From assembly GCA_036261915.1 (NCBI GenBank), contig DATAJX010000006.1:23546-87545 (forward strand): a stretch of DNA of 64,000 bases. Direction: 5' to 3'. The translations under genes were made by a program, and so were the position numbers. Positions 1 through 64,000 of the stretch are shown one piece after another. How positions within the stretch are numbered: the stretch's first letter is position 1; every line of letters begins with the position of its first letter. Source of the DNA: Alphaproteobacteria bacterium (GTDB lineage: Bacteria > Pseudomonadota > Alphaproteobacteria > UBA2136 > UBA6156). The notes below the pieces were generated by a model, which saw only the letters and a list, made by a program, of their open reading frames with translations, ran no database searches and had not been told where the DNA came from.

Positions 1-656
1 GTTCCCGGTTCGGGCGTGCCCTGGGCCGGCACCTCAATCTCGTCGCGCCACACCTCGCCGCGCATGGCCTGCGCCAACCCGCCGTACAGGCTCGAGCGCG
101 TCAGCCACGGCAGCGCCTGCTGCAACTCGTGCCCGGCGGGCTCCTCCACTTTCAAAAACTGCCGCGCGGCCTGGTTGGCACGGGAAATACGCCCGTCGCG
201 CCCCACCACCAGCCATACGTCGGCGCCGTCTTCCATCAGCTTGTCAAAGGCCTCGCGCGCCATGCCCCAGTGGCCGCCGCTCGATTTCTCGTTATCCTGC
301 AGCGTCTCGATGAATTTTTCCTGGCTGTGCATCTTGGTCAGGTACATGGCCAGTTCCTCGTCGCTGGCACGGCGGATGAACAACGCGGTGAACACCGCTC
401 CGAACACCGGTATCATCCATAGCAGCCACTGCTGGCTCAGCATGAACAGGTAAAATTTTCCCTGCAGCAACACCTGCTGCTGCAACGGCAGCGCGCTGCC
501 CGCGGGCGGTGTGGCGCCTTGCCAAAAGCTGTTGGCCAGGTCGGCCACCGCGGGCAACGGGAACAGCCGCTGGCCTTCCACCGCCAGCACCAGCACCACG
601 GCAGTCGCCATGGCACCCAGCACCCCGGTGATGATCTTGTTTAAAAGAAGCGGCAT
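1..656 (-). CDS. PAS-domain membrane sensor protein, N-terminal part. The gene continues past the window start; it is absent from the ORF track because it runs off the edge.
   Basis: My own reverse-strand translation from the ATG at ~656 is open to position 1: MPLLLNKIITGVLGAMATAVVLVLAVEGQRLFPLP... It has two hydrophobic segments followed by a PAS-like region (WLVVGRDGRISRANQAARQFL). There is an in-frame stop 9 nt upstream of the ATG. The gene is divergent from dsbD. Confidence 0.6.
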   Translation of the reverse strand, partial: MPLLLNKIITGVLGAMATAVVLVLAVEGQRLFPLPAVADLANSFWQGATPPAGSALPLQQQVLLQGKFYLFMLSQQWLLWMIPVFGAVFTALFIRRASDEELAMYLTKMHSQEKFIETLQDNEKSSGGHWGMAREAFDKLMEDGADVWLVVGRDGRISRANQAARQFLKVEEPAGHELQQALPWLTRSSLYGGLAQAMRGEVWRDEIEVPAQGTPEPG

Positions 657-722
657 CTTTATTTAAGCTCTGTTATTCACTACAATGTAACAAACAATCT
701 CCTCCAATATAAGAGAGTACCC

Positions 723-2735
723 ATGACCCGCCTTATTCTGTTGCTGCTGCTGTGTGCCACCGCCATCACCAATGCGTTCGCCGCCCCGGGCCAAACCGAG
801 TGGGTGAGCACCGACGCCATCCATTCGCAACTGGTGGCCAGCAACACCAGCGTGCGCGCGGGCCAAACCTTTGGCGTGGCGTGGCACATCAAAACCGAAC
901 CCAAGTGGCACGTGTACTGGAGCAACCCGGGAGACTCCGGCCTGCCGCCCACCATCAATCCGGGCGAAGGTTTCAAGGCCGGGCCGCTCACCTTCCCCAC
1001 GCCCAAGCTCATCAGCACGCCGCCGGTCACCAATTACGGCTACGAGCACGAAGTGATCCTCACCGCGCAGGTCACGGCACCCGCCACCCTGCCCGCGGGC
1101 AAAACCACCCTGCCGGTGGCGCTCACCTACCTGTATTGCAGCGACGAAGTGTGCATGCCCGGCCGCATCAACACCAGCCTCGAACTTGAAAGCACGCTGG
1201 GCGAACCGCAAGCCAACCCCGCCTATGCCGACCTGCAAAAAACCCAGGCCCCCACGCTGCCGCAGCAACTGCCCGCGGGCGCCAACCTGGCGGCCTCGCT
1301 CAGCGGCAACACCTTCAGCCTCACCTTCAGCCCGGCGGCCTTCGGCAAGGTCGAGAGCGTCCGCTTCCTGCCCGCCGAAGACGGCATGATCCAGGACAGC
1401 GGCCCCCAAACCTATGCCAACGGCACACTCACCTTCAGCACCGACCCGCAAAGCACCACGCCGCCCACCACCCTGCGCGGCCTGCTGGTGGTGAACGGCA
1501 GCGGCTATGTCATCGAAAAACTCCCTCTCACCGCGCCGGTGGCCACCGCTCCGGCGGGGGCCGCGCCCGCCACGACCGGTGTGGGCGGGCTTTTTTTTGC
1601 GCTGCTGTCGGCCTTCATTGCCGGGCTTATCCTTAACCTGATGCCCTGCGTCATGCCGGTGCTGGCGCTCAAGGCCTTCGCGCTTTTAAAGGGGCACGAA
1701 AACCGCGCCGCCAGCATCCGCCACGCCACCGGCTATACGCTGGGCGTGGTCGGCACCTTCCTTGTTCTGGGCGGCCTTACGCTGGCGCTGCAGCAGGCCG
1801 GGCACGGCATCGGCTGGGGCTTCCAGTTGCAGCAGCCGCTGTTCGTGGCGGGGCTGTGCGCGCTCATGCTCACGCTCGCGCTCAGCTTTTTCGGTGTCAT
1901 CGAGGTCGGCAGCAGCCTTACCCGTTTGGGCCACACCGGCCGCAGCCAGCATTTCACGAATGATATTGCCACCGGCATCCTCGCCGTGGTGGTGGCCACG
2001 CCCTGCACCGTGCCGTTCATGGGCGGCGCCGTGGCCTTTGCCCTTACCCAGCACCCGGCGGTGTCGCTGGCGGTGTTCGCCGCGCTGGGCCTTGGCCTTG
2101 CCGCGCCGCTGGTGGCCATCACGTTGCTGCCCGGCCTGGGCCGCCTGCTGCCCAAACCCGGCGCGTGGCTCGCAAGCTTCAAGCAACTGCTCGGCTGGCC
2201 GCTGCTGGCCACCGCGCTGTGGCTGCTGTGGGTGTACCATAACCAAACCGACGCCCTGCACTTCTTTACCCTGCTGGCGGCGCTGCTGGCGTTCTCGTTC
2301 GGCCTGTGGCTGTACGGCCGCCGCCCGCAACTGTGGCGCTTGGCACTGCTCGCCGTGCTCGGCATCGGCGGCGCCTATGCCGTCACCATGCCGCCCATGC
2401 CCACCGCCAATTGGCAGGAGTGGAGCGAAACCGAAGTCAACGCCCTGCGCCCGCACCGCCCGGTGTTCGTCGATTTCACGGCCGACTGGTGCCTCAGCTG
2501 CAAGGTGAACGAAGCCACCGTGCTCAACACCACCCGCACGCAGGCGCTGTTTGCCCAAAAGAACGTGGCGCTGTTCAAGGCCGACTGGACCATGCAGAAC
2601 GCCGACATCAGCGCCGAACTGGCCAAACACGGCCGCCGCGGCGTACCGCTGTACCTGCTGTATGTGCCGGGGAAGGACGCGCAGATACTCCCGCAGATCC
2701 TCACCTACGGCGAGATCGAAAAGGCTTTCAACTAA
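723..2735 (+). CDS. dsbD: Thiol:disulfide interchange protein DsbD (protein-disulfide reductase)
   Basis: 670 aa with a signal peptide. The N-terminal domain has the YLYCSDEVCMP Cys pair, the membrane core has the CVMPVL and TPCTVPFM motifs, and the C-terminal thioredoxin domain has a WCLSCK (CXXC) motif. Confidence 0.9.
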   Translation: MTRLILLLLLCATAITNAFAAPGQTEWVSTDAIHSQLVASNTSVRAGQTFGVAWHIKTEPKWHVYWSNPGDSGLPPTINPGEGFKAGPLTFPTPKLISTPPVTNYGYEHEVILTAQVTAPATLPAGKTTLPVALTYLYCSDEVCMPGRINTSLELESTLGEPQANPAYADLQKTQAPTLPQQLPAGANLAASLSGNTFSLTFSPAAFGKVESVRFLPAEDGMIQDSGPQTYANGTLTFSTDPQSTTPPTTLRGLLVVNGSGYVIEKLPLTAPVATAPAGAAPATTGVGGLFFALLSAFIAGLILNLMPCVMPVLALKAFALLKGHENRAASIRHATGYTLGVVGTFLVLGGLTLALQQAGHGIGWGFQLQQPLFVAGLCALMLTLALSFFGVIEVGSSLTRLGHTGRSQHFTNDIATGILAVVVATPCTVPFMGGAVAFALTQHPAVSLAVFAALGLGLAAPLVAITLLPGLGRLLPKPGAWLASFKQLLGWPLLATALWLLWVYHNQTDALHFFTLLAALLAFSFGLWLYGRRPQLWRLALLAVLGIGGAYAVTMPPMPTANWQEWSETEVNALRPHRPVFVDFTADWCLSCKVNEATVLNTTRTQALFAQKNVALFKADWTMQNADISAELAKHGRRGVPLYLLYVPGKDAQILPQILTYGEIEKAFN

Positions 2736-2765
2736 CTGATTTATAAAAACAAAAACGTCTGATAC

Positions 2766-2794
2766 TTGACAAAAAAGCCAGGCCGCCCAATATT
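2766..2794 (+). promoter_or_regulatory. Putative sigma70 promoter (TTGACA-17-AATATT) driving a structured ~105-nt leader and the small ORF
   Basis: TTGACA at 2766-2771, a 17-nt spacer, and AATATT at 2789-2794. The leader contains a nested hairpin, gtggca(agccatcgaacgatgggt)gccac. Confidence 0.3.
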
Positions 2795-2900
2795 CGTTTT
2801 AGCCAAGTGGCAAGCCATCGAACGATGGGTGCCACTGCACCTCACCGTTTGCCATTTGGTTTTCGCCCGCAAGGGTTGTTTCAAACTCAGGGAGATTTCC

Positions 2901-2999
2901 ATGTCCGCTCGTTATGGCCCGCACCACAACGCCCAGAGCAAAATTTTGGCCCCGACCGCCATCTCCTCGATCCTCGTCGGCGCCGTCGCGATCCACTGA
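2901..2999 (+). CDS. Small hypothetical protein (32 aa, hydrophobic C-terminus), on its own transcription unit
   Basis: MSARYGPHHNAQSKILAPTAISSILVGAVAIH. An AGGGAG Shine-Dalgarno sequence lies 7 nt upstream, a sigma70-like promoter sits about 110 nt upstream, and a strong terminator lies 50 nt downstream. Confidence 0.4.
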   Translation: MSARYGPHHNAQSKILAPTAISSILVGAVAIH

Positions 3000-3048
3000 T
3001 CGATCAACGTGCCCGACACTTACTCCAACCCCGCCACGGATGTGGTAC

Positions 3049-3075
3049 GGCCCCTCTCCCGAGGGGCCGTTTTTT
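3049..3075 (+). terminator. Rho-independent terminator
   Basis: ggcccctctcccgaggggcc stem followed by tttttat. Confidence 0.7.
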
Positions 3076-3505
3076 ATTGCCCTACGGCCACGCGCCAACC
3101 GGCGCCCATCTTGTGGCGCGCGGCCCAGCCGCCGTTCACTTCCAGCACCAGGTCGATCGCATCCGGCGGGCTTATCACCGTCTCGTCCATCGGCTTGGCA
3201 TCGGGCGCCACCGCCACCACCTGACCGCCGCGGGCAAAAATAATATCGAGCGATATCAGCGTATCCTTCATCCAGAAACCCACCTTCTCGGCCTGCGGCC
3301 ACACAAACACCATGCCTTCGTCGGCACCCAGCTGCTTGCGGTTCATCAGGCCCACCTCGCGCAGCTTGGGGGTGTCGGCCACTTCGGCCTTGATGACTTC
3401 ACGCTCGCCATGCGGTCCGATCAACGTCACGCTGGTGGTGCGCAGCGCCGTGGCGGCAAAGGCGCCGTTGGCCAAAAGCATCAGGCCCAATAGCAGGGTC
3501 TTCAT
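3074..3505 (-). CDS. DUF192 domain periplasmic protein
   Basis: Signal peptide. Contains the EVADTPKLREVGLMNR...GMVFVW...FWMKDTLISLDIIF motifs typical of DUF192/COG1430. Overlaps the upstream gene by 1 nt, so the two are likely an operon. Confidence 0.7.
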   Translation of the reverse strand: MKTLLLGLMLLANGAFAATALRTTSVTLIGPHGEREVIKAEVADTPKLREVGLMNRKQLGADEGMVFVWPQAEKVGFWMKDTLISLDIIFARGGQVVAVAPDAKPMDETVISPPDAIDLVLEVNGGWAARHKMGAGWRVAVGQ

Positions 3506-6366
3506 TATTTTTTGCTCCTTCCATCAACAACATCGGGCTTGGGCGCGCTGCCGCCGGTCAGGCCGCGGAAGATCCCCTTCAGCAGCCCGGGCGTGATCAC
3601 GCTCAGCGGGCGCACGGTAATGTCCGGCGCGTCGGCGCTGCCCTTCAGTTTAAAGTCGGCCACCACCACGCCGTCCTGCCCGCCGGTCAGCAGCGTGCCC
3701 AGCAGCGGAATCTGCCCCACCAGCCGGTTGAACGGAATGGCAGGCGCCATCTGGCCGTCAATGTTCATGGTGCGGGTGGCGCGGTTATACACGCCGTTCA
3801 GCCGCAGGCTCATGCTCGGGCCTTCCATGGTCACGTTATCAATAAAGATGTTGTCGCCATCAAACCGCAGCGGAATGGCCGCATTGTCAAACAGCACGCT
3901 GTCGCCGCCGGCCAGCAGCTGGGTCAGGCTCAGCATGCCCAGCAGGCGCACCAGCACCGGCGGGTTGGCCAATTCAAACTTCCGCATCTGCAACACGCCC
4001 GAAGCCACGTCGGGCGAATCGTAGTTGATCTCGCCGAACACCTGCCCGCCGCGCAGGTCCTTATAGGCGCCAATGCCGCGCAGCAGCTTGCCCGCGTTAT
4101 CAATATTGATGGCCAGCTTGCGGCGGCCGTCGGCGCCCTTGCTGCTGATCACGTTCACCTGGTTGTTGCCGTCAACCTTGGCGGTAAAGGTGTTTATCTC
4201 CCAACGCCCGGCACGCGCCACAACCTCGGCGGTCAGGTTGCGCATGCTGGCCTCGCGGGTTTTCAGCTCTTCCAGCTTCACGCTCACGTTCATGTTCTTC
4301 ACCGTGCTTTCGCTGGTGCTGGTGCTGAACAGGTCGATGGCGCTCAGGTCCAGCTTTTTGCCGGTAATGCTCAGCGTGTCGCCGTTCATCTCCAGCTTGG
4401 CGCTGCTCGGCGCGGTCCACACCACCTGCCCTTTCAGGTTGGCGCCAAAGGTGGCCAGCGCATCGGCCAGGGTGGCTTCCAGGTTCTGGCCGCCCATTTG
4501 GCCCTTGGCTTTAATGGCCATCTTGTCGGCGCCGATTTTAAAATTCCCCTCGCTCACCTGCAGCGGCGGCAACGGCAGGTCTTCCACCTTGTCCAGGGTC
4601 ACGTCGCGAATGTTGCTGTCCACCGCCATCATCGCATCTTCCGGCGTCGTTTCCTTGCCGCGCACAAACGGCACGGTCACACTAATGCCCGTGCTGTGCG
4701 TGCCCGCGCTCACAACCGGCATGTCCTTTTTCAGCCAGCCGCCCAACCCTTTCAGCAGGGGGCTCAGCGGGCCGTTCACCGTGCCGCTCACGATCACGTC
4801 GGTGGGCCCGGGGGTGAACAGGTTGGTGATCTGTATCTCGGCGCCCTCCACGTTCTGCGGGCCGTTGGCGGCGGTGCCCATTTTGGTGGGGCCGATGTTG
4901 AACACCAGCGCATCGCCGCGCATTTCGCCGGTGCCGCTCACATCGCCCACAGGGCCCAGCGCGTCGGCAAAGGTGGCCTTGCCCTTCACAATGTTCAGCC
5001 GAAGCTTCAACCCGCAGGCGCTGCCGCAATACGGCATGTCGCCGGGGTGGCCGTTATAGTTCAGCACCAGGTTGGCATACCTGGCGTCGGCAATGTTCTT
5101 GCGCAAAAACGGCATGGCCACGTCCAGCCGCTTGTCGGGTAAAAAGTCGAAGATGCGCTGCGCATCGCCACCGGCGGTATAAGCCACAATGCTCACCAGC
5201 GGGCCCCTTCCATTCGTGGGGCCGGTCACCCCCTGCACCCAGCCCTTGGCATGAATGTTCTCGATGCCTTTGTACACCGCTTCCACGTCATGCAACGTCA
5301 GCAAATCGGTCGGGCTGGCCTGGTAACTGGCCGTCAACGTCAAGCGGTCGAACTTGATACTGTGGCTGAATTCCGAAGGCGGGGTAAAGGTAATGTCGCG
5401 CAACCGCAGCGTGATCCACGGCTGGCCCAGCCGGTTGTTGCGGTCAAGGGTGGTGCCCACCTCCACGTTGCCTTCGGCGCGCATCAGGTCGCTCACCGGC
5501 TTGGGCAGGTAGTCGGCGATCAGGTCCACGTCGGCGCTGCCAAAACGGGCGCGTATCTCGGCCGTGTCGGCGTCCTCGGCGTGGTCGAACGTCACCAGCA
5601 CCGGCAGGCGGCGTTCGTGGCCGTCGGCGGCACGGCGGCGCACTTCGGCCACCAAACTGCCGTGCTCGCCGCCGTCATCGGTCTTGCCTAAATCAACCGT
5701 GGCATCCTGCATGATCCAGTCGGTGTTCTGCACATTGTCGCGCAGCAGCAGAGTCAGGCCCGTCACCTTCACGCTGCTCAGCCAACCCCAGGTATCGTTG
5801 GCGCCCATGCCGTTCAAAAAGCCCACCACGCCCAAACCCTTACTGGGCTTGGCTGCCGCGCCGCCCACGTTCAACCCGGCAATGCTTATCTCATTCTCGT
5901 CGCGCACCACGCGCAAGGTCACGTTCTGGGCTTCCACCGTGCGTGGCGCGATCTTAAAGCGGAACAGCGAACTGCGCGAAAACCGCACCGCCGCCTGCTC
6001 GATCACCACCGCCAGCGTGCCGTCACCGCCGCGCAGGCGCAGGTCGCTGGCGCGCAGCACAATGCCCTTGTCGTAAAACATCTCCAGCCCGCTGGCGCTC
6101 AGCTTGGCGCCGTCGCCCAGCATCTTCTCGATGCTCGGCAGCCAGCCGCTCAGGCTCACGGGTTTGGTAATCGGGTGCGCCTGCTGAAGCCATAGCACAC
6201 CACCCACCACGCCGGTCACGATCACCAGCATCAGCAGCGCAAACACACGGCCGATCCACAGCATGCACACGTGCGGCACCAGCAGCGCCAGGTTGCGGCG
6301 CACGGGCTTGATAAGCTTCTGCTCGGCCAGCTTTTTGATCGGCTTGAGCGGGTTGTTAGTCTTCAC
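3505..6366 (-). CDS. Large AsmA-like / YhdP-like outer-membrane biogenesis family protein (N-terminal TM anchor, 953 aa)
   Basis: GTG start with GGGGAG 6 nt upstream. It has a single N-terminal TM helix followed by a long beta-rich periplasmic body, matching the architecture and size of AsmA-family proteins. Confidence 0.5.
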   Translation of the reverse strand: MKTNNPLKPIKKLAEQKLIKPVRRNLALLVPHVCMLWIGRVFALLMLVIVTGVVGGVLWLQQAHPITKPVSLSGWLPSIEKMLGDGAKLSASGLEMFYDKGIVLRASDLRLRGGDGTLAVVIEQAAVRFSRSSLFRFKIAPRTVEAQNVTLRVVRDENEISIAGLNVGGAAAKPSKGLGVVGFLNGMGANDTWGWLSSVKVTGLTLLLRDNVQNTDWIMQDATVDLGKTDDGGEHGSLVAEVRRRAADGHERRLPVLVTFDHAEDADTAEIRARFGSADVDLIADYLPKPVSDLMRAEGNVEVGTTLDRNNRLGQPWITLRLRDITFTPPSEFSHSIKFDRLTLTASYQASPTDLLTLHDVEAVYKGIENIHAKGWVQGVTGPTNGRGPLVSIVAYTAGGDAQRIFDFLPDKRLDVAMPFLRKNIADARYANLVLNYNGHPGDMPYCGSACGLKLRLNIVKGKATFADALGPVGDVSGTGEMRGDALVFNIGPTKMGTAANGPQNVEGAEIQITNLFTPGPTDVIVSGTVNGPLSPLLKGLGGWLKKDMPVVSAGTHSTGISVTVPFVRGKETTPEDAMMAVDSNIRDVTLDKVEDLPLPPLQVSEGNFKIGADKMAIKAKGQMGGQNLEATLADALATFGANLKGQVVWTAPSSAKLEMNGDTLSITGKKLDLSAIDLFSTSTSESTVKNMNVSVKLEELKTREASMRNLTAEVVARAGRWEINTFTAKVDGNNQVNVISSKGADGRRKLAINIDNAGKLLRGIGAYKDLRGGQVFGEINYDSPDVASGVLQMRKFELANPPVLVRLLGMLSLTQLLAGGDSVLFDNAAIPLRFDGDNIFIDNVTMEGPSMSLRLNGVYNRATRTMNIDGQMAPAIPFNRLVGQIPLLGTLLTGGQDGVVVADFKLKGSADAPDITVRPLSVITPGLLKGIFRGLTGGSAPKPDVVDGRSKK

Positions 6367-6382
6367 GCTGGCTCCCCACCAA

Positions 6383-6666
6383 GGCCTGATAAAGAAGGAT
6401 TTTTAGGTGTTTGTGGCCAGCCAAACGCCGAAGCGGAGCGTTCGGTTTGTGTTTTGGACGACGACGCGCAGCGGGACTGCGCGAGGAGGAGAAAACCGAA
6501 CCGGGCGGCATTTGGCTGAGCCACCCGAAGGGCACGGGCCAAAACGGCTCCCCGTACCGTCTTGTCGGGCTTATGCAGGCCATGCAGCACCGTGCCCTCC
6601 GCGCCGCCACGGGATAGCCGTTTATGGCCTCGTGCAAACATCCTAAAAATCCTTCTTTATCAGGCC
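6383..6666. repeat. ~31-bp inverted repeat pair (6383-6413 and 6635-6666) enclosing a ~220-bp structured intergenic segment
   Basis: ggcctgataaagaaggatttttaggtgtttg against caaacatcctaaaaatccttctttatcaggcc, which differ by one indel. The right copy encodes the prfB C-terminus (GLIKKDF*). Confidence 0.7.
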
Positions 6667-7753
6667 ATCGGCCAGTGCGGCACGAATGAACCGGTCGATC
6701 TTGCCGTCCAGCACACCGGTGGTGTCACTGGTTTCCTCGGCGGTGCGCAGGTCCTTCACCATCTGGTAGGGGTGCAGCACGTAACTGCGTATCTGGTGCC
6801 CCCAGCCGATGTCGGTCTTGGCGTCCTCCAGCGCGCTTTGCGCGGCCTCGCGCTTGCGCAGTTCAATGTCGTACAGCCGGGCCTTCAGCATGTTCATGGC
6901 AATTTCGCGGTTGCGGTGCTGGCTGCGGTCCTGCTGGCTGGCCGCCACGGTGTTGGTGGGGATGTGCGTGATGCGCACCGCGCTTTCCACCTTGTTCACG
7001 TTCTGGCCGCCGGGCCCGCTGGCGCGGTAGGTATCAATGCGCAGGTCGGCCGGGTTGATCTGGATGTCGATGTTGTCGTCCACTTCGGGGTAGGCGAACA
7101 CGCTGGCAAAGCTGGTGTGGCGGCGGGCGTTGCTGTCAAAGGGGCTGATGCGCACCAGCCGGTGCACGCCGCTTTCGGTCTTGCTCATGCCGTAGGCGTA
7201 ATCGCCCTGAATGAAGATGGTGGCGTTCTTGATGCCCGCCTGCTCGCCCTCGGCCTGGTCGATGATGCTCACCTTAAAACCCTGGCGCTCGGCCCAGCGC
7301 ATGTACATGCGCAGCAGCATGGCGGCCCAGTCGCAACTTTCGGTGCCGCCGGCCCCGGCGTGCACTTCAATAAAGGCGTTGTTGATGTCGGCCTCGCCGC
7401 CCAGCAAACACTGGGTTTCCAGTTTGTCGGCCTCTTCCAGCAAAGCCGAAAGCTCCTTCGCCCCCTCCTCAACGCTGGCGGCATCGTTCTCGGCTTCGCC
7501 CAGTTCCAGCAGCGTCACGGCGTCGTCCAGCTTGCGGCGCACGGCATCGTACTGCCCCAGCGTCACTTCAATGCGGCGTTTTTCCTGCATCACTTCTTTG
7601 GCGGCGGCAGGGTCGCTCCACAGGTCGGCGCTGGCGGCCCGGGTTTCCAATTCGGCTAAACGTTCACGCGCGGCGGCAGGGTCAAAGACGCCTCCCGAGC
7701 AGGTGTAAAACCTGCTCCACTTTTTCCACAATCTGCTTGTGTTCGGCCTGCAT
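6643..7753 (-). CDS. prfB: Peptide chain release factor 2, expressed through a programmed +1 ribosomal frameshift
   Basis: Frame 0 reads MQAEHKQIVEKVEQVLHLLGRRL, then CTT TGA C. After the +1 shift it continues DPAAARERLAELE... through the GGQ motif (RASGPGGQNVNKVESAVRITHIPT) to the stop at 6643. The ORF track shows only the downstream frame (6643..7731). Confidence 0.9.
7681..7687 (-). other. prfB +1 frameshift site CTT TGA C, with an upstream SD-like GGGAGG
   Basis: The minus strand reads ...CTC GGG AGG CGT CTT TGA C..., the canonical RF2 autoregulatory frameshift cassette. Confidence 0.85.
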
Positions 7754-7850
7754 GGTGTTTTCTACACCAAAGCCAACCGCACGCCAACGCCAAGTACATA
7801 AAAAGGCGGCCGATTTTACAATCAGCCGCCCCAGCCACTCTCCCTGCCCC

Positions 7851-8702
7851 CTAAGCCTGCGTGCGGCTTGCCTGCGTGCTGGCCCCGGCGGCCAGCTCGG
7901 CACCGGTCAGGCTGCCGTTGCCGTCGCTGTCAAGCCGGGCAAACAGGTCGGCCAGGCTTTGCGAATGGTTGCCATAACTGTCCAGCGCCAGCTTCTGCAT
8001 CACCGTATCGGTCACGGTGCCCCACGCCACCACCTTGCCGGTGGCAGCCTCGGTCAACGTAAAGGTCTGGCTTTCGCTAGCCTCAACCCCCACCCCGTCG
8101 CGGCCATCAAGCAAAGCACCAAATTCATCGACACTCAGGCTGCCGCTGCGGTCGCCGTCGGCGCTGTCGGCCATCATCTGCCAGGCGGCGTTCAGGCCCT
8201 TGCCCAAGGCCTTCTGCTCCTGCGTCATGGGGCCGGTCTGCTGGCCGCCGTTGTTGGTGGGCGGGCCTTCATTACCACCCAGCTGCGCAATCGCGGCCTG
8301 AAGGTCCGGCATCAGCACCATCCCGGCAGGCGCACCGGTAATAACGGCGGCCCCACCCTCGCCTTTCTTGGCAGCCTCTACGGCGGCCCGGCTGGCATCC
8401 ATGGCTTCCTGCCACTGGTCAACCACATAGCCTTTCAGCTCATCCAGCGACACCTTTCCGTCGCCATCAACGTCAGCCTTGGCAAACGCGTCGGCGGGCA
8501 TTTTCGCCGCACCGGGCTTCACCGGCATCAGCAAACTCAAGGCCCCGGCGGCGGCGGCAAATTCCTGCTGGTTCAGCTGGCCGTCGCCGTCCTTGTCGGC
8601 GTTCTTGATGATCTTCTCAAGCGCCTCGGTCAGGTTCGAAGGCTTCTTTTCAGTCTGCTGGGTGGGCGGCATCAAGCCGGTGCCGCTAACGCTTCCTACC
8701 AT
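7851..8702 (-). CDS. EF-hand calcium-binding domain protein (paralog 1)
   Basis: Three canonical EF-hand loops: DKDGDGQLNQQEF, DVDGDGKVSLDEL and DSDGNGSLTGAEL. No signal peptide. Confidence 0.75.
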   Translation of the reverse strand: MVGSVSGTGLMPPTQQTEKKPSNLTEALEKIIKNADKDGDGQLNQQEFAAAAGALSLLMPVKPGAAKMPADAFAKADVDGDGKVSLDELKGYVVDQWQEAMDASRAAVEAAKKGEGGAAVITGAPAGMVLMPDLQAAIAQLGGNEGPPTNNGGQQTGPMTQEQKALGKGLNAAWQMMADSADGDRSGSLSVDEFGALLDGRDGVGVEASESQTFTLTEAATGKVVAWGTVTDTVMQKLALDSYGNHSQSLADLFARLDSDGNGSLTGAELAAGASTQASRTQA

Positions 8703-8717
8703 GGCTATACTCTCCTT

Positions 8718-9461
8718 TTAGCCAACCGTAATGCCGCTACCGGCCGTAGCGCTGGCCGTCACGTCGGTGGCATTGGCGGCCTGCAACGCACTGGCAAATT
8801 CGGCTCCGCTGATCGAACCATCGCCGTCGCTGTCCAGCTTGTTGAACAACTGGGCCAACCCGTCGGTGCCATGCTTGCGGTGGTTGCCGTAGCTGCTCAG
8901 CGCGTTACTCAGGCGTACCAGGCTGCCCAGGGGCGCATCGCCATTGCCGCTGATCATGCTGCTGGTGCCGTCGGCGGCCGTGGTGCCGCTCACGGTCACG
9001 CCGTCCATGTGGGCGCCGTCGGTGCCGTAGGTGATGTGAAAAACGCTGACACTCAGCGTACTGCCCGGCGGCAGGCCGTTACCGGCAATTTTCTTATAAA
9101 TGTCGGCGGCCAGTTCGCCATCGCTTTTCTGGTCATAGTGGCCCTGCCCGCCGCTGCTGGCGCTTACTTTGTCGGCAAACAGGTTACCGGCAAACTGCTT
9201 GAACTCGGCCAGCGAGATCTGGCCGTCGCCGTCCTTGTCGATGCTCTTGAACAGGTCGCTGGTGTCGGTGCCGGCGCTGCCGCCACTGGCCTGCCCCATC
9301 AGGTCGCCAAACTCACCGGCATTGATGCTGCCGTTGCCGTCGGTATCGACCTTGGCGAACAACCCCTGCAGAAGCGCGGCCAACCCGCCCGACTGCTTAT
9401 CGACCTGGCTGCCTTGGCCCATTTGGCCGGTTTGGCAGGCCCAGCCCACATTCATACTCAT
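8718..9461 (-). CDS. EF-hand calcium-binding domain protein (paralog 2)
   Basis: EF loops DTDGNGSINAGEF, DKDGDGQISLAEF and DSDGDGSISGAEF. It shares the C-terminal SYGNH...LFxxLDSDGxGS module with the downstream gene, and the 15-bp gap suggests an operon. Confidence 0.75.
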   Translation of the reverse strand: MSMNVGWACQTGQMGQGSQVDKQSGGLAALLQGLFAKVDTDGNGSINAGEFGDLMGQASGGSAGTDTSDLFKSIDKDGDGQISLAEFKQFAGNLFADKVSASSGGQGHYDQKSDGELAADIYKKIAGNGLPPGSTLSVSVFHITYGTDGAHMDGVTVSGTTAADGTSSMISGNGDAPLGSLVRLSNALSSYGNHRKHGTDGLAQLFNKLDSDGDGSISGAEFASALQAANATDVTASATAGSGITVG

Positions 9462-9534
9462 GTCATCATCTTTCCGTTGTTATGCAGGGGGTTCTCTCCT
9501 CACCCGCCAACGCTTTAATCAGAATGCATACGCT

Positions 9535-9581
9535 GTGCCAAAACGGCACCTAAACGTGCTTAATGGGCACCAAAGTGCCCA
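9535..9581. promoter_or_regulatory. Two palindromes (GTGCCaaaacGGCAC and TGGGCACcaaaGTGCCCA) that are candidate operators or terminator hairpins
   Basis: They lie upstream of the EF-hand operon and immediately downstream of the mrcA stop. Both share a GGCAC/GTGCC core. Confidence 0.3.
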
Positions 9582-9606
9582 CACAACAATCAGGCCAGGG
9601 GAAGGT

Positions 9607-12156
9607 TTAGTAGATGCCCAGCATGTTCAGCACGCCGCGTTTTTGCGCGGGCTGCTGCGGGGCTTCGCTTTCGCCGGTGGTGGTGGCGTTGGGGCTGGTG
9701 TCCTCCACGCCGGGCACCACGTTCTGGTTAGGCGCTTCATCGGCCGGGTTGCTCTCATCGGCGGGCGGGCCGTTCTTACCGAAAAACCCGCCGAATATAT
9801 CGCCGGCGCCGCCAAACACGCCGGTATCCATGCCGTAGTAGTCGGCCGGGGTCTGCTGGGTGGGCGCGGTGCCGGCCACAAAGGCCTCGGCCATGGTGCG
9901 CTTGGTGGTGGGGCCGGGCAAATAGCCGGTGTCGCGGTCAATGGTGGTAAAATCGATCCCATCGGGCACGGCAAAGTCTTCGCGTGGGGTATTGTCTAGC
10001 ACGCCCTTCATGTAGCTCTTCCAAATGGGTAACGCGGCGCGGGCACCGGTTTCGCCGTTGCCCAGACTCTTGGGCGTATCCATACCCACCCACACACCGG
10101 TGGCCACGCTGGGGCTAAAGCCAACAAACCACGCATCGATAAAGTTATTGGTGGTACCGGTCTTGCCGGCCAGCGGGCGGCCCAGGTCGTTCAGCGCGTA
10201 GCCGGTGCCGCGCAACACCACACCCTGCAACATGCTGGTCATCAGGTAGCTCAGTTGCGGGGTCACGGCGGCCACGGCGGGCAACGCGGGCGGCGTGGGC
10301 ACGGTGTCGGGCGTGGCACCCATGCCTTGCAGGCAACCGTCGCAGGCGGCGGCGCTGCGTTGCAGGGTCTGGCCGTCCGGCCCCTGTACGCGCATGATGG
10401 CGCGGGGCGGAATGTACAACCCGCCGCGCGGGAACACCGCATAGGCGTTGGTCATCTCCATCAGGCTGAAATTCAGCGAACCCAGCACCACGGTCAGGTC
10501 GTCCAGCGGCACGCGCTCGGCCACACCCACGCGGCGCACCACGTCGCTGATCGACTTCAGGCCCACGTCCTGTGCCAGCCGCACGGTCATCAGGTTACGG
10601 CTTTGCTCAAGCCCCCGGCGTACGGGCATGGGGCCACCCATCTTGCCGTCGTAGTTGCCGGGCTTCCATTCCTTGTCGCCGGTGCGGAACACCACGGGCG
10701 CATCAAGCACGGTGGTCGCCGGGGTGTAACCTTTTTCCAAAGCGGCTAAATAAACGAACGGCTTGAAGCTGCTGCCCACCTGGCGCCGGGCCTGCACCGC
10801 GCGGTTAAAGCCGATGCCCTCGCCCAACCCGCCCACCATGGCCAGTATGTCGCCGCTGCGCACATCAATGCTCATCAAGGCACCCTGCGCCTGCGGTATC
10901 TGCTCAAGCTGGTACTGGTCGCCCTTTTTAGGGTCGCCGCCCACCAGTGGTTTCACCATCACAATGTCGCCCACCTTCAGCAGGGCGTTGGCGGTCTTCT
11001 TGCCGGTCCACTTGTAGCCGGCGGGCACCAGGTTGCCCTCTTTGCCTTCGCTCAGGCCGATGCGCGCGCTGTCGCCGCCCACCTTCAGCACCACGGCGGG
11101 CGTACCGATGCGCTTGCTGTGGCTGTACTGGTCCTGCACCTCGCCCAGCGCGGCGGGCCAGTCGCGGGTGTTGCTCAGGTGGAAAACCGGCCCGCGCCAG
11201 CCGTGGCGGCGGTCATAATCGCGCAGGCCTTCATACACGGCCTGCTCGGCCTTTTTCTGCAGGTTCAGATCCAGCGTGGTGTAAATGGTCAGCCCGTTCT
11301 GGTACAGCGCATCCGGGCCAAACTGCTGCTCGATCTGGCGGCGGATGTACTCCGAAAAGTGCGGCGCATCCTCGCCGCTGGCCAGCGGGGCCACTTTCAG
11401 GCCCAGCGGCAGCTTGGCGTCGGCAGCGGCCTCGCTTTCGCTGATGTAACCTTCCTTGGCCATGCGGCCCAAAATGATGTTGCGGCGGGCCAGCGCGGCA
11501 TCGGGGTTGCGCACAGGGTTGTAACGGCTGGGGGCCTGCGGCAGCCCGGCGATCATGGCACGCTCGGCCGGGGTCAGCTCGGCCAGGCTCTTGCTGAAAT
11601 ACGTCTGCGCCGCCGCCGCCACGCCGTAGGCACCGTTGCCCAGGTAAATGCGGTTCAGGTACAGTTCCAAAATCTCGTTTTTGCTGAATACCTTCTCGAT
11701 GCGCCAACTGAGGATAAGCTCCTTCACCTTGCGGGTGTAGGTGCGTTCAGAGCTCAACAAAAAGGTTTTGGCCACCTGCTGGGTGATGGTGCTGGCGCCC
11801 TGCGTGCGGTCGGTCAGCGCGTTCTTCACCGTGGCGCGCAAAATGGCTTTCAGGTCAAAGCCGCCGTGCTCATAAAAGTGGGCGTCCTCGGCCGCCAAAA
11901 AACTGTTCACCACATCTTTGGGAATGGAACCGATCGGCACCCACACGCGCCGCTCGCGGGCAAACTCGGCAATGATCTGGCCGTTGCGGTCATACACCTT
12001 GGTGATCAGGCTGGGCTGCCACTTGCTCAACTGCATGAAGTCGGGCAACTGGGCGCTGAAGTAAGCCACCGCCAACCCGAACACGGCGGCGCCCGCCAAA
12101 ATGCCCAGCACGATCAGCCAGACCAGCGCGCGCAAAAATTTATTCGGTTTCGCCAT
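9607..12156 (-). CDS. mrcA: Penicillin-binding protein 1A (bifunctional transglycosylase/transpeptidase)
   Basis: N-terminal TM, GT51 motifs (EDxxFxxHxG, RIYLGNGAYG) and transpeptidase motifs (SSFKP, KTGTT). Confidence 0.9.
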   Translation of the reverse strand: MAKPNKFLRALVWLIVLGILAGAAVFGLAVAYFSAQLPDFMQLSKWQPSLITKVYDRNGQIIAEFARERRVWVPIGSIPKDVVNSFLAAEDAHFYEHGGFDLKAILRATVKNALTDRTQGASTITQQVAKTFLLSSERTYTRKVKELILSWRIEKVFSKNEILELYLNRIYLGNGAYGVAAAAQTYFSKSLAELTPAERAMIAGLPQAPSRYNPVRNPDAALARRNIILGRMAKEGYISESEAAADAKLPLGLKVAPLASGEDAPHFSEYIRRQIEQQFGPDALYQNGLTIYTTLDLNLQKKAEQAVYEGLRDYDRRHGWRGPVFHLSNTRDWPAALGEVQDQYSHSKRIGTPAVVLKVGGDSARIGLSEGKEGNLVPAGYKWTGKKTANALLKVGDIVMVKPLVGGDPKKGDQYQLEQIPQAQGALMSIDVRSGDILAMVGGLGEGIGFNRAVQARRQVGSSFKPFVYLAALEKGYTPATTVLDAPVVFRTGDKEWKPGNYDGKMGGPMPVRRGLEQSRNLMTVRLAQDVGLKSISDVVRRVGVAERVPLDDLTVVLGSLNFSLMEMTNAYAVFPRGGLYIPPRAIMRVQGPDGQTLQRSAAACDGCLQGMGATPDTVPTPPALPAVAAVTPQLSYLMTSMLQGVVLRGTGYALNDLGRPLAGKTGTTNNFIDAWFVGFSPSVATGVWVGMDTPKSLGNGETGARAALPIWKSYMKGVLDNTPREDFAVPDGIDFTTIDRDTGYLPGPTTKRTMAEAFVAGTAPTQQTPADYYGMDTGVFGGAGDIFGGFFGKNGPPADESNPADEAPNQNVVPGVEDTSPNATTTGESEAPQQPAQKRGVLNMLGIY

Positions 12157-12209
12157 CAGGCCCTATCCATAATCGCAAAGCGTTTAGGCGTAAAGACGAA
12201 AGCTCAAGC

Positions 12210-13781
12210 CTAACGCACCGCTCCGCCGTGGCGCTTGGCGGGCTTGCGGGCGGCGGGCTTCTTCGGCGCAGCGGCGGCGGGCGCAATGGCGGGCAGGCCG
12301 CCCTCCCTTCGGTCGGCGGTCTTGATGGCCGCCGGCGTCTGCAAATGCACATAATGGTCAAGGTAGTTGCGTATGCCCTGCGCAATGGCACCGGCCAGTT
12401 TTTGACGGTAAGCGATGGTCTCCAGCTTGCGCTGTTCGCGCGGGCTGGTCAGGTAGCCCATCTCCACTAAAATGCTCGGCACATCGGGGGCCTTCAACAC
12501 CTTAAAACCGGCAAACAGCGGGTCGGGCTTGCGCACCTCGGTCACGGCCGAAAGCCGGTCCAGCACACTGCGCGCCAGGTAACTGCTGTTGTTCAGCGTG
12601 TCGCGCTGCACCAGGCTGATAAGTATCCCCTGCACCTCGCGGCTTTCGTTCTCAAAGCCCACACCGGCCAGCACGTCGCCGGCGTTTTCGGCGGCGGCCA
12701 ACCGTTCGGCTTCGCGGTCACTGGCCTTTTCGCTCACCATATATACGGTGGCGCCCTGCACGTCGCGGTCCGGGTGGCTGTCGGCATGCAGGCTCACAAA
12801 CAGGTTGGCCTGCGCACGCTCGGCAATGCGCGAGCGGTCGCCCAGCGGAATATACTCGTCGGTCGAGCGCGTATAAATGACCTTGATGCCCTCTTTCTGC
12901 AGCAGCTCACCCACGCGCTTCACCATGTCCAGCGTCAGGTATTTTTCGCACATGCCGTTGCTGCAGGCGCCGGGGTCAACGCCGCCGTGGCCGGCGTCCA
13001 GCGTCACCACCAGCGGGCCTTCGCGGCCGTCGGCCACGTTCTGCACTACCGTGGGCGGCACCACCGCGGCGGGTTTTTCGGTGGTCTGCCCCCCCGCCGG
13101 GCCGGGGCTCGCCACCTCACTGCGGGGGGTGCTCTCAAGCCCGGGCACCTGTACCACCGGCGCCGTCGCGGCATTCTGGCCCGGCGGGCTCCACGCCACG
13201 CTGGTGATCACATCACTCGGCGGCGCTACTTCGGTAGGCTGCTGGCCGGGCTTCAGCGCGGCAATGTCCACGATCAGGCGCGGGCCTTGCGTACTGCCGG
13301 CGGGCAGCGGAAAAACACTCACCCGCGCCCTGGCACTCAAGTCGATCACCATGCGCACCACACCGGGGCGGAACAACCCGGCGCGCATGCCCTTCAGCAT
13401 GCCACCCTGCGGTATCTCCACCAAACTCGGCTGGGTCACGAATTGCACGGCAGGAAAATCCACCACCACGCGGGCGGGCTGGTTGAGGGTGAACCAGCGG
13501 TGGTCCACCGCCTTGTCAAAACTCAGCACAATGCGGGTGCGGCTGCTGGTGCCCGTGCCTTCCTGCGTAATGCGCATGGTCTGCACCTGCGGCACGTGGG
13601 GGCCCAGGTTGTCCTGCGCGCCACCGGCCAAAGGCGGCCAAACCGCGGTCAGCCCCAAAAAGGCGAGCCAAAACGCGGCAGCCACAGCTACCGTCACCAT
13701 CCGCTGTTTGAGAACGTCCCACGAACCCATGCCTTCACCTGCCACTGGTACGGCGCTTGCGTAAACCCTCGCCCGCCACAT
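12210..13781 (-). CDS. N-acetylmuramoyl-L-alanine amidase (AmiC-like, with an N-terminal AMIN-type domain)
   Basis: Amidase_3 motifs (VVTLDAGHGGVDPGA..., SLHADS). The start is uncertain; an alternative start at ~13730 would avoid the overlap with the permease gene. Confidence 0.8.
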   Translation of the reverse strand: MWRARVYASAVPVAGEGMGSWDVLKQRMVTVAVAAAFWLAFLGLTAVWPPLAGGAQDNLGPHVPQVQTMRITQEGTGTSSRTRIVLSFDKAVDHRWFTLNQPARVVVDFPAVQFVTQPSLVEIPQGGMLKGMRAGLFRPGVVRMVIDLSARARVSVFPLPAGSTQGPRLIVDIAALKPGQQPTEVAPPSDVITSVAWSPPGQNAATAPVVQVPGLESTPRSEVASPGPAGGQTTEKPAAVVPPTVVQNVADGREGPLVVTLDAGHGGVDPGACSNGMCEKYLTLDMVKRVGELLQKEGIKVIYTRSTDEYIPLGDRSRIAERAQANLFVSLHADSHPDRDVQGATVYMVSEKASDREAERLAAAENAGDVLAGVGFENESREVQGILISLVQRDTLNNSSYLARSVLDRLSAVTEVRKPDPLFAGFKVLKAPDVPSILVEMGYLTSPREQRKLETIAYRQKLAGAIAQGIRNYLDHYVHLQTPAAIKTADRREGGLPAIAPAAAAPKKPAARKPAKRHGGAVR

Positions 13782-14451
13782 TAAGCCCCACCGCGAGGCA
13801 AATCAGCACCACAGCCGGAACGATAACCAGATGCGGCGCCACCAGTATATAGCGAGCGCCCTCGCGCAGCATGCCACCCAAACTCGGCGCGGGAGGGGCA
13901 ATGCCAAGGCCCAGGTAGCTCAACCCGGCCTCGGCCACCATGCTGCCCGCCGCCACAACCAAAGCTTCAACCAAAAGCGGAGCGGCGATCACCGGCAAAA
14001 TGTGCCGCAGCAAAATGCGCGCCACATCCACGCCGCCCAAACGCGCCGCGTCCACAAACGGCAGCGCCTGCACGCGCCGCACCTCGGCCACCGTCAACCG
14101 GTAAAAACCCACCCAGCCCAGCAAACATAACGCCAGCAGCACATTGCTCAGGCCCGGCCCCAGCAGCGCCGCCAGCGCCAACGCCAGCAACAGGCCCGGA
14201 AAACTCTGCACCACATCGGCCAGCGCATTAAAGGCCATGCGCACGCGCTCGCCGCACCACCCGGCCGCCAGCCCCATGCCAATGCCCACAAGGCCCGTCA
14301 CCAGCGTCACCACAAACGCCACGGTCAGGCTCACCTGCAACCCGCCCACCGCGCGCAAAAAAACGTCGCGGCCCAGCTCGTCACAACCCAGCCAGTGCAG
14401 GCTCGAAGGCGCCGCCAGTATGTGGCCCAAATCGATGGTGAACATATCCAT
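13735..14451 (-). CDS. ABC transporter permease (DppC/OppC-like)
   Basis: N-terminal GxDxLGRDVF motif and six TM segments typical of peptide/nickel permease subunit C. Confidence 0.75.
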   Translation of the reverse strand: MDMFTIDLGHILAAPSSLHWLGCDELGRDVFLRAVGGLQVSLTVAFVVTLVTGLVGIGMGLAAGWCGERVRMAFNALADVVQSFPGLLLALALAALLGPGLSNVLLALCLLGWVGFYRLTVAEVRRVQALPFVDAARLGGVDVARILLRHILPVIAAPLLVEALVVAAGSMVAEAGLSYLGLGIAPPAPSLGGMLREGARYILVAPHLVIVPAVVLICLAVGLNVAGEGLRKRRTSGR

Positions 14452-15356
14452 TACGCGCGCCTCCGCAGCCGCGGGTCGAGCAGCGCCTGCAAAACGTCGG
14501 CCAGCAGAATGGCCAGGCCATAACCCACCGAAATCAGAATCAAACAGCCCTGCACCAGCGGGTAATCGCGCGCCTGCAAACCTTCAACCAAAAGCGAGCC
14601 GATGCCCGGCCAGCCGAACACCGCCTCGGTCAGCACCGTGCCGGTCAACACCATGCCCAGCTGCAAACAGAAAATCAGCACCACCGGGCCCAGCGCGTTG
14701 CGCAGCCAGTGGTGCAGCAAGGCCCCCTGCCCGCCGCCCTTGGCCGCCACGGTCAGGCCGTAGGCCTTGGCGCGTTCTTCCACCAGCGTGGCCGCCAGCA
14801 AACGCGCCAGCACCGCACCCATGCCCAGCCCCAGCGTCACGGCGGGCAGCACCACGCTTGATAATCCTGTCATCCCACTCACGGGGAACCACCCCAGCTT
14901 CACCGCGCCACCCATGATGAGCAGCGGCCCCAGCACAAAGGTCGGCACGGCAATAATGGCCACCACCAGCATCTGGCCGATTCTCGAATTGTGCAGGCCC
15001 AGAAGTATCCCGGCGGGAATACCCACCAGCAGCGCCACCACCATGGCGGCCAGCCCCAGCCAGCCGGTGGCGGGCAACCGCTCAAAAATCATCCCCAGCA
15101 CCGGCTTGCCGCTCACCAGGCTGGTGCCCCAATCGCCATGCAGCAACCCGTTCAGGTACGCGGGCAGCGCCACCGGCCACGCCACATCCAAACCCAGCGC
15201 ATGGCGCAACCGCTCGGCGTCCACCGGCGCGGCCCAGTCGCCCAGCAGCATGGCCACCGGGTCGCCCGGCACCACGCGCAACAGGGCAAATACAACCACC
15301 ACCACCGCCAGCGTGGTCAGCAGCAGTCGCAGCGCGCGGGGCAAAACCGTCCTCAT
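14451..15356 (-). CDS. ABC transporter permease (DppB/OppB-like)
   Basis: Begins MRTVLPRALRLLLTTLAVVVVVFALLRVVPGDPV, a typical DppB N-terminus. The track ORF extends to 15476, but an internal Met at 15356 is the likely start. Confidence 0.7.
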   Translation of the reverse strand: MRTVLPRALRLLLTTLAVVVVVFALLRVVPGDPVAMLLGDWAAPVDAERLRHALGLDVAWPVALPAYLNGLLHGDWGTSLVSGKPVLGMIFERLPATGWLGLAAMVVALLVGIPAGILLGLHNSRIGQMLVVAIIAVPTFVLGPLLIMGGAVKLGWFPVSGMTGLSSVVLPAVTLGLGMGAVLARLLAATLVEERAKAYGLTVAAKGGGQGALLHHWLRNALGPVVLIFCLQLGMVLTGTVLTEAVFGWPGIGSLLVEGLQARDYPLVQGCLILISVGYGLAILLADVLQALLDPRLRRRA

Positions 15357-15476
15357 CGGCGCAGAATACAATTTTTTGTGCCGCAAAGCATCACTCGCGC
15401 TCGTTTTGGCACCTAAAAGCGACACCTGTGCATCATAAGTGTACAGCTTACCGACAGCCCAACATCCATTCAGCAT

Positions 15477-15755
15477 CGCTTGCGCACACCCCGAATAGAG
15501 ACTATATATAAGGGCAACGGAAGCCCCATAAACCGGCCTCCAGATACAAACAAATTTCGCTGTACCGCCAGTAACTTAGGTAACAAACCTAACCTTGCCC
15601 GGCACCACAGCCCAACCAAACCGCCAGTTAAACGCTGCGGTTACCGAAGAAAAGCTTTTAAAGGTCTAAAATGTTTAGCCTTTTATCAACAGCACTCCTT
15701 CTGGCCCTTACCGGGGCATATGCGGCGTTTACCTTGCACATCAAGGAGATAGCCC
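15477..15755 (+). promoter_or_regulatory. Long rne 5' leader/promoter region
   Basis: There are 279 nt of non-coding sequence upstream of rne. RNase E genes characteristically carry long autoregulatory 5' UTRs. Confidence 0.4.
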
Positions 15756-18296
15756 ATGAAAAAAATGCTTATCGACGCAACCCACAGCGACGAACAACGG
15801 GTCGTGCTGCTCGACGGTAATTACGTCGACGATTTCGAAGCCGAAACCTCGGGTAAAACCCAAACCAAATCAAACATCTACGTGGCCCATGTGAGCCGCG
15901 TCGAACCCTCGCTGCAGGCCGCATTCATCAGCTACGGCGCGGTCCGCAACGGCTTTCTGGCCTTCGGCGAAGTCCACCCCGCCTTCTTCAACCTGCCCAA
16001 GGCCGAAAAAGCCGAACTGTTAGAAGAACTTATCGACGTCGCCGCCCGCCGCCGCCAACGCGATGGCGACGAACTCCCCGGCCTGCCGCCCGCCGAAAGC
16101 GCCGACATCAGCGACGAAGCCGCGGTCGAGCTGGCCACCACCCAGGCCGACGAGCCCCAACCCGCTGAAACTTCAGGCAAAAAACGCCCCCGCCGCGCGC
16201 CCACCAGCGCCGCCGCCAAGGCCGAATCGGCCAAGGAAGTCCGTGGCGAAGAAGCCAAAAAATCCAAGAATTTCGAGCGCAAACCACCCATCCACCGCCG
16301 CTACCGCATCCAGGACGTGCTGAAGGAAGGCCAAAAGATTCTCATCCAGGTCGTCAAGGAAGAACGCGGCACCAAGGGCGCGGCGCTCACCACCTACTTC
16401 AGCCTGCCCGGCCGCTACACCGTGCTGATGCCCAATACGCCTTACGCCGGTGGCATTTCGCGCAAGATCACCGACCATGACGAACGCCGCCAACTGCGCG
16501 ACACCTACGCCGCGCTCAAAATTCCCAACGAAATGGGCCTCATCATCCGTACCGCCGGGGTAGGTCAGGAAATCGCCGCCATCCGCCGCGATTACGACAA
16601 TCTCACCAGCCTCTGGAGCAACATCACCGAAAAGTTCGCCAAGGAAGACGACATCCAGTGCGTGCACGAAGACGGCTCCCTCATCATCCGCGCCATGCGC
16701 GACATGATGAGCGACGACGTCGAAGAAGTGGTCATCGCCGGTAAAGCCGCCGCCAAAACGGCCAAGGATTACTGCAAGAGCCTGATGCCCAACGTCGCCA
16801 AGATTTTGCACGAACACAAGGAGGATACTCCCTTATTCGCGCACTACGGGGTCGAAGAAAAGCTCAACCAGCTGCACCACAGCCGCGTGGTGCTGCCCAG
16901 CGGCGGTTACCTGGTCATCAACCCCACCGAGGCGCTGGTGGCCATCGATATCAACAGCGGCCGCGCCACGCAGGAACGCAACATCGAAGAGACCGCCTTT
17001 AAAACCAACATGGAAGCGTCGGAAGAGATCGCCCGTCAGATCCGCCTGCGCGACCTGGCCGGGCTGATCGTGGTCGACTTCATCGACATGGAAGACCACC
17101 GCAATACGCGTAAGGTCGAAAATGCCATGCGCCGCGCCCTGCGCCGCGACCGCGCGCGCATCCAGTTCGGCAACATCTCCGATTTCGGCCTCATGGAAAT
17201 TTCCCGCCAGCGCCTGCGCCCGAGCTTTGGCGAAAGCCACTTCATCACCTGCCCGCACTGCCAGGGCAGCGGCCACGTGCACAGCCCGGCCACGGCGGCT
17301 TTGATGATTTTACGCCGCCTGGAAGACGACGATACCCACGGCGCCGACCGCGTGTACATCTCCACCAGCCCCGAGCAGGTGCTGTGGATGCTGAACCACA
17401 AGCGCGACCACATCCGCGAACTGGAAAGCAAGTACAAGTTCTCCATCCAGTTCAAGGCCGACCCCGCGCTCATCGCGCCCGACCACCGCCTCGACCTCAC
17501 CCGCGTGAAGTCCGACGGTACCGAAACCAGCCAGACCATCAACGTGAGCCTGCGCGAGCAGCCCGAACTGCCGCCCGAACTGCGCATGCGCGAACGTGGC
17601 CGCAACCGTGGGCGTGATCGCGATAACGGCGGCGAAAACCGCCCCAAACGCGACCGTGACGACGACCGTCCGCAGCGCAACGAACACCGTGCCGATAACA
17701 GCGACCGCGAAGACCGGAATGATGACGCACGCGACAATAACCGCAGCAACCGCGAACGCGGCGGCAAAGGCCGTGGCCGCGATCGTGGCGGCCGTGACCG
17801 CAACGACCGTGGCGGCAACCGCCACGACGCCCCGCGCCGCCCGCAGCGCATCAGTGCCGAGGCCGCCGAGTCTTCGGCCGACGCCACCGAAAGCCGCGCC
17901 GTGGCCGCCGGTAGCGCCAGCGAAGGCAATACCAATGGCAAGCGCCCGCAGCGCGATGGCAACCGCGATAACAACCGTGGCAACGTGCGCCCGGCCCGCC
18001 CGCAACGTGCCGCCGCCCCTGTCGAAGACCAGCCCCTGCTGGTACAGCAGGTCACGGTGAGCGCCGACGATAACGATGCCCCCGCCATCAAGGCCGCCCC
18101 GCGCAAAAAGGTGGCCATCAAACGGCAGGAGGACACCGACGCCGCCGACGCCCCCCTGCAGGTGGAAAAGGTGAGCGACTCGGGCAGCGGCAGTAAGATC
18201 GCCCGCGCCACGGCCAAGGTCGAAAAGACCGACAAGCCCGCGCCCAAAGCCCCGAAAGAAGGCAGCATCCTCGCCCGCCTGATGGGCAAGCAATAA
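15756..18296 (+). CDS. rne: Ribonuclease E
   Basis: Has the S1 and catalytic domain (MKKMLIDATHSDEQRVVLLDG...) and an Arg/Asp/Asn-rich low-complexity C-terminal scaffold. Confidence 0.9.
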   Translation: MKKMLIDATHSDEQRVVLLDGNYVDDFEAETSGKTQTKSNIYVAHVSRVEPSLQAAFISYGAVRNGFLAFGEVHPAFFNLPKAEKAELLEELIDVAARRRQRDGDELPGLPPAESADISDEAAVELATTQADEPQPAETSGKKRPRRAPTSAAAKAESAKEVRGEEAKKSKNFERKPPIHRRYRIQDVLKEGQKILIQVVKEERGTKGAALTTYFSLPGRYTVLMPNTPYAGGISRKITDHDERRQLRDTYAALKIPNEMGLIIRTAGVGQEIAAIRRDYDNLTSLWSNITEKFAKEDDIQCVHEDGSLIIRAMRDMMSDDVEEVVIAGKAAAKTAKDYCKSLMPNVAKILHEHKEDTPLFAHYGVEEKLNQLHHSRVVLPSGGYLVINPTEALVAIDINSGRATQERNIEETAFKTNMEASEEIARQIRLRDLAGLIVVDFIDMEDHRNTRKVENAMRRALRRDRARIQFGNISDFGLMEISRQRLRPSFGESHFITCPHCQGSGHVHSPATAALMILRRLEDDDTHGADRVYISTSPEQVLWMLNHKRDHIRELESKYKFSIQFKADPALIAPDHRLDLTRVKSDGTETSQTINVSLREQPELPPELRMRERGRNRGRDRDNGGENRPKRDRDDDRPQRNEHRADNSDREDRNDDARDNNRSNRERGGKGRGRDRGGRDRNDRGGNRHDAPRRPQRISAEAAESSADATESRAVAAGSASEGNTNGKRPQRDGNRDNNRGNVRPARPQRAAAPVEDQPLLVQQVTVSADDNDAPAIKAAPRKKVAIKRQEDTDAADAPLQVEKVSDSGSGSKIARATAKVEKTDKPAPKAPKEGSILARLMGKQ

Positions 18297-18320
18297 GCGT
18301 TAAAGCTTGTCATACAGCAA

Positions 18321-18357
18321 AACCCGTCACCACTTAAGGTTGACGGGTTTTGTTTTT
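18321..18357 (+). terminator. Rho-independent terminator of rne
   Basis: aacccgtcaccacttaaggttgacgggtt stem followed by a T-run. Confidence 0.7.
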
Positions 18358-18392
18358 GGCGCCACGTTAAGCCCAACAATAAAGGGCATCGC

Positions 18393-19094
18393 ATGAGCCA
18401 AAACGACGAACTGAAAAAAGCCTGGCAAAAGCAGCTGAACGACAACCGCAACGGCGTGTCCGATTTCTGGCGCGCCAATGCCGCCTACTGGCAAACCGTG
18501 TCCGATATCATGAGCGCCCGCGCCGCCACCTTCACCAGCTGGTGGCAAAGCCTGCCGCAACACATGCAGGGCTTTGCGCAGGCCAAAAGCTGGCCCGAGT
18601 TCGCCGAAGCCTTCACCCGCTGGCAGCAAAAAAACTGGCTTAGCACCTGGCACCTGGGGGTCGATACCCAGCAGCAGCGCAATTACCTGTGGGAAGAATG
18701 GCAAAAGCTGGCCCAGCGCAACGGCATGGTTAACCCCTTTGCTCCGGCACCCGAAAAAGAAAAGTCGGTCGCTCCGTCATCGTTCTATGCCGCCAACCCG
18801 CACCTGCAACCGCAGGCGCCCGTGGCCAAGCCCGCCCCGGCCAAGGCGGCAACACAGCCTGCGCCGCAACCGGCCCCCGCCCCCAAGGCGGCCCAACCCG
18901 TTAAGGCCGAACCTATCATCACGGCCGCCGCAACCGCCCCGGTAACAGCCGACCTCAACGGCGAAGCCGTGCAACCGCACCCCGAACCTGCGCGCAACGC
19001 CGCACAGGCTGCCACGCTGGCGGCAGCCACATCGGCCCGGCGCAGCGTGGTGGCCAGCCACCGCAGCCGCGCGGCCCGCCGCACCACGCACTAA
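18393..19094 (+). CDS. Hypothetical Trp-rich protein with an Ala/Pro-rich C-terminal half
   Basis: 233 aa. The N-terminal 110 aa contains 13 Trp residues (WQKQL, YWQTV, WWQSLP, WEEWQKL), followed by a low-complexity AP-rich tail. No family recognised. Confidence 0.5.
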   Translation: MSQNDELKKAWQKQLNDNRNGVSDFWRANAAYWQTVSDIMSARAATFTSWWQSLPQHMQGFAQAKSWPEFAEAFTRWQQKNWLSTWHLGVDTQQQRNYLWEEWQKLAQRNGMVNPFAPAPEKEKSVAPSSFYAANPHLQPQAPVAKPAPAKAATQPAPQPAPAPKAAQPVKAEPIITAAATAPVTADLNGEAVQPHPEPARNAAQAATLAAATSARRSVVASHRSRAARRTTH

Positions 19095-19110
19095 CCACGG
19101 CCAACAAAAA

Positions 19111-19135
19111 AGCCCCCGCACAAGCGGGGGCTTTT
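19111..19135 (+). terminator. Rho-independent terminator
   Basis: agcccccgcacaagcgggggctttt. Confidence 0.7.
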
Positions 19136-19359
19136 CGTAGGGGCCTCGGGGCGGGGCCGACGGGGGCGTTGCCACCCCGCCCCTTCGGGCGCGCACGCCG
19201 AAAACTGGAGAGTAAACGGCGCGCGAACACAAATGGTCGGCGGGAACGCGCGGCGGGCACGTTCCCGCCTCCTTGCAAGGTGGGCTGGGGGCTGAGGAAT
19301 ACCCTGCAAGGAAACAGTTTTATCTTGTAAAAAAATCAAAGGTGCTTCTAAGTAATTGA

Positions 19360-20661
19360 ATGAAGTTTGCCTATGCCGCACTGGCCGCCCTGCTGTCAAT
19401 ATCAACCCCCGGGTGGGCCGAGGGCTACATCCTCGATTCCGAAAGCACCGCCTATTTCCAAAAGCTGGCCAGGCCGCTGCAGCCGTTTTTGCCGCATACG
19501 CAAAACATCCATTTTCTGCTGGTGGCCGATCCCAACATCAACGCCTATGTCGATAACGACAAGATCATCCACCTCAACAGCGGGCTGCTGCTGCGCGCCA
19601 GCAATGTCGATGAGGTCCGTGGCGTCATCGCGCACGAAATGGGCCACGTGGCCGCGCAACATATCTTCCGCATGCAGGGCGATAAATCGCCCATGATCGC
19701 AGGTATCGCCGGCGCCGTGCTGGGCGTGGGCACCATGGCGGCGGGCGCACCGCAGGCGGGCGCGGCCATTCTTACCGGCGGCGGCGCGGCGGGGCTTACC
19801 ATGCTGCTGCGCCACTCGCGGCAGAATGAGATGGAAGCCGACAACCGCGCCGTGCAGGCGCTGCACGGCGCGGGCTACGGCGTGGGCGGCATGGCCACGC
19901 TGTTCGGCAAACTGCGCACCGAAATGCAGCTGAGCTACAAAAACCCGCCGCCTTACCTGCTCACCCACCCCATGCCCGCCGAGCGCATGCAAAACCTGCA
20001 GTTGATCGCCGCGCGCGAGCCCAGCCCCACCCAGCCGCCTGCCGACGATAAACAGTTCAAGCGTATCCAGGCCCGCATTTACGCACTCAGCTACAGCCCG
20101 GCCGAAACCCTGCGCAAGTACGCCGATAACTCCGAAGCCAGCCGCTACGCCCGCGCCATTGCGCTGGCCCAGCAGGGCAAGGTGGCCGACGCCAAAAAGC
20201 TGATGGACGGCCTGCTGGCCGAACACCCGAAGGATTATTTCTATCGCGGCACGGCGGCCGACCTGGCCGAAGACCGCGGCGACCTGCAACTGGCCAAAAC
20301 ACTGCTCGAACAGCTCGTGCGCGAAGATTCCAGCCAAACCCTGCTGCAATACCAACTGGGCGATATTCTCCGCAACCTCGACCAGCCCGCCGCCGCCCTG
20401 CCGCACCTCGAGCAGGCCACGCGCGACTGGCCCGCCTGGCCCGAACCGTGGCGCAGCCTGGGCGTGGTGTACGGCCAACTGGGCCGCCTGTCCGAAGGCC
20501 AACTGGCGCTGGCCGAATTTTCGCTGCAAAGCGGCGACAAGAACGGCGCCGAGCAGCACCTCAAAACCGCCGACATCGAGCTGAAGAAAAAGCCCGACCC
20601 CAAACTCTCCAGCTGGCGCGACGACATCAAAGACAAGATCAAAGACCTGCCCACCAGCTAG
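19360..20661 (+). CDS. M48 family periplasmic metalloprotease with TPR repeats (BepA/YfgC-like)
   Basis: Signal peptide, an HEMGH zinc motif, and C-terminal TPR-like repeats. Confidence 0.8.
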   Translation: MKFAYAALAALLSISTPGWAEGYILDSESTAYFQKLARPLQPFLPHTQNIHFLLVADPNINAYVDNDKIIHLNSGLLLRASNVDEVRGVIAHEMGHVAAQHIFRMQGDKSPMIAGIAGAVLGVGTMAAGAPQAGAAILTGGGAAGLTMLLRHSRQNEMEADNRAVQALHGAGYGVGGMATLFGKLRTEMQLSYKNPPPYLLTHPMPAERMQNLQLIAAREPSPTQPPADDKQFKRIQARIYALSYSPAETLRKYADNSEASRYARAIALAQQGKVADAKKLMDGLLAEHPKDYFYRGTAADLAEDRGDLQLAKTLLEQLVREDSSQTLLQYQLGDILRNLDQPAAALPHLEQATRDWPAWPEPWRSLGVVYGQLGRLSEGQLALAEFSLQSGDKNGAEQHLKTADIELKKKPDPKLSSWRDDIKDKIKDLPTS

Positions 20662-20709
20662 GCGCGCCCTGCCCGCCCGCCGCCTTTTATGGTAAACAGC
20701 AGAGTGAAC

Positions 20710-21042
20710 ATGCCTCGCAAGCCTGACCCTGCTACGCCCAAACGGCCCGTCGGCCGCCCCAAGGGCACCACCAAAATCGCCCGCCAGCAGGCCGAAATGG
20801 CCCAGCAGGCCAGCGCCGCCGGCGTGCAGCTGCCGCTGGTGCCCAAAAAGGTCAACCTGTCGCCCTACCCCGATCTCTCCATGGCCATCGCCATGCTGCG
20901 CTACCGGCAGGCCCAGGTCGACCCCCAGCGGGCCGACCTCATCAAGCAGTGGCTGGCTTCGCTCACCGACATCCACACCAGCATCACCAAGCTGAAAAAG
21001 CTTGAAATTCTGTCAGAAAGTCTTACATCTGCAGGCAAGTGA
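20710..21042 (+). CDS. Hypothetical protein with an AT-hook-like N-terminus
   Basis: MPRKPDPATPKRPVGRPKGTTK... A GRP-core basic motif followed by a helical region. Unrecognised. Confidence 0.4.
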   Translation: MPRKPDPATPKRPVGRPKGTTKIARQQAEMAQQASAAGVQLPLVPKKVNLSPYPDLSMAIAMLRYRQAQVDPQRADLIKQWLASLTDIHTSITKLKKLEILSESLTSAGK

Positions 21043-21123
21043 TAGACAGGAAAGCCAACCATGCCCGCCAAAGCCAAAGTTAAAGCCACCCCCAAAGCCG
21101 CAGCCGCCAAGGCTGGCGATGCC

Positions 21124-21558
21124 ATGGCCGATATCAAGATCAAACCGCTCAACACCGAAGTGCTTGAAAAACTGAACAATTTCCTCAAAAAGACCGGCCT
21201 CGAAGAGATCGAGATCTCGCAAGGCGACGCCAGCGTGCGCCTCAAGCGCCCCGGCAGCGGCGTGGCTGTGGCTCCCACCCCCATTCACCATCAAACTGTT
21301 GAAATCACGAAGGAAATAGCCCCCAAAAACACCTTCAATGCCCCCATGATCGGCACCTTTTACCGCGCCGCCAGCCCCGAGGCCCCCGCATTCGCCAAGG
21401 TGGGCGATACCGTGCGTGCCGGCCAGGTGCTCTGCATCATCGAGGCCATGAAGACCATGAACCAGATCGAAACCGACCGCGCGGGCAAAATCACTAAAAT
21501 CCTGGTCGAGAACGCCACTCCGGTCGAATTCGGCCAACCGCTGTTCGTCATCGAGTAG
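21124..21558 (+). CDS. accB: Acetyl-CoA carboxylase biotin carboxyl carrier protein
   Basis: Biotinyl domain with the EAMKTMNQIE (AMKM-type) motif. The track ORF begins at 21061 with a Lys/Ala-rich extension; MADIKIK at 21124 fits the AccB N-terminus. Confidence 0.85.
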   Translation: MADIKIKPLNTEVLEKLNNFLKKTGLEEIEISQGDASVRLKRPGSGVAVAPTPIHHQTVEITKEIAPKNTFNAPMIGTFYRAASPEAPAFAKVGDTVRAGQVLCIIEAMKTMNQIETDRAGKITKILVENATPVEFGQPLFVIE

Positions 21559-21576
21559 CGGAAAAAGGGTTTTCCC

Positions 21577-22923
21577 ATGTTCAAAAAGATATTAATCGCC
21601 AACCGCGGAGAGATCGCCGTTCGCATCCACCGCGCCTGCCGCGAAATGGGCATCGAGACCGTGGCCGTGCACAGCACCGCCGACGAAACCGCCCTGCACG
21701 TCAAGCTGGCGAATGAGTCGGTCTGCATCGGCCCCGCCCCGGCAAGCCAAAGCTACCTCAACATTCCGGCCATTCTCAGCGCCGCCGAAGTGACCGATGC
21801 CGAAGCCATCCACCCCGGCTACGGCTTTCTGGCCGAAAACGCCAAGTTCGCCGAGATCGTCACCAAGCTGGGCTTCACCTTCATCGGCCCCACCGCCGAG
21901 CACATCAACCTCATGGGCGACAAGATCGCGGCCATCGACTACGCCAAAAAGGTGGGCCTGCCCACCATCCCCGGCAGCAACGGCGCCATCGATAACGCCG
22001 ACGACGCCCTGGCCGCAGCCGAGCGCATCGGCTACCCGGTCATCGTCAAGGCCGCCGCAGGCGGCGGCGGCCGCGGCATGAAGGTGGCACACACCGCCGC
22101 AACCCTTACCAACGCCGTGCACATGGCCACCACCGAGGCCAAGGCCGCCTACGGCGATGGCCGCGTGTACCTCGAAAAATTCCTCGAAGAACCCCGCCAC
22201 ATCGAAGTGCAGGTGCTGTGCGACAGCCACGGCAACGTCAGCATTCTGGGCGAGCGGGACTGCTCGCTGCAACGTCGCCACCAGAAGGTGGTGGAGGAAA
22301 CCCCCAGCCCCGTCATCACCGACGCCCTGCGCGAGCCGCTGTTCGCCGCCGTGGCCACCGCCTGCAAAAAAATGAAGTACCTCGGCGCCGGCACCATCGA
22401 GTTTTTATACGAAAAGGGCAAATTCTACTTCATCGAAATGAACACGCGCCTGCAGGTCGAACACCCGGTCACCGAAATGGTCACGGGGCTCGACCTGGTG
22501 GCCGAACAGATCCGCATCGCGGCGGGCGAGCAGCTGCGCGTGGTGTCGGCCAACGTCAAACCGCGCGGCCACAGCATCGAGGTGCGCATCAATGCAGAGG
22601 ACCCCGAAACCTTCCGCCCCACTCCCGGCAAGGTCACCGATTACTTCGCGCCCGGCGGCCCCGGCGTGCGGGTCGATAGCGCGCTCTACCCCGGCTACAC
22701 CGTGCCGCCGTATTACGACAGCACCGTGGCCAAGCTCATCGTGCACGGCGCCACGCGCGAAGAGGCGGTGCTGCGCCTGCGCCGCGCGCTGGAAGAATTC
22801 TTCATCGGCGGCCTCACCACCAACCTGCCGCTGCTGCGTAAAATCGCCGCCACCAACAGCTTCATGGCGGGCGAGTACAACATCCACTCGCTCAACCACT
22901 TCCTCGAAGACGGCCGCCTGTGA
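21577..22923 (+). CDS. accC: Acetyl-CoA carboxylase biotin carboxylase subunit
   Basis: ATP-grasp motifs ([17 protein letters not shown]..., [21 protein letters not shown]). Confidence 0.95.
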
Positions 22924-22943
22924 TTACAAAAAAGCCCTCTACT

Positions 22944-23147
22944 ATGCTGGAAAGGCTCGCTAATTTAATTTACTGGGCTGGCTGTATAGGTGGCGTTTTA
23001 TTTTTCCTAGTTGGCTGCTCTAATGCTCCTTTCCGTTATGAATCCCATACTCTTTACGAAGGCATTTTTATCGGTGTTATTTATGGCCTTCCCATTTGGC
23101 TTATTGGTTTAGCTGTTCGGTACATTTTAATCGGGCGAAGTTTGTAA
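22944..23147 (+). CDS. Small two-TM membrane protein encoded in an anomalously low-GC segment
   Basis: 68 aa (MLERLANLIYWAGCIGGVLFFLVGC...IGVIYGLPIWLIGLAVRYILIGRSL). G+C is about 40% against ~66% in the flanking genes. A possible GTG start at 22920 overlaps the accC stop. Confidence 0.45.
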   Translation: MLERLANLIYWAGCIGGVLFFLVGCSNAPFRYESHTLYEGIFIGVIYGLPIWLIGLAVRYILIGRSL

Positions 23148-23212
23148 CTTCAAAGCTTTGATTGACCACTTTGTAGGCACCCCCTACACTCGCGCCTATC
23201 ATGATGAAAATA

Positions 23213-23737
23213 ATGTACACCGCCGACGTCATCGCCTCCCGCGTGGCCGATCTTTCCGCCAGCATCAACAAAAGCCTGGGCGGTCACAAACTGGTCCACA
23301 CCGTCGTCACCATGAATGGCGGCTTTTGTTTTGCGGCCGACCTCTGCCGCCAGCTCACCATCCCGCAGGTCATGCACTTTACCGGCGGCAGCTATTTTTC
23401 CAATAACGTGAAGCACGAAATGAAGCTGAACCCCGAAACGCTGCCCACCACCTTCGGCGGCGCGCCGGTGCTCATCATCGAAGACATCCTCGATTCCGGC
23501 GAAGGCGTCCGCCAGCTCAAAAGCGAGATCGCCAAGCGCCAGGCCGGGGCCATCACCACGGTCACGCTGTTCAAGCGCGTGGGCGGCGGCGCCGAGGCCG
23601 AGCATTCGGCCTTCTCTCTCCCGCGCGAACTGTTCGTGGTCGGCTACGGGCTCGACATGGACGGCCGCTTCCGCGAACTGAAAGACATTTACACCTTCGA
23701 CACCACGGTCATGACCGGGCAGACCGGCGTTTGTTAA
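23213..23737 (+). CDS. hpt: Hypoxanthine-guanine phosphoribosyltransferase
   Basis: PRPP-binding motif VLIIEDILDSGEGV. Size and order match Hpt. Confidence 0.85.
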   Translation: MYTADVIASRVADLSASINKSLGGHKLVHTVVTMNGGFCFAADLCRQLTIPQVMHFTGGSYFSNNVKHEMKLNPETLPTTFGGAPVLIIEDILDSGEGVRQLKSEIAKRQAGAITTVTLFKRVGGGAEAEHSAFSLPRELFVVGYGLDMDGRFRELKDIYTFDTTVMTGQTGVC

Positions 23738-23911
23738 GGCCTTCTTAGGCCTTAATAAACCAGCGCGCAGCGGTGCGCCACGCAGTGGCGGTATTCGCGG
23801 AACGCGAATTTCATAAGCGTTGAAAATCGCGAAGCGACGCCCCGCTGGCGGGGCAGCGAGGGGACCGAGCGCGGGATGTTTAGCGCGTCACAGACGCCCT
23901 TATAGAAAACT

Positions 23912-24343
23912 CTAAATCACCTTCAATCGTTTCGCCCACGCAATCACGTCGGCCACCACCGCATTCATTTCAGCGAAGATGAATTCGCGCTCCACCGCTT
24001 CCTCCGGCGTCACCCACTCGTAGCCTTCGTGCGCTTCGTGCTCGGGCAGCACAATGTCGGGCACGCCTTCCACACGGGCCAGGTACGCCACCGAATATTT
24101 GGTCGGCTCCATCGCGCCCCAGCGGCTGGTGCTGCAGGGCACGATCAGCTCCACATCGGTCAGGCCGGTTTCTTCTTCAATTTCGCGTAACAGCCCCTGC
24201 CCCGGCTGGTCGCCAATGTCCATGCGGCCGCCCGGCAGGTGGCTTTTGCCGCTGTACTCGCCGCCATGCACCAGTAACAAAATACGGCCTTCGCCGTTGA
24301 ATATCACCGCATGCTCGCTGACTTGCCCGATGTAAAACGCCAT
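23912..24343 (-). CDS. NUDIX hydrolase
   Basis: Nudix box GGRMDIGDQPGQGLLREIEEETGL. Confidence 0.85.
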   Translation of the reverse strand: MAFYIGQVSEHAVIFNGEGRILLLVHGGEYSGKSHLPGGRMDIGDQPGQGLLREIEEETGLTDVELIVPCSTSRWGAMEPTKYSVAYLARVEGVPDIVLPEHEAHEGYEWVTPEEAVEREFIFAEMNAVVADVIAWAKRLKVI

Positions 24344-24346
24344 GGG

Positions 24347-25090
24347 CTATTGCGTGTTCGGCATGTCCATCATGCGCTGCAATTCGTTCATGTCGGCGCC
24401 GGTGGGCGCTACAGGCTCGGGTGGCGGCGCACCGGGGCCCACTTCCAGCTGCGGCACGTTGGGCACCGGCACCGGTACGGTGGCGGGCGCGGGCGGCAAC
24501 TCGTTGCTGTTTTCATTGATGCCCGGCACCACAAAATCATTATTCACGCCTTGCGGCGCCTCGTCGTCGCCCCCCCTGTCGTGCTCGGGGCCGCTGGGCT
24601 GCGGCGGCGCTACGCGCGCAGGCGCCGCATCGGTGTAGCCCGCCGGACGCACGCATTTTTCAAGCTCAACGTCAAAACGGGGGTGGTCATAGGTGGCCAC
24701 GCTGGGAAAGGTATTGAACATCCAGCCATGGAATTCCGGCTCGCCGCTGGCAGCGGTAATATCAAGCCAAGCGGCATCCTGCACCGGCACGCCGCCCACG
24801 CCCCAGCCGCACTTTTGCAGGCTAACGCTCAGGCCGCCCCACTTCTGGGTCTTGCCGCTTTCAACGGTCATGGTTTCAACCTTGTTGGTCTGCTTGTCCA
24901 GCAAACGCACCACGGCGCTTTTGGCAAACTGCACGGTGCCGGCCGGAACCACCGCCGTGCCACTGGCCACAGCCGCGGTCTTGCTCACCTGCCCGCCCAC
25001 CACCGGCAGCGCCGAAAGGTCGATCGTATACCCTGTGCTGGCGCAAAAAACCCCGGCCAAGCCAGCCAGGGTCAATGCCGGGTTCTTCAT
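24347..25090 (-). CDS. Secreted DUF2155-like protein with a Pro-rich C-terminal extension
   Basis: Signal peptide. VRLLDKQTNKVETMTV...LQKCGW resembles the alphaproteobacterial DUF2155 family. Confidence 0.5.
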   Translation of the reverse strand: MKNPALTLAGLAGVFCASTGYTIDLSALPVVGGQVSKTAAVASGTAVVPAGTVQFAKSAVVRLLDKQTNKVETMTVESGKTQKWGGLSVSLQKCGWGVGGVPVQDAAWLDITAASGEPEFHGWMFNTFPSVATYDHPRFDVELEKCVRPAGYTDAAPARVAPPQPSGPEHDRGGDDEAPQGVNNDFVVPGINENSNELPPAPATVPVPVPNVPQLEVGPGAPPPEPVAPTGADMNELQRMMDMPNTQ

Positions 25091-25094
25091 AAAA

Positions 25095-25562
25095 TTACTC
25101 CGCGCTCGCGCTGTCGGCCAGCAGGTTGCGGATGCCGGTCAGCTCGTCCATCACCTGGCGCGGGGTCAGGTGGCGTTGTACGGCTTCCTTCAGCTCCGCC
25201 TTGCGGGTTTTTTGCAGGTACTGCTGTACGCCACGAATGGTATAGCCCTGGTTGTGCAGCAAGTCGCGCACCAGTTTCAGCAACGCAATGTCTTCGGGGC
25301 GGTACATGCGGCGGCCACCCTGCAGCTTCAGCGGCTTCAGGGTGGGAAACTTGCTCTCCCAAAAACGCAGCACGTGGGTGGGCAGTTGCATGTCTTCGGC
25401 CACTTCGGCAATGCCGCGGTAGGCTTCGCTGCTTTTGACAAAGCTGCGGCTGCTGCGCACGCGGGCCTTGTCATTCGCCTTTTCGGCTTCTTCGCGGGCC
25501 TTGCGCTGGGCCAGCATCGCCTTGGCGGCCGATGCGCCAAACAGGTCGGGTAAAATCGCCAT
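25095..25562 (-). CDS. MerR family transcriptional regulator
   Basis: MerR-type HTH ([20 protein letters not shown]...[18 protein letters not shown]). The position downstream of ihfA is conserved. Confidence 0.8.
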
Positions 25563-25574
25563 GGTTGCGGCTTT

Positions 25575-25883
25575 CTATCGCTTGGCGTTCAGGCGGTCTT
25601 TTAAAATGTTGCTGGCGCGGAAAACCAGCACCTTGCGGGGCGTAATGGGCACAGCCACGCCGGTCTTGGGGTTGCGGCCCATGCGCTGCTTTTTGCTGCG
25701 CACCGAAAAATGACCGAAGGTGGCCAGCTTCACGGTTTCGCCCTTGGCCAGGGCGGCACAAAGCTGCTCGACAACGTCATCCACCAGGTCGGCGGCTTCG
25801 CGGCGGGTCAAACCCACCTCGTGGTAAACGGCCTCGGCCAGGTCCATACGGGTTACGGTTTTGCCAGCAGTGTTAGCAGCCAT
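25575..25883 (-). CDS. ihfA: Integration host factor subunit alpha
   Basis: TRMDLAEAVYHEVGLTRREAADLVD...GRNPKTGVAVPI. Confidence 0.95.
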   Translation of the reverse strand: MAANTAGKTVTRMDLAEAVYHEVGLTRREAADLVDDVVEQLCAALAKGETVKLATFGHFSVRSKKQRMGRNPKTGVAVPITPRKVLVFRASNILKDRLNAKR

Positions 25884-26090
25884 GATAGAAACATCCCCCT
25901 CGATCTCATTAACAAAAAATACCTACGGCGCAGGGGCTTTTTTGCAGGCCCGGCTTGCGCTTATGCGGGGCACCCTAAGCGCGCATTTTCCACGCGTCAA
26001 GCACCACAATACAGCTTTATCAATATTTTATCGCTTGTTGTTCGGGCGCCGAAAGGCACAAAAATACTTGAATAAACCGCAGGTTGTTTT

Positions 26091-27035
26091 TTACCAGCGG
26101 ATGAGCGCACTACCCCACACGAACCCGGCACCGAAGGCCTGCAGGAGAAGAACGTTACCACGATTGAACTTACGGCCCTGAACCGCCGCATGCATGGCCA
26201 GCGGAATGCTGGCACCGCTGGTGTTGGCATGCACGCCCACGGTGGCCACCACCTTTTCAAACGGCAGGCCCAGCGCCTTGGCGGCGGCTTCCAGAATGCG
26301 GATGTTCGCCTGGTGCGGCACCACCCAGTCGATGTTTTCAAGCGCCAAACCCTGCCCGGCCACAATGGCGGGCAGGGTACCCATCTCGCGCACCGCGTGC
26401 TTGAACACCTCACGGCCGTTCATGTGCACCTTGCCGTCAACCGTCGCCAACATCTCGCCCTTGCTGCCGTCGGCGCCCACATCAACCGCCAGCAGGCCGC
26501 GCTTTTCGCCCTCGGCTTTTTCTTTCTTGATCACGATCGCCCCTGCCCCATCCCCAAACAGAATGCAGGTGCTGCGGTCGGTCCAATCCAGCGTGGTGCT
26601 CATGGCCTCGGCGCCGATGACCAGCGCATGGGTGTGCAGGGTGGTTTCCAGCAAACTTTTGGCCACCGCCAAGGCACTGATAAACCCACCGCAAGCCGCG
26701 TTCACATCCAGCACCACGGCATGGGCGGGCAGGCCCAACGCGCCCTGCACCTGTGCCGCCACGCTGGGGAAGTTCCGGTCCGGCGTGCAAGTGGCCACCA
26801 GCACAATACCCACATCTTCCGGCTTTACATCGGCCAGGGCCTCGCGCGCGGCGGCAATCGCCAGCGTACTGGTCGTCTCGCCTTCGCTACATATATAGCG
26901 CTGGGTGATGCCGGTGCGCTCCACGATCCATTCGTTGGTCGAATCCAGCCCGTGCAACGCGATCAGTTCGTCGTTGCTCAGGCGGGTACGGGGCAGCGCG
27001 CTGCCGGTGCCAACAATGGGGTATTGGTAGGTCAT
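26091..27035 (-). CDS. fabH: 3-oxoacyl-ACP synthase III
   Basis: Active-site NAACGGF plus the His/Asn regions. 314 aa. Confidence 0.95.
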   Translation of the reverse strand: MTYQYPIVGTGSALPRTRLSNDELIALHGLDSTNEWIVERTGITQRYICSEGETTSTLAIAAAREALADVKPEDVGIVLVATCTPDRNFPSVAAQVQGALGLPAHAVVLDVNAACGGFISALAVAKSLLETTLHTHALVIGAEAMSTTLDWTDRSTCILFGDGAGAIVIKKEKAEGEKRGLLAVDVGADGSKGEMLATVDGKVHMNGREVFKHAVREMGTLPAIVAGQGLALENIDWVVPHQANIRILEAAAKALGLPFEKVVATVGVHANTSGASIPLAMHAAVQGRKFNRGNVLLLQAFGAGFVWGSALIRW

Positions 27036-27051
27036 AACCCTGTACCTACCA

Positions 27052-27084
27052 CAAAAAAAAGCCCGCCAACAGGCAGGCTTTTAA
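27052..27084 (-). terminator. Rho-independent terminator of rpmF
   Basis: Minus strand: gcctgcctgttggcgggc followed by tttttttt. Confidence 0.7.
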
Positions 27085-27097
27085 AAGGATACCAAAG

Positions 27098-27322
27098 TTA
27101 CTCGGCCGGGGTTTCGGCAGCCGGAGCAGCCTTCACCTTGGCAGCCTTCACCAGGCGGTCGCCGTAGTACATGCTGCCATCGGCCTCGCGGCTCAGGTGG
27201 TGGCGGCGGGTCAGGGTGCCGGTTTGCTGGTTTTCGGTGTAGGTGCCCACTTCAGCGCGCGCATGGCGTTGCTGACGCATACCTTTGCGCCCGGGGCTGG
27301 TTTTCTTCTTCGGAACGGCCAT
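27098..27322 (-). CDS. rpmF: 50S ribosomal protein L32
   Basis: MAVPKKKTSPGRKGMRQQRH... Confidence 0.9.
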   Translation of the reverse strand: MAVPKKKTSPGRKGMRQQRHARAEVGTYTENQQTGTLTRRHHLSREADGSMYYGDRLVKAAKVKAAPAAETPAE

Positions 27323-27444
27323 AACTCGTAACTTTCCTTTAAATCCTTAAAATCTGCCGGGCTTTTAGCCTAAACCGCCCCCCCGCGCAAGCCCTTTTGC
27401 AGGGGGGCCTTCCCCACCCCCTCGGCCCACGCTATTGTCGGCCC

Positions 27445-27870
27445 ATGAAAAACAATATCGCCCTCCTCACCGCCCCCCTGCTTTTGACCGCCTGCGCCGC
27501 CATGGTCGACACCCACGGCAGCATCATTCAGCAAGGCCAGATTGAAAAAATCACCGAAGGCGTCACCACGCAAGACCAGGTGCGCGAGCTGCTGGGTAGC
27601 CCGGCCACCACCGGCACCCTCAACGAAAACCGCTGGATCTACATCACCAGCACCGTGCGCGACAAACCCCTCGATCCCGGCATTCTCACCCACCGGCAGG
27701 TCGTGGTCATCGATTTCACCCCCTCGGGCACGGTAGCCGCCGTGACGCAAAAAAACGAGAGCGACAGCCGCACGGTCGAACCGCTGCCCAAGGTCACGCC
27801 CACCCACGGCCAGGGCCTGGGGGTCATCGACCAGATGCTCAAGAACATCGGCGTCGACAAGGATAAATAA
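27445..27870 (+). CDS. bamE: Outer membrane protein assembly factor BamE (SmpA/OmlA lipoprotein)
   Basis: Lipobox LLTAC, and the GMTRDQVRELLGSP-like motif (VTTQDQVRELLGSPA). Confidence 0.8.
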   Translation: MKNNIALLTAPLLLTACAAMVDTHGSIIQQGQIEKITEGVTTQDQVRELLGSPATTGTLNENRWIYITSTVRDKPLDPGILTHRQVVVIDFTPSGTVAAVTQKNESDSRTVEPLPKVTPTHGQGLGVIDQMLKNIGVDKDK

Positions 27871-27877
27871 GGCCTAA

Positions 27878-28468
27878 ATGACCCAGCGCGGCGCCCTGTT
27901 CGGCCTCGATGCCCGCATCGCGCTGGCCATTTTCGCCGTTCTGGCGGTGGTGGTGGGCTATCTGGCCTTCGGGCGCATCCAGGTGGCCCGGCAGGCCGCC
28001 CTGCTGGCCCAACTGCAGGATATCGAAAACGCCCTCGCCGCCTATCAAACCGACATGGGCACCTTCTTCCTGTTCACGCTGAATAAAGAGCCGGGCGACA
28101 ACGACAGCACGCTCGATATTACCGCCCTGTGGGATAAAAACATGGTCAAACCAGGCTTCCGGCGGCACTGGAACGGCCCCTACCTGCACCGCACCAGCCG
28201 CGAAATGCCCGGCTACGGCCGTTTAAGCGTGTTTTACGCCACCGGCGACCGCAAAGACTACTGCTCCACCACGTCCGACTGCTTTGTGTGGCTGTCGGTA
28301 TCCAGCACGCCGCAAAAGGCCTGGGTGCAAACCAACCATATCGTCGACGAAGGCAACGGCGCTGAAAACGAGATCGACGGCCAGCAGATCAGCCTCGGGC
28401 GCATCCAGTCCGAAGCCGCCACCGACCCCCGCCCGCTGTATTACCGCACGGTCGAACGCCCCCGCTAA
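27878..28468 (+). CDS. Pseudopilin-like protein A (GspG/EpsG-like body, atypical N-terminus)
   Basis: Conserved N-terminus QRGALFGLDARIALAIFAVLAVVVG, then AL..Y..D.G.F and W.GPYLH motifs reminiscent of T2SS major pseudopilins. Paralog of 34152..34745. Begins 7 bp after bamE. Confidence 0.55.
   Translation: MTQRGALFGLDARIALAIFAVLAVVVGYLAFGRIQVARQAALLAQLQDIENALAAYQTDMGTFFLFTLNKEPGDNDSTLDITALWDKNMVKPGFRRHWNGPYLHRTSREMPGYGRLSVFYATGDRKDYCSTTSDCFVWLSVSSTPQKAWVQTNHIVDEGNGAENEIDGQQISLGRIQSEAATDPRPLYYRTVERPR
27896..27944 (+). repeat. Direct repeat copy 1 (encodes LFGLDARIALAIFAV)
   Basis: ctgttcggcctcgatgcccgcatcgcgctggccattttcgccgtt, about 85-90% identical at the nucleotide level to 34185-34233. 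Confidence 0.7.
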
Positions 28469-28478
28469 GCCGCCATTT

Positions 28479-28506
28479 AAAAAGCCCCCGGCCGGGGGCT
28501 TTTTTA
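28479..28506. terminator. Bidirectional rho-independent terminator
   Basis: aaaagcccccggccgggggcttttttact, lying between two convergent genes. Confidence 0.75.
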
Positions 28507-31500
28507 CTGCGCGGCACGGCTGTACTTGGCGGGCTGGGCCGCAAAGGCGGCATATACATACGTGGCGCCACTGCCGTTATAGTCGCTGTTGGTGTTGCGT
28601 ATCTTGAACCCGTTTGAAACCACATCCAGGTCGGTGGCCGCATTACTGTTACTGGCCGATGTCAGGTTATAAAACACCTCGTTGCCGTCCGGGTTATACA
28701 GGTTGCGCGCGGTATCCAGCACAAACCAGTTGCCGGTGCTGTCGGTGCGCTTGATGATCACAAGCGCGGGTTTGAAACCCAGGTTCACATAAGCGCCGTC
28801 GGCACTACCGTTCCCGGTATAGGTTCCAAATTTGCTGAATCCCGGCACCTCGGCAAAGGCATAAACAACATAAGGCTGGCTGGCCAACACGCCGCCCCCG
28901 GCGGTCAGGCCCACATTGCTCGAGGTATGGCCCGAACCCCACATGGTCGAATACGTGGTCGCCGCCGCGGTGGTGTTCAGCGCCAGGTAGGCCGTGGTGT
29001 TGTTCGCCAGGTTCTGGTGCCACACATACCAGTGCGAAGCCGAACCGCTATACGTCCGGGCGATCACAAACGCCGGTACAACCCCCATGCCGTGCGCCGC
29101 GGTAAAAGCCCCCGATCCTGGCGCCGTACCGGTCAATATGTCCATGCCGGGCGTAACGCCCTTCTTAAACATGTGCGCCACATAAATGTTGCCGCTGGTG
29201 TTAAAGGCGCTGGCGCTGCCTACCGCAAAACCGTTGTTGTAAAAGGTTGCCAGCGATTGCGCATCGATGGTCTGCACCGCCGTGCCCGTGCTGTCCAGGT
29301 ACTTGGCGGGCCCGCGCGCACTGTCAAACCAGCCCCATGCGCCGGTGCTGGTATTATCCTTCAGCATCACCAGGTCGGGCTGGTAAGGGGTGTAGGTGGT
29401 CAGCGGCGTGTAGGTGATAACAATAAGCCCAGGGGCGCCCACACCCGCCGTGCTGCTGTTCGAACTACCGCCGCCGCCGCCGCCGTACAGGCCACCATTA
29501 CCCGCCGAATAACCGCTGCTGCCGCCCTGTTGCGAGCCGCCGCCGCCGCCCGAACCGTGCAGCGGGTCAAACTCCTGCCCGTTGCCACCGTTACCGCCCC
29601 TGCTGGCGCCGGCAGGATTGCCGCCGCCGCCGCCGCCGCCGCCCGATGACCCGAACAGCGAATAACCGTACCCGCCATGGGTATTGTTCACCGCCACGAT
29701 CCCACCGGTGCCGTTGACCAGCCCGCTGGCATTGGCCCCGCGCCCGCCAACGCCGCTGGTGGTGTTATTAGAGGGTCCCAATTGACCGGCTTCACCGCCG
29801 CCGCCGCCGCCGCCGCCCGGGCCGCGGTAGTTCACACCCGCGTTCGAGCCACCGGCCCCGCCATTGCCATAAGGTCCGGCCGCACCGCCGCCGCCGCCGC
29901 CCGCCTGGGTGCCGGTGGCGGGGCTCTGCCCGTTGCCACCGGCGCCGCCCGAATACTTGGTGGTACCGGTACCCGAGCCCGAAGCCCCGCCAGCCCCACC
30001 CGTGCCACCGCTGCCGCCGCTGCCGCCCTTGGCCCCCACGCTCGAAGCCGCCACGCTGGTGCCGTTGAACCACGTATCGCCGCCGGCGGTGCTGGCCGCA
30101 CCACCGCTCCCCACCTGGGTCTGCACGGTGGTGGTGGGCACCAGCGCCAGGTTCGATATCTTCGAGTACCCGCCGCCGCCGCCGCCGCCGTTGACCGAAG
30201 ACCCCGACGACGCCCCACCGCCGCCACCGATCACTTCAATGGTGTTGCTGGTGCTGTTCCAATCCAGCGGCACGCGCCACGAAGTCCCCCCGGTCAAAAA
30301 TATCTGCTTGGTCGTCGGCACGGTGGGCACATAGGTGATCACCACGATCCCCGGCGCCCCATTCCCCGGGTTTCCCTGGTTGGTGCTGGTATAACCGGCA
30401 CCGCCGCCGCCGCCGCCATACAGGCCGCCGTCACCACCACGGTAAATACTGCTTTCGCCGCCGCCGCCGCCGCCGCCCGCACCTGCACCACCCCACTCAA
30501 TGCCGTCGCCCCCCTTGCTCCCCAAACCGTGGGCACTGCTCACGCCGCCGCCGCCGCCTGCGCCAAAGGCCCCGGCGGTCGAATCCACACTGGCCGTCGC
30601 CGCACCGCCGCCGCCGCCGCCAAAGCGGTTAGCACCACCGGCACCGCCGGTGGTGCTCGTACCGTTACCTCCAACCGAACCGCCATTAGCTCCACCGCCA
30701 CCACCCGAACCTGCACTACCGGCCGAACTCATATCGCCACCATTGGCGCCATTACCGTTGGGCCCGGCGGCGCCACCGCCACCGGGGCCGCTCACATAGC
30801 CCGAGCCACCACCCGAATTCCCGCCGCTATACGCATAAGGCGCACCGGGGTTGGTGGTGCCGCCACCCGCACCGCCGCGCGCGCTCGAAGCCGCCCCGCC
30901 GGTCCCGCCGCTGCCGCTGGTGCCGCCGGTGCCGCCCTTGGCACCCACGCTCGCCACCGCCAGCGAAGCCCCGTTGAACCACGTATCGCCACCGGCACTC
31001 CCCGCCCCGCTGGTGGCCGGGGTGGCGGCCACACCGCCCATGCCCACATTGTAGCTGATGCTTGCCCCAATGGTCAGCGTCACACTGGTGGCCTTGGCAT
31101 AGCCGCCGCCGCCGCCGCTCCCGGCATAGGTGGTGCCGCCACCGGCCCCAAAACCGCCGCCGCCGCCAGCCCCGATCACTTCAATGGTGTTATCGCCGCT
31201 CCAGTCACTGGGCACGGTCCAGGTGGTGCCGCTGGTCAAAAACACCGTCTTGGTGGGCAACGGCCCAGGCAAGGTAACAACCTGGGTACCGCCCGTGCCG
31301 CGGTACAGCACCGGCTGGAAGTAAAGCGAAGGGCTCACCACCGCAGGTGTCGCCGTGTTGTAGGTGTTCAGCGCCGCAAACCCCGCCGGGGGGGTGGCAG
31401 CAAAAGCTCTCTGACCAAAGTTGAACGAGGCCGTTTGGGTGGAACCTTGGTTATTGCCTATGGCCGCCACCCAAGCCAGCCCCGCCGTAGCAGTGGCCGC

Positions 31501-32928
31501 CGGGCTGGTGCCGGTGGCAGGGTTCGAACTCCCCAGCCACGTCCCGTTCTTCGAGAAATAAAGCTTACCCGTGTCGGCGTCAAAGGCCACGCCAACCACA
31601 TCGTTAATGGCAATCGTCACACCATAGCTGGTAATGGCCGAACCGTTATTATACACTTGCCCCGCACTGTTTATCCCATAGCCATAAGTATTATTGTAGC
31701 CGGGGTAATAGCTCGCGGGCATGTTCTGCTGCTGGATACCCGCCGTCCCCACCAAACTGCCGGTCCATACAAACTCCCAGTACCATTTGCCACTCGTCAT
31801 CAACTGGTTGGCCTTCACAACGCTGTTGGTGGCAAACGGCACCGAAACGTCCATATTCGCCGCCGACAAGGTCGAGCCGGTCGGGTCCAGAAAATTGAAT
31901 GCAGGGTCATTCCCGCGCCCATTGTCGCCGTTGTCGGCCAACGTGGGGTGGTCTTCGGTAGGGTCATAGGTCACGCCGGTGGTCACGCTAAAGTTATTGG
32001 GCGTCCAGTTGTTGCCCTTACCGCTCACGTCCTTGCCCAGCGTGGTGGCGGTGTTGTTCAGGTAATTTTCAAAATCAAGATGGAATCCGTTGGTGCCATA
32101 AGCGCCGGTATAGGTTTTCGGCACCCACATGCCGTTGCTGTCAATCTCGGCAAAAGCGCTGGGGTCCAGGGCCAGGCCGTCCACAAAATTGATGTCGGCC
32201 ATCACGCCGTCAAAATACTGGGTGGAAGAACCCGCCGTGTTCAGGTAAGCGCCGATCCCGTTATAGCCGGACCGGTTGAAGTACGAAGTGGTGCTGTTCG
32301 CCACCGAGCCCGAACCGATCACCTGGCGCTGGCCGTTAACGTATATCCGCACGTTATCGGCGGTGGTGCCGTTGGCGGTGTCCCATACAAACACAATGTG
32401 GTACCAGGCCGTGGGGTCGCGGTACACGCCCGCGCTGGTGGCGGCATTGGCTGAGTTGGCATAAAAGATCAGCTGGTCGCTCGTATTGAAATCAACCTCG
32501 GTCGTCTGCCCCGACCCCACGATCTGGCTGAACAGGGTCTGCGTGGTTCCCATCTTCCCGCGCTTGACCCACATGCTCATGGTCCAGGTGGTCAGGTTCC
32601 CGTTGCCGGCGGGTGAGCGGCTCAGGTACGCCGAACTCGCGCTCCTGAACCGCAACGCCCCGCCGCTGCACTTGCCGTTGGTAACACCCGGAATGGTACT
32701 CGAAAGGAACGAACCCGCCGAGTTCTTCCACTCATAGCTATACTTCGTGGGCACCATCAGGCTCTTGCCGCTGGCATGGTTATTGGCGATCAGGCGGCAA
32801 CTGCCGAACTCATTGATGCCAAGCCCCTCGCCGTTCGGAATGGTGTAACTCACGTTGGTCTGCGCCATGGCATTGCCGCCCAGCAGCAACCCCAGCAGCA
32901 TCAGCAAAAACAACATCGCCCGGCGCAT
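28504..32928 (-). CDS. Giant secreted multidomain fibre-like protein (LamG-like + SPRY-like + 2x glycine-rich domain + duplicated C-terminal domain)
   Basis: 1474 aa with a signal peptide (AMA|QTN).
- aa ~100-240: LamG/ConA-like pattern (W.H..FVWD...VRIYVNG).
- aa ~380-500: SPRY-like pattern (KWYWEFVW...GDVVGVAFDADTGKLYFSKNG).
- aa 562-866 and 876-1173: two copies of a W.VP...IEVIG-GGGGG...APG(I/L)(V/I)VITY glycine-rich domain.
- C-terminal domain carrying a twice-repeated KP.LV.IK...STG.W..D.AR motif. Confidence 0.8.
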   Translation of the reverse strand: MRRAMLFLLMLLGLLLGGNAMAQTNVSYTIPNGEGLGINEFGSCRLIANNHASGKSLMVPTKYSYEWKNSAGSFLSSTIPGVTNGKCSGGALRFRSASSAYLSRSPAGNGNLTTWTMSMWVKRGKMGTTQTLFSQIVGSGQTTEVDFNTSDQLIFYANSANAATSAGVYRDPTAWYHIVFVWDTANGTTADNVRIYVNGQRQVIGSGSVANSTTSYFNRSGYNGIGAYLNTAGSSTQYFDGVMADINFVDGLALDPSAFAEIDSNGMWVPKTYTGAYGTNGFHLDFENYLNNTATTLGKDVSGKGNNWTPNNFSVTTGVTYDPTEDHPTLADNGDNGRGNDPAFNFLDPTGSTLSAANMDVSVPFATNSVVKANQLMTSGKWYWEFVWTGSLVGTAGIQQQNMPASYYPGYNNTYGYGINSAGQVYNNGSAITSYGVTIAINDVVGVAFDADTGKLYFSKNGTWLGSSNPATGTSPAATATAGLAWVAAIGNNQGSTQTASFNFGQRAFAATPPAGFAALNTYNTATPAVVSPSLYFQPVLYRGTGGTQVVTLPGPLPTKTVFLTSGTTWTVPSDWSGDNTIEVIGAGGGGGFGAGGGTTYAGSGGGGGYAKATSVTLTIGASISYNVGMGGVAATPATSGAGSAGGDTWFNGASLAVASVGAKGGTGGTSGSGGTGGAASSARGGAGGGTTNPGAPYAYSGGNSGGGSGYVSGPGGGGAAGPNGNGANGGDMSSAGSAGSGGGGGANGGSVGGNGTSTTGGAGGANRFGGGGGGAATASVDSTAGAFGAGGGGGVSSAHGLGSKGGDGIEWGGAGAGGGGGGGESSIYRGGDGGLYGGGGGGAGYTSTNQGNPGNGAPGIVVITYVPTVPTTKQIFLTGGTSWRVPLDWNSTSNTIEVIGGGGGASSGSSVNGGGGGGGYSKISNLALVPTTTVQTQVGSGGAASTAGGDTWFNGTSVAASSVGAKGGSGGSGGTGGAGGASGSGTGTTKYSGGAGGNGQSPATGTQAGGGGGGAAGPYGNGGAGGSNAGVNYRGPGGGGGGGGEAGQLGPSNNTTSGVGGRGANASGLVNGTGGIVAVNNTHGGYGYSLFGSSGGGGGGGGNPAGASRGGNGGNGQEFDPLHGSGGGGGSQQGGSSGYSAGNGGLYGGGGGGSSNSSTAGVGAPGLIVITYTPLTTYTPYQPDLVMLKDNTSTGAWGWFDSARGPAKYLDSTGTAVQTIDAQSLATFYNNGFAVGSASAFNTSGNIYVAHMFKKGVTPGMDILTGTAPGSGAFTAAHGMGVVPAFVIARTYSGSASHWYVWHQNLANNTTAYLALNTTAAATTYSTMWGSGHTSSNVGLTAGGGVLASQPYVVYAFAEVPGFSKFGTYTGNGSADGAYVNLGFKPALVIIKRTDSTGNWFVLDTARNLYNPDGNEVFYNLTSASNSNAATDLDVVSNGFKIRNTNSDYNGSGATYVYAAFAAQPAKYSRAAQ

Positions 32929-32932
32929 GGGC

Positions 32933-33952
32933 TCAGCGCCCTGCTTGCTTGGCCCGCAGTTCGTCCACTTCGCGGCGCAGGTCGTCGATTTGTTTTTGTT
33001 GGATCTTCACAGCCTCGATCAACGGCGCGATCAGCTGGTCGCTGTCCACCACCATGGTGGTGCTGCCGCCGCCGTGCACAGCCTCGGGCATCACCTTCTG
33101 TACATCCTGTGCGATCACCCCGTACGAGGGTCGGCCGTCCTTCTTCCAGGTAAAGTGCACGCCGTTCAGGCTTTTCACCAATCCCATGGCGTCGGCCACC
33201 GGCACAATATTGTCTTTCAATCGGCGGTCCGAACTGTGCAAATAGGCAACCGCCGTCATATTGCCGCTGGCGCTCACGTCACCGGCCACCTCAAGCTTGC
33301 TGGCCGGCGAGGTTACACCCAAACCCACATTCCCGGCGCTCGTAATCCCCAGGCGCGCACCCTGCCACGCACCGGCAATATAATTGCCCACCATATACAT
33401 CCCGCTGCTGTCATAACCGGTGGCCCACAACGGCGTGGTGTTGCTGGTAAAACGTATGTAGTTCCAGCTACCGGTGCCCGACCGCGACAATGTCATGGTA
33501 TTATCAAGGCCCGACAGCACATAAAGCGGCACCGTCGTGGTGGCGGCAGCCCCAATCCCCACATTACCGCTCGAATAAAACCCGGTGGCCGAAACCACAC
33601 CAGTGGCACTCACCCCCGGTCCCACAAAGCCCAACGTAGGGTGAATGTAAGCAGCCCCCGCCGTACCCGCCAATGTAAAGCTCACAGTGCCCCTGTCGGC
33701 CACCACCATGCCCAGGTTGGCGCCGCTGGAAACGTTGGTGGTGCTGATGCGGTCACCCGCGCCCCCACCGTTGGTGAACACAATGCCGTTCACCGCCAGG
33801 TTGGTGGTCGATACGTACAAAAAGTGCCCATACGTCCCGCTCACCACCCCGGCCACGCTGGTACTTACCAGCGGCGCATTGTTCATCTGCGCCATCACGC
33901 CGCCCGGCAGCAGTAGGGCGCAAACAAGCAAAAGCAGGCGTAATGTTTTCAT
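32933..33952 (-). CDS. Secreted phage-tail-fibre-like protein with a C-terminal S74 intramolecular chaperone autoprocessing domain
   Basis: Signal peptide (VMA|QMNN). Tail-fibre repeats (GNVGIG...TT, GNVGLGVTSPASKLEVAGDV). The C-terminus YLHSSDRRLKDNIVPV...GLVKSLNGVHFTWK...LIAPLIEAVKIQQKQIDDLRREVDELR matches the Ser-Lys dyad chaperone-of-endosialidase domain. Lies 4 nt downstream-adjacent to the giant gene. Confidence 0.8.
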   Translation of the reverse strand: MKTLRLLLLVCALLLPGGVMAQMNNAPLVSTSVAGVVSGTYGHFLYVSTTNLAVNGIVFTNGGGAGDRISTTNVSSGANLGMVVADRGTVSFTLAGTAGAAYIHPTLGFVGPGVSATGVVSATGFYSSGNVGIGAAATTTVPLYVLSGLDNTMTLSRSGTGSWNYIRFTSNTTPLWATGYDSSGMYMVGNYIAGAWQGARLGITSAGNVGLGVTSPASKLEVAGDVSASGNMTAVAYLHSSDRRLKDNIVPVADAMGLVKSLNGVHFTWKKDGRPSYGVIAQDVQKVMPEAVHGGGSTTMVVDSDQLIAPLIEAVKIQQKQIDDLRREVDELRAKQAGR

Positions 33953-34151
33953 CTTCTTGAACCCACATTAACGGCTCATCTTTTCCGCGCAACGCCCGAG
34001 TAAGCAAAACGCCGACATTTCCGCCCAAAAAATGAGCCAAACCTCATTAAAAAAACAACACTTTACAACAGTAAAACAACAGCCACGCATCACCTCCGCA
34101 TCATTTGCGCACGCCCCTTGCGCCCCCGCCCCTGCCTGCTAGCATGTTGGC

Positions 34152-34745
34152 ATGAAGCATATTTTACAGTCACAACAAGGCGCCATGTTCGGGCTCGACG
34201 CCCGTATCGCGCTGGCGATTTTCGCCGTGATTTCCGTGGTGGCGGGCACCGCCATCGCCATCAGCATGGATAGCACCCGCGCCAAGGCCCTGGCGCAGGA
34301 AATGTCCGACACCGGCAAGGCCATCGAATCCATCAGCTACGACATGCGCGCCGATCTTTACCCGTCCCTCATCCAACCCTCGCCCAAAAACGCCTACACG
34401 GCGCTGTTCGACGTCAGCGTCATCAAAGACGAAAACAACTTGCGCGGCAAATGGTTAGGCCCCTACGTTCATGCAACAAGTACAAGCTCCCGCTACGGCG
34501 AAATGATGATCGAGGCCCGCAAGGCCTCCCATGCCGACGCCTGCATGGAAGGCGAGCCCTGCTTCCTCTGGCTCACCTACGCCAACGTCAAACGGGCGAT
34601 TGCGCTCGAGGTCAACAGCATCATCGACGGCGACAAAGAAACCGACCCGGCCAAAACCGGCCGCATCCAGTGGGTCGAGAACGCCGACGGCACAACGCTC
34701 AGCCTGCAGGCCGCCAAAACGCTCACTTATACCGGGAACAACTAG
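34152..34745 (+). CDS. Pseudopilin-like protein B (paralog of 27878..28468)
   Basis: QQGAMFGLDARIALAIFAVISVVAG N-terminus. Contains AIESISYDMRADLYP and KWLGPYVHATS, and shares the C.FLWL motif with A. Its stop codon overlaps the nusB stop. Confidence 0.55.
   Translation: MKHILQSQQGAMFGLDARIALAIFAVISVVAGTAIAISMDSTRAKALAQEMSDTGKAIESISYDMRADLYPSLIQPSPKNAYTALFDVSVIKDENNLRGKWLGPYVHATSTSSRYGEMMIEARKASHADACMEGEPCFLWLTYANVKRAIALEVNSIIDGDKETDPAKTGRIQWVENADGTTLSLQAAKTLTYTGNN
34185..34233 (+). repeat. Direct repeat copy 2 (encodes MFGLDARIALAIFAV)
   Basis: atgttcgggctcgacgcccgtatcgcgctggcgattttcgccgtg. Confidence 0.7.
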
Positions 34746-35236
34746 GCTTTCACAAAAAATTCGCCCCGCACCGCGCGGGCGATCTTATCCAGCGTGGCGT
34801 TCACAAACGCCACTTCTTCGGGGCTGGCCACAAAGCCTTTGGCAATGTTCACAAACTCGTTGATGACCACGGGCGGCGTCACATCGGCACGGGCAAACAG
34901 CTCGGCGGTGGCAGCCCACAGCAGGGCGTAGTGCACCGCATCCAGCCTGTCCATCGGCCATTCTTCCAGCAGGTTGGCACCAATCAGGGCGGCGTGGCGC
35001 TCGGCGCCGCGGGCGGCTTCGGCGGTAATGGCGTCAAACATCTTCTTGTCGGCCTTGCGACGCTTCAGGCGCGCACCGGCAAATTCGGCGGCCACATCGG
35101 CCACGTCCTGCCCACGCGCCTTGGCCTGGAACAACGCCTGCACCGCGCAAATGCGCGCCTCGGTGCGGCTGTCCTTCACCAACGGAGAATTTTCGAGGGG
35201 GAACGCGTCTTCCCCGGCTTCCCAGGCCTTAACCAT
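34742..35236 (-). CDS. nusB: Transcription antitermination factor NusB
   Basis: ARICAVQALFQ...helical NusB fold motifs. 164 aa. Confidence 0.9.
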   Translation of the reverse strand: MVKAWEAGEDAFPLENSPLVKDSRTEARICAVQALFQAKARGQDVADVAAEFAGARLKRRKADKKMFDAITAEAARGAERHAALIGANLLEEWPMDRLDAVHYALLWAATAELFARADVTPPVVINEFVNIAKGFVASPEEVAFVNATLDKIARAVRGEFFVKA

Positions 35237-35244
35237 TTAAACTG

Positions 35245-35697
35245 TTACTTTCCGCCGTCTTTTTTAAGAACGGCTGCAAAATCTTCGGGCTGTTGAAAGT
35301 CATGATAGACCGACGCATAGCGCACATACGCCACCGAATCCAGCGCTTTTAACGCTTCCAGCACGGTTTCGCCCAGCTCGCGGCTGCTAATTTCGCTCTT
35401 GCCGCTCTCGCTCAGTTGCTGCTCGATGTCGCTGATGGTCTTTTCCAGCTGGCCCTGCTCCACCGGGCGCTTGCGCACGGCCACGCTCACGCTGCGGGTC
35501 AGTTTTTCGCGGTCGAACAGCTCGCGCACACCACTGCGCTTCACCACAATGATCTGTTGCACCTGAAAACGCTCAAAGGTGGTAAAGCGGCGGCCGCACT
35601 CGGGGCATTCGCGGCGGCGGCGGATGGTGCGCCCATCGTCAGCCGGGCGGCTGTCCTTCACAATCGTGTCGTCGTGGCTGCAAAAGGGGCACTTCAT
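35245..35697 (-). CDS. nrdR: Transcriptional repressor NrdR
   Basis: MKCPFCSHDDTIVKDSRP...CPECGRRFTTFE zinc ribbon plus an ATP-cone. Confidence 0.95.
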   Translation of the reverse strand: MKCPFCSHDDTIVKDSRPADDGRTIRRRRECPECGRRFTTFERFQVQQIIVVKRSGVRELFDREKLTRSVSVAVRKRPVEQGQLEKTISDIEQQLSESGKSEISSRELGETVLEALKALDSVAYVRYASVYHDFQQPEDFAAVLKKDGGK

Positions 35698-35761
35698 GCC
35701 GCTAGAATGCCTACATCTGGTTAAAAAAGTCCAGCCCTACCCCAAATATGGGGCCAAACCT

Positions 35762-37033
35762 TTATTTCAGGGCCGGGTAAAGCGGATGCTTCTTGCACAA
35801 CTTCAGCACCTCGCCACGCACCCGCTTCTGCGTTGCGGCCAGTTGCTTGTCGCCCTGCTTCACCGCACGCAATACGTCGGCGATCCACACCGCGATCTGC
35901 TTGAAGTCCTTGTCGTTGAAGCCACGGGTGGTGCCCGCCGCGCTACCCAAACGCAGGCCGCTGGTCACAAACGGCTTTTCCGGATCGTTGGGGATCATGT
36001 TCTTGTTGGTGGTCAACCCGGCCTTGTCCAGCTCCACCTCGGCCACCGCGCCGGTCACGCCAAAGCTGCGCAGGTCCACCAAGCACAGGTGGTTGTCGGT
36101 GCCGCCGCTCACCAGCCGCAGGCCCTCCTTGGCCAGCTGGTCGGCCATGGCCTTGCAGTTCTTCTTCACGGCCTTGATGTAGGTTTTAAACCCGGGCTTC
36201 AGCGCCTCGCCAAAGGCCACGGCCTTGGCGGCCACAATGTGTTCCAGCGGGCCACCCTGCAACCCGGGGAAGATTGCGCTGTTGATCTTCTTCGCCTTCT
36301 CGGGGTCGTTTGTCAAAATCATGCCACCACGGGGCCCGCGCAGGGTTTTGTGGGTGGTGGTGGTCACCACGTCGGCGTGGGGGAATGGGTTGGGGTGCTC
36401 GCCCGCCGCCACCAGCCCGGCAATGTGGGCCATATCCACCAAAAACAGTGCTCCCACGTTGTGGGCAATGCGGGCGATGCGCTCAAAGTCGATTTCGCGC
36501 GGGTAGGCACTGGCACCGGCACTGATCAGCTTCGGCCGCACCTGGTTGGCGGTATATTCCAGCGCGTCGTAGTCGATCAGCTCACTGCTGTCCAAGCCGT
36601 AAAAGTGGGGCTTAAACCACTTGCCGCTCATGTTCACCGGGCTGCCGTGGGTCAGGTGCCCGCCCTGGTCCAGCCGCAGGCCCAAAATGGCGTCGCCGGG
36701 CTGAAGAAAGGCCATGAACACCGCCTGGTTGGTCTGGCTGCCGCTGTGGGGCTGCACGTTGGCAAATTCGCAGCCGAACAGCTTTTTGGCGCGGTCGATG
36801 GCCAGTTGCTCCACCACGTCCACCTCGTGGCAGCCGCCATAGTAGCGCTTGCCTGGGTAGCCTTCGGCATACTTGTTGGTCAGCACGCTGCCCTGCGCCT
36901 CCAGCACGGCGGCACTCACGTAGTTCTCGCTGGCGATAAGCTCGATCCCCTCGCGCTGACGCTTCAGTTCTGCCCCAATGCCCTTGGCAACGGCGCTATC
37001 GGTTTTGGCTAAAATGCTGGCCATGATGATCAC
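35762..37033 (-). CDS. glyA: Serine hydroxymethyltransferase
   Basis: IELIASENY and [13 protein letters not shown] (PLP-binding lysine) motifs. Confidence 0.95.
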
Positions 37034-37097
37034 TCCCTATTGCATGCAATATAACAAAAAACCGCCTGCGGCGGCCGGTCGTGCACGCAAAACAAGC

Positions 37098-37661
37098 TTA
37101 AACCAGCGTATCGATCGCCTTGGGGGCTTCGGGCGCCGGCACCGCCGTAACGGTGGAAGTGCGCGAGGTCACCGGCCGAACCACCGCCGTACCCGCCTGC
37201 TCAATGGCCGGGCCCACCACCTTGGCGGCGGTGGCGCTGGCCAGGGCAATGCTCAGGCTGGTGCCCCGGCTTTGCTGGGCAATGGCATTCAGGTTCTGCT
37301 GCACTTGCGCGGCCACGGCGGCCTCGGTCTGGGTGCTTTGGCCCGAAAGGTTAAGCCCATAAGCGCGCAACGCGGTCATCAAGGGCCAGCGGGGGAAGCC
37401 GTTGGTGTCACTGTTCCTGAAATACATGCCTAGGCCTTTCACCTGGCTGAAAAGGTTTTCGCGCACGCTGGCGGTCTGCACACCGGCATCCACCTGCGCC
37501 ACGGCAGCGCTCAGGGTGGTGATTTCTTCAACACTCAAGCCGCCCGATTGGGAAATTTCGCTCAACACTTGCATGGCATCGCTGGCAGGGGCAACTTGTA
37601 ACGCAGCGGCCGGGCTATACAAGCCCGCCTGAACCGCACTCAAGTTCGTTACGTCTACCAT
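37098..37661 (-). CDS. Hypothetical protein (Ala/Ser/Thr/Gln-rich)
   Basis: 187 aa, no recognised domain. An AT-rich promoter region lies upstream. Confidence 0.4.
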   Translation of the reverse strand: MVDVTNLSAVQAGLYSPAAALQVAPASDAMQVLSEISQSGGLSVEEITTLSAAVAQVDAGVQTASVRENLFSQVKGLGMYFRNSDTNGFPRWPLMTALRAYGLNLSGQSTQTEAAVAAQVQQNLNAIAQQSRGTSLSIALASATAAKVVGPAIEQAGTAVVRPVTSRTSTVTAVPAPEAPKAIDTLV

Positions 37662-37882
37662 TCCAGTCTTCCTGACTGTTCTCTCTCTCCGGGTGCTGTT
37701 TAGTTTCCAGCCTTAAGCACCCTGGCCATCCTGGCTCATATTCATCATAGGCTTACCACCTAGGGGTGCAACATAAATTGCACGCAACAGGTATACTAGG
37801 CGCTTTATTCGTAGGCACCTGTATGGCCTAACTGCAACAAGTTTGTATAACAAACTGAATATTAAGAATAAATATACAAAAT

Positions 37883-39199
37883 CTAACGTTTTTCGATCGC
37901 CAGATTCATGCCCGAAAGCCGCGCGGCCACGTCACCATAGCCACGCTCGATGCGGTCAATATGCGTCAACGTGGTACTGCCATTCCCCACCGCCGCGGCA
38001 ATAATATAGGCCAGCCCGGCGCGCAAATCCGGCACTTCCACCGGGGCGTCCAACCCTTTCAGCGGGGTGGCTCCCATGATCAACGCGCTGTGGCCATGGC
38101 CCTTGTGCTCAAAGCGGCAGGGCTTGCCGATGCACTCGGTGCTCACCTGGATTTTCGCCCCCATGCGGTTCAGTACACCGGTGTAGCCAAAGCGGCTCTC
38201 ATACACGGTCTCGTGGATCACGCTCACCCCCTGCGCCTGCGTCAGCAGCACGGCAAAGGGCTGCTGCCAGTCGGTGGCAAAGCCGGGGTACACGTCGGTC
38301 TCCAGCATAATGGGCTTCAGCTCGCCCTCCCGGTAAAAGCGCAGGCTCTGCTCGCCCACTAAATCGAAACCGCCGCCCACCTGCCGGTAATAGGCCAAAA
38401 AGTTGTTCAGGGTGTCGGGCTGGATGCCGTGCACGGTAATGTCGCCACCGGTGGCGCAGGCCAGGCTGGCCCAACTGGCGGCCTCAATGCGGTCGCCCAA
38501 ACAGTGCATGGTGGTGCCATGCAGGTGGGTTACCCCCTGCACGCGTATCTCGCGGCCGGGGGTTACGAATATAATGGCACCCATCGCCCGCAGCATGGCG
38601 ATCAACGCCAAAATCTCGGGCTCGATGGCCGCATTGCGTATAATGGTCGTCCCCGCCGCCAGCACGCTGTACAGCAGGCAGCTTTCGGTGGCGCCCACGC
38701 TGGGGTAGCTCAGGCTGTAATGAATGGCCTTCAACCCACCGGCCTCGGCAAAAAACCCGCCTTCCTCATGCTCAACCCTGGCCCCGAACAAACGCCCGGC
38801 CTCAATATGGAAATCCACCTTGCGCGCGCCAATGGCGTCGCCATCCAGCACCGGCACGCGGGCCTTGCCAAAGCGGTGGAGCAGCACGGGAATGAACAGA
38901 ATGGGAATGCGGTTGCTGCCCGAATCCGGCATCTTCATGTGCCAGTCCTTGATGCTGGTGGGGTCAACCTCCAGCGTGCCGGCTTTTTTGTCCCATGCCA
39001 CCTTGGCACCCAGCCCCTGCACCATCTCCACCAGTATCTGCACTTCACCAATGGGCGGCACGTTGGTCAGCGTCGTCGGGCTGTCGCCCAAACACGCCGC
39101 CACCAACGCCTTGTTGATGAAGTTCTTGGCGCCATAGCAGGTAATCTCGCCCCTTACGGGGCGGCCGCCGGTTACGGTATAGGTGCTTGTCATGGCCAC
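37883..39199 (-). CDS. murA: UDP-N-acetylglucosamine 1-carboxyvinyltransferase
   Basis: GAKNFINKALVAACL..., ...HGIQPDTLNNF... 438 aa. Confidence 0.95.
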   Translation of the reverse strand: MAMTSTYTVTGGRPVRGEITCYGAKNFINKALVAACLGDSPTTLTNVPPIGEVQILVEMVQGLGAKVAWDKKAGTLEVDPTSIKDWHMKMPDSGSNRIPILFIPVLLHRFGKARVPVLDGDAIGARKVDFHIEAGRLFGARVEHEEGGFFAEAGGLKAIHYSLSYPSVGATESCLLYSVLAAGTTIIRNAAIEPEILALIAMLRAMGAIIFVTPGREIRVQGVTHLHGTTMHCLGDRIEAASWASLACATGGDITVHGIQPDTLNNFLAYYRQVGGGFDLVGEQSLRFYREGELKPIMLETDVYPGFATDWQQPFAVLLTQAQGVSVIHETVYESRFGYTGVLNRMGAKIQVSTECIGKPCRFEHKGHGHSALIMGATPLKGLDAPVEVPDLRAGLAYIIAAAVGNGSTTLTHIDRIERGYGDVAARLSGMNLAIEKR

Positions 39200-39254
39200 C
39201 CTTATACCCTCCTGCCCGCCAAATGATAAAGGCCCCGCAGGGCCTTTATTTCAA

Positions 39255-39455
39255 TCAATGTCGCTGTCGCATGATCTCTTCGGTCAAATGCAACTTCTTC
39301 AGCTTCAGTTCCTTCACGCGGGTGGCGTCTACCGCGGGGTGGGCCATCTCGGCGCGCAATTCAGTTTCGATAATCTCGTGTTTGTGCAGCAGGCTTTGCA
39401 CATGCGGGTTGTGCTTCATTTGTTCGGTCAGCGGGTGGTTTCCGTTATACGCCAT
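39255..39455 (-). CDS. DUF465 (YdcH-like) small protein
   Basis: HNPHVQSLLHKHEIIETELRAE...LKLKKLHLTEEI matches the DUF465 pattern. Confidence 0.75.
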   Translation of the reverse strand: MAYNGNHPLTEQMKHNPHVQSLLHKHEIIETELRAEMAHPAVDATRVKELKLKKLHLTEEIMRQRH

Positions 39456-39609
39456 TGCTTATGTGTCCCCTTGTTTTGTTACTCGGTTCTACTGGTCGGC
39501 ACGCAGGGGTATTATTCGCCTCTTTGCGGACGCATTCAACTACGTAAATGCGCAACATATCTATGGCTTACCCGCACCACTTAAAGCTGACACCTTTACA
39601 CAAAAACCG

Positions 39610-41130
39610 CTAAGCGGCCGATACAACGAGGCTTTCCCAGGCCGCCTTCAACACCTTGCGCACCAGCGCCGCGTCTTCCGAATGGTCGAACAGCCCGCTG
39701 TCCACCGGCCCGGTCTGGGCGGCGGCAAAACTGCCCAGCGGCACCAGGTGCACCTGCGGGGGCTTCACGCTGCCTACCCGGAAAACCTTGCGGTAGCTCT
39801 CAAACCGCAGTTCCATTTCGCCGTGCAGGCGGCGGGCCAGGCTCTCCAGCACCGGCTGCGGCACCTCGCCCATCGGGCGGCTGATCTCCAACACCCACAC
39901 CGGCTGACGCTCGGCCACGCGGTGGCCCAACAGGGCATCGCGCACAAACACACCGTGGTTGCCCAGCGCCATATTGATGTTGGCCAGCGCTTCCACCACC
40001 GCGTCTTCGCGTATCCCCTCGCCCAGCCCGTCAAGGCGCATGGCGGGGCCGCGGCAACTCACGTGCATGGGGTCGGTCTGCAATACCTTGATCAACTGGC
40101 CGCTGGCCACGCCCAGCAAACCGCTGGCGGTGGTCAGCACCGGCATGTACTCCTGCCCCGGCTCCACCTGTCCGGCGTGCAGGCGGCGGAAGTTCCGCGT
40201 CAGCTTGCCGTCGCTGGTCACGTCACCGGCGGGGATGAACTCATAAAACGCCTGCCCGTCGCCGATCATCTGCAACCGCTGGCGGATGTTAATGTCGTAC
40301 TGGCACGCCACAAAACCGGTGGGCTGCCACAAATATTGCAGCCACTTTACCCGCTCCAGCCCGGCCAGCAAATAGCCGATCTCGGTCCGTTGCAACGCCA
40401 CCTCGTAGTGGTTGAACAGTATCGCCTGCAGGTTCGGCACCAGCTTGGCCAGCGGGGTGAATTTGCCTTCCTGCTGGCTCACGTAAAGCCCAAAGTCGAT
40501 CAGCGTCTTGGGCGTGGTCACCAGCGCGCTCACCTCGTTCCCCACCTGCCGCAGTTGGTCAAGCATCGCAGCAAACCAGGCAAAGCGGCTGCCCCCGGCG
40601 GCGGCCAGCGTGTCGGCGCGCGGCAATACCCAGCGCCTGCGGAACCAGTTGCGCTGCGCATCCAGCGCGGTGTTCAAGCCCACCATCGGCAGGCCGGGGC
40701 CACGGTGACCGGCCTCGTTATCGCCCAGGTAAAAGAAGGCGCCGTCCAACTGCAACCCCTGCGCCTGCATCAGGCTTTTCATGTGGGCTTCGGCAGCCAG
40801 CAGGTCATCGCCCAGCGGGTTGCCCCACGGCAGCGGCAGGTTTTTCCACGGCACGGTTTTTTCGATCCGCGTCTTGGTGATCAGCCCCGGGCTTTGCAGC
40901 ACCAGCGGGTAAGCCTGCCCCGGCGGCTGCAGTATCTTCGACAACCCGTCAAGCCAGCCCTTGCCGCTTTGTACAGGCACGGCGCGGGTAAAACTCTGGT
41001 ACAGCAAATTGAAGTCGCGATAGCTGTTCAGCTTCTGCAGCCCCATGTGGGCATACAACGAACTGCGGCCATTGGCCTTCACAATGCGGCGCAGCGCGTT
41101 TTCCTGCTGTTCGGCAAAAGTCATTGCCAT
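39610..41130 (-). CDS. GH3 (auxin-responsive promoter) family adenylating enzyme
   Basis: Size (506 aa) and motifs (SSGTT-like region, YYEFIP...) match the bacterial GH3 family. Confidence 0.6.
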   Translation of the reverse strand: MAMTFAEQQENALRRIVKANGRSSLYAHMGLQKLNSYRDFNLLYQSFTRAVPVQSGKGWLDGLSKILQPPGQAYPLVLQSPGLITKTRIEKTVPWKNLPLPWGNPLGDDLLAAEAHMKSLMQAQGLQLDGAFFYLGDNEAGHRGPGLPMVGLNTALDAQRNWFRRRWVLPRADTLAAAGGSRFAWFAAMLDQLRQVGNEVSALVTTPKTLIDFGLYVSQQEGKFTPLAKLVPNLQAILFNHYEVALQRTEIGYLLAGLERVKWLQYLWQPTGFVACQYDINIRQRLQMIGDGQAFYEFIPAGDVTSDGKLTRNFRRLHAGQVEPGQEYMPVLTTASGLLGVASGQLIKVLQTDPMHVSCRGPAMRLDGLGEGIREDAVVEALANINMALGNHGVFVRDALLGHRVAERQPVWVLEISRPMGEVPQPVLESLARRLHGEMELRFESYRKVFRVGSVKPPQVHLVPLGSFAAAQTGPVDSGLFDHSEDAALVRKVLKAAWESLVVSAA

Positions 41131-41159
41131 GCGGGTTTACCCGGTACTAAGGTGGCGAC

Positions 41160-41363
41160 ATGAACCTTCAAGCCGTCTTCCCCCCGCTCATGATCATCAC
41201 CTTCATCGCCGCCATCCTCACGCTGGTGCTCGGCATCTCGGGCATGATGGGCGGGCATTCGGGCGGTAAAGACCGCAGCACGCAACTCATGGCGCTGCGC
41301 GTGGGCCTGTGCGCGGTACTGCTGTTCGAGATCATCATCTATATTACTTTCGTACGCCCTTAA
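41160..41363 (+). CDS. Twin-TM small protein (HIG1-domain family)
   Basis: 67 aa with two TM helices: LMIITFIAAILTLVLGISGMMGGH...LMALRVGLCAVLLFEIIIY. Confidence 0.7.
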   Translation: MNLQAVFPPLMIITFIAAILTLVLGISGMMGGHSGGKDRSTQLMALRVGLCAVLLFEIIIYITFVRP

Positions 41364-43749
41364 CCGGGGCTTTTCCGCCGGCCTTTTTACTGCGCACCAC
41401 CACCGAACGCGGCGCCACCGGCTTTTCAACCGCCGCCGCTTGGCCATTGCCGCCATTGGCCTTGCCGTTGGCGGGCACCACAACCGCCGCCGGCGCAGCG
41501 CTCACCGCAGGCGCAAGGGCGGGGTAATCACCTGCAACCTTGCCTTGGTAGGCCTCGATCAGTTTGGGCAGATCAGGCTGCGGCTTGCCCAAATGCCAAC
41601 CCTGCCCCCAACCCACACCCAGGTCGGTCAGCAGCGTCATAATGTCGGCGTTCTCCACAAACTCGGCAATGGTATCAATGCCCAGGCCCTTGCACAGCTG
41701 CACCATGCTAGCCACAAACAGCTTATCGTCCTCGTCGGTCAAAATGCTCTTGATGTACTCGCCGTCGATCTTCACCACGTCCACGTCCAGCACCTTCAGG
41801 TAGCGGAAACTGGTGAACCCGGTCCCAAAGTCATCCAGCGCAAACCTGAAGCCCATGGCCCGCAGCTCGGTCACAAAAATATGGATGTCGCCGATGTCGC
41901 GCATCTGCGCCGGGTCGTGCAGCGCCATGGTTTCGGTCACTTCAAACATGATGTGCGCGGGGTTCACCGGCAGTTCCTTCATCAGCTCCTTCAGCTTCTT
42001 CATCACCGCAATGTCGCCCAGCGTGCGGCAACTCAGGTTGATGGAAACATCCGCCGCCAAACCCATCTTCTTCAGCTTCAGCTGGGTCTCGAACACGCGG
42101 CGCACCACAGCCAGATCAAGCTGCTGGATAAGCCCGAAGTGCTCGGCGGCATCAATGTACAGCGCCGGGCTGCCCACCTTGCCGTTCTCGTCGTAAATGC
42201 GCAGCAACGCCTCAAACATCGGGCGGGCTTTTTTGTGCACGGGCACAATCGGCTGGTAGTGCATTTCAAAGTCGCCGGTCTCAAGGCACACGCGCAGGCG
42301 GTCCACCCACTTCAGTTGCGCGCGCACGCTACCGATGCTTTCCTCGTTGGCGTCGGCGGCATCCACAAACAGGCGGTTGCGGCCCATGTCCTTGGCCTTG
42401 TACATGGCCAGGTCGGCACTCATGATCAAATGCTCGGCGCCCTTGTCACCCACCGGGTACTGCACCATCCCCACACTCATGGTCACGGTCAGCTTGGCAC
42501 CGTGGTAATCCACGTAAAACGCGTTCACGCGCTCGATCATCTTCTGCACTTTTTCGCCGGCGGCTGGCACGCCAATGTTGTGCATGATCACCGCAAACTC
42601 GTCGCCGCCCAACCGGGCCACCACGTCGGTACTGCGCACGGTTTCGCGTAATATGTTGCTCAGGCCTACCAGTATCTGGTCACCGGCCTCGTGGCCGTGG
42701 GTGTCGTTGATCTCCTTGAAGCGGTCCAGGTCAATAAACACCACCACACCGCTGGTATGGTGCCGTCGGCTCAGCGTCACGGCGCGTTCCAGCTCTTCCT
42801 TAAAGCGGTGGCGGTTCAGCAAACCGGTCAGGTGGTCGGTGGTCGCCAGGCGGAACATGTTGTCGCTGGCCAGCTTGCTGCTGGTCACGTTGCTGGCCAC
42901 GCCGCGGTAACCCACCAGCTGCTGGAACTCGTCAAACACCGGCACGCCGCTCATGCGCAGGCACACCTTGTCGCCGTTGCGGGCACGGGTCCAGAATTCA
43001 AGGTCGCGGTAAGGCTGCTGGCGCTCCACGCGGCTCATAATCAGGTCGCGGATGCTATCGGCCGGGTCGTCGAACAGCGTCATCAGCTGCACGCGGCCGG
43101 TCATTTCATCCGGCTCAAAACCCAGCACGTTGGCCACGCCGGGGCTTACGTAGGTGAAGTTCTGCTGGGTGTCTACTTCCCACAGCCAGTCGGCACTGCT
43201 GCCGGCAAAATCGCGGAAACGCTGCTCGCTGCGAGCCAGCTCATCGGCGGCGCGGCGGCGGGCGGTAATGTCGCGGGCATGCACCACCGCGTGGCGTATC
43301 AACCAGTCGGTGTCGGGCAACCCGTGGGCCACGGCTTCCACATACAGCCAGCTGCCGTCGGGCATGCGGCAGCGCAAAACGGTTTCCTCGGCGGGCTCGC
43401 CGCGTAGGGCACGGTCCAGCAACCGCTGGAAGGCCTCGCGGTCATTCTGGTGGATCACCTCGCCAAGCTGGCGCTCTTTCATTTCCTCGGGGGCATACCC
43501 CAGCAACCGGCTCCAGGCGCGGTTCACATATTCCACGTTGCCTGTGCCGTCGGTCACGGCCATCAGGTCAAAGGCCTGGTCAACCATCAACCGAAAGCGA
43601 CGGCTCACCCCCTCCAAACCCTTGGTGCGCTCGGCCACGGCCTTTTCCACCCAATGACGGCTCAGGCGCCAGCCCTGCGCTATACACAGCGCCACCACCA
43701 TTACGGCAGCGGCGGCAAACCAGAACCACAGGGGCAGCGCACTTATCAT
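41344..43749 (-). CDS. PAS-GGDEF-EAL c-di-GMP signalling protein with a Lys/Ala-rich C-terminal tail
   Basis: N-terminal TM, two PAS domains, RLGGDEFAV (GGDEF), FEALLR (EAL), and a tail ...KKAGGKAPVKGVRK. Confidence 0.9.
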   Translation of the reverse strand: MISALPLWFWFAAAAVMVVALCIAQGWRLSRHWVEKAVAERTKGLEGVSRRFRLMVDQAFDLMAVTDGTGNVEYVNRAWSRLLGYAPEEMKERQLGEVIHQNDREAFQRLLDRALRGEPAEETVLRCRMPDGSWLYVEAVAHGLPDTDWLIRHAVVHARDITARRRAADELARSEQRFRDFAGSSADWLWEVDTQQNFTYVSPGVANVLGFEPDEMTGRVQLMTLFDDPADSIRDLIMSRVERQQPYRDLEFWTRARNGDKVCLRMSGVPVFDEFQQLVGYRGVASNVTSSKLASDNMFRLATTDHLTGLLNRHRFKEELERAVTLSRRHHTSGVVVFIDLDRFKEINDTHGHEAGDQILVGLSNILRETVRSTDVVARLGGDEFAVIMHNIGVPAAGEKVQKMIERVNAFYVDYHGAKLTVTMSVGMVQYPVGDKGAEHLIMSADLAMYKAKDMGRNRLFVDAADANEESIGSVRAQLKWVDRLRVCLETGDFEMHYQPIVPVHKKARPMFEALLRIYDENGKVGSPALYIDAAEHFGLIQQLDLAVVRRVFETQLKLKKMGLAADVSINLSCRTLGDIAVMKKLKELMKELPVNPAHIMFEVTETMALHDPAQMRDIGDIHIFVTELRAMGFRFALDDFGTGFTSFRYLKVLDVDVVKIDGEYIKSILTDEDDKLFVASMVQLCKGLGIDTIAEFVENADIMTLLTDLGVGWGQGWHLGKPQPDLPKLIEAYQGKVAGDYPALAPAVSAAPAAVVVPANGKANGGNGQAAAVEKPVAPRSVVVRSKKAGGKAPVKGVRK

Positions 43750-43765
43750 TTTTGTTGCGCCGAGT

Positions 43766-45037
43766 TTACGTCAGTTTCTGCCACAATCCTAAATCATCTG
43801 CGCGTAATTTAACCTTCAAATGCCATTCCTCTTCCACCAGTTGCTTGTCGGTCACTTCGCCATGGGCATACAGCCAGGCCAGCCGCTTGCCGTCCCCGGC
43901 CGGAACCACCACCTCCAGCGTCTTCCAGCTGCTTTTCAGGCTCTTTTCAACGGCAGCCAAAAGGTCGGGCACGCCTTCGCCTGTTATGGCGCTCACGCCC
44001 ACGCCGTTTTTGGGCACAAAATCGCCCTCGGCCAGCCTGTCCACTTTGTTGTAAACGTTGATCACCCGCTTCACATCGGCGCCAATTTCGGCCAGCACGC
44101 TCTCCACATCGCGCATCTGCGCCATCCACTCGGGGTTGGAAATATCATGCACCTGCAACAACACGTCGGCCAGCACCACCTCTTCCAGCGTGGCCTTGAA
44201 CGCTGCCACCAGTTCGTGCGGCAGGTCGGCAATGAACCCCACGGTATCAATGATCAAAATCTCCAGCCCGCCCGGCAACTCCAGTCGCCGCATCAACGGG
44301 TCCAGCGTGGCGAACAACGCATCGGCCACCAGCGTGCCGGCATGGGCCAACTGGTTGAACAATGTGCTCTTGCCCGCATTGGTATAACCCACCAGCGCCA
44401 CGGTGGGCAGGTGGGCCTTGGCGCGCGCCATACGCTGCAGCCCGCGCGTCTGCTCCACGGCTTTCAGGTCGTTCTTCACGCGGCTGATCCGGTCGCGCAG
44501 CAAGCGCTTGTCGGTTTCAATTTGCCGTTCACCCGGCCCACCCATCTTGCCAAGCCCGCCGCGCTGGCGCTCAAGGTGGGTCCACTGCCGCACAAGGCGC
44601 GTGCTCTGGTAGGTCAGCTGTGCCAGCTCCACCTGCATCTTCCCGGCGGCGGTGCGCGCGCGGCTGGCGAATATCTCCAAAATCAACCCGGTGCGGTCAA
44701 GCACCTTCACCTTCATGGCCTCTTCCAGTTCGCGCTGCTGGCGGGGGCTCAGCGCGGCATCCACCACCACCAGTTCCAGCTGGTTTTCGGCAGCAATCAC
44801 CGCCCACTCTTCCACCTTGCCGCCGCCGATCAGCGTGGCGGCATTGATTTCCCGAAGCTGCACCCCCTCGCTCACCACAACGTCCAGCCCCAAACTTTCG
44901 GCCAGCCCGATGGCCTCGGTCAGCTGCTGCTCGGGCGTGCGGGTGTTGCTGCCACCCAAAATGCCTTCGCCGATACCCCGGCGGCTGGCCCACGCCACCC
45001 CGATCACCCCGGCCCGGATCACCACCTGTTTCTGCAT
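43766..45037 (-). CDS. hflX: GTPase HflX
   Basis: G-domain VALVGYTNAGKSTLFN, and synteny with hfq. Confidence 0.9.
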   Translation of the reverse strand: MQKQVVIRAGVIGVAWASRRGIGEGILGGSNTRTPEQQLTEAIGLAESLGLDVVVSEGVQLREINAATLIGGGKVEEWAVIAAENQLELVVVDAALSPRQQRELEEAMKVKVLDRTGLILEIFASRARTAAGKMQVELAQLTYQSTRLVRQWTHLERQRGGLGKMGGPGERQIETDKRLLRDRISRVKNDLKAVEQTRGLQRMARAKAHLPTVALVGYTNAGKSTLFNQLAHAGTLVADALFATLDPLMRRLELPGGLEILIIDTVGFIADLPHELVAAFKATLEEVVLADVLLQVHDISNPEWMAQMRDVESVLAEIGADVKRVINVYNKVDRLAEGDFVPKNGVGVSAITGEGVPDLLAAVEKSLKSSWKTLEVVVPAGDGKRLAWLYAHGEVTDKQLVEEEWHLKVKLRADDLGLWQKLT

Positions 45038-45100
45038 GCCTCCACTCTACCCCAAAACAAAAAGGGCGCCATGCGCCCTTTGCACAACCACTTTAAAAAA

Positions 45101-45349
45101 TTACTCGCCCATCACGTCAAAAACCTGAAAAGCATCCTGCGGCATGATGGTCGCCACGGCATGGCGCATCACCAGCTGGGTCACGCCGTCACGGGTCAAG
45201 GTCAGGCAGTCCGGGTCGTTCCAGGTGATGCTCCCGCTCAGCTTCACGCCGTTGGTCAAAAACACCGTCACGGGCGAATGACCCTTCACCAGGTGCGCAA
45301 TAAAACTCTCAAACAGCGGCTTACCCGATGTTTTTGCATTAGCGGCCAT
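45101..45349 (-). CDS. hfq: RNA chaperone Hfq
   Basis: Sm motifs VTVFLTNGVKLSGSITWNDPDCLTLTRDGVTQLVMRHAV. Confidence 0.9.
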   Translation of the reverse strand: MAANAKTSGKPLFESFIAHLVKGHSPVTVFLTNGVKLSGSITWNDPDCLTLTRDGVTQLVMRHAVATIMPQDAFQVFDVMGE

Positions 45350-45537
45350 GCGGCAGCTCCTGTTCTTTTTCTTCTTTTTGTCCCAAGCTTTTGCTTGTGG
45401 TTAAAAGCACTATCCCCAAAAAAGCCGTATACCACCAGCACTTAAGCCAGCAGCCCCCACCCCCCGTGGCCACAATGCCATGCCTATGTTAAAGTCTTTT
45501 CCAACTACAACCACCTACCTTTTTTCAGGAGAACTTA

Positions 45538-45714
45538 ATGGCAAACTTCTGTGCAACTCCCAAACTCAGGCCTCGCGCCTTCACGCTCAGCGCCGAAGAA
45601 TCGGCCCGACTCGATAAACACCTCACCAACTGGGCAAATCGCGAGCGCAAGCAAATGGGCCTACCTCCTCTTGAGGTTACGTTCACACCCGGAATACAAA
45701 AAGAATCTAAATAA
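45538..45714 (+). CDS. Small hypothetical ORF (58 aa) between ntrX and hfq
   Basis: MANFCATPKLRPRAFTLSAEESARLDKHLTNWANRERKQMGLPPLEVTFTPGIQKESK. A GGAGA Shine-Dalgarno sequence lies 6 nt upstream and a terminator lies immediately downstream. The ORF is below the track's length cutoff. Confidence 0.3.
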   Translation: MANFCATPKLRPRAFTLSAEESARLDKHLTNWANRERKQMGLPPLEVTFTPGIQKESK

Positions 45715-45743
45715 AAAAGGGCGCCATGGGGCGCCCTTTTTTG
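45713..45743. terminator. Bidirectional rho-independent terminator
   Basis: aaaaaagggcgccatggggcgcccttttttg. Confidence 0.8.
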
Positions 45744-45755
45744 CGGCCCAAAGCC

Positions 45756-47099
45756 TTACATCATCGGCCCTTCAACCCGGGCATCCACGCCAAGGCTCTT
45801 CAGCTTGCGGTGAAGCGCAGAACGCTCCATGCCCACAAAGTCGGCGGTGCGGGAAACGTTGCCGTTGAAGCGCATCAGCTGGCTGGTCAGGTAATTCTTC
45901 TCAAACAGCTCGCGGGCCTGGCGCAGCGGCATGGCCACGGCGGTTTCCATCACGTTGCTGGCCACCATGTCGCCACGGGTCAGTTCGGGCGGCAACAGCT
46001 CGGGGGTAATGCTCTGGCCGGCATGCATGATGATCAGCCACTCGCACAGATTCTTCAGCTGGCGGATGTTCCCGGGCCACGGGTAGCTGGTCAAAATGGC
46101 CATGGTCGCGGGCGCGATCTTCGGCTGGGCGGCGGCGTCGGGCGCCATCACCTTCAAAAAGTGCTGAACCAGCGTGGGAATGTCCACGCTGCGGTCGCGC
46201 AAGGCGGGCAACGGCAGCGGCACAACGGCTACGCGGTAAAACAGGTCGGCGCGGAACTTGTTCTGCTCGATCAGCACCTTCAAATCCTTGCTGGTGCTGC
46301 TGATCACGCGCACGTCAGCTTCCATGGGTATGCCGGTGTGCGGGTCCGGAATGGTCCCTTCCTGCAAAAACTTCAGCAAGCGGGCCTGCATCGCGGGGGT
46401 CAGGTCGGCAATTTCGTCAAGGAAAAGCGAACCGCCTTTACCCTGCGAAACCATGCTGGCCAGAGTCAGTTCAAAGGTCTGGTCGCTCACGGCACCGGGG
46501 GCCATGATCACGAACGGGCGGTCGGCGCGGCGGCTGCCTTTGTGAACAAGACGCGCGGCAATTTCCTTGCCGGCACCGGGCTCGCCCTGCACCAGCAAAC
46601 GGCTTTCACCGGCGGCCACCTGCTTGATGGTCTGGCGCACGGTGGCGATCTCGCTGCTAATGCCCAGCAATTCCTGCACCTCGCCGCCCTTGGCGCGCAG
46701 CAGGTAGTTTTCCTTGCGCAACTGGGCTTCGCGGATGGCGCGGCTCACCGTCAGCAATAAACGCTCCACGCTCGGCGGTTTTTCAATAAAGTCGTAGGCA
46801 CCCTTCTGGGTGGCCTGCACGGCGGTCTCGATGGTGCCGTGGCCCGAGATCATGATCACCGGCAACTCCGGCACGCGGCGCTTGATGCGGCCGAGCACTT
46901 CCAGCCCGTCCATGCCTTCCATCCAAATGTCCAGCAGCACCAGGTGCGGCAGCTTCTGGCTCATCATCTCCAGCGCCTGCTGGCCGCTTTCGGCTACGCG
47001 TACGTTGTAGCCGTCGTCCTCCAGAATCCCCGCCAGCGCGGTGCGGACGTCGGCCTCGTCATCTACGACCAGAATATCGTGACTTACCTGACTTGCCAT
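45756..47099 (-). CDS. ntrX: Sigma-54-dependent response regulator NtrX
   Basis: Receiver domain (ILVVDDEADVR...D), AAA+ domain (GEPGAGKE) and C-terminal HTH. Confidence 0.9.
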   Translation of the reverse strand: MASQVSHDILVVDDEADVRTALAGILEDDGYNVRVAESGQQALEMMSQKLPHLVLLDIWMEGMDGLEVLGRIKRRVPELPVIMISGHGTIETAVQATQKGAYDFIEKPPSVERLLLTVSRAIREAQLRKENYLLRAKGGEVQELLGISSEIATVRQTIKQVAAGESRLLVQGEPGAGKEIAARLVHKGSRRADRPFVIMAPGAVSDQTFELTLASMVSQGKGGSLFLDEIADLTPAMQARLLKFLQEGTIPDPHTGIPMEADVRVISSTSKDLKVLIEQNKFRADLFYRVAVVPLPLPALRDRSVDIPTLVQHFLKVMAPDAAAQPKIAPATMAILTSYPWPGNIRQLKNLCEWLIIMHAGQSITPELLPPELTRGDMVASNVMETAVAMPLRQARELFEKNYLTSQLMRFNGNVSRTADFVGMERSALHRKLKSLGVDARVEGPMM

Positions 47100-49362
47100 G
47101 CGTTCCCCCTTTAACTTTCAATTTCTTCTCTTTTTTCCTGCCGGTGGCGGCCGCGCCTGCAACCAAAAAGGCTGCGGGCACAATCTGCGGCAAACTCAAT
47201 TCCACCGCGGCGCCACCTTCCGGCCTCCGTCGCAGGCGGGCCTGGCCATCGTGTTCGTCCATCACGCGCCTCACCATCGCCAGCCCCAGGCCGGTCCCCC
47301 CTTTGCGTGTCGTCACATAGGGGTCGAACAGGTGTTCCTCCTCAACCTCGGGGGGCAAGCCCTTGCCGTTGTCGAGAACCGTGACCGACACCTTATCAGA
47401 TTGTGTCTTTTTAACAACAACCTCAATGCGGCCTTTTGGCAACGAAGTGCCTGTTCTTTCCTCAATCGCGTGCGTGGCGTTCTCCAAAAGGTTCACCAGA
47501 ACGCGGTTCACGAATTGCCCACGGTCGGCCACCACATTGTCTTCGCCCGGCTTCAGCTGGTTGGTCACCACAAATTCGATGCTCGAGGCCTTGGGCCGTT
47601 GCACCGCCACCGCCTCTTCCACGATCTCGATCAGGCTCTCGTCCTTTTTAATCGCCCCGGGCAGGCGGGCAAATTCGCTGAACTCATTGGTCATGCGCCG
47701 CATGTCTTCGGCCTGGTTGATGATGGTGGTGGTCAGCTCCTTGTACAGCTTCTGGTCGGCCTCGGGGATATGCGTAAAGTACTTCCGCTGCAACCGCTCG
47801 GCACTCAGCTTGATGGGCGTCAGCGGGTTTTTAATTTCATGCGCCAACCGCCGCGCCACGTCGCGCCATGCCGCCAAACGCTGCGCCCCGATCAACGGTG
47901 TGATGTCGTCAAACGTCAGCACCACGCCACCCACCTTGCCGCCTTCCACATATTGCGGCACCAGCCGAACCTGCAGCATGCGGCTGCCACCGCCCGGCAC
48001 ATCCACCTTCAGCTCATGCTCTTCCAACCCGCGGGGGAATTTCACCGTATTGGCCGCCAACTCGCCCAGCGGCGGCACAGCCTTGTCCAGCACCAGCCCC
48101 TTCTTCAACCCCAGCATGCGCTCGGCACCGGCATTGGCCAGCACCACCAGCCCACGCTCATCCACGCGCAGCACTCCGGCGGTCACCCCGGTCAGCACGG
48201 CCTCCATCTGGCGGCGGCGCTCATCCAGCTCGTGGTTCTTGCGCTCCAGCAGGTCGCGGTTGTGCAGCAACTGCTGCGCCATGCGGTTAAAGGCCTGCGT
48301 CAGCACACCCAATTCGTCGTCAAAACGCGGCGTCAGGCGCACGTCATATTCACCGGCGCTCACCTGGTTGGTAGCCTGCACCAGCGCCGTCACCGGCTGC
48401 ACAATGCGGTTGGCCAAACGCAACCCGGTCCAGCTGGCACCGGCCAAACCGCCTAAGCCCAGCATCACCAAAAACAGCGTGGCCAGCAGGCGTATCTTGT
48501 CGCGCTCCTCCCGCAGCTTGAAGTACTCCTGGTACGCGGCATTGGTCTGGTCCACCCGGGCCAGCACGGCGGGGTTCACGGTCTGCTGTCCCACCAGCCA
48601 CAGGTCGCCGCGCACCGGCACCAGCGCCACGATCTGCCCGGCGCGGTTGGCCTTCATCACAAACGGGCTGGGCAAGGGCGAATCCATCGCCGCAACCGCC
48701 TCGGGCGGCAAATTCACGCTGCCAAAGCCGCCGCCGGTGGCCATCTGGCGGCCATTGCTGTCCAGCACCGCCAGCATGTCCAGGTTCTTCGCCGCCGCCT
48801 GCTCGGCCAGCCAGCGACGCAGGCTCAACGGGTCCAGCATCAGCGGGTCGCGCCATACTGTATCGCGGCCCATGCCCTGCACTTCCAGCAGCAGACCGTG
48901 CTCGTGCTCATCAAGGTAGGCCTGCGCCGCCTCAAGGCTGCCTTCCAGCGCCCCGGTCACCTTGCCGCTAAACCAGCTTTCAACGCCCTGGTTCAGCAGG
49001 TAGATCGCCATCAACGTCACGCAGGCGGCAGGCACAATGGCCAAAAAGCTGAAGATCGCCAGCAACCGAATGTGCAAACGCCCCCCGGCCAGCCGCCCGC
49101 GGCGGTCCAAAAACATCACCAATACCTTGCGGCCGATGTACAAAACCAAAAAGGTCAGGATGATGACGTTCACGTTGATCAACGCCAGGTAAGCAGGCCC
49201 CGAAAGCTCGGGCTGCAAAACCCCGGCCAGCAAAATGCCCACCACGCCCAAAAGGCCCAGTATGGCGGCGCCAAAAGCCCCGGTTTTCAGCCAGCGGTAG
49301 GCATGGCTGGTGTGCCCCTTGGGCCGCCGCCGTTCCTGCATCCCCGCCATCAATTCAGTCAT
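47059..49362 (-). CDS. ntrY: Sensor histidine kinase NtrY
   Basis: TM segments, HAMP, PAS, HisKA (HEIKNPLTPI) and HATPase. Overlaps ntrX by 41 nt. Confidence 0.9.
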   Translation of the reverse strand: MTELMAGMQERRRPKGHTSHAYRWLKTGAFGAAILGLLGVVGILLAGVLQPELSGPAYLALINVNVIILTFLVLYIGRKVLVMFLDRRGRLAGGRLHIRLLAIFSFLAIVPAACVTLMAIYLLNQGVESWFSGKVTGALEGSLEAAQAYLDEHEHGLLLEVQGMGRDTVWRDPLMLDPLSLRRWLAEQAAAKNLDMLAVLDSNGRQMATGGGFGSVNLPPEAVAAMDSPLPSPFVMKANRAGQIVALVPVRGDLWLVGQQTVNPAVLARVDQTNAAYQEYFKLREERDKIRLLATLFLVMLGLGGLAGASWTGLRLANRIVQPVTALVQATNQVSAGEYDVRLTPRFDDELGVLTQAFNRMAQQLLHNRDLLERKNHELDERRRQMEAVLTGVTAGVLRVDERGLVVLANAGAERMLGLKKGLVLDKAVPPLGELAANTVKFPRGLEEHELKVDVPGGGSRMLQVRLVPQYVEGGKVGGVVLTFDDITPLIGAQRLAAWRDVARRLAHEIKNPLTPIKLSAERLQRKYFTHIPEADQKLYKELTTTIINQAEDMRRMTNEFSEFARLPGAIKKDESLIEIVEEAVAVQRPKASSIEFVVTNQLKPGEDNVVADRGQFVNRVLVNLLENATHAIEERTGTSLPKGRIEVVVKKTQSDKVSVTVLDNGKGLPPEVEEEHLFDPYVTTRKGGTGLGLAMVRRVMDEHDGQARLRRRPEGGAAVELSLPQIVPAAFLVAGAAATGRKKEKKLKVKGGTHGKSGKSRYSGRR

Positions 49363-49477
49363 CGCACCAGCTATACCCCAAGGGGCCGGGTGTCGTCACC
49401 CAAACTGCTTTTCAAACAAGCCACCGTGTCGTATACAACACCATCTGTTTCCTCGCTTTTCGCAAAGGTTCATCCCC

Positions 49478-50119
49478 ATGGAATACCTCACCGCACCCCC
49501 AACCCAAAAACTGCTGCCGCCCCGCTGCACCATCGCCCTGTTCGACGTCGAGGCCAACAACGCCAACGCCGAAAAGCTCGCCGTCGCCGGCAGCGCGGTG
49601 GCGGTGGGCGGCGCGGCATTCCTGTGGCCCGAGGCCACGCCCACGCCCACGGTGCTGCGGCGCAGTACGTTCTACCGCGCCATCACACCCAAGCTGCAAA
49701 GCAATCAAATGGCGCAGGAGTTCTTCCAAAAGCACCCGCACGCGCTGGCGGCCACAAGGCTCGAACCCACCGAACCGTTCTTCGCCGGGGTGTCGTTCCT
49801 TCACTGGCTGGGCCACCTGCTGCGCAACTTCAACCGGCCGCTGGTGCTCATGTCGGCGCCGCACAGCTACGACGGCGCCCACCTCAACCACCTGCTGCCG
49901 CGCAACGAATACCTCGCGCTGCAACTGCAAAGCCGTACGGCGGTGGGCCAGCAACCGGTCTGGCACGATGTGGCCGAAACCATCGCGGCCCACAAAAACC
50001 TCACGCAGGCCGAAGCCAGCCGGCAGTACCACGCACACCTGCCGCCGCTGCCGCACATCGCCGATGTCGACAGCCTGCTGCAAGGCTTCGCCACCATGAA
50101 GGCGCTCACGGCCCCGTAA
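49478..50119 (+). CDS. Hypothetical protein with weak DEDD-exonuclease-like motifs
   Basis: Contains IALFDVEANNANAEK and ...YHAHLPPLPHIADVDSLLQGF. The RBS is poor and the start is uncertain. Confidence 0.35.
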   Translation: MEYLTAPPTQKLLPPRCTIALFDVEANNANAEKLAVAGSAVAVGGAAFLWPEATPTPTVLRRSTFYRAITPKLQSNQMAQEFFQKHPHALAATRLEPTEPFFAGVSFLHWLGHLLRNFNRPLVLMSAPHSYDGAHLNHLLPRNEYLALQLQSRTAVGQQPVWHDVAETIAAHKNLTQAEASRQYHAHLPPLPHIADVDSLLQGFATMKALTAP

Positions 50120-50225
50120 TAAAAGGCCCCGCACGCGGGGCCTTTTTTATTTGCCATGTCAAAGGCTTAGGTATATACGGCCCGCAGTAACCACCGCGTT
50201 ATCTTCCTTTTTAACGGAGGCCGCC

Positions 50226-50504
50226 ATGGCCGTCATCAAATTCCACGACGTCGTCACTCCCACCGACTGGACCGCCGAACAGCAGGCCTTCGTCCGCAAC
50301 CTGCTGGCGGCCCGCGATCACAACCCCACCTACCGGCAAACACTCACGCTCAACCTCATCGGCCGCATGGTCGCAAAAACCCCGGGGCAAATGAACCGCT
50401 TCAACACCGAAGCCGGCTTCGCCATCCCCTACGGCCCGCGCAAAAAGAAGCGCGCCAAACACAAGCCCTCGCGCAAAAGCAAAACCAAGATCAGGCGCAA
50501 ATAA
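50226..50504 (+). CDS. Hypothetical protein with a highly basic C-terminal tail
   Basis: A GGAGG Shine-Dalgarno sequence lies upstream. MAVIKFHDVVTPTDW...PRKKKRAKHKPSRKSKTKIRRK. A terminator hairpin (ggcgcccgcc...ggtgggcgcc plus a T-run) follows. Confidence 0.45.
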   Translation: MAVIKFHDVVTPTDWTAEQQAFVRNLLAARDHNPTYRQTLTLNLIGRMVAKTPGQMNRFNTEAGFAIPYGPRKKKRAKHKPSRKSKTKIRRK

Positions 50505-50574
50505 CACCCGCATCGTCCCGCGTCCTGGCGCCCGCCTTTTATATAAGGTGGGCGCCATGTTTTTAGGCGCCCCT

Positions 50575-50626
50575 CGCGTACGCGTACGCGCGTACATACA
50601 CCTACGCGCATGCCCGCGCACGCAGG
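50575..50626. promoter_or_regulatory. Alternating purine-pyrimidine (Z-DNA-prone) tract upstream of topA
   Basis: cgcgtacgcgtacgcgcgtacatacacctacgcgcatgcccgcgcacgc. A TTGACA hexamer lies at 50636-50641, 32 nt before the topA ATG. Confidence 0.4.
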
Positions 50627-50672
50627 TAAACCCTGTTGACACAACGTCTTTTGCCGTCCATTTTCCGGCCCA

Positions 50673-52970
50673 ATGTCAAACGCATCGCAAAACGCACTGG
50701 TCATCGTCGAAAGCCCCGCCAAAGCCAAAACCATCGAAGGTTATCTCGGCAAGGGCTACACCGTGCTGGCGTCGTTCGGCCACATCCGCGACCTGCCCAG
50801 CAAAGAAGGCGCGGTCGAACCGGATAACGATTTCGCGATGCACTACCGCGTCAGCCCCGACAGTGAAAAGCACGTCAAGGCCATCATGTCGGCGGTCAAA
50901 AAAGTCGATACACTGTATCTGGCGACCGACTTGGACCGCGAAGGGGAAGCCATCAGCTGGCACGTCTGGCAGGTGATCAAGGAGCGCGACCCCAAACTGG
51001 CCGCCAAACTCAACGTACACCGCATCGAATTCGACGAGATCACCAAGTCGGCCATCCAGCACGCCATCGCCCACCCGCGCGAACTGTCGCTCAACCTCAT
51101 CGACGCCCAGCAGGCCCGCCGCGCGCTCGATTACCTTGTCGGTTTCACGCTCAGCCCGGTGCTGTGGCGCAAGGTCAAAACCGGCCTATCCGCAGGCCGC
51201 GTGCAAAGCGTGGCGCTGCGCCTGCTGTGCGAACGCGAAGACGCGATCGAAGCCTTCAAGCCCGACGAATACTGGACCCTGCACGGCGCGTTCAAAACGC
51301 CCAAGGGCGCGGCCCTGCCCGCCAACCTCGGCATTTACAACGGCACCAAGGTCGAAAAGTTCACCTTCACCAACGAGGCCAACGCCACCGCCGCCAAAAA
51401 CGCGCTCACCCCGCCCGGCTACACCGTGGCCGATGTCGAAAAATCGCCGCGCAACCGCTACCCGGCGCCTCCCTTCACCACCAGCACCATCCAGCAAGAG
51501 GCCTCGCGCAAACTGGGCTTCGCTGCGCGCCGCACCATGATGGCCGCGCAACGTTTATACGAAGCCGGTCACATCACCTACATGCGTACCGACTCGGTGC
51601 ACCTGGCCACCGAAGCCGTGGGCAAGATCCGCGATGCCATCAGCAAGTTCTACCCCGGCGCATTGCCCAGCAGCCCGCTCAGCTACAAGAGCAAGCAAAA
51701 GAACGCGCAAGAAGCCCACGAAGCCATCCGCCCCACCGACGCTTTCGCGCGCCCCGGCAGCCTGCGGCTCGAGGCCGACCAGGCCCGCCTGTACGAACTC
51801 ATCTGGCAACGCACCGTGGCCTGCCAAATGGCGCCCGCGCAAATGGAACAGACCGTCATCACCATCAACGATGCTTCCGGCAAGCACCAGTTCCGCGCCA
51901 CCGGCAGCGTGGTGGTCGTGCCCGGCTTCCTCAGCGTGTACCGCGAAGACGAAGACGACGTCGCCGCTGGCTCCGACGACGACAAGATCCTCCCCGCGGT
52001 AAACAAGGGCGACAAACTCGATACCATCCGCATCGACGCCGACCAGCACTTCACCGAGCCGCCGCCCCGCTTCTCCGAAGCCTCACTGGTCAAGGCGCTC
52101 GAAGAGCACGGCATCGGCCGCCCCTCCACTTATGCCAGCATTATCAGCACCTTGCAGGATAGAGGTTATGTACGCATTGAACAGCGCCGCTTCTTCCCTG
52201 AGGATGTCGGCCGCGTGGTCAACAAGTTCCTCAGCACCTATTTCGACGAGTACATCAACGTCAAATTCACCGCCGAAATGGAAGACGACCTCGACGCCAT
52301 CGCGCGCGGCGAGCACGACTGGAAACCCACCCTGCGCCAGTTCTGGACACCCTTCAAAAAGCAGGTCGACGAACGCGCCGAAACGGTCAAAAAAGCCGAC
52401 ATGTTCGAGCCGACCGGCGAAAAGTGCCCCGAATGCGGCGAAGGCGACCTCATCTGGCGCCTCTCGCGCTTCGGCCGCAAGTTCAAGGGCTGCAACCGCT
52501 ACCCCGAGTGCACGTACATCGAAAAGACCGGCCCCGACGCCGCCGGCCCCGAACTCATGGGCATCCCCTGCCCCAAGTGCACGCCCACCGGCGGCGCGGG
52601 CGAACTCGCCAAGCGCGTCAGCCGCCGCGGCAAGGTCTTCTACAGCTGCAACACCTGGCCCAAGTGCGACTACGCGCTGTGGGACGAGCCGGTGAAGCAG
52701 GCCTGCCCCAAGTGCAAATGGCCCATCATCACCAAAAAGGAATCGAAGAAGTTCGGCACCTGGCACCGCTGCCCGCAAAAGGATTGCGACTGGAACGATA
52801 ATGCCGAAGCCGCGGCCATGAACGCCGCCTTCGCCGCCCGCTTCAAAAAGCGCACCGCGCCCGAAGGCACCACCGCCTCGGCCGCTAAAGGCAAGGCCGC
52901 CCCCAAGGCAGCCAAGGCCGCGCCCGCCAAAAAAGCCTCGGCCAAAAAACCGGCAGCGAAGAAAAAATAA
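50673..52970 (+). CDS. topA: DNA topoisomerase I
   Basis: TOPRIM (LVIVESPAKAKTI), active-site Tyr region, C-terminal zinc ribbons (CPECGEG, CPKCT, CPKCKW) and a Lys/Ala-rich tail. Confidence 0.95.
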   Translation: MSNASQNALVIVESPAKAKTIEGYLGKGYTVLASFGHIRDLPSKEGAVEPDNDFAMHYRVSPDSEKHVKAIMSAVKKVDTLYLATDLDREGEAISWHVWQVIKERDPKLAAKLNVHRIEFDEITKSAIQHAIAHPRELSLNLIDAQQARRALDYLVGFTLSPVLWRKVKTGLSAGRVQSVALRLLCEREDAIEAFKPDEYWTLHGAFKTPKGAALPANLGIYNGTKVEKFTFTNEANATAAKNALTPPGYTVADVEKSPRNRYPAPPFTTSTIQQEASRKLGFAARRTMMAAQRLYEAGHITYMRTDSVHLATEAVGKIRDAISKFYPGALPSSPLSYKSKQKNAQEAHEAIRPTDAFARPGSLRLEADQARLYELIWQRTVACQMAPAQMEQTVITINDASGKHQFRATGSVVVVPGFLSVYREDEDDVAAGSDDDKILPAVNKGDKLDTIRIDADQHFTEPPPRFSEASLVKALEEHGIGRPSTYASIISTLQDRGYVRIEQRRFFPEDVGRVVNKFLSTYFDEYINVKFTAEMEDDLDAIARGEHDWKPTLRQFWTPFKKQVDERAETVKKADMFEPTGEKCPECGEGDLIWRLSRFGRKFKGCNRYPECTYIEKTGPDAAGPELMGIPCPKCTPTGGAGELAKRVSRRGKVFYSCNTWPKCDYALWDEPVKQACPKCKWPIITKKESKKFGTWHRCPQKDCDWNDNAEAAAMNAAFAARFKKRTAPEGTTASAAKGKAAPKAAKAAPAKKASAKKPAAKKK

Positions 52971-52979
52971 CCGCCCATA

Positions 52980-53012
52980 AAAAACGCCCCGGCAAAACCG
53001 GGGCGTTTTTTT
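52980..53012. terminator. Bidirectional rho-independent terminator
   Basis: aaaaacgccccggcaaaaccggggcgttttttt. Confidence 0.8.
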
Positions 53013-53016
53013 CCAG

Positions 53017-53340
53017 TTACATCACTGGCGTGGTGATAAAGAAAGCCGCGTTGGGCTTTCCATTCTCACCGTCATCATACGCACCAATCTGGGTCAGCAC
53101 GTATCCCTTGTTCAACAGCTCAAGGGCCAGCTTCCGAAACAGGTCAGTGGCAAAATAGGCTTCCGCCTCTTTCTCACTGTCTGTCACGGCTTCCAGCGTC
53201 AGGCCTTTCGCCAGCTTTTTCTGATACTTCAGAATCTGCCGCCGAAATTCAGTATCGATGCGTTCCATGGCATCGATAACCGAGGCCTTTCTCCGTGGCC
53301 GAGATTCAGGCGCCTGCGCAATCATGTCCAAACCGCTCAT
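53017..53340 (-). CDS. Hypothetical protein
   Basis: 107 aa, with a coding-like composition. No family recognised. Confidence 0.4.
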   Translation of the reverse strand: MSGLDMIAQAPESRPRRKASVIDAMERIDTEFRRQILKYQKKLAKGLTLEAVTDSEKEAEAYFATDLFRKLALELLNKGYVLTQIGAYDDGENGKPNAAFFITTPVM

Positions 53341-53510
53341 AATCGTTTCTCCAGATGTTTCGACCCAAAACGGGCGAATTCCCCTTATATATAGGGCGCA
53401 AAATCTGTTTTTCCAGCCACCTTGCCCAAATTTTCACGCCACCAGATCTTCACAAAACCAAGGTGGTTTCCTTATGGCTTTTTTGCGCCCGCCGGTGGCA
53501 CCATCATGTC

Positions 53511-53786
53511 ATGCCAAGCAGAACACCATACACCGACCTATTGCACACTCAGGGCGTGCTCATCACCCGTCACCCGCTGCCGGAAGACGAAGACGCACAC
53601 CCTTTCAGCAACAGCGAGGCCGACGACCTCGAAAGCGAAGTGGCCGAACGCGAAGACGAAGAAGTGCTCATGCCCACCGAGCAGATCGAAGAAGTGCTCT
53701 ATTTGAATAAAGACGACATCGCCGACTCCGACGAAAGCCAGGAGTGGCAGGTCGAACAAACCAAGCGCGGCGTTAACGCCGGCTAA
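53511..53786 (+). CDS. Hypothetical highly acidic protein
   Basis: MPSRTPYTDLLHTQGVLITRHPLPEDEDAHPFSNSEADDLESEVAEREDEEVLMPTEQIEEVLYLNKDDIADSDESQEWQVEQTKRGVNAG. A terminator follows. Confidence 0.35.
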   Translation: MPSRTPYTDLLHTQGVLITRHPLPEDEDAHPFSNSEADDLESEVAEREDEEVLMPTEQIEEVLYLNKDDIADSDESQEWQVEQTKRGVNAG

Positions 53787-53815
53787 AAAAAGCCTCCCGT
53801 CGGGGAGTCTTTTTT
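53787..53815. terminator. Bidirectional rho-independent terminator
   Basis: aaaaaagcctcccgtcggggagtctttttt. Confidence 0.75.
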
Positions 53816-54161
53816 ACTTCGCCGCAGGCTTGGTCACCGGCACGGTGGCCGATACCGAACCCGCATTGCACGCAATGATCATGTTGCGGTTATGGGTCGT
53901 ACGGCTCTGCGAACCCCTGCCCGCCTTATACACGCCGTACGAATCGCTCTCGCGGCCTTTCTCGTAGGTCTTCTCAAGCTTCTTGTACCCGGCGCTGCCG
54001 CAAAGCTTGCCCGCTTCCTCGTAGCAATCGCCCCATGCGTAATAGCCACCGTCACAATAAACGCTGTACCCGGCGCTGCCGTCTTCCAGCACGATCGGCG
54101 TATTCCCCACGCAACCCGCCATCATGGCCGCCACGGCGGTAATACCCACATATTTCAGCAT
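53814..54161 (-). CDS. Cys-rich lipoprotein, hypothetical
   Basis: Lipobox MMAGC. The mature part is rich in Cys, Tyr and Gly. Confidence 0.5.
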   Translation of the reverse strand: MLKYVGITAVAAMMAGCVGNTPIVLEDGSAGYSVYCDGGYYAWGDCYEEAGKLCGSAGYKKLEKTYEKGRESDSYGVYKAGRGSQSRTTHNRNMIIACNAGSVSATVPVTKPAAK

Positions 54162-54235
54162 CTGTTTTCCCCTTGTTTTAGCGGGGCAAGTCTAATCAAC
54201 CGAAGCGGCAGGCGCAATGCCCGCCGCTACAAATT

Positions 54236-54943
54236 TCAACCAACGCGAGTACTCTTGGCCTTGCCCGCCAGCGCGGCCCGTATCTCGCCAAGCTTGCACA
54301 CCATCAGGGGAAGCTTGTGCTCGCGGCACAGGGCAATGGCGTTGGCATCCATCACCTTCAGGTCGTCCACCAGCACTTCCTTGTAGCTTACCTTGGCAAA
54401 GTGCTTGGCCTTCTTATCCTTCACCGGGTCGGCACTGTAAATGCCGTCCACCTTGGTGGCCTTGATCAGCAGGTCGGCCTGCAGTTCAATGGCGCGCAAC
54501 GCCCCGGCGGTATCGGTGGTGAAGAACGGGTTGCCGGTCCCGGCGGCCAAAATCACCACGCGGCCCTTCTCCATGTGCCGCACGGCGCGGCGCTTGATGT
54601 ACGGCTCGGCCATGCTGTACACGGTCACGGCAGTCATCACGCGGGTGGGCACCCCCAGCTGTTCCAGCGCGCTCTGCAACGCCAACCCGTTGATCACGGT
54701 GGCCAGCATCCCCATCTGGTGGGCGGTCGAATCCTCAATGCCCGCGGCAATGGCCTCGCGGCCGCGCACAATGTTGCCGCCGCCGATCACCACACCCACC
54801 TGCAGCTTGTCGTCCTGCAGGCTCTTGATCTCGCGGGCGATCAGGGCAATGGCCTTGCCGTCCAGAATGTCGCTTTTGCTCTTGGCCTCGTCGCCGCCAA
54901 AGCGCTCGCCGCTCACCTTCACCAACACACGCCGTAATGCCAT
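54236..54943 (-). CDS. pyrH: UMP kinase
   Basis: RVLVKVSGE, GGGNIVRG and TGNPFFTTDTAGALRA motifs. Confidence 0.95.
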   Translation of the reverse strand: MALRRVLVKVSGERFGGDEAKSKSDILDGKAIALIAREIKSLQDDKLQVGVVIGGGNIVRGREAIAAGIEDSTAHQMGMLATVINGLALQSALEQLGVPTRVMTAVTVYSMAEPYIKRRAVRHMEKGRVVILAAGTGNPFFTTDTAGALRAIELQADLLIKATKVDGIYSADPVKDKKAKHFAKVSYKEVLVDDLKVMDANAIALCREHKLPLMVCKLGEIRAALAGKAKSTRVG

Positions 54944-55016
54944 GGGTACACCCTTGCTTTATTTTCCCCACGATACTACACCTTCTGCGTCTGCAATATC
55001 TCACGGAGCATTTCAA

Positions 55017-55271
55017 ATGGGCAAAGTTGTCCAAACCGCTCAAGGCCCCATGTGGCAACGTACAAGGCTCGAAAAGATATTCCTTTCCCTCCAGCTTCCC
55101 TTCGTCGTGGGCCACCCCGTCACCGGCCTGTGCGTGGGCATCCTGGGCAATGCCGTGCTTTATTCAACCATCGTCACCGGCTACAACTTCGGCGTTCCTG
55201 CGGGCATCGGCACCGCCCTCCTCACCGCGATCCTGTTCATCTGGTTCTGCTGGGTAAACCTGCTCGATTAA
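55017..55271 (+). CDS. Small hypothetical membrane protein (84 aa)
   Basis: Two predicted TM helices. A terminator lies immediately downstream. Confidence 0.35.
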   Translation: MGKVVQTAQGPMWQRTRLEKIFLSLQLPFVVGHPVTGLCVGILGNAVLYSTIVTGYNFGVPAGIGTALLTAILFIWFCWVNLLD

Positions 55272-55300
55272 AAAAAGCCCCGGCAAAACCGGGGCTTTTT
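55270..55300. terminator. Bidirectional rho-independent terminator (same hairpin family as 52980..53012)
   Basis: aaaaaagccccggcaaaaccggggctttttc. Confidence 0.8.
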
Positions 55301-55327
55301 CACGTCGATACGCCTTAGGCCAACTTA

Positions 55328-56218
55328 TTAAGCGCTGGCCGCCACCTGGGCCGCCACTTCAGCGGCAAAGTCGGTGGTTTCCTTTTCAATGCCTTCGCCC
55401 AGGCCAAAGCGCACAAAGCCAACAACCTTGGCACCGGCGGCAACGTCGGTCACAACCTTCATCACCTTGCGGTCCGGGTCCATCACAAACGGCTGTTCAA
55501 CCAGGCACACTTCTTCCAGGAACTTGTTCACACGGCCTTCCACGATCTTCTCAACAACCGCGGCGGGCTTGCCGCTTTCGGCGGCCTGCGCGGTGTAAAT
55601 CGCTTTTTCGCGGGCCAGCACATCGGGGTCGATGCTGCTCTTGTCGAGCGCCTGCGGGTTGCTGGCGGCAATGTGCATGCTCACCTGCTTGGCCACGGTG
55701 GCGTCGGTGGTGCCTTCAATGGCCACCAGCACACCAATCTTGCCGCCAAGGTGAACATAACTGCCCACAATGCCGTTGCTCACGCTCAGCTTGGCCGCGC
55801 GGCGCAGGGTCATGTTCTCGCCGGTGGTGGCCACCAGTTCGGTCAGGGCATCGGCTACGGTCTTGCCGCCGCCAAAGTCCAAAGCCTTCACGGTTTCAAC
55901 ATCACCCGCCTTGGCCGCCATGGCCAGCTCGGCAACCTTCTTCACAAAGTTGGTGAAGTTGTCGTTGCGGCCGGTAAAGTCGGTTTCGCAGTTGATCTCG
56001 ATCATCACACCGGTGGTGCCGTCGCTCAGCGCGGCAACCATGCCTTCGGCAGCGGTGCGGCCGCTCTTCTTGGCGGCCTTGCTCACGCCCTTCTGGCGCA
56101 GCCAGTCAATGGCCTGCTCCATGTTGCCGCCGTTTTCTTCCAGCGCCTTCTTGGCGTCCATCATACCCGCGCCGCTACGTTCGCGCAGGTCCTTGATCAT
56201 TTCTCCGGTAATCGCCAT
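55328..56218 (-). CDS. tsf: Elongation factor Ts
   Basis: MAITGEMIKDLRERSGAGMMDAKKALEE... Confidence 0.95.
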   Translation of the reverse strand: MAITGEMIKDLRERSGAGMMDAKKALEENGGNMEQAIDWLRQKGVSKAAKKSGRTAAEGMVAALSDGTTGVMIEINCETDFTGRNDNFTNFVKKVAELAMAAKAGDVETVKALDFGGGKTVADALTELVATTGENMTLRRAAKLSVSNGIVGSYVHLGGKIGVLVAIEGTTDATVAKQVSMHIAASNPQALDKSSIDPDVLAREKAIYTAQAAESGKPAAVVEKIVEGRVNKFLEEVCLVEQPFVMDPDRKVMKVVTDVAAGAKVVGFVRFGLGEGIEKETTDFAAEVAAQVAASA

Positions 56219-56252
56219 CAGTATTCTCCTTTAAAGGTTAAGATTTAAACCA

Positions 56253-57200
56253 CTAGGCCTTGGGGGCTTCAGCAGCCGGGGCCGCTTCGGCAGCGTCGGC
56301 CGCCTTGTCGTCGGCCTTGGCAACTTCGCGGGCCTTCTTGCTCAGGCTCACGGTCACGGGGCCTTTGCGGGCACCGCGCGAAGCGCCTTCGGCACCAGCG
56401 GCATTGCCGCCGGGCTGGTGAAGGCTGGCCTGCATGGCAATACCGCTGATGGCCGCATCGGCGCACAAACGGGCATACAGGTTCAGGGCACGCACGCTGT
56501 CGTCGTTGCCGGGAATCACATAGTCCACGCCTTCGTCGCTGGCGTTGGTGTCAACAATCCCAACAACCGGAATACCCAGGCGGTTGGCTTCATCAACGGC
56601 AATCTTGTCCTGATGCACACTCATCACCACCACCACGTCGGGCAAACCGGCCATGCTGGAAATCCCACCCAGCACGCGGTGCAGGTTTTCGCGCTCGCGT
56701 TCCAGCATCAGGCGCTCTTTCTTCACGTAGTGGGCCATCGGGTCTTTAATGCTGTCGCGGTTAAAGGGGTTTTCCGGGGTCGCGGCGGCCTGGGCTTCGG
56801 CAATGCGGGCCTGGGCTTCGGCGCTGTCTTTAAACAGCTGTTCCAGGTCGCGCAAACGCTTGATGCTCTTGGAAATGGTCTTCCAGTTGGTCAGCGTGCC
56901 ACCCAGCCAGCGGTGGTTCACAAAGTACATGCCGCAGCGTTCGGCGGCTTCGCGCACAACGCCCTGGGCTTGCTTGCGGGTGCCCACAAACAGCACGCGG
57001 CCGCCACGGGCCACGGCAGCTTCAATGGCGCTCAGCGCGGTGTAAATGGCGGGCAGGGTTTGCTGCAGGTCAATAATGTGAATGCCGTTGCGTTCGCCGT
57101 AAATGTAGCTTTTCAGCTTGGGGTTCCAGCGGAAGGCACGGTGGCCGAAGTGCACGCCGGCACCCAGCAGGTCGGTCATGGTAAATTGCGGTAAAGCCAT
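56253..57200 (-). CDS. rpsB: 30S ribosomal protein S2
   Basis: LLGAGVHFGHRAFRWNPK... Confidence 0.95.
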   Translation of the reverse strand: MALPQFTMTDLLGAGVHFGHRAFRWNPKLKSYIYGERNGIHIIDLQQTLPAIYTALSAIEAAVARGGRVLFVGTRKQAQGVVREAAERCGMYFVNHRWLGGTLTNWKTISKSIKRLRDLEQLFKDSAEAQARIAEAQAAATPENPFNRDSIKDPMAHYVKKERLMLERERENLHRVLGGISSMAGLPDVVVVMSVHQDKIAVDEANRLGIPVVGIVDTNASDEGVDYVIPGNDDSVRALNLYARLCADAAISGIAMQASLHQPGGNAAGAEGASRGARKGPVTVSLSKKAREVAKADDKAADAAEAAPAAEAPKA

Positions 57201-57318
57201 GTTTTGGCTCCTTTATGTTTGGTTTCAGTCGTTGCCGGGGCGTATCAGAAGCTTCCTTCCAACCAAATCCGCCGCAGGCTGTTTATTTCCGCCAGGTTTC
57301 CCGTTCGGATGCGGGCTT

Positions 57319-58527
57319 TTAGGCCAAATTCAGACCAGCGTCAATCACCACTTTGCGCACGGCGCCCAGCGGGCTTTGGGCCGCGCGGGAGCCCTCGATC
57401 CACCCCCCGCCCAGCATGACGCCATCCGGGGTATAAAACACGGCGGCCTGGCCGGGGCTGATGTGGTCGGCCTCGGCCAACACCACTTCGGCGCGCCCTT
57501 CGCCCAAGTCATGGATCATCGCTTCCGCGCCATTGTGCTGGGCCCGAACCTTCACCACCCCGGCACCAAATTGCGGCGCCCCCAGCCAGTTCAGCTCACG
57601 CACGGAAAACACCTTGCGGCCCAGCGCCGCCCGGTTACCCACCACCACTTCGCGGGTCGCGGGCCTTATTTCCACCACATACAGCGGTTCAACCGAACCA
57701 CCCGGCAACCCCTTGCGCTGGCCCACGGTAAAGCCCACCACGCCGTCGTGCGTACCCACCACGTTGCCTTCCAGGTCCACCACGTTGCCCGGCGCATCGG
57801 CGTCGGGGTCGAACTTGCGCACAACCTTGCGGTAATCGCCGCCCGGCACAAAACAAATGTCGTAGCTGTCCTTCTTCACGTGCACGTGCAAACCAAGCTC
57901 CTTGGCCCAGGCTCGCACCTGCGTCTTTTCGTATTTCCCCAACGGGAAGTGCAAATACCCCAACTGTTCCGCCGTGGTGGTGAACAGGTAGTAGCTCTGG
58001 TCCTTTTCACTGAATGCACCGCGCTTCAACACCGGCACGCCGTTGCCATCCACATCCTTGATCACATAGTGCCCCGTCGCCATCGCATCGGCACCCAGGC
58101 TCTTGGCCTTGTCCAGCAGCGCCACAAACTTGATGCGCTGGTTGCAGCGCACGCAAGGTATCGGGGTTTCCCCGGCGGCATAGGTCTCCACAAAGTCGTC
58201 AATAACAGCCTCTTTAAAAGCCTTCTCCATGTTCAGCACGTAGTGCGGAATACCCAGCTTCTGGCACACCCGGCGCGCGTCATACACATCGTCCAGCGCG
58301 CAGCAGGTGCCGCCGGCCTTGATCGCCCCGCCGTTGCTGGCAGGCGTGTAATCCCACAGCTGCAGGGTCATCCCCACCACGTTGTACCCGGCGGCCTGGT
58401 ACAGCGCCGCCACCGCGCTGCTGTCCACGCCGCCGCTCATGGCCACCACAACAGTGGTGTCGCCCGGGGCCTTGCCGGGTACAACAACAGGCATTTCAAA
58501 GCCTTGGGGCAACTTATTTAAAGTCAT
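57319..58527 (-). CDS. mnmA: tRNA 2-thiouridine(34) synthase MnmA
   Basis: PP-loop VVAMSGGVDSS, plus the catalytic Cys region. Confidence 0.9.
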   Translation of the reverse strand: MTLNKLPQGFEMPVVVPGKAPGDTTVVVAMSGGVDSSAVAALYQAAGYNVVGMTLQLWDYTPASNGGAIKAGGTCCALDDVYDARRVCQKLGIPHYVLNMEKAFKEAVIDDFVETYAAGETPIPCVRCNQRIKFVALLDKAKSLGADAMATGHYVIKDVDGNGVPVLKRGAFSEKDQSYYLFTTTAEQLGYLHFPLGKYEKTQVRAWAKELGLHVHVKKDSYDICFVPGGDYRKVVRKFDPDADAPGNVVDLEGNVVGTHDGVVGFTVGQRKGLPGGSVEPLYVVEIRPATREVVVGNRAALGRKVFSVRELNWLGAPQFGAGVVKVRAQHNGAEAMIHDLGEGRAEVVLAEADHISPGQAAVFYTPDGVMLGGGWIEGSRAAQSPLGAVRKVVIDAGLNLA

Positions 58528-58667
58528 TTCAAGCGGGTTATAGGCACATTGCCGCCTCCCCGCAACCCCAAAACTTTATAGTCCGCTTACGCCTGCCGCC
58601 CCGCTTCACCACGCTTTTTTATACGGGCGGGCGCATAACGGAGTCGAATCAAACAAGGAGAAAACCC

Positions 58668-58979
58668 ATGGCGACCATCAAACAAAAAGCCAGCAAACTG
58701 GCCGACCGCGGCCTCGACAAGGCCGATGACGTCATCGACCGCGCCCGCGACGGCAAGCAACGCCTCGAGCGCCGCTACGACAACGCCGACATCGGAGGCC
58801 GCATCGAAGAATTCGCCGAAGAAACCGGCCGCAACCTGCGCTACGCCTACGATACCAGCGCCGACAAGCTCGAAGAAACCGCCGACAACACGCGCGACCT
58901 GGTGCAGCGCAACCCGCTCATCGCCATCGCCGGCGCCTTCGTGGGCGGCATGCTCGCCAGCGCCCTGCTGCGCCGCTAA
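58668..58979 (+). CDS. DUF883 (ElaB/YqjD-like) membrane-anchored protein
   Basis: Helical N-terminus and a C-terminal TM: PLIAIAGAFVGGMLASALLRR. Confidence 0.7.
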   Translation: MATIKQKASKLADRGLDKADDVIDRARDGKQRLERRYDNADIGGRIEEFAEETGRNLRYAYDTSADKLEETADNTRDLVQRNPLIAIAGAFVGGMLASALLRR

Positions 58980-58985
58980 CCGGGC

Positions 58986-59387
58986 ATGAACACCCTCCTG
59001 CTCGATACCCTGGCGCAAACGCTGCTCGGCGCCGTCACGCGGCGCCCCACCCGGGGCATGACCGACCTGCTGCACGGCCTGTTGTGGCAAGCCGTGGGGC
59101 TGGTGGCCGCCATCGTCATCGCGGTGGTGGCGGTACTGTGCGCTATCGCGGGCGGCATCGTCATGCTCGCCCCCCAACCGCTCGACGTGCCGCAGGTGCT
59201 GTTCATCCTCGCCGCGCTGTTCGTGTTTTTGTCGCTGGTCACGTGGCTCATCGTCTGCAAGGGCAAATCGCCACGCCAAATGGTGGCCGACGCCCTCGGC
59301 GCTCCCACCTCCCCGCTCGATTACGTCAACAAAACCTTCGACCGCGTGAGCGACGCCTTCAGCCGCGGCTGGCACAACGCCCGCTAA
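58986..59387 (+). CDS. YqjE-like two-TM membrane protein
   Basis: Position downstream of the DUF883 gene (mirroring E. coli yqjD-yqjE), plus two TM helices. Confidence 0.45.
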   Translation: MNTLLLDTLAQTLLGAVTRRPTRGMTDLLHGLLWQAVGLVAAIVIAVVAVLCAIAGGIVMLAPQPLDVPQVLFILAALFVFLSLVTWLIVCKGKSPRQMVADALGAPTSPLDYVNKTFDRVSDAFSRGWHNAR

Positions 59388-59403
59388 AAACCAGCGGCCA
59401 TAA

Positions 59404-59440
59404 AACGTAACCCCGCCAACCGGCGGGGTTACGTTTTTCA
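59404..59440. terminator. Rho-independent terminator
   Basis: aacgtaaccccgccaaccggcggggttacgttttt. Confidence 0.75.
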
Positions 59441-59445
59441 GTTGT

Positions 59446-59676
59446 TCAGGCCGCCGCCATGGCGGGCGCCAGCGGGGGGCTTTTTTCATTCAGCAGTTGT
59501 CCGCGTACAAACATATCGGCGGCAAACCGCTTCATGCTCAGGCACTGGCTGGGCACGCGCAAATTGCTGGCCAGGTCTTCGGCGCTAAAGCTCAACTCAA
59601 AAAAGGCTTCAGCCGTCGGCATCAGCTCTGCCTCGGTCATTTTCCGGGCAATGGTGTCAAACGTTTCAGATTGCAT
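59446..59676 (-). CDS. Hypothetical small protein
   Basis: MQSETFDTIARKMTEAELMPTAEAFFELSF... A GGAGTGGAG Shine-Dalgarno sequence lies upstream of the internal Met. The gene is downstream of the cysteine desulfurase. Confidence 0.35.
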   Translation of the reverse strand: MQSETFDTIARKMTEAELMPTAEAFFELSFSAEDLASNLRVPSQCLSMKRFAADMFVRGQLLNEKSPPLAPAMAAA

Positions 59677-59844
59677 GGCTCCACTCCGGCAAACCACTTG
59701 GTTAAGTTGCGGTCACCCTAAGCCCCCTCAGGCAACACAGTCTTGTTGCAACTTTGTAAGGCGGTTCCAGCCCCAAAACCCCCATACCCAGCCGTCACAG
59801 GGTCAAATGCCCTATTTATAGTCAATCAATATACAATGTAAAAA

Positions 59845-60924
59845 TCAGGCAACAACCCGCTTCAGCGCAGCCAGCACGGCATCAATATCGGCAACGGTGG
59901 TGTTCCAGCCCAAGCTGATGCGCAGCCCCTCACCGGCCTCCTGCTCGCTGTAACCCATGGCCTTCAGCACATGGCTGGCCTTCACGCGGCCGCTGCTGCA
60001 GGCGCTGCCCTGGCTCACCGCAATACCGGCCAGGTCCATCGCGATCACCATATCCTCGCCGTTCCGGCCGGGCACGCGCAGCTGCAGCACATGCGGCACA
60101 CCTACCGCGCCTTCAGCCACAATACCCACCCCGGGAATCTCCTCCAACCCAGCCACCAACCGCGCCATCAAATCACTGGTATCGATCAACTCCCCCAGCG
60201 CCGCCGCCATGCCCACCACGGCCGGAAGGTTCTCGGTGCCCGCACGGCGCCCGCGCTCCTGCGCCCCACCCATCATTTGCGGCACAAAATCCAGTTCCGG
60301 CTTCACCACCAACGCGCCCACACCTTTCGGCCCGCCAAACTTGTGGGCGGAAAAGCCCAGCAGATCGGCCCCCATCTCATCGGGCTTCACGTCAAGGTGG
60401 CCCACGGTCTGCACCGCATCCACAAACAGCAGCGCGCCATGGGCATGGGCCAGCGCGGCGGCTTCCTTCACAGGTTGAATAACCCCGGTCTCGTTATTCG
60501 CATGCATCAGGCACACCAGCGCCACATCACCGGCGGCCACAATTTTCTCCAGCGCGTCCAGCTTCACCACGCCATCACTGTCTACCGGAATCTCAACCAC
60601 ATCATACCGCCACGCCGCCCCTATCACGCAGTCGTGCTCAATGCCGGCAATCGCCACCTTCCTGCCCTTGGCCGCAGCCATCACACCGCCAATGGCCAAA
60701 TTGGCCGCCTCGGTACCGCCACTGGTGAACACGATCCGCTCGGCCCGCACCCCCAAAACGTCGGCAATCGCGCGGCGGCTGTCATCCAGCAGCGCGCGGG
60801 CCGCCTGCCCCTCGCCGTGCACGCTGGAAGGGTTCCCGAACACCGCCATCGCCGCAACCATGGCCTCACGTGCCGCGGGCTTCAACGGGGTGGTGGCGGC
60901 ATGGTCAAGGTACACTCTATTCAT
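59845..60924 (-). CDS. Cysteine desulfurase (class V aminotransferase, NifS/IscS-like)
   Basis: PLP-Lys motif SAHKFGGPKG and active-site Cys SQGSACSSG. Confidence 0.85.
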   Translation of the reverse strand: MNRVYLDHAATTPLKPAAREAMVAAMAVFGNPSSVHGEGQAARALLDDSRRAIADVLGVRAERIVFTSGGTEAANLAIGGVMAAAKGRKVAIAGIEHDCVIGAAWRYDVVEIPVDSDGVVKLDALEKIVAAGDVALVCLMHANNETGVIQPVKEAAALAHAHGALLFVDAVQTVGHLDVKPDEMGADLLGFSAHKFGGPKGVGALVVKPELDFVPQMMGGAQERGRRAGTENLPAVVGMAAALGELIDTSDLMARLVAGLEEIPGVGIVAEGAVGVPHVLQLRVPGRNGEDMVIAMDLAGIAVSQGSACSSGRVKASHVLKAMGYSEQEAGEGLRISLGWNTTVADIDAVLAALKRVVA

Positions 60925-61030
60925 AGGCTGGGTTGTAGGTTTTCCCTAAGCCACGGTCAATGTTTGATTTTTATCTTGAATTTCCAGGTTCGCCTGTGTC
61001 ATACCCCGCCTCGAAAACGGAGATTCAACA

Positions 61031-61681
61031 ATGCCTGACGTCGTATTCCAGGGCCCGGTAGGCCGCCTCGAAGGCAAATATTTCCCGCAAAAAGGCGGCG
61101 AATGCCCCATCGCGGTGGTGCTGCACCCGCACCCGCTGCACGGCGGCACCATGAATAACAAAACCACCTACCGCATGTTCGAAACCTTCGTGCGCCTCGG
61201 CTTCGCCACGCTGCGCTTCAACTTCCGCGGGGTGGGGAATAGCGAGGGCCAGTTCGACCACGGCGTGGGCGAACTGTCCGACGCCGCCGCCGCGCTGGAT
61301 TGGTTACACGGCAACCACCCGCACGCGCCCGAGATCTGGCTGGCGGGCTTCAGCTTCGGCGCCTGGATCACCATGCAAATGCTCATGCGCCGCCCCGACC
61401 TCAAGCGCTTCGTGGCGGTGGCCCCGCCGGTCGGCCTGTACGATTTCTCGTTCCTCTCGCCCATGCCCACCAGCGGGCTGGTGGTGTACGGCGCGAATGA
61501 CGAACTCACGCCCCCGCACGAAACCGAAAACCTGCTCAAGCGCACGGTGCGCCAAAAGGGCATCAACCTGGCCGCGGCCAAGGTCGACGGCGCCGACCAC
61601 TTCTTCACCAATCATCAGGATGAGTTGGCCGCCACCCTCACCAACTACACCCGCTCGCAAATGGGCAAACCCGGCCGATAA
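61031..61681 (+). CDS. Alpha/beta-fold hydrolase
   Basis: Nucleophile elbow GFSFGAW, with Asp and His downstream (GANDELTPP, DHFF). Confidence 0.75.
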   Translation: MPDVVFQGPVGRLEGKYFPQKGGECPIAVVLHPHPLHGGTMNNKTTYRMFETFVRLGFATLRFNFRGVGNSEGQFDHGVGELSDAAAALDWLHGNHPHAPEIWLAGFSFGAWITMQMLMRRPDLKRFVAVAPPVGLYDFSFLSPMPTSGLVVYGANDELTPPHETENLLKRTVRQKGINLAAAKVDGADHFFTNHQDELAATLTNYTRSQMGKPGR

Positions 61682-61684
61682 CAA

Positions 61685-61709
61685 AAAGCCGCCTCCGGGC
61701 GGCTTTTTA
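61685..61709. terminator. Bidirectional rho-independent terminator
   Basis: aaaagccgcctccgggcggcttttt. Confidence 0.75.
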
Positions 61710-62837
61710 ATTACGTACCCCCGCCACTGGCACCAGTTCATGATACCCCTGCGCAAAAGGCCAAACCATGTAGGGGATGAACACCCGCGCCCCACCGGTC
61801 GCACTGGGGCAAAGAACATAAGTGCCCTTGTCGGCATCGCGGGCGCCGTCCAGCCGCAGGTCGCGGTAGCGCAGGCATTGCACGTTGATGCCACGCACCG
61901 GCGGCGCCACCGGGTCGTCATACACGGCATACTTGGCCAGCCAGCCGAAGGGCCCGTTGCTCCACGCATACCACGCCAGCTTGATGCGCCGCTGGCCCGC
62001 CGCCCCCACAGCTTCAGGGCCATCGGCGCCGCCAAACCGCGAATACACGCGCCATTCCGCCTCCTCGCGGGTGCGGTACAGCGCCTGCACGCGCTGGGCG
62101 CGTAACGCGTTGCCGCGCAACTGGGTGCGCTGGCCATGCTTCAGGTTGATCAACGTGTCGTGCAACCGGCTGCCCCCGGCCTCCACGTTCTCCAGCACCA
62201 CCACCCGCCAGTTGAAGGGCGAAAGCGGCTGCGGCAACGCATCCACGTTATAACCCGGCGCCAGTTGCATGGCCTCGGCGTACTGGCCGCCAAAGCGCCA
62301 CGCGGTAAAATGCAAACCGGCCAGCGCAAGCAGGTAAACCGCAATACAGCCCAATCCCAAACGGGCAATGTCGCGCTGCCAAAATCTAAAGGCATAGCCC
62401 ATCCCCAGCGTCAGCAAACACAGGCCCAGGATCACGCCGTCAAAGTCATACACCACGCCAAACGCCAATCTAATGTTCACCAGTAGCGCCAACGGCTGAA
62501 TGCCGTCGGTGGTCAACAGCCCCAGCAACAGCGTGCTTAACATGCTTGCCGCCACGGTCAGGTAAAACGCGCCCCAGCCCCGGCGGCTGATGCTCCCCAG
62601 CACCCCGGCGGTGATAAAACTCAACAGCGGCAGCAGCAAAAAGCTCCACAGCAACCCGCGCTCGGCCTGGTAATACACCCCGGCCCCACCCAGCCAGAAC
62701 AGGCCTTCCAAATAAGGCACCAGCGCCCCCACGGCACCTGCGGCCAGCCGCCACCAGCCCATGTCGTCCGGGCCGTTGCGGCGCTTCACCGCCCAGGCCA
62801 CCACCAAACCAACCGCAAGGCTGATGAGCGGATGCAT
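61707..62837 (-). CDS. Membrane-bound metal-dependent hydrolase-like protein (DUF457/YdjM-like N-terminus with a C-terminal extension)
   Basis: The likely start is MHPLISLAV at 62837 (the track ORF extends to 63080). Multi-TM N-terminal half, soluble C-terminal half. Confidence 0.45.
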   Translation of the reverse strand: MHPLISLAVGLVVAWAVKRRNGPDDMGWWRLAAGAVGALVPYLEGLFWLGGAGVYYQAERGLLWSFLLLPLLSFITAGVLGSISRRGWGAFYLTVAASMLSTLLLGLLTTDGIQPLALLVNIRLAFGVVYDFDGVILGLCLLTLGMGYAFRFWQRDIARLGLGCIAVYLLALAGLHFTAWRFGGQYAEAMQLAPGYNVDALPQPLSPFNWRVVVLENVEAGGSRLHDTLINLKHGQRTQLRGNALRAQRVQALYRTREEAEWRVYSRFGGADGPEAVGAAGQRRIKLAWYAWSNGPFGWLAKYAVYDDPVAPPVRGINVQCLRYRDLRLDGARDADKGTYVLCPSATGGARVFIPYMVWPFAQGYHELVPVAGVRN

Positions 62838-63123
62838 GATGACCCTATCTAAGGCCTTTTTGTTGAACTGCGCCGCTAACCGGCTGGATGATAAAATTTG
62901 ACGCGACACGCGCCGTGGTGCGGGCCCTACCATAAGCGGGGCGCGGCAATATTTTAGCGCCCGCAGGTTGCGGCCCTTTGGGTTGTGCCCCAATGGCCAT
63001 CCGGCTGCGCTTTGTCGCCCTTGCGATGTCCCGCATCGCAGCGGCCTCCTCATCGCGACCGGACGCTGCGCTATGGCCATTGGCGCTCAACGCAGTCAGC
63101 AAAAAGGCCTTAGATAGGGTCAT
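62838..63123. repeat. ~33-bp inverted repeat pair (62838-62872 and 63091-63123) spanning the whole anmK-hydrolase intergenic region
   Basis: atgaccctatctaaggcctttttgttgaactgcg against cgcagtcagcaaaaaggccttagatagggtcat. The left copy abuts the hydrolase start codon and RBS; the right copy contains the anmK stop codon. Confidence 0.7.
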
Positions 63124-64000
63124 ACCGTCAACACTCCACCAACAGTGGCGTGCACCGCACCGGTGGTTTCCGGCAAACTGAAGGGCAACTTCAACACGCG
63201 CCGTGCCGCCAGCCAGGCAAAGGCCTCGGCCTCCATGGTCTGCGGGCGCAGGCCCCAGCTTATGGCATCCACCGCATCAACCCCTGCGGCGGCAAAAGCC
63301 TTCATCAGGCTGGGGTTCTGGCTGCCGCCGCCGGTGGCGGCCACCGGGCCCATGGCCTTCCATTCGTCCAGCGTGCGGGCCACCCCGGCGGCGGTAATGG
63401 CGCACAGCGTCGCCGCCGCGTCCTCCGGGTTCAGCTGGCGCATCACATCCAGAATACCGTTGAACTCATAGCGGTCGGCGCTGCGCGGCAGCGGGCGGCG
63501 CCAAAAACCGGTGTCCCTCAAACTGCGCTCCACCAGGTTGTCGTGCACGCGGCCGCGCGCGGCCAGTTCGCCGTTCTTGTCAAACGGCTGGCCCAGCCGC
63601 TGCTCGCACAGGCTGTTCAGCAAGCCCACGCCGGGGCCGGTGTCGCTGGCGCGTATCTTCCCGTCGGCCTCAAACCACGTCAGGTTGGCCACACCGCCCA
63701 AATTCAAAATACCGCAGGGCTTGGGCCGCCCACCCAGCAACGCGGCATGGAACAACGGCACCAGCGGCGCCCCCTGCCCGCCGGCGGCCATGTCCCGGCG
63801 GCGAAAGTCCATCACCGTGGGCACCCCCACCTGCTCGGCAATAAAACTGGCGTCGCCCAATTGCCAGGTCAAACCCAGCCCGGGCATGTGCCGAATGGTC
63901 TGGCCATGGCACCCCAGCACATCCACACGGCCTTCGTCGGGCATCACTTTCAGCGCGGCCAGCACATACAGCTCGCTCAGGGCGCGCTCAAGTTTCAGCA
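63120..64000 (-). CDS. anmK: Anhydro-N-acetylmuramic acid kinase, C-terminal ~290 codons (N-terminus lies beyond the window end)
   Basis: ATGGGSQNPSLM and AnmK-family C-terminal motifs. The track ORF begins at an internal Met (63965), but the frame stays open to the window edge. Confidence 0.75.
   Translation of the reverse strand, partial: LKLERALSELYVLAALKVMPDEGRVDVLGCHGQTIRHMPGLGLTWQLGDASFIAEQVGVPTVMDFRRRDMAAGGQGAPLVPLFHAALLGGRPKPCGILNLGGVANLTWFEADGKIRASDTGPGVGLLNSLCEQRLGQPFDKNGELAARGRVHDNLVERSLRDTGFWRRPLPRSADRYEFNGILDVMRQLNPEDAAATLCAITAAGVARTLDEWKAMGPVAATGGGSQNPSLMKAFAAAGVDAVDAISWGLRPQTMEAEAFAWLAARRVLKLPFSLPETTGAVHATVGGVLTV

Follow-up and report, generated by a model that had tools for sequence, protein, structure and literature searches.

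The two similar direct repeats that flank a pair of fibre-like genes in the DNA analysed here (a window of 64,000 nt) very probably represent the conserved 5' coding ends, a pilin-type leader and helix, of two old tandem paralogues, which were kept alike by purifying selection and between which the fibre genes were inserted later. The original prediction had suggested that the same repeats could be a built-in ON/OFF or deletion cassette. This interpretation is not supported by the comparison with related genomes, where both repeats occur without the insert, nor does it fit the short runs of perfect identity (at most 11 nt) and the lack of a recombinase among the scanned open reading frames.

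The repeats lie in two genes on the forward strand, designated A (27878–28468, 196 aa) and B (34152–34745, 197 aa, or 186 aa according to a second gene caller, which starts the gene at an internal Met). The two proteins are paralogous, with 33% amino-acid identity (E = 1e-26), and share a non-canonical leader motif (MTQRG-A-LFGLDARIALAIF... in A and ...QQG-A-MFGLDARIALAIF... in B). A repeat search of the window located the direct pair at 27890–27958 and 34179–34247 of the forward strand, 69 nt long and 84% identical, with a start-to-start spacing of 6289 nt. In a codon-based alignment of A and B the identity of this block is 84.1% (58 of 69 nt identical and 11 mismatches, the longest exact run being 11 nt), compared to 45.8% outside it. 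The first copy comprises codons 5–27 of A, which encode G-A-L-FGLDARIALAIFAVLAVVVG, that is, the end of the leader and the hydrophobic alpha1-N helix, and the second copy comprises the homologous codons of B (G-A-M-FGLDARIALAIFAVISVVAG); both start at codon phase 0. A degenerate 41-nt pattern derived from the repeat occurs twice in the window against an expectation of 0 from 100 shuffles, and a six-frame motif search of the window detected no copies beyond these two. The geometry had been described correctly: the copies are in direct orientation about 6.29 kb apart, they flank two minus-strand fibre-like genes, their identity is far above that of the remainder of A and B, and a crossover between them would formally leave an in-frame chimera. 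The identity of about 85–90% over about 48 bp given for them corresponds to the upper end of the measured values, which are 83.3% at 27896–27943 and 89.6% in the best 48-nt sub-window, 27890–27937.

Further evidence comes from the same locus in related genomes. In the window, A is preceded by a BamE gene (27397–27870, forward strand; identified with the Pfam BamE model on an identical Logan contig), and B is followed by a NusB gene (34742–35236, reverse strand) and then by NrdR, GlyA and MurA, as in the relatives. Every related locus likewise has BamE immediately before A. About 20 related genomes carry both N-terminal segments, with A and B as immediate neighbours and no fibre genes. BamE, A and B are adjacent in L003, L005–L014, L016–L021, L087, L088, L090 and the P0003 contig. 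The closest relative, L005 (A 73%, B 72% and IHF 98% identical), has the order BamE-A-B-NusB-NrdR-GlyA-MurA and no fibre genes, and none of 82 related loci contains a fibre homologue. The ancestral order would have been BamE-A-B-NusB with a gap of 6–150 nt between A and B, and in the lineage of this metagenome-assembled genome (MAG) a two-gene surface-fibre module would have been inserted into the A-B spacer on the opposite strand. We infer insertion as the direction of the event, rather than some 20 independent losses. The repeats would then flank the fibre genes because the module entered between two paralogues.

The similarity of the two segments can be explained by selection. A and B appear to be ancient tandem paralogues from a family of proteins of about 190 aa with a predicted type IV pilin or pseudopilin fold, and the 69-nt repeat encodes the almost invariant N-terminus of this family. 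It begins with a short basic leader that closes with K/R-G-A; after this come [ML]-F-G-L-D-A-R-I-A-L-A-I-F-G/A and the remainder of the hydrophobic alpha1-N helix. If this N-terminus serves as anchor, signal and core helix, it would be under much stronger selection than the globular head. The DNA has a GC content of 62% and a GC3 near 0.8, and with such a bias at third positions the same amino acid often has the same codon in both genes, which by itself leads to a DNA identity of about 80–90% in this segment as opposed to 46% elsewhere. Over the 48-nt segment, A and B of the same genome are 58–88% identical in 17 genomes (83% in the window), and the identity between A and B of different genomes reaches 92% (window versus L005). 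At the amino-acid level the N-termini of A and B are no more similar within genomes than between genomes (mean identity 0.667 and 0.665, P = 0.44). A point against this explanation is that the clade of the window and L005 has higher values, 0.81 and 0.90, than the family mean of 0.67. In genomes without the insert the DNA identity of the two N-terminal segments is equal or greater, and we attribute it to purifying selection and GC3 codon bias.

The prediction had also offered a fallback, in which gene conversion keeps a functionally constrained signal identical. The constraint is well supported, whereas intragenomic conversion, or concerted evolution, between A and B at their 5' ends, with the repeat as the conversion tract, is unlikely. 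Some of the data do point towards it: using the codon usage of the window as the expectation, the same codon is found at 14 of the 19 identical residues in the repeat compared to 9.5 expected (one-sided P about 0.03), with no such excess in the rest of the genes (22 of 39 versus 21.3 expected); N-terminal DNA identity is higher within genomes (0.72) than between them (0.666, permutation P = 5e-5); and some lineage-specific residues are common to both copies, such as ALGIF in L008 and ALSIF in L019. However, a DNA-level excess is expected from genome-specific GC content and codon usage, as the genomes range from 47 to 63% GC, and it vanishes in the amino-acid comparison described above, while the shared lineage-specific residues could also result from co-evolution in helix packing. 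Five synonymous differences are found inside the repeat, within the 19-codon block of identical residues. The A or B of the window is up to 92% identical over 48 nt to the other paralogue in L005, which exceeds the 83% between A and B in the window itself, and in L009, L011, L013 and L017 the N-termini of A and B are clearly divergent, at 52% amino-acid identity, and show no trace of homogenisation. A literature search on tandem pilin paralogues and gene conversion found nothing relevant. Given the excess of identical codons, past gene conversion or codon constraints near the translation start may nevertheless have played a minor part.

We consider it very improbable that the repeats constitute a device for deleting the 6.3-kb module, by RecA-dependent recombination or by slippage, with an A::B chimera as the product and the fibres switched ON or OFF. 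The direct orientation, the equal codon phase, the position on both sides of the fibre genes and the formally in-frame product are all compatible with such a device, and deletion-type phase variation of pili is known from pilE of Neisseria gonorrhoeae. Yet both copies predate the module, being present in every insert-free relative, and hence did not evolve for the cassette; repeats that belonged to such an element would be expected to be missing from empty sites, or to remain there as one copy. Deletion would eliminate the body of A, a part of the gene that every one of the approximately 20 relatives has conserved. The suggested comparison with relatives for a fused single gene revealed no A::B fusion in 22 related loci or contigs, all relatives retaining both A and B, and the pair of Logan contigs from the source run, two independent assemblies with the intact arrangement, contains no chimera either. 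Nor can the insert-free relatives be regarded as the deletion product, as they possess two full-length genes. With 84% identity and a longest perfect match of 11 nt, the repeats are a poor substrate for homologous recombination; efficient RecA-dependent exchange in E. coli needs roughly 20–30 bp of uninterrupted identity, and RecA-independent slippage drops steeply at a spacing of 6 kb. An excision cassette would also be expected to have either long identical repeats or a dedicated recombinase, and no recombinase gene is found nearby: the scanned ORFs of the window contain no recombinase, integrase or transposase domains, and the window has no tRNA gene. An artefact, in which a chimeric contig or a binning error placed foreign fibre genes between A and B, is scarcely credible. 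In its favour, the sequence derives from a MAG, the composition of the insert is atypical, and the glycine-rich repeats in the larger fibre gene break short-read assemblies, with Logan contigs ending at 30428 and 30400. Against this, both junctions (A with the larger fibre gene, and the smaller fibre gene with B) lie well inside two Logan contigs that were independently assembled from run SRR12773038 and match the window without a mismatch; these contigs share 29 nt within one ORF, which is unbroken across the contig break, and the GC3 of the inserted genes is near that of their neighbours. On the basis of these two independent contigs we rejected misassembly.

Insertion between conserved paralogues thus remains the preferred reading, and the inserted DNA consists of two genes on the reverse strand, both encoding proteins with N-terminal signal peptides. 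The gene next to B (32933–33952) encodes a secreted fibre-like protein of 339 aa with a C-terminal Peptidase_S74 intramolecular-chaperone domain (Pfam PF13884, residues 241–293, 62.2 bits against a cut-off of 22, E = 5.6e-17), as is characteristic of S74 tail-fibre-like proteins, and it is 25–31% identical to phage tail-fibre proteins. The gene next to A (28504–32928) encodes a secreted protein of 1474 aa with a signal peptide, a SPRY domain (E = 2.4e-7), two glycine-rich modules and a C-terminal DUF7483 domain (Pfam, E = 1e-69). This protein has more than 1200 homologues, many annotated with a Laminin_G_3 domain, an annotation found in the homologues only and not in the 1474-aa protein itself. 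Its C-terminus is 35–39% identical to proteins of pelagiphages, cyanophages and methylophages, and the homologue in cyanophage SS120-1 is annotated as a virion structural protein. A relative (L084; GCA_016125035.1) has a homologous pair, an S74 gene followed by a DUF7483 gene, at a locus unrelated to this one, where the pair is chromosomal and free-standing. The module can be described as an S74-chaperone fibre protein combined with a LamG/SPRY/Gly-rich/DUF7483 protein, and it may have come with a bidirectional terminator on the side of A and, on the side of B, with a divergent control region of 199 nt. Between A and the convergent 1474-aa gene lies a palindrome (AAAAAGCCCCCGGCCGGGGGCTTTTTT, 28479–28505) in the form of a GC hairpin with A5 on one side and T6 on the other; with an RNA fold of -29.7 kcal/mol (z = -4.2) it is likely a bidirectional intrinsic terminator, although a simple consensus terminator scan did not list it. 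The divergent spacer between the S74 gene and B (33953–34151, 199 nt) is relatively AT-rich, the 34000–34499 bin having a GC content of 0.56, and presumably holds the promoters of both genes, although a consensus promoter scan reported nothing in it.

The inserted DNA differs from its surroundings in tetranucleotide composition (distance 0.279 versus a null of 0.167 ± 0.022), while its genes have a GC3 of 0.74–0.76, close to that of the neighbouring genes. The search for target-site duplications and terminal inverted repeats at the insertion borders returned only the 9-mer CGCCCCCGC, which we judged to be a chance occurrence. The junctions in the window do not resemble the spacer between A and B in L005, a comparison that does not allow exact insertion breakpoints to be placed. 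Among the scanned ORFs there are no other phage genes around the inserted pair, and the surroundings are a housekeeping region.

The description of A and B as pseudopilin-like is supported at the level of the predicted fold. Both are predicted to form a helix of about 54 residues, hydrophobic in its N-terminal half, followed by a beta-sheet head, which corresponds to the long N-terminal alpha1 helix on an antiparallel beta-sheet head that defines the pilin fold. Both also have the short basic leader ending in Gly and the approximately 20 hydrophobic residues of a class III signal peptide. By analogy with type IV filament subunits, the N-terminus would combine a membrane anchor, a filament-core helix and a probable prepilin-peptidase site. 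The leader has the consensus x-[KQ]-[KR]-G-A-[ML]-FGLDARIALAIFGALSVISG among 142 distinct ORFs from 78 loci, in which the leader Gly and the following Ala are each present in 141 of 142, the residues F, G, D and R in all 142, and a basic residue (K or R) before the Gly in 120; in the first alignment FGLDAR was invariant in 8 of 8 A/B proteins. The canonical G|[FM]xxxE motif (Pfam N_methyl PF07963 or TIGR02532) has no match in A or B at E ≤ 1. The acidic residue is an Asp located 6 residues past the Gly, and only cleavage after the invariant Ala would place it at position 5, a register that is also that of a weak PulG alignment (E = 1.9). Gene A scores below the cut-offs of the GspG models (17.1 bits versus 21 for PF08334 and 18.4 versus 88.85 for TIGR01710), B has no match to either, and no PDB sequence was matched significantly in a profile search, where GspG reached E = 1.9. 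No prepilin peptidase, assembly ATPase or platform protein was found among the 34 window ORFs scanned against Pfam, a scan covering 64 kb of the genome, and no pilin machinery genes were found among the called neighbours on Logan contigs. Members of the family are located among housekeeping genes. A metagenome scan with protein A yielded two loci, with A and B in tandem in both. The FGLDAR family comprises about 830 cluster representatives, and deep-branching MarineProteo1 and UBA12223 MAGs contain dozens of copies per genome.

A and B share with type IV pilins and type II secretion system (T2SS) pseudopilins (PilA/PilE, the type IVb pilins TcpA/CofA, and GspG/PulG) the predicted fold and, like type IV filament subunits in general, have a basic leader ending in Gly, about 22 hydrophobic residues, and a helix that includes an acidic residue and a Gly. 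As in pilins, conservation is much stronger in the N-terminus than in the head, and the paralogues have a near-identical 5' coding stretch, a situation well known for pilin gene families. Unlike canonical pilins, they have G-A-[ML]-F-G-L-D-A-R in place of G-[FM]-T-L-[IL]-E, with Asp for Glu, an invariant Arg two residues further on and an additional Ala, also invariant, behind the Gly, and they adjoin bamE amid housekeeping genes without a T2SS or type IV pilus operon.

Pilin genes are rearranged in several known systems, including pilE/pilS gene conversion and pilE deletions in Neisseria and the Piv-mediated tfpQ/tfpI inversion in Moraxella. In these systems the homology is the conserved 5' part of the pilin coding sequence, the outcome is a chimeric in-frame pilin or lost expression, and the process relies on extended tracts of identity, on silent cassettes, on a G4 or dedicated sites, or on site-specific recombination by Piv. 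The locus studied here differs in having 69 nt at 84% identity with runs of at most 11 nt and no recombinase among the scanned ORFs; A and B are complete, ancient and orthologously conserved paralogues, and no rearranged variant was seen. Another parallel is the pilA–tRNA-Thr region of Pseudomonas aeruginosa, where accessory genes (tfpO/tfpW-Z) are inserted next to the pilin gene. Both cases involve lineage-specific cargo beside or between pilin or pilin-like genes at an otherwise syntenic locus, but here the cargo is a secreted module resembling phage tail fibres, on the opposite strand and without a tRNA or integrase gene. The module matches phage tail fibres and tailspikes with S74 domains and DUF7483/SPRY phage proteins in its domains, at 25–39% identity; unlike phage fibres, its proteins carry signal peptides and stand alone in a housekeeping region.

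It is tempting to speculate that A, B and the FGLDAR family form an undescribed branch of type IV filaments, with K/R-G-A|[ML]FGLD5-A-R7 as the processing signal (Asp replacing Glu5, and an invariant Arg), with genes that belong to the core of this alphaproteobacterial lineage and are linked to bamE, and with a functionally meaningful insertion of the fibre genes between them. We regard this combination of claims as unlikely. If it were true, the insertion would not be accidental and could, for example, allow B to be co-regulated divergently with the fibre genes.

The repeat pair is an ordinary result of gene insertion between paralogues with selection-conserved 5' ends. The general lesson is that conserved pilin-type N-termini give rise to short direct repeats of high identity, which should not be mistaken for excision sites. 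A side result of perhaps modest value is the recognition of a compact family with a confidently predicted pilin fold outside the current Pfam and NCBIfam models, with the unusual invariant leader GA[ML]FGLDAR and, in one lineage, synteny with bamE as its hallmarks. This family could add to the range of type IV filament subunits and prepilin-peptidase substrates known so far.

The direct repeat that flanks the two fibre genes occupies positions 27890–27958 and 34179–34247 of the window, where a repeat search aligns 69 nt with 84% identity and a distance of 6289 nt between the copies. Each copy sits, in the same codon phase, at the 5′ end of a plus-strand gene: A (27878–28468, 196 aa) or B (34152–34745, 197 aa). 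A and B are paralogous, 33% identical to each other (E = 1e-26). In a codon-based alignment of the two genes, identity is 84.1% in the repeat block (58 of 69 nt, longest exact run 11 nt) and 89.6% in its best 48-nt window, compared to 45.8% outside the repeat. The window (GC content 62%) contains two matches to a degenerate 41-mer built on the repeat, versus 0 expected by chance, and no third copy of the encoded peptide motif was found in the window. The original prediction described the repeats and the locus accurately.

The repeat block translates to G-A-[LM]-F-G-L-D-A-R-I-A-L-A-I-F-A-V followed by further hydrophobic residues. A scan with [LM]FGLDAR[IL]A, limited to one genome per species, retrieved 133 relatives in 78 loci, and a profile of this FGLDAR family matched 830 cluster representatives, all of ~180–240 aa, among 1.84 billion proteins. 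Across 142 distinct ORFs of ~190 aa the motif residues G, A, F, G, D and R show little or no variation, and a short leader ending in K/Q-K/R precedes the motif. Among sequence models compared with A and B, matches to T2SSG and TIGR01710 fall under the cut-offs and N_methyl gives no match; gene B has no sequence-model match whatever. The AlphaFold2 model of A, built with 38 homologues as input, is confident (pLDDT 90.8) and consists of an N-terminal helix of 54 residues set against a beta-sheet head, so that the label "pseudopilin-like" is right at the level of the fold. Type IV pilins and pseudopilins are the closest known kinds. What the repeat encodes is the leader and alpha1-N helix, which in any pilin is the most strongly conserved stretch; by analogy with type IV filaments this segment would anchor the protein in the membrane, carry the peptidase site and form a helix of the filament core. 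A weak alignment with PulG sets a register in which [LM] is residue +1, Asp takes the place of Glu5 and the conserved Gly falls on position 14, which suggests cleavage after the invariant Ala. Gene callers place some B-type starts at the internal Met of MFGLDAR, losing the leader (34185 instead of 34152 in gene B; also 10679 in the related locus L003); the invariant G-A and upstream basic residues in 141 of 142 ORFs favour the longer form as the genuine protein. The family is hugely expanded in two MAGs, UBA12223 (DMEM01... contigs) and MarineProteo1_Bin2 (PTJW01... contigs; together loci L023–L081), with dozens of ~190-aa paralogues, often in tandem arrays, whose first 30 residues are almost identical (KKGAMFGLDARIALAIFGALSVISGAALYSAIQ) and whose heads are divergent.

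Wherever a related genome offers enough flanking sequence, L015 excepted, A and B have adjacent orthologues that follow bamE directly in tandem, 6–150 nt apart (L001/L002/L009, L003, L004/L007, L005, L006, L008, L010–L014, L016–L021, L087, L088, L090 and the P0003 contig). The closest relative, L005 (A 73%, B 72%, NusB 86% and IHF 98% identical), has the gene order DUF2155-MerR-IHF-FabH-L32-BamE-A-B-NusB-NrdR-GlyA-MurA, the window's order exactly, except that the two fibre genes are missing. Searching ~1 Mb of related loci turned up no homologue of either of them. The locus varies in some relatives: L019 (10019–11735) and L020 (9531–11248) have a tandem run of three family members downstream of bamE, in L015 A and B (769–1341 and 5615–6193) are separated and inverted through rearrangement, and the A-B spacer of L005 (10583–10665) contains an imperfect inverted repeat of AGGTGTTAGG / CCTAACACCT units with no counterpart in the window. 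A 187-aa ORF between glyA and murA (37098–37661, minus strand) has no Pfam match, and a similar-sized gene occupies the same position in L004 and L090. Elsewhere in the window, adjacent minus-strand genes (7851–8702 and 8718–9461) encode multi-EF-hand calcium-binding proteins, which are unusual for bacteria; an EF-hand gene also lies near the A-B locus in L003.

The fibre genes are both on the minus strand. The S74 gene (32933–33952, 339 aa) has a C-terminal Peptidase_S74 chaperone domain, and the DUF7483 gene (28504–32928, 1474 aa) combines SPRY, glycine-rich modules and DUF7483; S74-chaperone tail-fibre-like proteins are their closest known kind. GCA_016125035.1 contains a homologous module at an unrelated locus where FGLDAR genes are absent, with the S74 gene directly followed by a LamG/SPRY/DUF7483 gene and signal peptides on both products. 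The pair forms a conserved two-gene module, with the same order, a 3–4 nt gap and signal peptides on both products, at different chromosomal sites in the two related genomes (7271–9997 and 10001–13969 in the GCA_016125035.1 locus). Elsewhere, the module's domains are typical of proteins from pelagiphages and cyanophages (in cyanophage SS120-1, an annotated virion structural protein). The 1474-aa protein contains two homologous ~300-aa modules (…TSGTTWTVPSDW…IEVIGAGGGGG…) separated by 909 nt, and its gene has an internal 104-nt repeat (80% identical, near 29984–30087 and 30893–30996) and GGC/GCC-rich glycine tracts.

Given the tandem, insert-free A-B arrangement in relatives and the homologous module at an unrelated locus, the most parsimonious reading is that the fibre pair entered by insertion between A and B in the window's lineage. 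The insert is compositionally atypical, with a tetranucleotide distance of 0.279 compared to 0.167 ± 0.022 for randomly drawn pieces of the window, to which the unusual amino-acid composition of the fibre proteins may contribute. At its A end, a strong perfect palindromic GC hairpin with A5/T6 flanks (28479–28505; −29.7 kcal/mol, z = −4.2) overlaps the stop codon of the 1474-aa gene and is likely a bidirectional terminator common to this gene and the convergent gene A. At the B end, 199 nt separate the divergent S74 gene and gene B. Searches for a target duplication, inverted repeats, an integrase or a tRNA accompanying the insert found none. An assembly artefact was rejected: two independently assembled Logan contigs (SRR12773038) match 21807–30428 and 30400–43952 with zero mismatches and cover both junctions. 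These short-read assemblies break in the region of the internal repeats of the 1474-aa gene, at 30428 and 30400.

The original prediction read the repeats as a switch that excises the fibre genes and leaves an A::B chimera. Recombination between the two copies would indeed preserve the reading frame. However, the body of gene A, which all relatives have kept, would be lost, and in none of the related genomes compared does one fused gene take the place of A and B between bamE and nusB. Efficient RecA-dependent exchange in model bacteria demands far more homology than 58 of 69 nt in runs of at most 11 nt, and copies 6.3 kb apart are poorly placed for deletion by slippage. The scanned ORFs of the window include no recombinase; they are otherwise housekeeping genes (DsbD, YhdP, RF, PBP1, AmiC, RNase E, FabH, NusB, NrdR, GlyA and MurA, as well as HflX, NtrXY, TopA, Tsf and RpsB). 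The idea resembles the pilin-gene rearrangements of Neisseria pilE/pilS and Moraxella Piv, which are marked by long identical tracts, silent cassettes or a recombinase and by rearranged products; tests for these hallmarks found none at the locus, and no rearranged product was seen among the related loci or in the two Logan contigs. We consider an excision switch very improbable.

The similarity of the two copies can be explained differently. Within the repeat, A and B use the same codon at 14 of 19 identical non-Met/Trp residues, compared to 9.5 ± 2.2 expected from the window's codon usage (P about 0.03), with five synonymous differences; outside it, codons agree at 22 of 39 identical residues versus 21.3 expected. 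Over the homologous 48 nt, within-genome A-versus-B identity ranges from 58% to 88% across 17 genomes (83% in the window), while between-genome identity peaks at 92% (window and L005). In a permutation test on 18 genomes, amino-acid identity within and between genomes was 0.667 and 0.665 for the N-terminal block (P = 0.44) and 0.272 and 0.270 for the gene bodies (P = 0.33), whereas DNA identity of the N-terminal block was 0.72 and 0.666 (P = 5e-5). This excess is what genome-specific GC content (47–63%) and codon usage would produce. Because relatives have comparable A/B identity and no amino-acid excess exists within genomes, the high 5′ identity is not specific to this genome and is older than the presumed insertion. 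Gene conversion may have made a small contribution in the window's clade, although nothing requires it; as judged from the sequence comparisons, purifying selection on the invariant peptide together with GC3 bias accounts for the identity. The FGLDAR family, which is bamE-linked in the window's lineage, has no annotation in Pfam or NCBIfam. The repeat itself is ordinary, and the sole unusual element is this family, which joins a pilin fold to an invariant leader of non-canonical type.

Follow-up and report, generated by a model that had tools for sequence, protein, structure and literature searches.

Candidate type IV pilins with a divergent, nearly invariant N-terminal signal in uncultured alphaproteobacteria-like lineages

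Introduction

The usual way to recognize type IV filaments is by the canonical prepilin motif, G/FTLIE (the slash marks the cleavage site). All bacterial prepilins are cleaved after Gly, and canonical tip pilins lack Glu5. Type IVb pilins (the TcpA/CofA/BfpA class) are 180-200 aa long, with a leader of 15-30 aa and a residue other than Phe at +1. In Caulobacter PilA, Ala follows the cleavage-site Gly (G/ATAIEY).

Here we describe two genes, A and B, in a 64,000-nucleotide stretch of alphaproteobacterial DNA (the window). Their family resembles canonical type IV pilins in having a short, hydrophilic, basic leader closing in Gly, an N-terminal hydrophobic helix of ~50 residues followed by a beta-sheet head, and a single acidic residue early in the helix. 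As in canonical type IV systems, there is a cognate A24 peptidase, a GspE/PilB-type ATPase, a GspF/PilC-type platform and a set of operon-encoded minor pilins, one of them without the acidic residue. Unlike the canonical F-T-L-I-E, the predicted mature N-terminus is A-M-F-G-L-D-A-R, with Asp at +6 (or +5), an invariant Arg in the hydrophobic tract and Ala at the Gly position in ~16% of members. We argue that the old paralogs A and B are very probably subunits, of the type IV pilin class, of a type IV filament (TFF) machine specific to this lineage.

Results

Genomic context of A and B

The window is ordinary chromosome carrying dsbD, a prfB-type RF gene, the PBP1a gene, amiC, rne, accBC, fabH-rpmF-bamE, nusB-nrdR-glyA, aroA, ntrYX, hflX, topA and pyrH-tsf-rpsB. 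Its ~40 larger ORFs are housekeeping or unrelated genes. No pilus or secretion machinery and no further class III-like N-terminus was found in the window, and a third pilin gene that relatives carry upstream of topA is missing from it. The region of A and B contains the following:

27397..27870, plus strand: bamE (Pfam BamE, 2.4e-14; synteny in ~24 loci), its stop codon 7 nt before the start of A
27878..28468, plus strand: candidate pilin gene A, 196 aa, A-type ortholog, first gene past bamE
28469..34151, no strand: 5.7 kb insertion splitting the otherwise tandem A-B pair, missing from every relative
28483..28505, no strand: GC-rich hairpin AGCCCCCGG/CCGGGGGCT with flanking A-run and T-run, read from the sequence, between the ends of A and the inserted giant gene
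34152..34745, plus strand: candidate pilin gene B, 197 aa, B-type ortholog, the gene named in the first-pass annotation
34742..35236, minus strand: nusB (ORF list, tblastn synteny), convergent with B, with a 4-nt overlap

Both ORFs lie at these coordinates, and their translations agree with the sequences quoted earlier. GC3 is 0.83 for A and 0.81 for B, and GC by codon position (GC1/2/3 ~0.6/0.45/0.82 for A and B; window GC 62%) is typical of real genes. BLASTP aligns A and B at 33% identity over 178 residues (E=1e-26), and both carry GA(L/M)FGLDARIALAIFAV, W.GPY(L/V)H and C.F(V/L)WL, shared features that are far above chance expectation. A and B are thus paralogs, as first proposed; every motif listed for the diverged pair was found.

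The order bamE - A-type - B-type - nusB-nrdR-glyA is kept in ~24 of the genomes that carry the 142 loci described below, in which the housekeeping proteins of the syntenic loci are only 40-90% identical. In these loci (L001-L024) the A-type and B-type genes are ~600 bp apart, and an A ortholog always comes first, with one or more B orthologs after it. This constant order indicates that A and B are old paralogs with separate orthogroups.

The insertion between A and B has the same junction in an independent assembly (L083). Both of its genes are on the minus strand: one (28504-32928) encodes a 1474-aa secreted Gly-rich protein with SPRY and DUF7483 domains, the other (32933-33952) a secreted protein of 339 aa that contains a tail-fibre chaperone domain, Peptidase_S74. 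Local GC is 0.72, raised by the Gly-rich repeats. Perhaps the insertion is a phage-derived surface fibre. A tblastn search for the two inserted genes in related loci found no homolog in any of 24 syntenic relatives, and this absence led us to reject the giant SPRY/DUF7483 gene and the S74 gene as parts of the pilin system. By inspection, the hairpin at 28483..28505 looks like a bidirectional terminator; a simple terminator scan did not pick it up.

Two further features of the window are recorded here. The products of two adjacent minus-strand genes, at 7851-8702 (283 aa) and 8718-9461 (247 aa), contain multiple calcium-binding EF-hand motifs (Pfam EF-hand_1, 2e-22 and 2e-20), an uncommon arrangement in bacteria. 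A 506-aa protein (39610-41130, minus strand) has a central domain of the GH3 family (Pfam GH3_M, 2.6e-7), the plant auxin-amido synthetase family, and its position is kept in relatives (e.g., 81% identity in L001).

A protein family with a nearly invariant N-terminus

Searches for more proteins with the same N-terminus, a check suggested at the outset, uncovered a large family. With B as query, a word-indexed search returned 146 relatives; with A, an exhaustive phmmer search of 1.84 billion cluster representatives returned 588 at E<=1e-3. The relatives are mostly ~190-210 aa long, metagenomic and without annotation. The pattern FG[LIVM][DE][ASG]R is present in 245/252 retrieved relatives, and the triplet before it is GAM in 172, AAM in 39 and GAL in 19. 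In an alignment of 110 family sequences (overall identity ~25-30%), there is no variation in columns F13, G14, D16, R18, W101, G103, P104 and Y105, and conservation is 90% or higher in A11, L15, A17, A20, I23, G32, A57, D64, C131, C137, D159 and G170. No family members grading into G/FTLIE were found.

The observation that A and B have neither G/FTLIE nor Glu5 is literally true: N_methyl (PF07963) and TIGR02532 have no match in either protein at E<=1, nor in the 110 members at E<=0.01. Despite the missing G/FTLIE, the leader end is still canonical ([QK][KR]G), and the acidic residue near the N-terminus is an Asp, at +6 or, with a cut one residue further on, at +5.

We scanned one genome per species (185,579 species) for the pattern [GA]A[ML]FGLDAR, which yielded 142 confirmed loci. 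The carriers are MAGs labelled Alphaproteobacteria or Proteobacteria, including MarineProteo1_Bin2, and a few that are evidently mislabelled. Among the latter, the labels "Pseudomonas fluorescens," "Blastochloris viridis," "Pseudomonadaceae," "Pseudomonadales" and "Magnetococcales" stand on L005/L048 (QFOU01), L010/L043 (VAFM01), L006, L007, L017 and L020. These records share both the bamE-pilin-pilin-nusB synteny and the pilin family with this lineage, and their public taxonomic labels are probably wrong. The family was thus found only in uncultured alphaproteobacteria-like lineages. Micavibrio was rejected as a cultured home of the system: canonical prepilin signals have been reported for it (PMC3189940), and it is missing from our pilin and ATPase match lists.

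A short leader precedes the conserved word

The proposed N-terminal elements of the two proteins are as follows:

27878..27892, plus strand: leader peptide of A, M-T-Q-R-G, read from the sequence, with the family layout [QKN][KR]G, for which removal by the A24 peptidase is proposed
27893..27940, plus strand: N-terminal word of A, A-L-F-G-L-D-A-R-I-A-L-A-I-F-A-V, with invariant F, G, D and R columns
34152..34181, plus strand: leader peptide of B, M-K-H-I-L-Q-S-Q-Q-G, from the sequence and family-level evidence of translation
34182..34229, plus strand: N-terminal word of B, A-M-F-G-L-D-A-R-I-A-L-A-I-F-A-V, from the sequence and family alignment

One gene caller (Logan) places the start of B at Met12 (P0001-P0003), so that in B alone the leader start rests on family evidence. 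This call and an AAGG 4 nt upstream of the internal ATG in B would fit translation beginning at the Met of MFGLDAR, in which case there would be no leader and the upstream "GA" codons would be a ribosome-binding site. We therefore compared 134 distinct genomic copies. Gly is encoded by GGT in 72, GGC in 38, GGG in 12 and GGA in 11; the Ala codon after it uses all four synonymous forms; and the "Met" position has no ATG in 27/134 copies, of which 19 have CTN (Leu). This codon variety and the non-ATG "Met" positions indicate that selection acts at the protein level. Moreover, the residue pair before Gly is kept as [QKN][KR], an in-frame start lies upstream of the motif in every gene of the set, and A itself has CTG (Leu) at this position with a clean ATG 5 codons upstream. 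Codon usage thus rules out the conserved "GA" as a Shine-Dalgarno sequence, and a leaderless start is effectively refuted.

The leader closes in Gly in 133/134 genomic copies, and in ~16% of the metagenomic protein set Ala takes the place of this Gly. Leader length varies from 4 to 84 aa (median, 10 aa), the net charge is +2.7, and in 89% of leaders K/R occurs among the last three residues before Gly. After the leader comes a predominantly hydrophobic tract of ~21 residues, AMFGLDARIALAIFAVISVVAGTAIAI, with two charges (Asp and Arg), not one. Glu at +5 is missing from the family; the invariant Asp is at +6 (cut after Gly) or +5 (cut after Ala), and the invariant Arg is two residues beyond it, inside the hydrophobic tract. 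We regard the leader as real, with a class III layout. We found no relevant description of this signal motif in the searchable literature, relative to which it appears to be a new form of the class III signal, specific to this lineage.

A "double leader" occurs in some paralogs from UBA12223 and marine metagenomes (L025 at 6602 and 7375, L058 at 6585, L059 at 2285, L068 at 575, L079 at 6308, P0061 and P0228). Here an extra motif copy, M-x-KKGAMFGLE(G/S)RVLRK..., lies ~43 residues upstream of the true GAMFGLDARIAL and is degenerate past FGLE. These paralogs may form a conserved subclass with long leaders, or the extra copy may be a scar of recombination.

A and B are predicted to have a pilin fold

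Direct assignment of A and B to a Pfam or NCBIfam family was rejected, because only sub-threshold GspG signals were obtained. Protein A scores 17.1 bits (E=0.0057) against Pfam T2SSG (PF08334; cut-off, 21) and 18.4 bits against TIGR01710 (GspG; cut-off, 88.85); B has no match to either model in the Pfam and NCBIfam scans. T2SSG is reached at E<0.01 by 18/110 members, the best at 4e-7. A family-profile search of PDB sequences found nothing significant, with TcpA at E=0.25 over the helix only.

AlphaFold2 models built from the family alignments were confident. In the B model (pLDDT 91.7, pTM 0.79), residues 13-65 form a helix and four strands come after it; in the A model (pLDDT 87.0), the helix covers residues 10-60 and leads into a sheet. 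A Foldseek search of the PDB was negative. Fold comparisons with individual structures gave the following pairs of values:

CofA: 8.2 / 7.9
C. difficile PilA1: 7.9 / 8.8
TcpA: 7.1 / 6.7
PulG: 6.4 / 6.1
EpsG: 5.8 / 5.9
PilS: 5.6 / 5.7

The models thus support a pilin fold for A and B, an N-terminal helix packed on an antiparallel beta-sheet; the pilin-fold check therefore came out positive in the predicted structures and negative in the Foldseek and sequence-profile searches of the PDB. The first-pass annotation had read A and B as GspG/EpsG-type pseudopilins. From this reading the pilin fold is retained on the models and comparisons, but a specifically GspG identity is not supported.

Paralogs combine a constant N-terminus with variable heads

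In the retrieved loci, UBA12223 has at least 32 copies and MarineProteo1_Bin2 at least 31. Over the N-terminal 27 residues the paralogs are 98-99% identical in protein and 81% identical in DNA, with ~50% of codons identical at conserved degenerate positions, and the mean identity of their heads is 29%. Gene conversion was rejected as the source of the identical N-termini, because the DNA is only 81% identical and about half of the codons are synonymous variants. The pattern indicates a shared processing and assembly interface under strong purifying selection and an exposed domain free to diverge.

This architecture bears on what the proteins build. Taking the GspG/EpsG reading at face value, they could serve a degenerate type II secretion system (T2SS) as its major pseudopilins, forming a short periplasmic piston that drives folded proteins through a secretin whose gene lies elsewhere. 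The variability of the heads and the presence of more than 30 paralogs with constant N-termini in some genomes favor, without proving it, a surface fiber of many specificities. The family also differs from GspG major pseudopilins in scoring far under the curated cut-offs, in being ~50 residues longer, in its many variable-head paralogs, in lacking Glu5, and in having an operon without a recognized secretin, GspC or GspL. We consider the piston an unlikely but serious contender, and prefer the surface fiber.

A family member opens a predicted filament machine operon

A third family member lies directly upstream of a GspE/PilB-type ATPase gene in 6 related loci, and at least 6 MAGs contribute 7 loci in which the full operon is conserved. 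In order, it encodes a cytochrome c, a pilin, the ATPase (T2SSE 4e-67, MshEN), the platform (T2SSF), three proteins without annotation, a pilin-like protein of 252 aa, one or two pilins of 302 aa with QTGAVFGMDARV, the Peptidase_A24 and a DnaJ-domain protein. The platform is a single 368-aa protein with two T2SSF stretches. The peptidase (3e-12, ~205 aa) has no methyltransferase domain. Against NCBIfam, the ATPase scores 241 of 630 bits for GspE and 235 of 676 for PilB, and the platform 100 of 424 bits for GspF; the remaining operon components have no NCBIfam match. Pfam and NCBIfam recognized no secretin, GspC or GspL in the operon and only a faint GspM match (E=0.14), and a crude scan for secretin motifs across 1.1 Mb from related loci had no match, which is weak negative evidence. 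The ATPase clade comprises 83 proteins at 66-94% identity, with the next matches at ~30%. The machine appears to belong in the TFF superfamily, outside every curated sub-type.

The organism of the window also has this operon, as far as binning allows. The clade ATPase P0317 is HEX2859498.1, ~145 accession numbers before the window proteins (HEX2859643-669) in the same MAG submission, and it is also in sequencing run SRR12773038, which holds protein A. Its locus (L084, GC 61.9%) has the whole operon, with a 300-aa pilin, MGLFTRLSQRG-AMFGMDARIALIV..., a 262-aa pilin-like protein, ...CNQRG-ALSPFMFGLIMG..., and a peptidase (P0370, labelled "prepilin peptidase" at NCBI) with both catalytic-Asp motifs, LALDLTTYTLPD and GGGDFKLL. 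The L084 operon also encodes four proteins without annotation, of 469, 166, 292 and 244 aa. Looking for prepilin peptidase and ATPase genes, as had been advised, thus located both in the genome of A and B together with the platform; the same-organism link of this 137 kb operon contig depends on binning.

Two neighbors of the core genes were seen repeatedly. The last operon gene, directly after the prepilin peptidase, encodes a J-domain protein with an N-terminal Cys/His-rich segment (L084 12163-12723 and L029 18572-19117, also L031, L045, L061 and L063); J-domain proteins are not known as regular components of such filament systems. In more than 20 loci among L027-L070, the third pilin gene is immediately preceded by a gene for a membrane-anchored cytochrome c (e.g., L029 9221-9796 and L081 8872-9405), an adjacency that holds with or without the operon (e.g., cytc - orf165 - pilin - topA in L081).

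The operon also bears on an early suggestion that A and B might be unprocessed, permanent inner-membrane anchors with a pilin-like fold, the helix serving as signal anchor with no polymerization. The missing canonical motif and N_methyl/TIGR02532 matches would fit, as would the position of A and B between the housekeeping genes bamE and nusB, far from any machinery in this genome, and a charged Asp/Arg pair in the helix that is atypical of pilins. An anchor, however, has no need for a near-invariant 16-residue word or for 98-99% protein identity in more than 30 paralogs with diverged DNA. The same word is on a minor pilin within the ATPase/platform/peptidase operon, a family member opens that operon in the 6 loci, and the leader has the class III layout. 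We judge an unprocessed anchor very improbable on these grounds and retain the processed, polymerizing pilin.

Comparison with described filaments

The type IVb pilins CofA (ETEC CFA/III), TcpA (Vibrio cholerae) and PilS (Salmonella Typhi) are only 9-16% identical to the family. Unlike them, the family has a shorter leader (median 10 aa) with another signal word and an ATPase with an MshEN-type N-domain, and no T4b-specific components were recognized. With Tad/Flp and archaeal pili (TadV/CpaA, PibD/FlaK) it shares a short peptidase (~205 aa) without the N-terminal methyltransferase domain; with Caulobacter PilA, the Ala after the leader Gly; and with archaeal pilins, tolerance of Ala at -1 and, as in some archaea, large paralog families. 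Differences from Tad/Flp are (i) pilins of ~185 aa versus 50-80 aa and no E-Y motif, (ii) a GspE/PilB-type ATPase (GspE, PilB, MshEN), with the TadA-related TIGR03819 at only E=7.5e-6, and (iii) one platform protein with two T2SSF stretches versus split TadB and TadC. The family does not conform to the Tad/Flp type; its short peptidase alone resembles TadV.

Discussion

There are two possibilities for the cleavage site: after Gly (Ala+1, Asp+6) or after the next residue (Met/Leu+1, Asp+5). We lean slightly toward the former. In its favor, the leader end QKG/QRG is canonical, and the second minor-pilin class has an invariant Gly followed by A, A, A, A, N, G, with divergence straight after. In addition, Ala or Ser replaces Gly in ~17% of the major pilins, a tolerance expected at -1. 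In favor of cleavage after Ala, Ala11 is conserved more than Gly10, and ungapped extension of the weak TcpA HMM alignment sets Asp16 on Glu5 and Met12 on Met1.

We propose the following assembly pathway. A and B are made with a short basic leader closing in [Q/K]-[K/R]-Gly and, given the fold, would insert into the inner membrane via the hydrophobic N-terminal helix. The operon's dedicated short A24 aspartic prepilin peptidase, by its co-occurrence with the pilins, would remove the leader on the cytoplasmic face, most probably cutting after Gly to leave Ala+1 and Asp+6, or possibly one residue further on to leave Met/Leu+1 and Asp+5. N-methylation would not be expected, because the peptidase has no methyltransferase domain. 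The suggestion that a different peptidase processes these proteins holds insofar as there is a dedicated enzyme, but this enzyme comes from the usual A24 family. The GspE/PilB-type ATPase and the GspF/PilC-type platform would then pull the subunits out of the membrane, and the subunits would polymerize via their invariant N-terminal helices, joined by two minor pilins, one with the same signal and one without the Asp/Arg pair. The latter parallels the Glu5-less tip pilins, which suggests that Asp is the functional counterpart of Glu5; the invariant Asp, with the Arg two residues later, may take over the charge-neutralizing and registering role of Glu5. The product would be a surface-exposed adhesive fiber and not a periplasmic secretion piston, the least secure point of the model.

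The proposal that the conserved N-terminus is a new sorting or assembly signal is supported; the word is nearly invariant and is common to the operon minor pilin. A motif so changed, and yet nearly invariant, would make the pilins of a whole clade invisible to annotation. With no N_methyl (PF07963) or TIGR02532 match, every family member examined is labelled "hypothetical," whereas the ATPase and peptidase of the same genome are annotated; this would explain the "orphan" pilus machines of these MAGs, which lack apparent pilins. More speculatively, and with some doubt on our part, the system may be an unrecognized type IV filament sub-type of deep-branching alphaproteobacteria-like lineages including MarineProteo1. 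It would have a separate ATPase clade and a short peptidase that co-evolved with it, an intra-helix Asp/Arg pair would stand in for the Glu5 contact with the N-terminal amine, without N-methylation, and one invariant helix would display dozens of interchangeable heads (more than 30 pilins per genome) as a multi-specificity adhesion or recognition fiber.

The motif [QK][KR]G-A-[ML]-F-G-L-D-A-R can be used directly to find missing subunits. The family also offers two natural experiments: one on Glu5 function, with an Asp/Arg pair in its place, possibly shifted by one position, and one on prepilin peptidase recognition, with Ala after Gly, Ala tolerated for Gly and an enzyme without a methyltransferase domain. 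MarineProteo1 and its relatives, none of them cultured, are debated in relation to the ancestry of mitochondria. A surface or secretion machine that is conserved and has up to ~30 variable subunits would be a concrete clue to the lifestyle of these lineages.

Follow-up and report, generated by a model that had tools for sequence, protein, structure and literature searches.

Why are two neighbouring genes of an uncultured alphaproteobacterium, anmK and a gene for a YdjM-family inner membrane protein, separated by a long inverted repeat, one arm of which holds the stop codon of the first gene while the other all but touches the start codon of the second? Could this indicate a regulatory device that arose at this junction, or does the repeat belong to something that moved there? 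An earlier note on this DNA had favoured regulation, describing a stem that buries the start of the downstream gene (there called a membrane hydrolase) and pointing to a repeat of similar build elsewhere. We analysed the whole 64,000-nucleotide stretch, referred to as the window, together with the corresponding loci of relatives. The genes upstream and downstream of the repeat, anmK and ydjM, lie on the minus strand, as do prfB and yhdP at the second locus. The element between anmK and ydjM is called E2 and its counterpart at prfB is called E1; positions are those of the window.

62839-63123, minus strand: E2, span bounded by the inverted repeat, 285 nt
62837-63119, equivalently 62838-63120 (1-nt junction ambiguity), minus strand: E2, inserted segment, 283 nt, the excision of which recreates TGATG
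63096-63123 (to 63091 with a gap), minus strand: E2 5' arm in mRNA sense (the earlier note's right arm), GC 43%
62839-62866 (to 62872 with a gap), minus strand: E2 3' arm in mRNA sense (the earlier note's left arm), GC 39%
62979-63094, minus strand: E2 interior hairpin 1, long and imperfectly paired, with CGGGA as its apical loop and AGCGCAGCGT as a conserved internal loop
62873-62978, minus strand: E2 central CCC-AAA-GGG mini-hairpin and interior hairpin 2
61707-62837, minus strand: gene for the YdjM-like inner membrane protein downstream of E2, its N-terminus MHPLIS... conserved in relatives
63120-63965, minus strand: 3' portion of the upstream gene, anmK, which starts outside the window
6383-6666, plus strand: E1, sister copy, 284 nt, with arms 6383-6407 and 6642-6666 (25/25, perfect)
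6356-6382, minus strand: orphaned original 3' end of prfB, TTG GTG GGG AGC CAG CGT GAA GAC TAA (LVGSQRED*)

The inverted repeat between anmK and ydjM and its sister copy

The inverted repeat is readily recovered. A repeat search returns arms of 28 nt (62839-62866 and 63096-63123) that pair at 27 positions (96%) and enclose 229 nt. With one gap allowed, blastn extends them to 62839-62872 and 63091-63123, matching in 32 of 34 columns (94%), which bears out the coordinates of a repeat first described with 30 of 33 positions matching. Each strand of the 64-kb window carries the 24-mer core of the arm exactly once, where 100 shuffles predict 0.00. Inverted pairs of 22 nt or more whose arms lie no further than 600 nt apart number only four in the whole window, among them E2 and the pair at 6383-6666. 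The placement of the arms was likewise described correctly. The right arm holds the anmK stop codon (TGA, 63122-63120, minus strand, within 63096-63123); the left arm, 62839-62866, adjoins the ydjM start, stopping 1 nt short of the ATG (62837-62835), and carries a Shine-Dalgarno-like AGGG (62846-62843) 5 nt upstream of that ATG. The arms, at 39-43% GC, are poorer in GC than the interiors (64%) and the window as a whole (62%).

Is the repeat at 6383-6666 a separate case, as had been assumed? The two had been called unrelated, and this proved wrong: they are homologues in opposite orientation. When the minus strand of E2 (62839-63123) is aligned globally with the plus strand of E1 (6383-6666), the score stands at z = 15.6 relative to shuffles; without the 30 nt at either end, the interiors still give z = 10.5. 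In the reverse relative orientation, the alignment score is that of the background. By blastn, E1 and E2 are 64.5% identical over 141 nt (E = 2e-9), and an nhmmer profile of both detects these two copies and no other in the window. They lie 56 kb apart and are opposite in orientation relative to the transcription of their host genes. The statement that their sequences differ is thus true superficially, but they are homologous along the whole length.

The arms themselves have diverged in an uneven manner. Their inner part is common to E1 and E2 (AAGG, 1-2 nt, TTTTT), and the outermost 12 nt are almost wholly different between the copies, with near-perfect pairing within each copy. Outer arms that diverged and yet remained paired require either that the copies belong to two sub-families, each with its own partner, or that selection acts on the pairing itself. 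A further possibility, that the outer 12 nt were copied from the target site, was rejected: the similarity of each arm to its own target gives p = 0.6 for E2 and p = 0.08 for E1.

Empty sites in close relatives mark both elements as insertions

Sampling of this lineage is sparse: a search of 5.8 billion proteins yields just 12 homologues of the YdjM-like protein at E <= 1e-20. E2 is absent from the anmK/ydjM junction in all four relatives examined (91%, 75%, 66% and 45%). In the closest of these (L002, 91%) the two genes overlap by 1 nt, …ACGGTC TGA TG CAC…, and the same 1-nt overlap is found in the 66% relative; the genes are spaced by 40 nt in the 75% relative and by 16 nt in the 45% relative. 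In silico removal of 283 nt (62837-63119) yields …ACGGTA TGA TG CAT… with both reading frames intact, a junction of the same length as that of L002 and identical to it at 52 of 60 positions. The filled site is not confined to one assembly, as it is also present on an independent Logan contig (L001). The absence of E2 from the orthologous junction of all four relatives contradicts the view of the repeat as a conserved regulatory device, and a lack of the repeat in close relatives was an outcome that the earlier note itself had named as refuting its view.

The E1 locus provides a second empty site. In the 88% and 74% relatives prfB and yhdP overlap (TAATG and ATGA), and E1 sits 8 codons ahead of the original prfB stop, just upstream of this overlap. 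The C-terminus of RF2, the prfB product, reads …AALAxKVGxKRxx in nine relatives and …AALAD-GLIKKDF* here, the last seven residues (GLIKKDF) and the TAG stop being encoded by the E1 arm. Removal of the 284 nt of E1 in silico returns an in-frame RF2 tail, ...AALADLVGSQRED*. The GLIKKDF tail also occurs in RF2 of an NCBI metagenome-assembled genome designated 'Alphaproteobacteria bacterium', which implies an E1-filled site there.

Did insertion duplicate the target? At E1 the 284 nt bounded by the inverted repeat equal the net insertion, which leaves a net duplication of 0 bp. At E2 the inverted repeat spans 285 nt and the junction grew by a net 283 nt, corresponding to a duplication of 0-2 bp, at most 'AT'; alternatively, a single A was duplicated, or the element runs TGACCC…GGGTCA without duplication and position 62838 later changed from G to C. 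No target-site duplication is evident at E1 or E2, a negative result that is not strong, given two copies only and drift after insertion. The absence of a target-site duplication is atypical for MITEs mobilised by DDE transposases, and the mobilising enzyme need not be a classical DDE transposase. Models with a TA duplication (IS630/Tc1-like) or a TNA duplication (IS5-like) at E2 were discarded, as they give the wrong empty-site length relative to L002.

The repeat, then, is real and present in two homologous copies, each inserted at a site that is empty in close relatives, and excision of either restores the ancestral junction. We consider it likely that the inverted repeat represents the terminal inverted repeats of a non-coding, non-autonomous, MITE-like mobile element of ~283 bp. 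Mobilised in trans, presumably, by some enzyme, E2 would have inserted exactly into the 1-nt stop/start overlap (TGATG) of anmK and ydjM, and E1, which faces the other way, within the final 8 codons of prfB. Both insertions presumably survive because the flanking genes stay expressible, with each arm supplying or keeping a stop codon. The proposal of a recurring, lineage-specific architecture stands in spirit, but not as an architecture of regulation: insertions explain the recurrence, and its confinement to gene boundaries would follow from mobile-element insertion combined with purifying selection on the sites that tolerate it.

Some details of these loci deserve mention. The orphaned prfB tail contains GGGGAG 5 nt upstream of the GTG at 6366 that is called as the yhdP start; yhdP of the relatives starts ~20 codons further in, and the called start is uncertain. 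Contig L205 (Logan SRR12773038_1399, same organism) ends at 16049, inside prfB and ~105 nt past E1, perhaps an assembly break near the repeat or near the prfB frameshift region. At the N-terminal end of the prfB ORF (window ~7660-7731, minus strand), the first ~20 residues differ from those of the otherwise 99%-identical protein P0013, in keeping with the +1 programmed frameshift site that is conserved in prfB. In the 75% relative (L003) the 40-nt spacer between anmK and ydjM contains a 14-nt tandem duplication at 1383-1410 (CTGCCACCTGCAAC / CTGCCACCTGCAAG), indicating that this junction was remodelled independently in another lineage.

Folding, further copies and resemblance to known repeat families

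Both elements fold far better than shuffled sequences (z = -7.5 and -11.5). In each, AT-rich ends of ~25-28 bp form a terminal stem that encloses two long hairpins and, centrally, a small CCC-RAA-GGG hairpin; an internal loop (AGCGSAGCGT) and an apical loop (CGGGA) are conserved between them. Each of the 49 consensus pairs of the interior is retained in E1 as well as in E2, with both partners changed in 13 cases, compared to 33-46% pairing when the partners are slid by 1-3 columns, in a comparison that comprises two sequences and a structure derived from those same two. The two strands fold about equally well (E2, -152.6 versus -154.1 kcal/mol; E1, -155.1 versus -162.2 kcal/mol), which fits palindromy at the DNA level better than a strand-specific RNA gene.

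Further copies were sought at increasing distance. There is no third copy in ~76 kb of the same genome (the window and ~12 kb from contigs L205, 9.3 kb, and L001, 2.4 kb), and the nhmmer profile finds none in ~100 kb from relatives. An exact scan of 185,579 species-representative genomes with a 21-mer of the E2 arm gave no match, nor did the sequences of both arms against viral contigs or E1 and E2 against 72,556 plasmids (blastn, distant mode). No other arm occurrence that would hint at a parent insertion sequence emerged from exact scans of the window, the genome representatives and the viral contigs. The pattern of conserved blocks (internal plus apical loop) is present at at least 98 genome loci and at least 99 metagenome loci; those listed, once re-scored with the full-length profile of E1 and E2, were all attributable to chance, the best non-self match having E = 0.16, and as negatives these two scans are weak. 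An apparent match of an E1 ORF to a protein, P0134 (E = 4e-130), is unrelated and arises from 90 weak repeat matches that were summed. P0134 is a predicted protein of 7,287 residues with ~140 copies of a 52-residue tandem repeat, and illustrates how summed multi-domain scores can mislead on repeats.

Bacterial MITEs are small, are bounded by terminal inverted repeats and yield stable stem-loop transcripts; they are intergenic or fused to the ends of ORFs and can modulate neighbouring mRNAs (PMC2229807, PMC2649163, PMC10969869, PMC5896051). E2 resembles them in its size (283-285 bp), its lack of coding function, its terminal inverted repeats with AT-rich ends and its location at a gene end. Like MITEs, moreover, E1 and E2 are present or absent between relatives, with recognisable empty sites at both loci, one copy rewrites the C-terminus of a protein, and the transcripts are predicted to form long stem-loops. 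Unlike MITEs, they lack a clear target-site duplication (0 bp for E1, 0-2 bp for E2), are seen in two copies only and show no similarity in the collections searched. A close parallel is QMITE1 of Coxiella burnetii, which measures 300-400 bp, has direct repeats of 2-3 nt and often overlaps the ends of ORFs (PMC5896051).

Correia elements (CREE/NEMIS) of Neisseria are 100-155 bp long, have TA termini and TA duplications, an IHF site and promoters, and occur in hundreds of copies (PMC2649163, PMC2229807); their cleavage by RNase III alters the expression of adjacent genes (PMC2649163, PMC2229807). They resemble E2 in that their terminal repeats are of similar length (~24-26 bp in Correia elements), in their position between closely spaced genes, and in their co-transcription with the neighbouring genes, the repeats forming a duplex in the mRNA that RNase III could cleave; by analogy, the 28-bp RNA duplex of E2 is a plausible RNase III substrate. 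E2, in contrast, shows none of the distinguishing Correia traits: its termini are ATGACCC.../GGCCTGAT... without TA, its length is 283-285 bp, it has no promoter-like site and its host belongs to another class. Membership in the Correia family was rejected, since the TA-duplication model gives the wrong empty-site length and both size and termini are wrong.

Two repeat families come from alphaproteobacteria. Rickettsia palindromic elements (RPEs, ~100-150 bp) lie in frame inside ORFs and preserve read-through (PMC10969869, PMC2229807). E1 is similar in being an alphaproteobacterial palindromic repeat that is translated within a host protein, where its arm supplies the last 7 residues of RF2, but E1 and E2 differ from RPEs in that the host ORF stops inside their first arm and in that they are located at gene 3' ends and junctions. 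The CIRs of Caulobacter and Brucella lack a terminal stem between their 5' and 3' ends and have a conserved GANTC in the loop (PMC2229807). They belong to the same bacterial class and resemble the interiors of E1 and E2 in their secondary structure of two arms plus linker; as neither E1 nor E2 contains a GANTC site and both possess a long, strong terminal stem, membership was dismissed. E2 thus behaves like a MITE of the Correia, ERIC, RPE or QMITE kind. The best reading is that it is MITE-like in the broad sense of the small mobile palindromic repeats of bacteria (PMC2229807, PMC10969869, PMC5896051); that it is a MITE in the strict sense is not established.

Could the palindrome instead have moved as single-stranded DNA hairpins, by means of an HUH/Y1 enzyme of the IS200/IS605-PATE or REPIN/RAYT type or of another enzyme that leaves no duplication? 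Such elements share with E1 and E2 the lack of target duplication, and two properties described above point in the same direction: nested hairpins conserved with compensatory changes, on strands that fold equally well, and arms that keep pairing while their sequence diverges. The architecture, however, does not match. IS200/IS605 ends are subterminal hairpins rather than end-to-end terminal inverted repeats, and those of E1 and E2 pair with each other over 25-28 nt; REPINs are ~70-110 nt long and built from REPs of 20-40 nt. In addition, the E1 and E2 sites share no target tetra- or pentanucleotide, the left flanks in homologous orientation being …GACGGT(A) at E2 and …CCACCAA at E1, with no common motif. 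We regard this route as unlikely. A similarly low probability attaches to an undescribed, duplication-free family of structured elements that lands preferentially, or survives solely, in coupled stop/start overlaps, with a terminal stem that re-creates coupling and with interior hairpins that function in a single-stranded DNA intermediate or in RNA. The missing target duplication and the conserved nested hairpins are nonetheless the only features that might lead somewhere new.

Predicted consequences for ydjM translation, and the bearing on annotation

What does a MITE-like insertion do to the gene downstream? A sequence scan finds neither a promoter nor a terminator above background between anmK and ydjM, and the two genes are probably co-transcribed. 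In their common mRNA the anmK UGA and the ydjM AUG would meet at the foot of the terminal 28-bp stem of E2, which would mask the AGGG and the AUG. The computed free energy of the arm duplex is -51.9 kcal/mol, and opening the ydjM start region (from the Shine-Dalgarno sequence to 12 nt past the AUG) is calculated to cost 23.3 kcal/mol with E2, compared to 11.3 kcal/mol without the element at the ancestral-type junction. The claim that the stem would bury the downstream start in an anmK read-through transcript thus holds in silico.

Does masking amount to silencing? A terminating ribosome holds roughly 7-11 nt 3' of the stop codon single-stranded (mRNA channel and helicase), and the E2 5' arm begins one base before the anmK UGA. 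The bases so freed pair with the last ~11 nt of the 3' arm, from the AGGG to the AUG; consequently, when a ribosome at the anmK UGA is applied as a constraint, the cost of opening the ydjM start falls to ~8 kcal/mol. A ribosome that finishes anmK would unwind the outer ~11 bp and free the AGGG up to the AUG, and ydjM translation would thus stay coupled to that of anmK, as it was when the genes overlapped. On this model, translational coupling is probably retained and ydjM is not silenced. A comparable arrangement reportedly exists in RNA phage MS2, in which the translation of coat and replicase is coupled by long-range RNA structure. As in MS2, the downstream start at E2 is masked by an upstream translated segment and opened by ribosomes, according to the computation; unlike in MS2, the start pairs with the far end of an inserted element and not with a complement evolved in the coding region.

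The stability of the stem, the rise in opening cost from 11.3 to 23.3 kcal/mol and the probable co-transcription of anmK and ydjM are also what a dedicated cis-regulatory RNA clamp would display, had it evolved at this junction to sequester the ribosome-binding site of ydjM. This explanation is difficult to reconcile with the lack of E2 in all four relatives, including one with overlapping genes at 91% protein identity, with the foreign-looking composition of the arms, and with the homologue E1 at an unrelated locus in opposite orientation. Opening the start downstream of E1 costs 9.1 versus 11.0 kcal/mol, hence this start is not masked, which makes masking of the ribosome-binding site a local by-product at E2 and not a property of the E1/E2 family. 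We judge such a clamp improbable, more so than transfer by an HUH/Y1-type enzyme; the stem of an inserted E2 may have been exapted as a regulator later.

Does the element encode a product of its own? A 92-codon ORF runs across E2 (window 62845-63123, minus strand; 3402-3680 of L001) and is called as a gene in a public assembly. In a search of 5.8 billion proteins its product has no match but itself, and comparison of the homologous strands of E1 and E2 reveals no conserved reading frame. On these grounds a protein-coding function of E2 was rejected, and the 92-residue 'gene' is almost certainly an annotation error to which the element gave rise. Searches of the window against Rfam gave no match at gathering thresholds, and those of E1 and E2 at E <= 10 yielded noise alone; neither E1 nor E2 contains a sigma-70-like promoter, and terminator-like sites are at background level. 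That the element is, or carries, a structured non-coding RNA gene (sRNA- or ribozyme-like) with the terminal stem as part of the RNA is very improbable: it would agree with the strong folding, with loops (AGCGSAGCGT, CGGGA and CCC-RAA-GGG) conserved while the stems covary, and with the MITE-derived sRNAs known in Coxiella (PMC5896051), but it is at odds with the lack of an Rfam match even at E <= 10 and of a promoter-like site, with a folding energy that shows no strand asymmetry, and with copies lying opposite to each other relative to host transcription, at most one of which would be read through on the homologous strand.

An apparent recurring regulatory architecture has thus become a concrete case of a small mobile element, with two insertions whose empty sites are exact, in an alphaproteobacterial lineage that has hardly been sampled. 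It illustrates one way in which a 283-bp insertion at a junction of zero length can be tolerated, with the stop codon kept and the downstream start predicted to depend on upstream translation. In an essential protein, RF2, the last residues are now encoded by a repeat element, and E2 accounts for a spurious gene annotation of 92 residues. E2 is otherwise fairly ordinary and will not surprise specialists in bacterial repeats.

Other repeats in the window are of different kinds. Bidirectional palindromes of the intrinsic-terminator type, in which a run of A and a run of T border a GC stem, are located at 28469-28515, 59402-59437, 52978-53009 and 55269-55300, the latter two with the same hairpin, GCCCCGG-CAAAA-CCGGGGC; the ordinary terminators of this genome are quite unlike the arms of E1 and E2. 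Direct repeats of ~70-104 nt, with 71-84% identity and a spacing of ~910-930 nt, are found at 29467-31254 and also at 27890-27958 versus 34179-34247, and probably represent repeated domains in one large gene, or duplicated genes.
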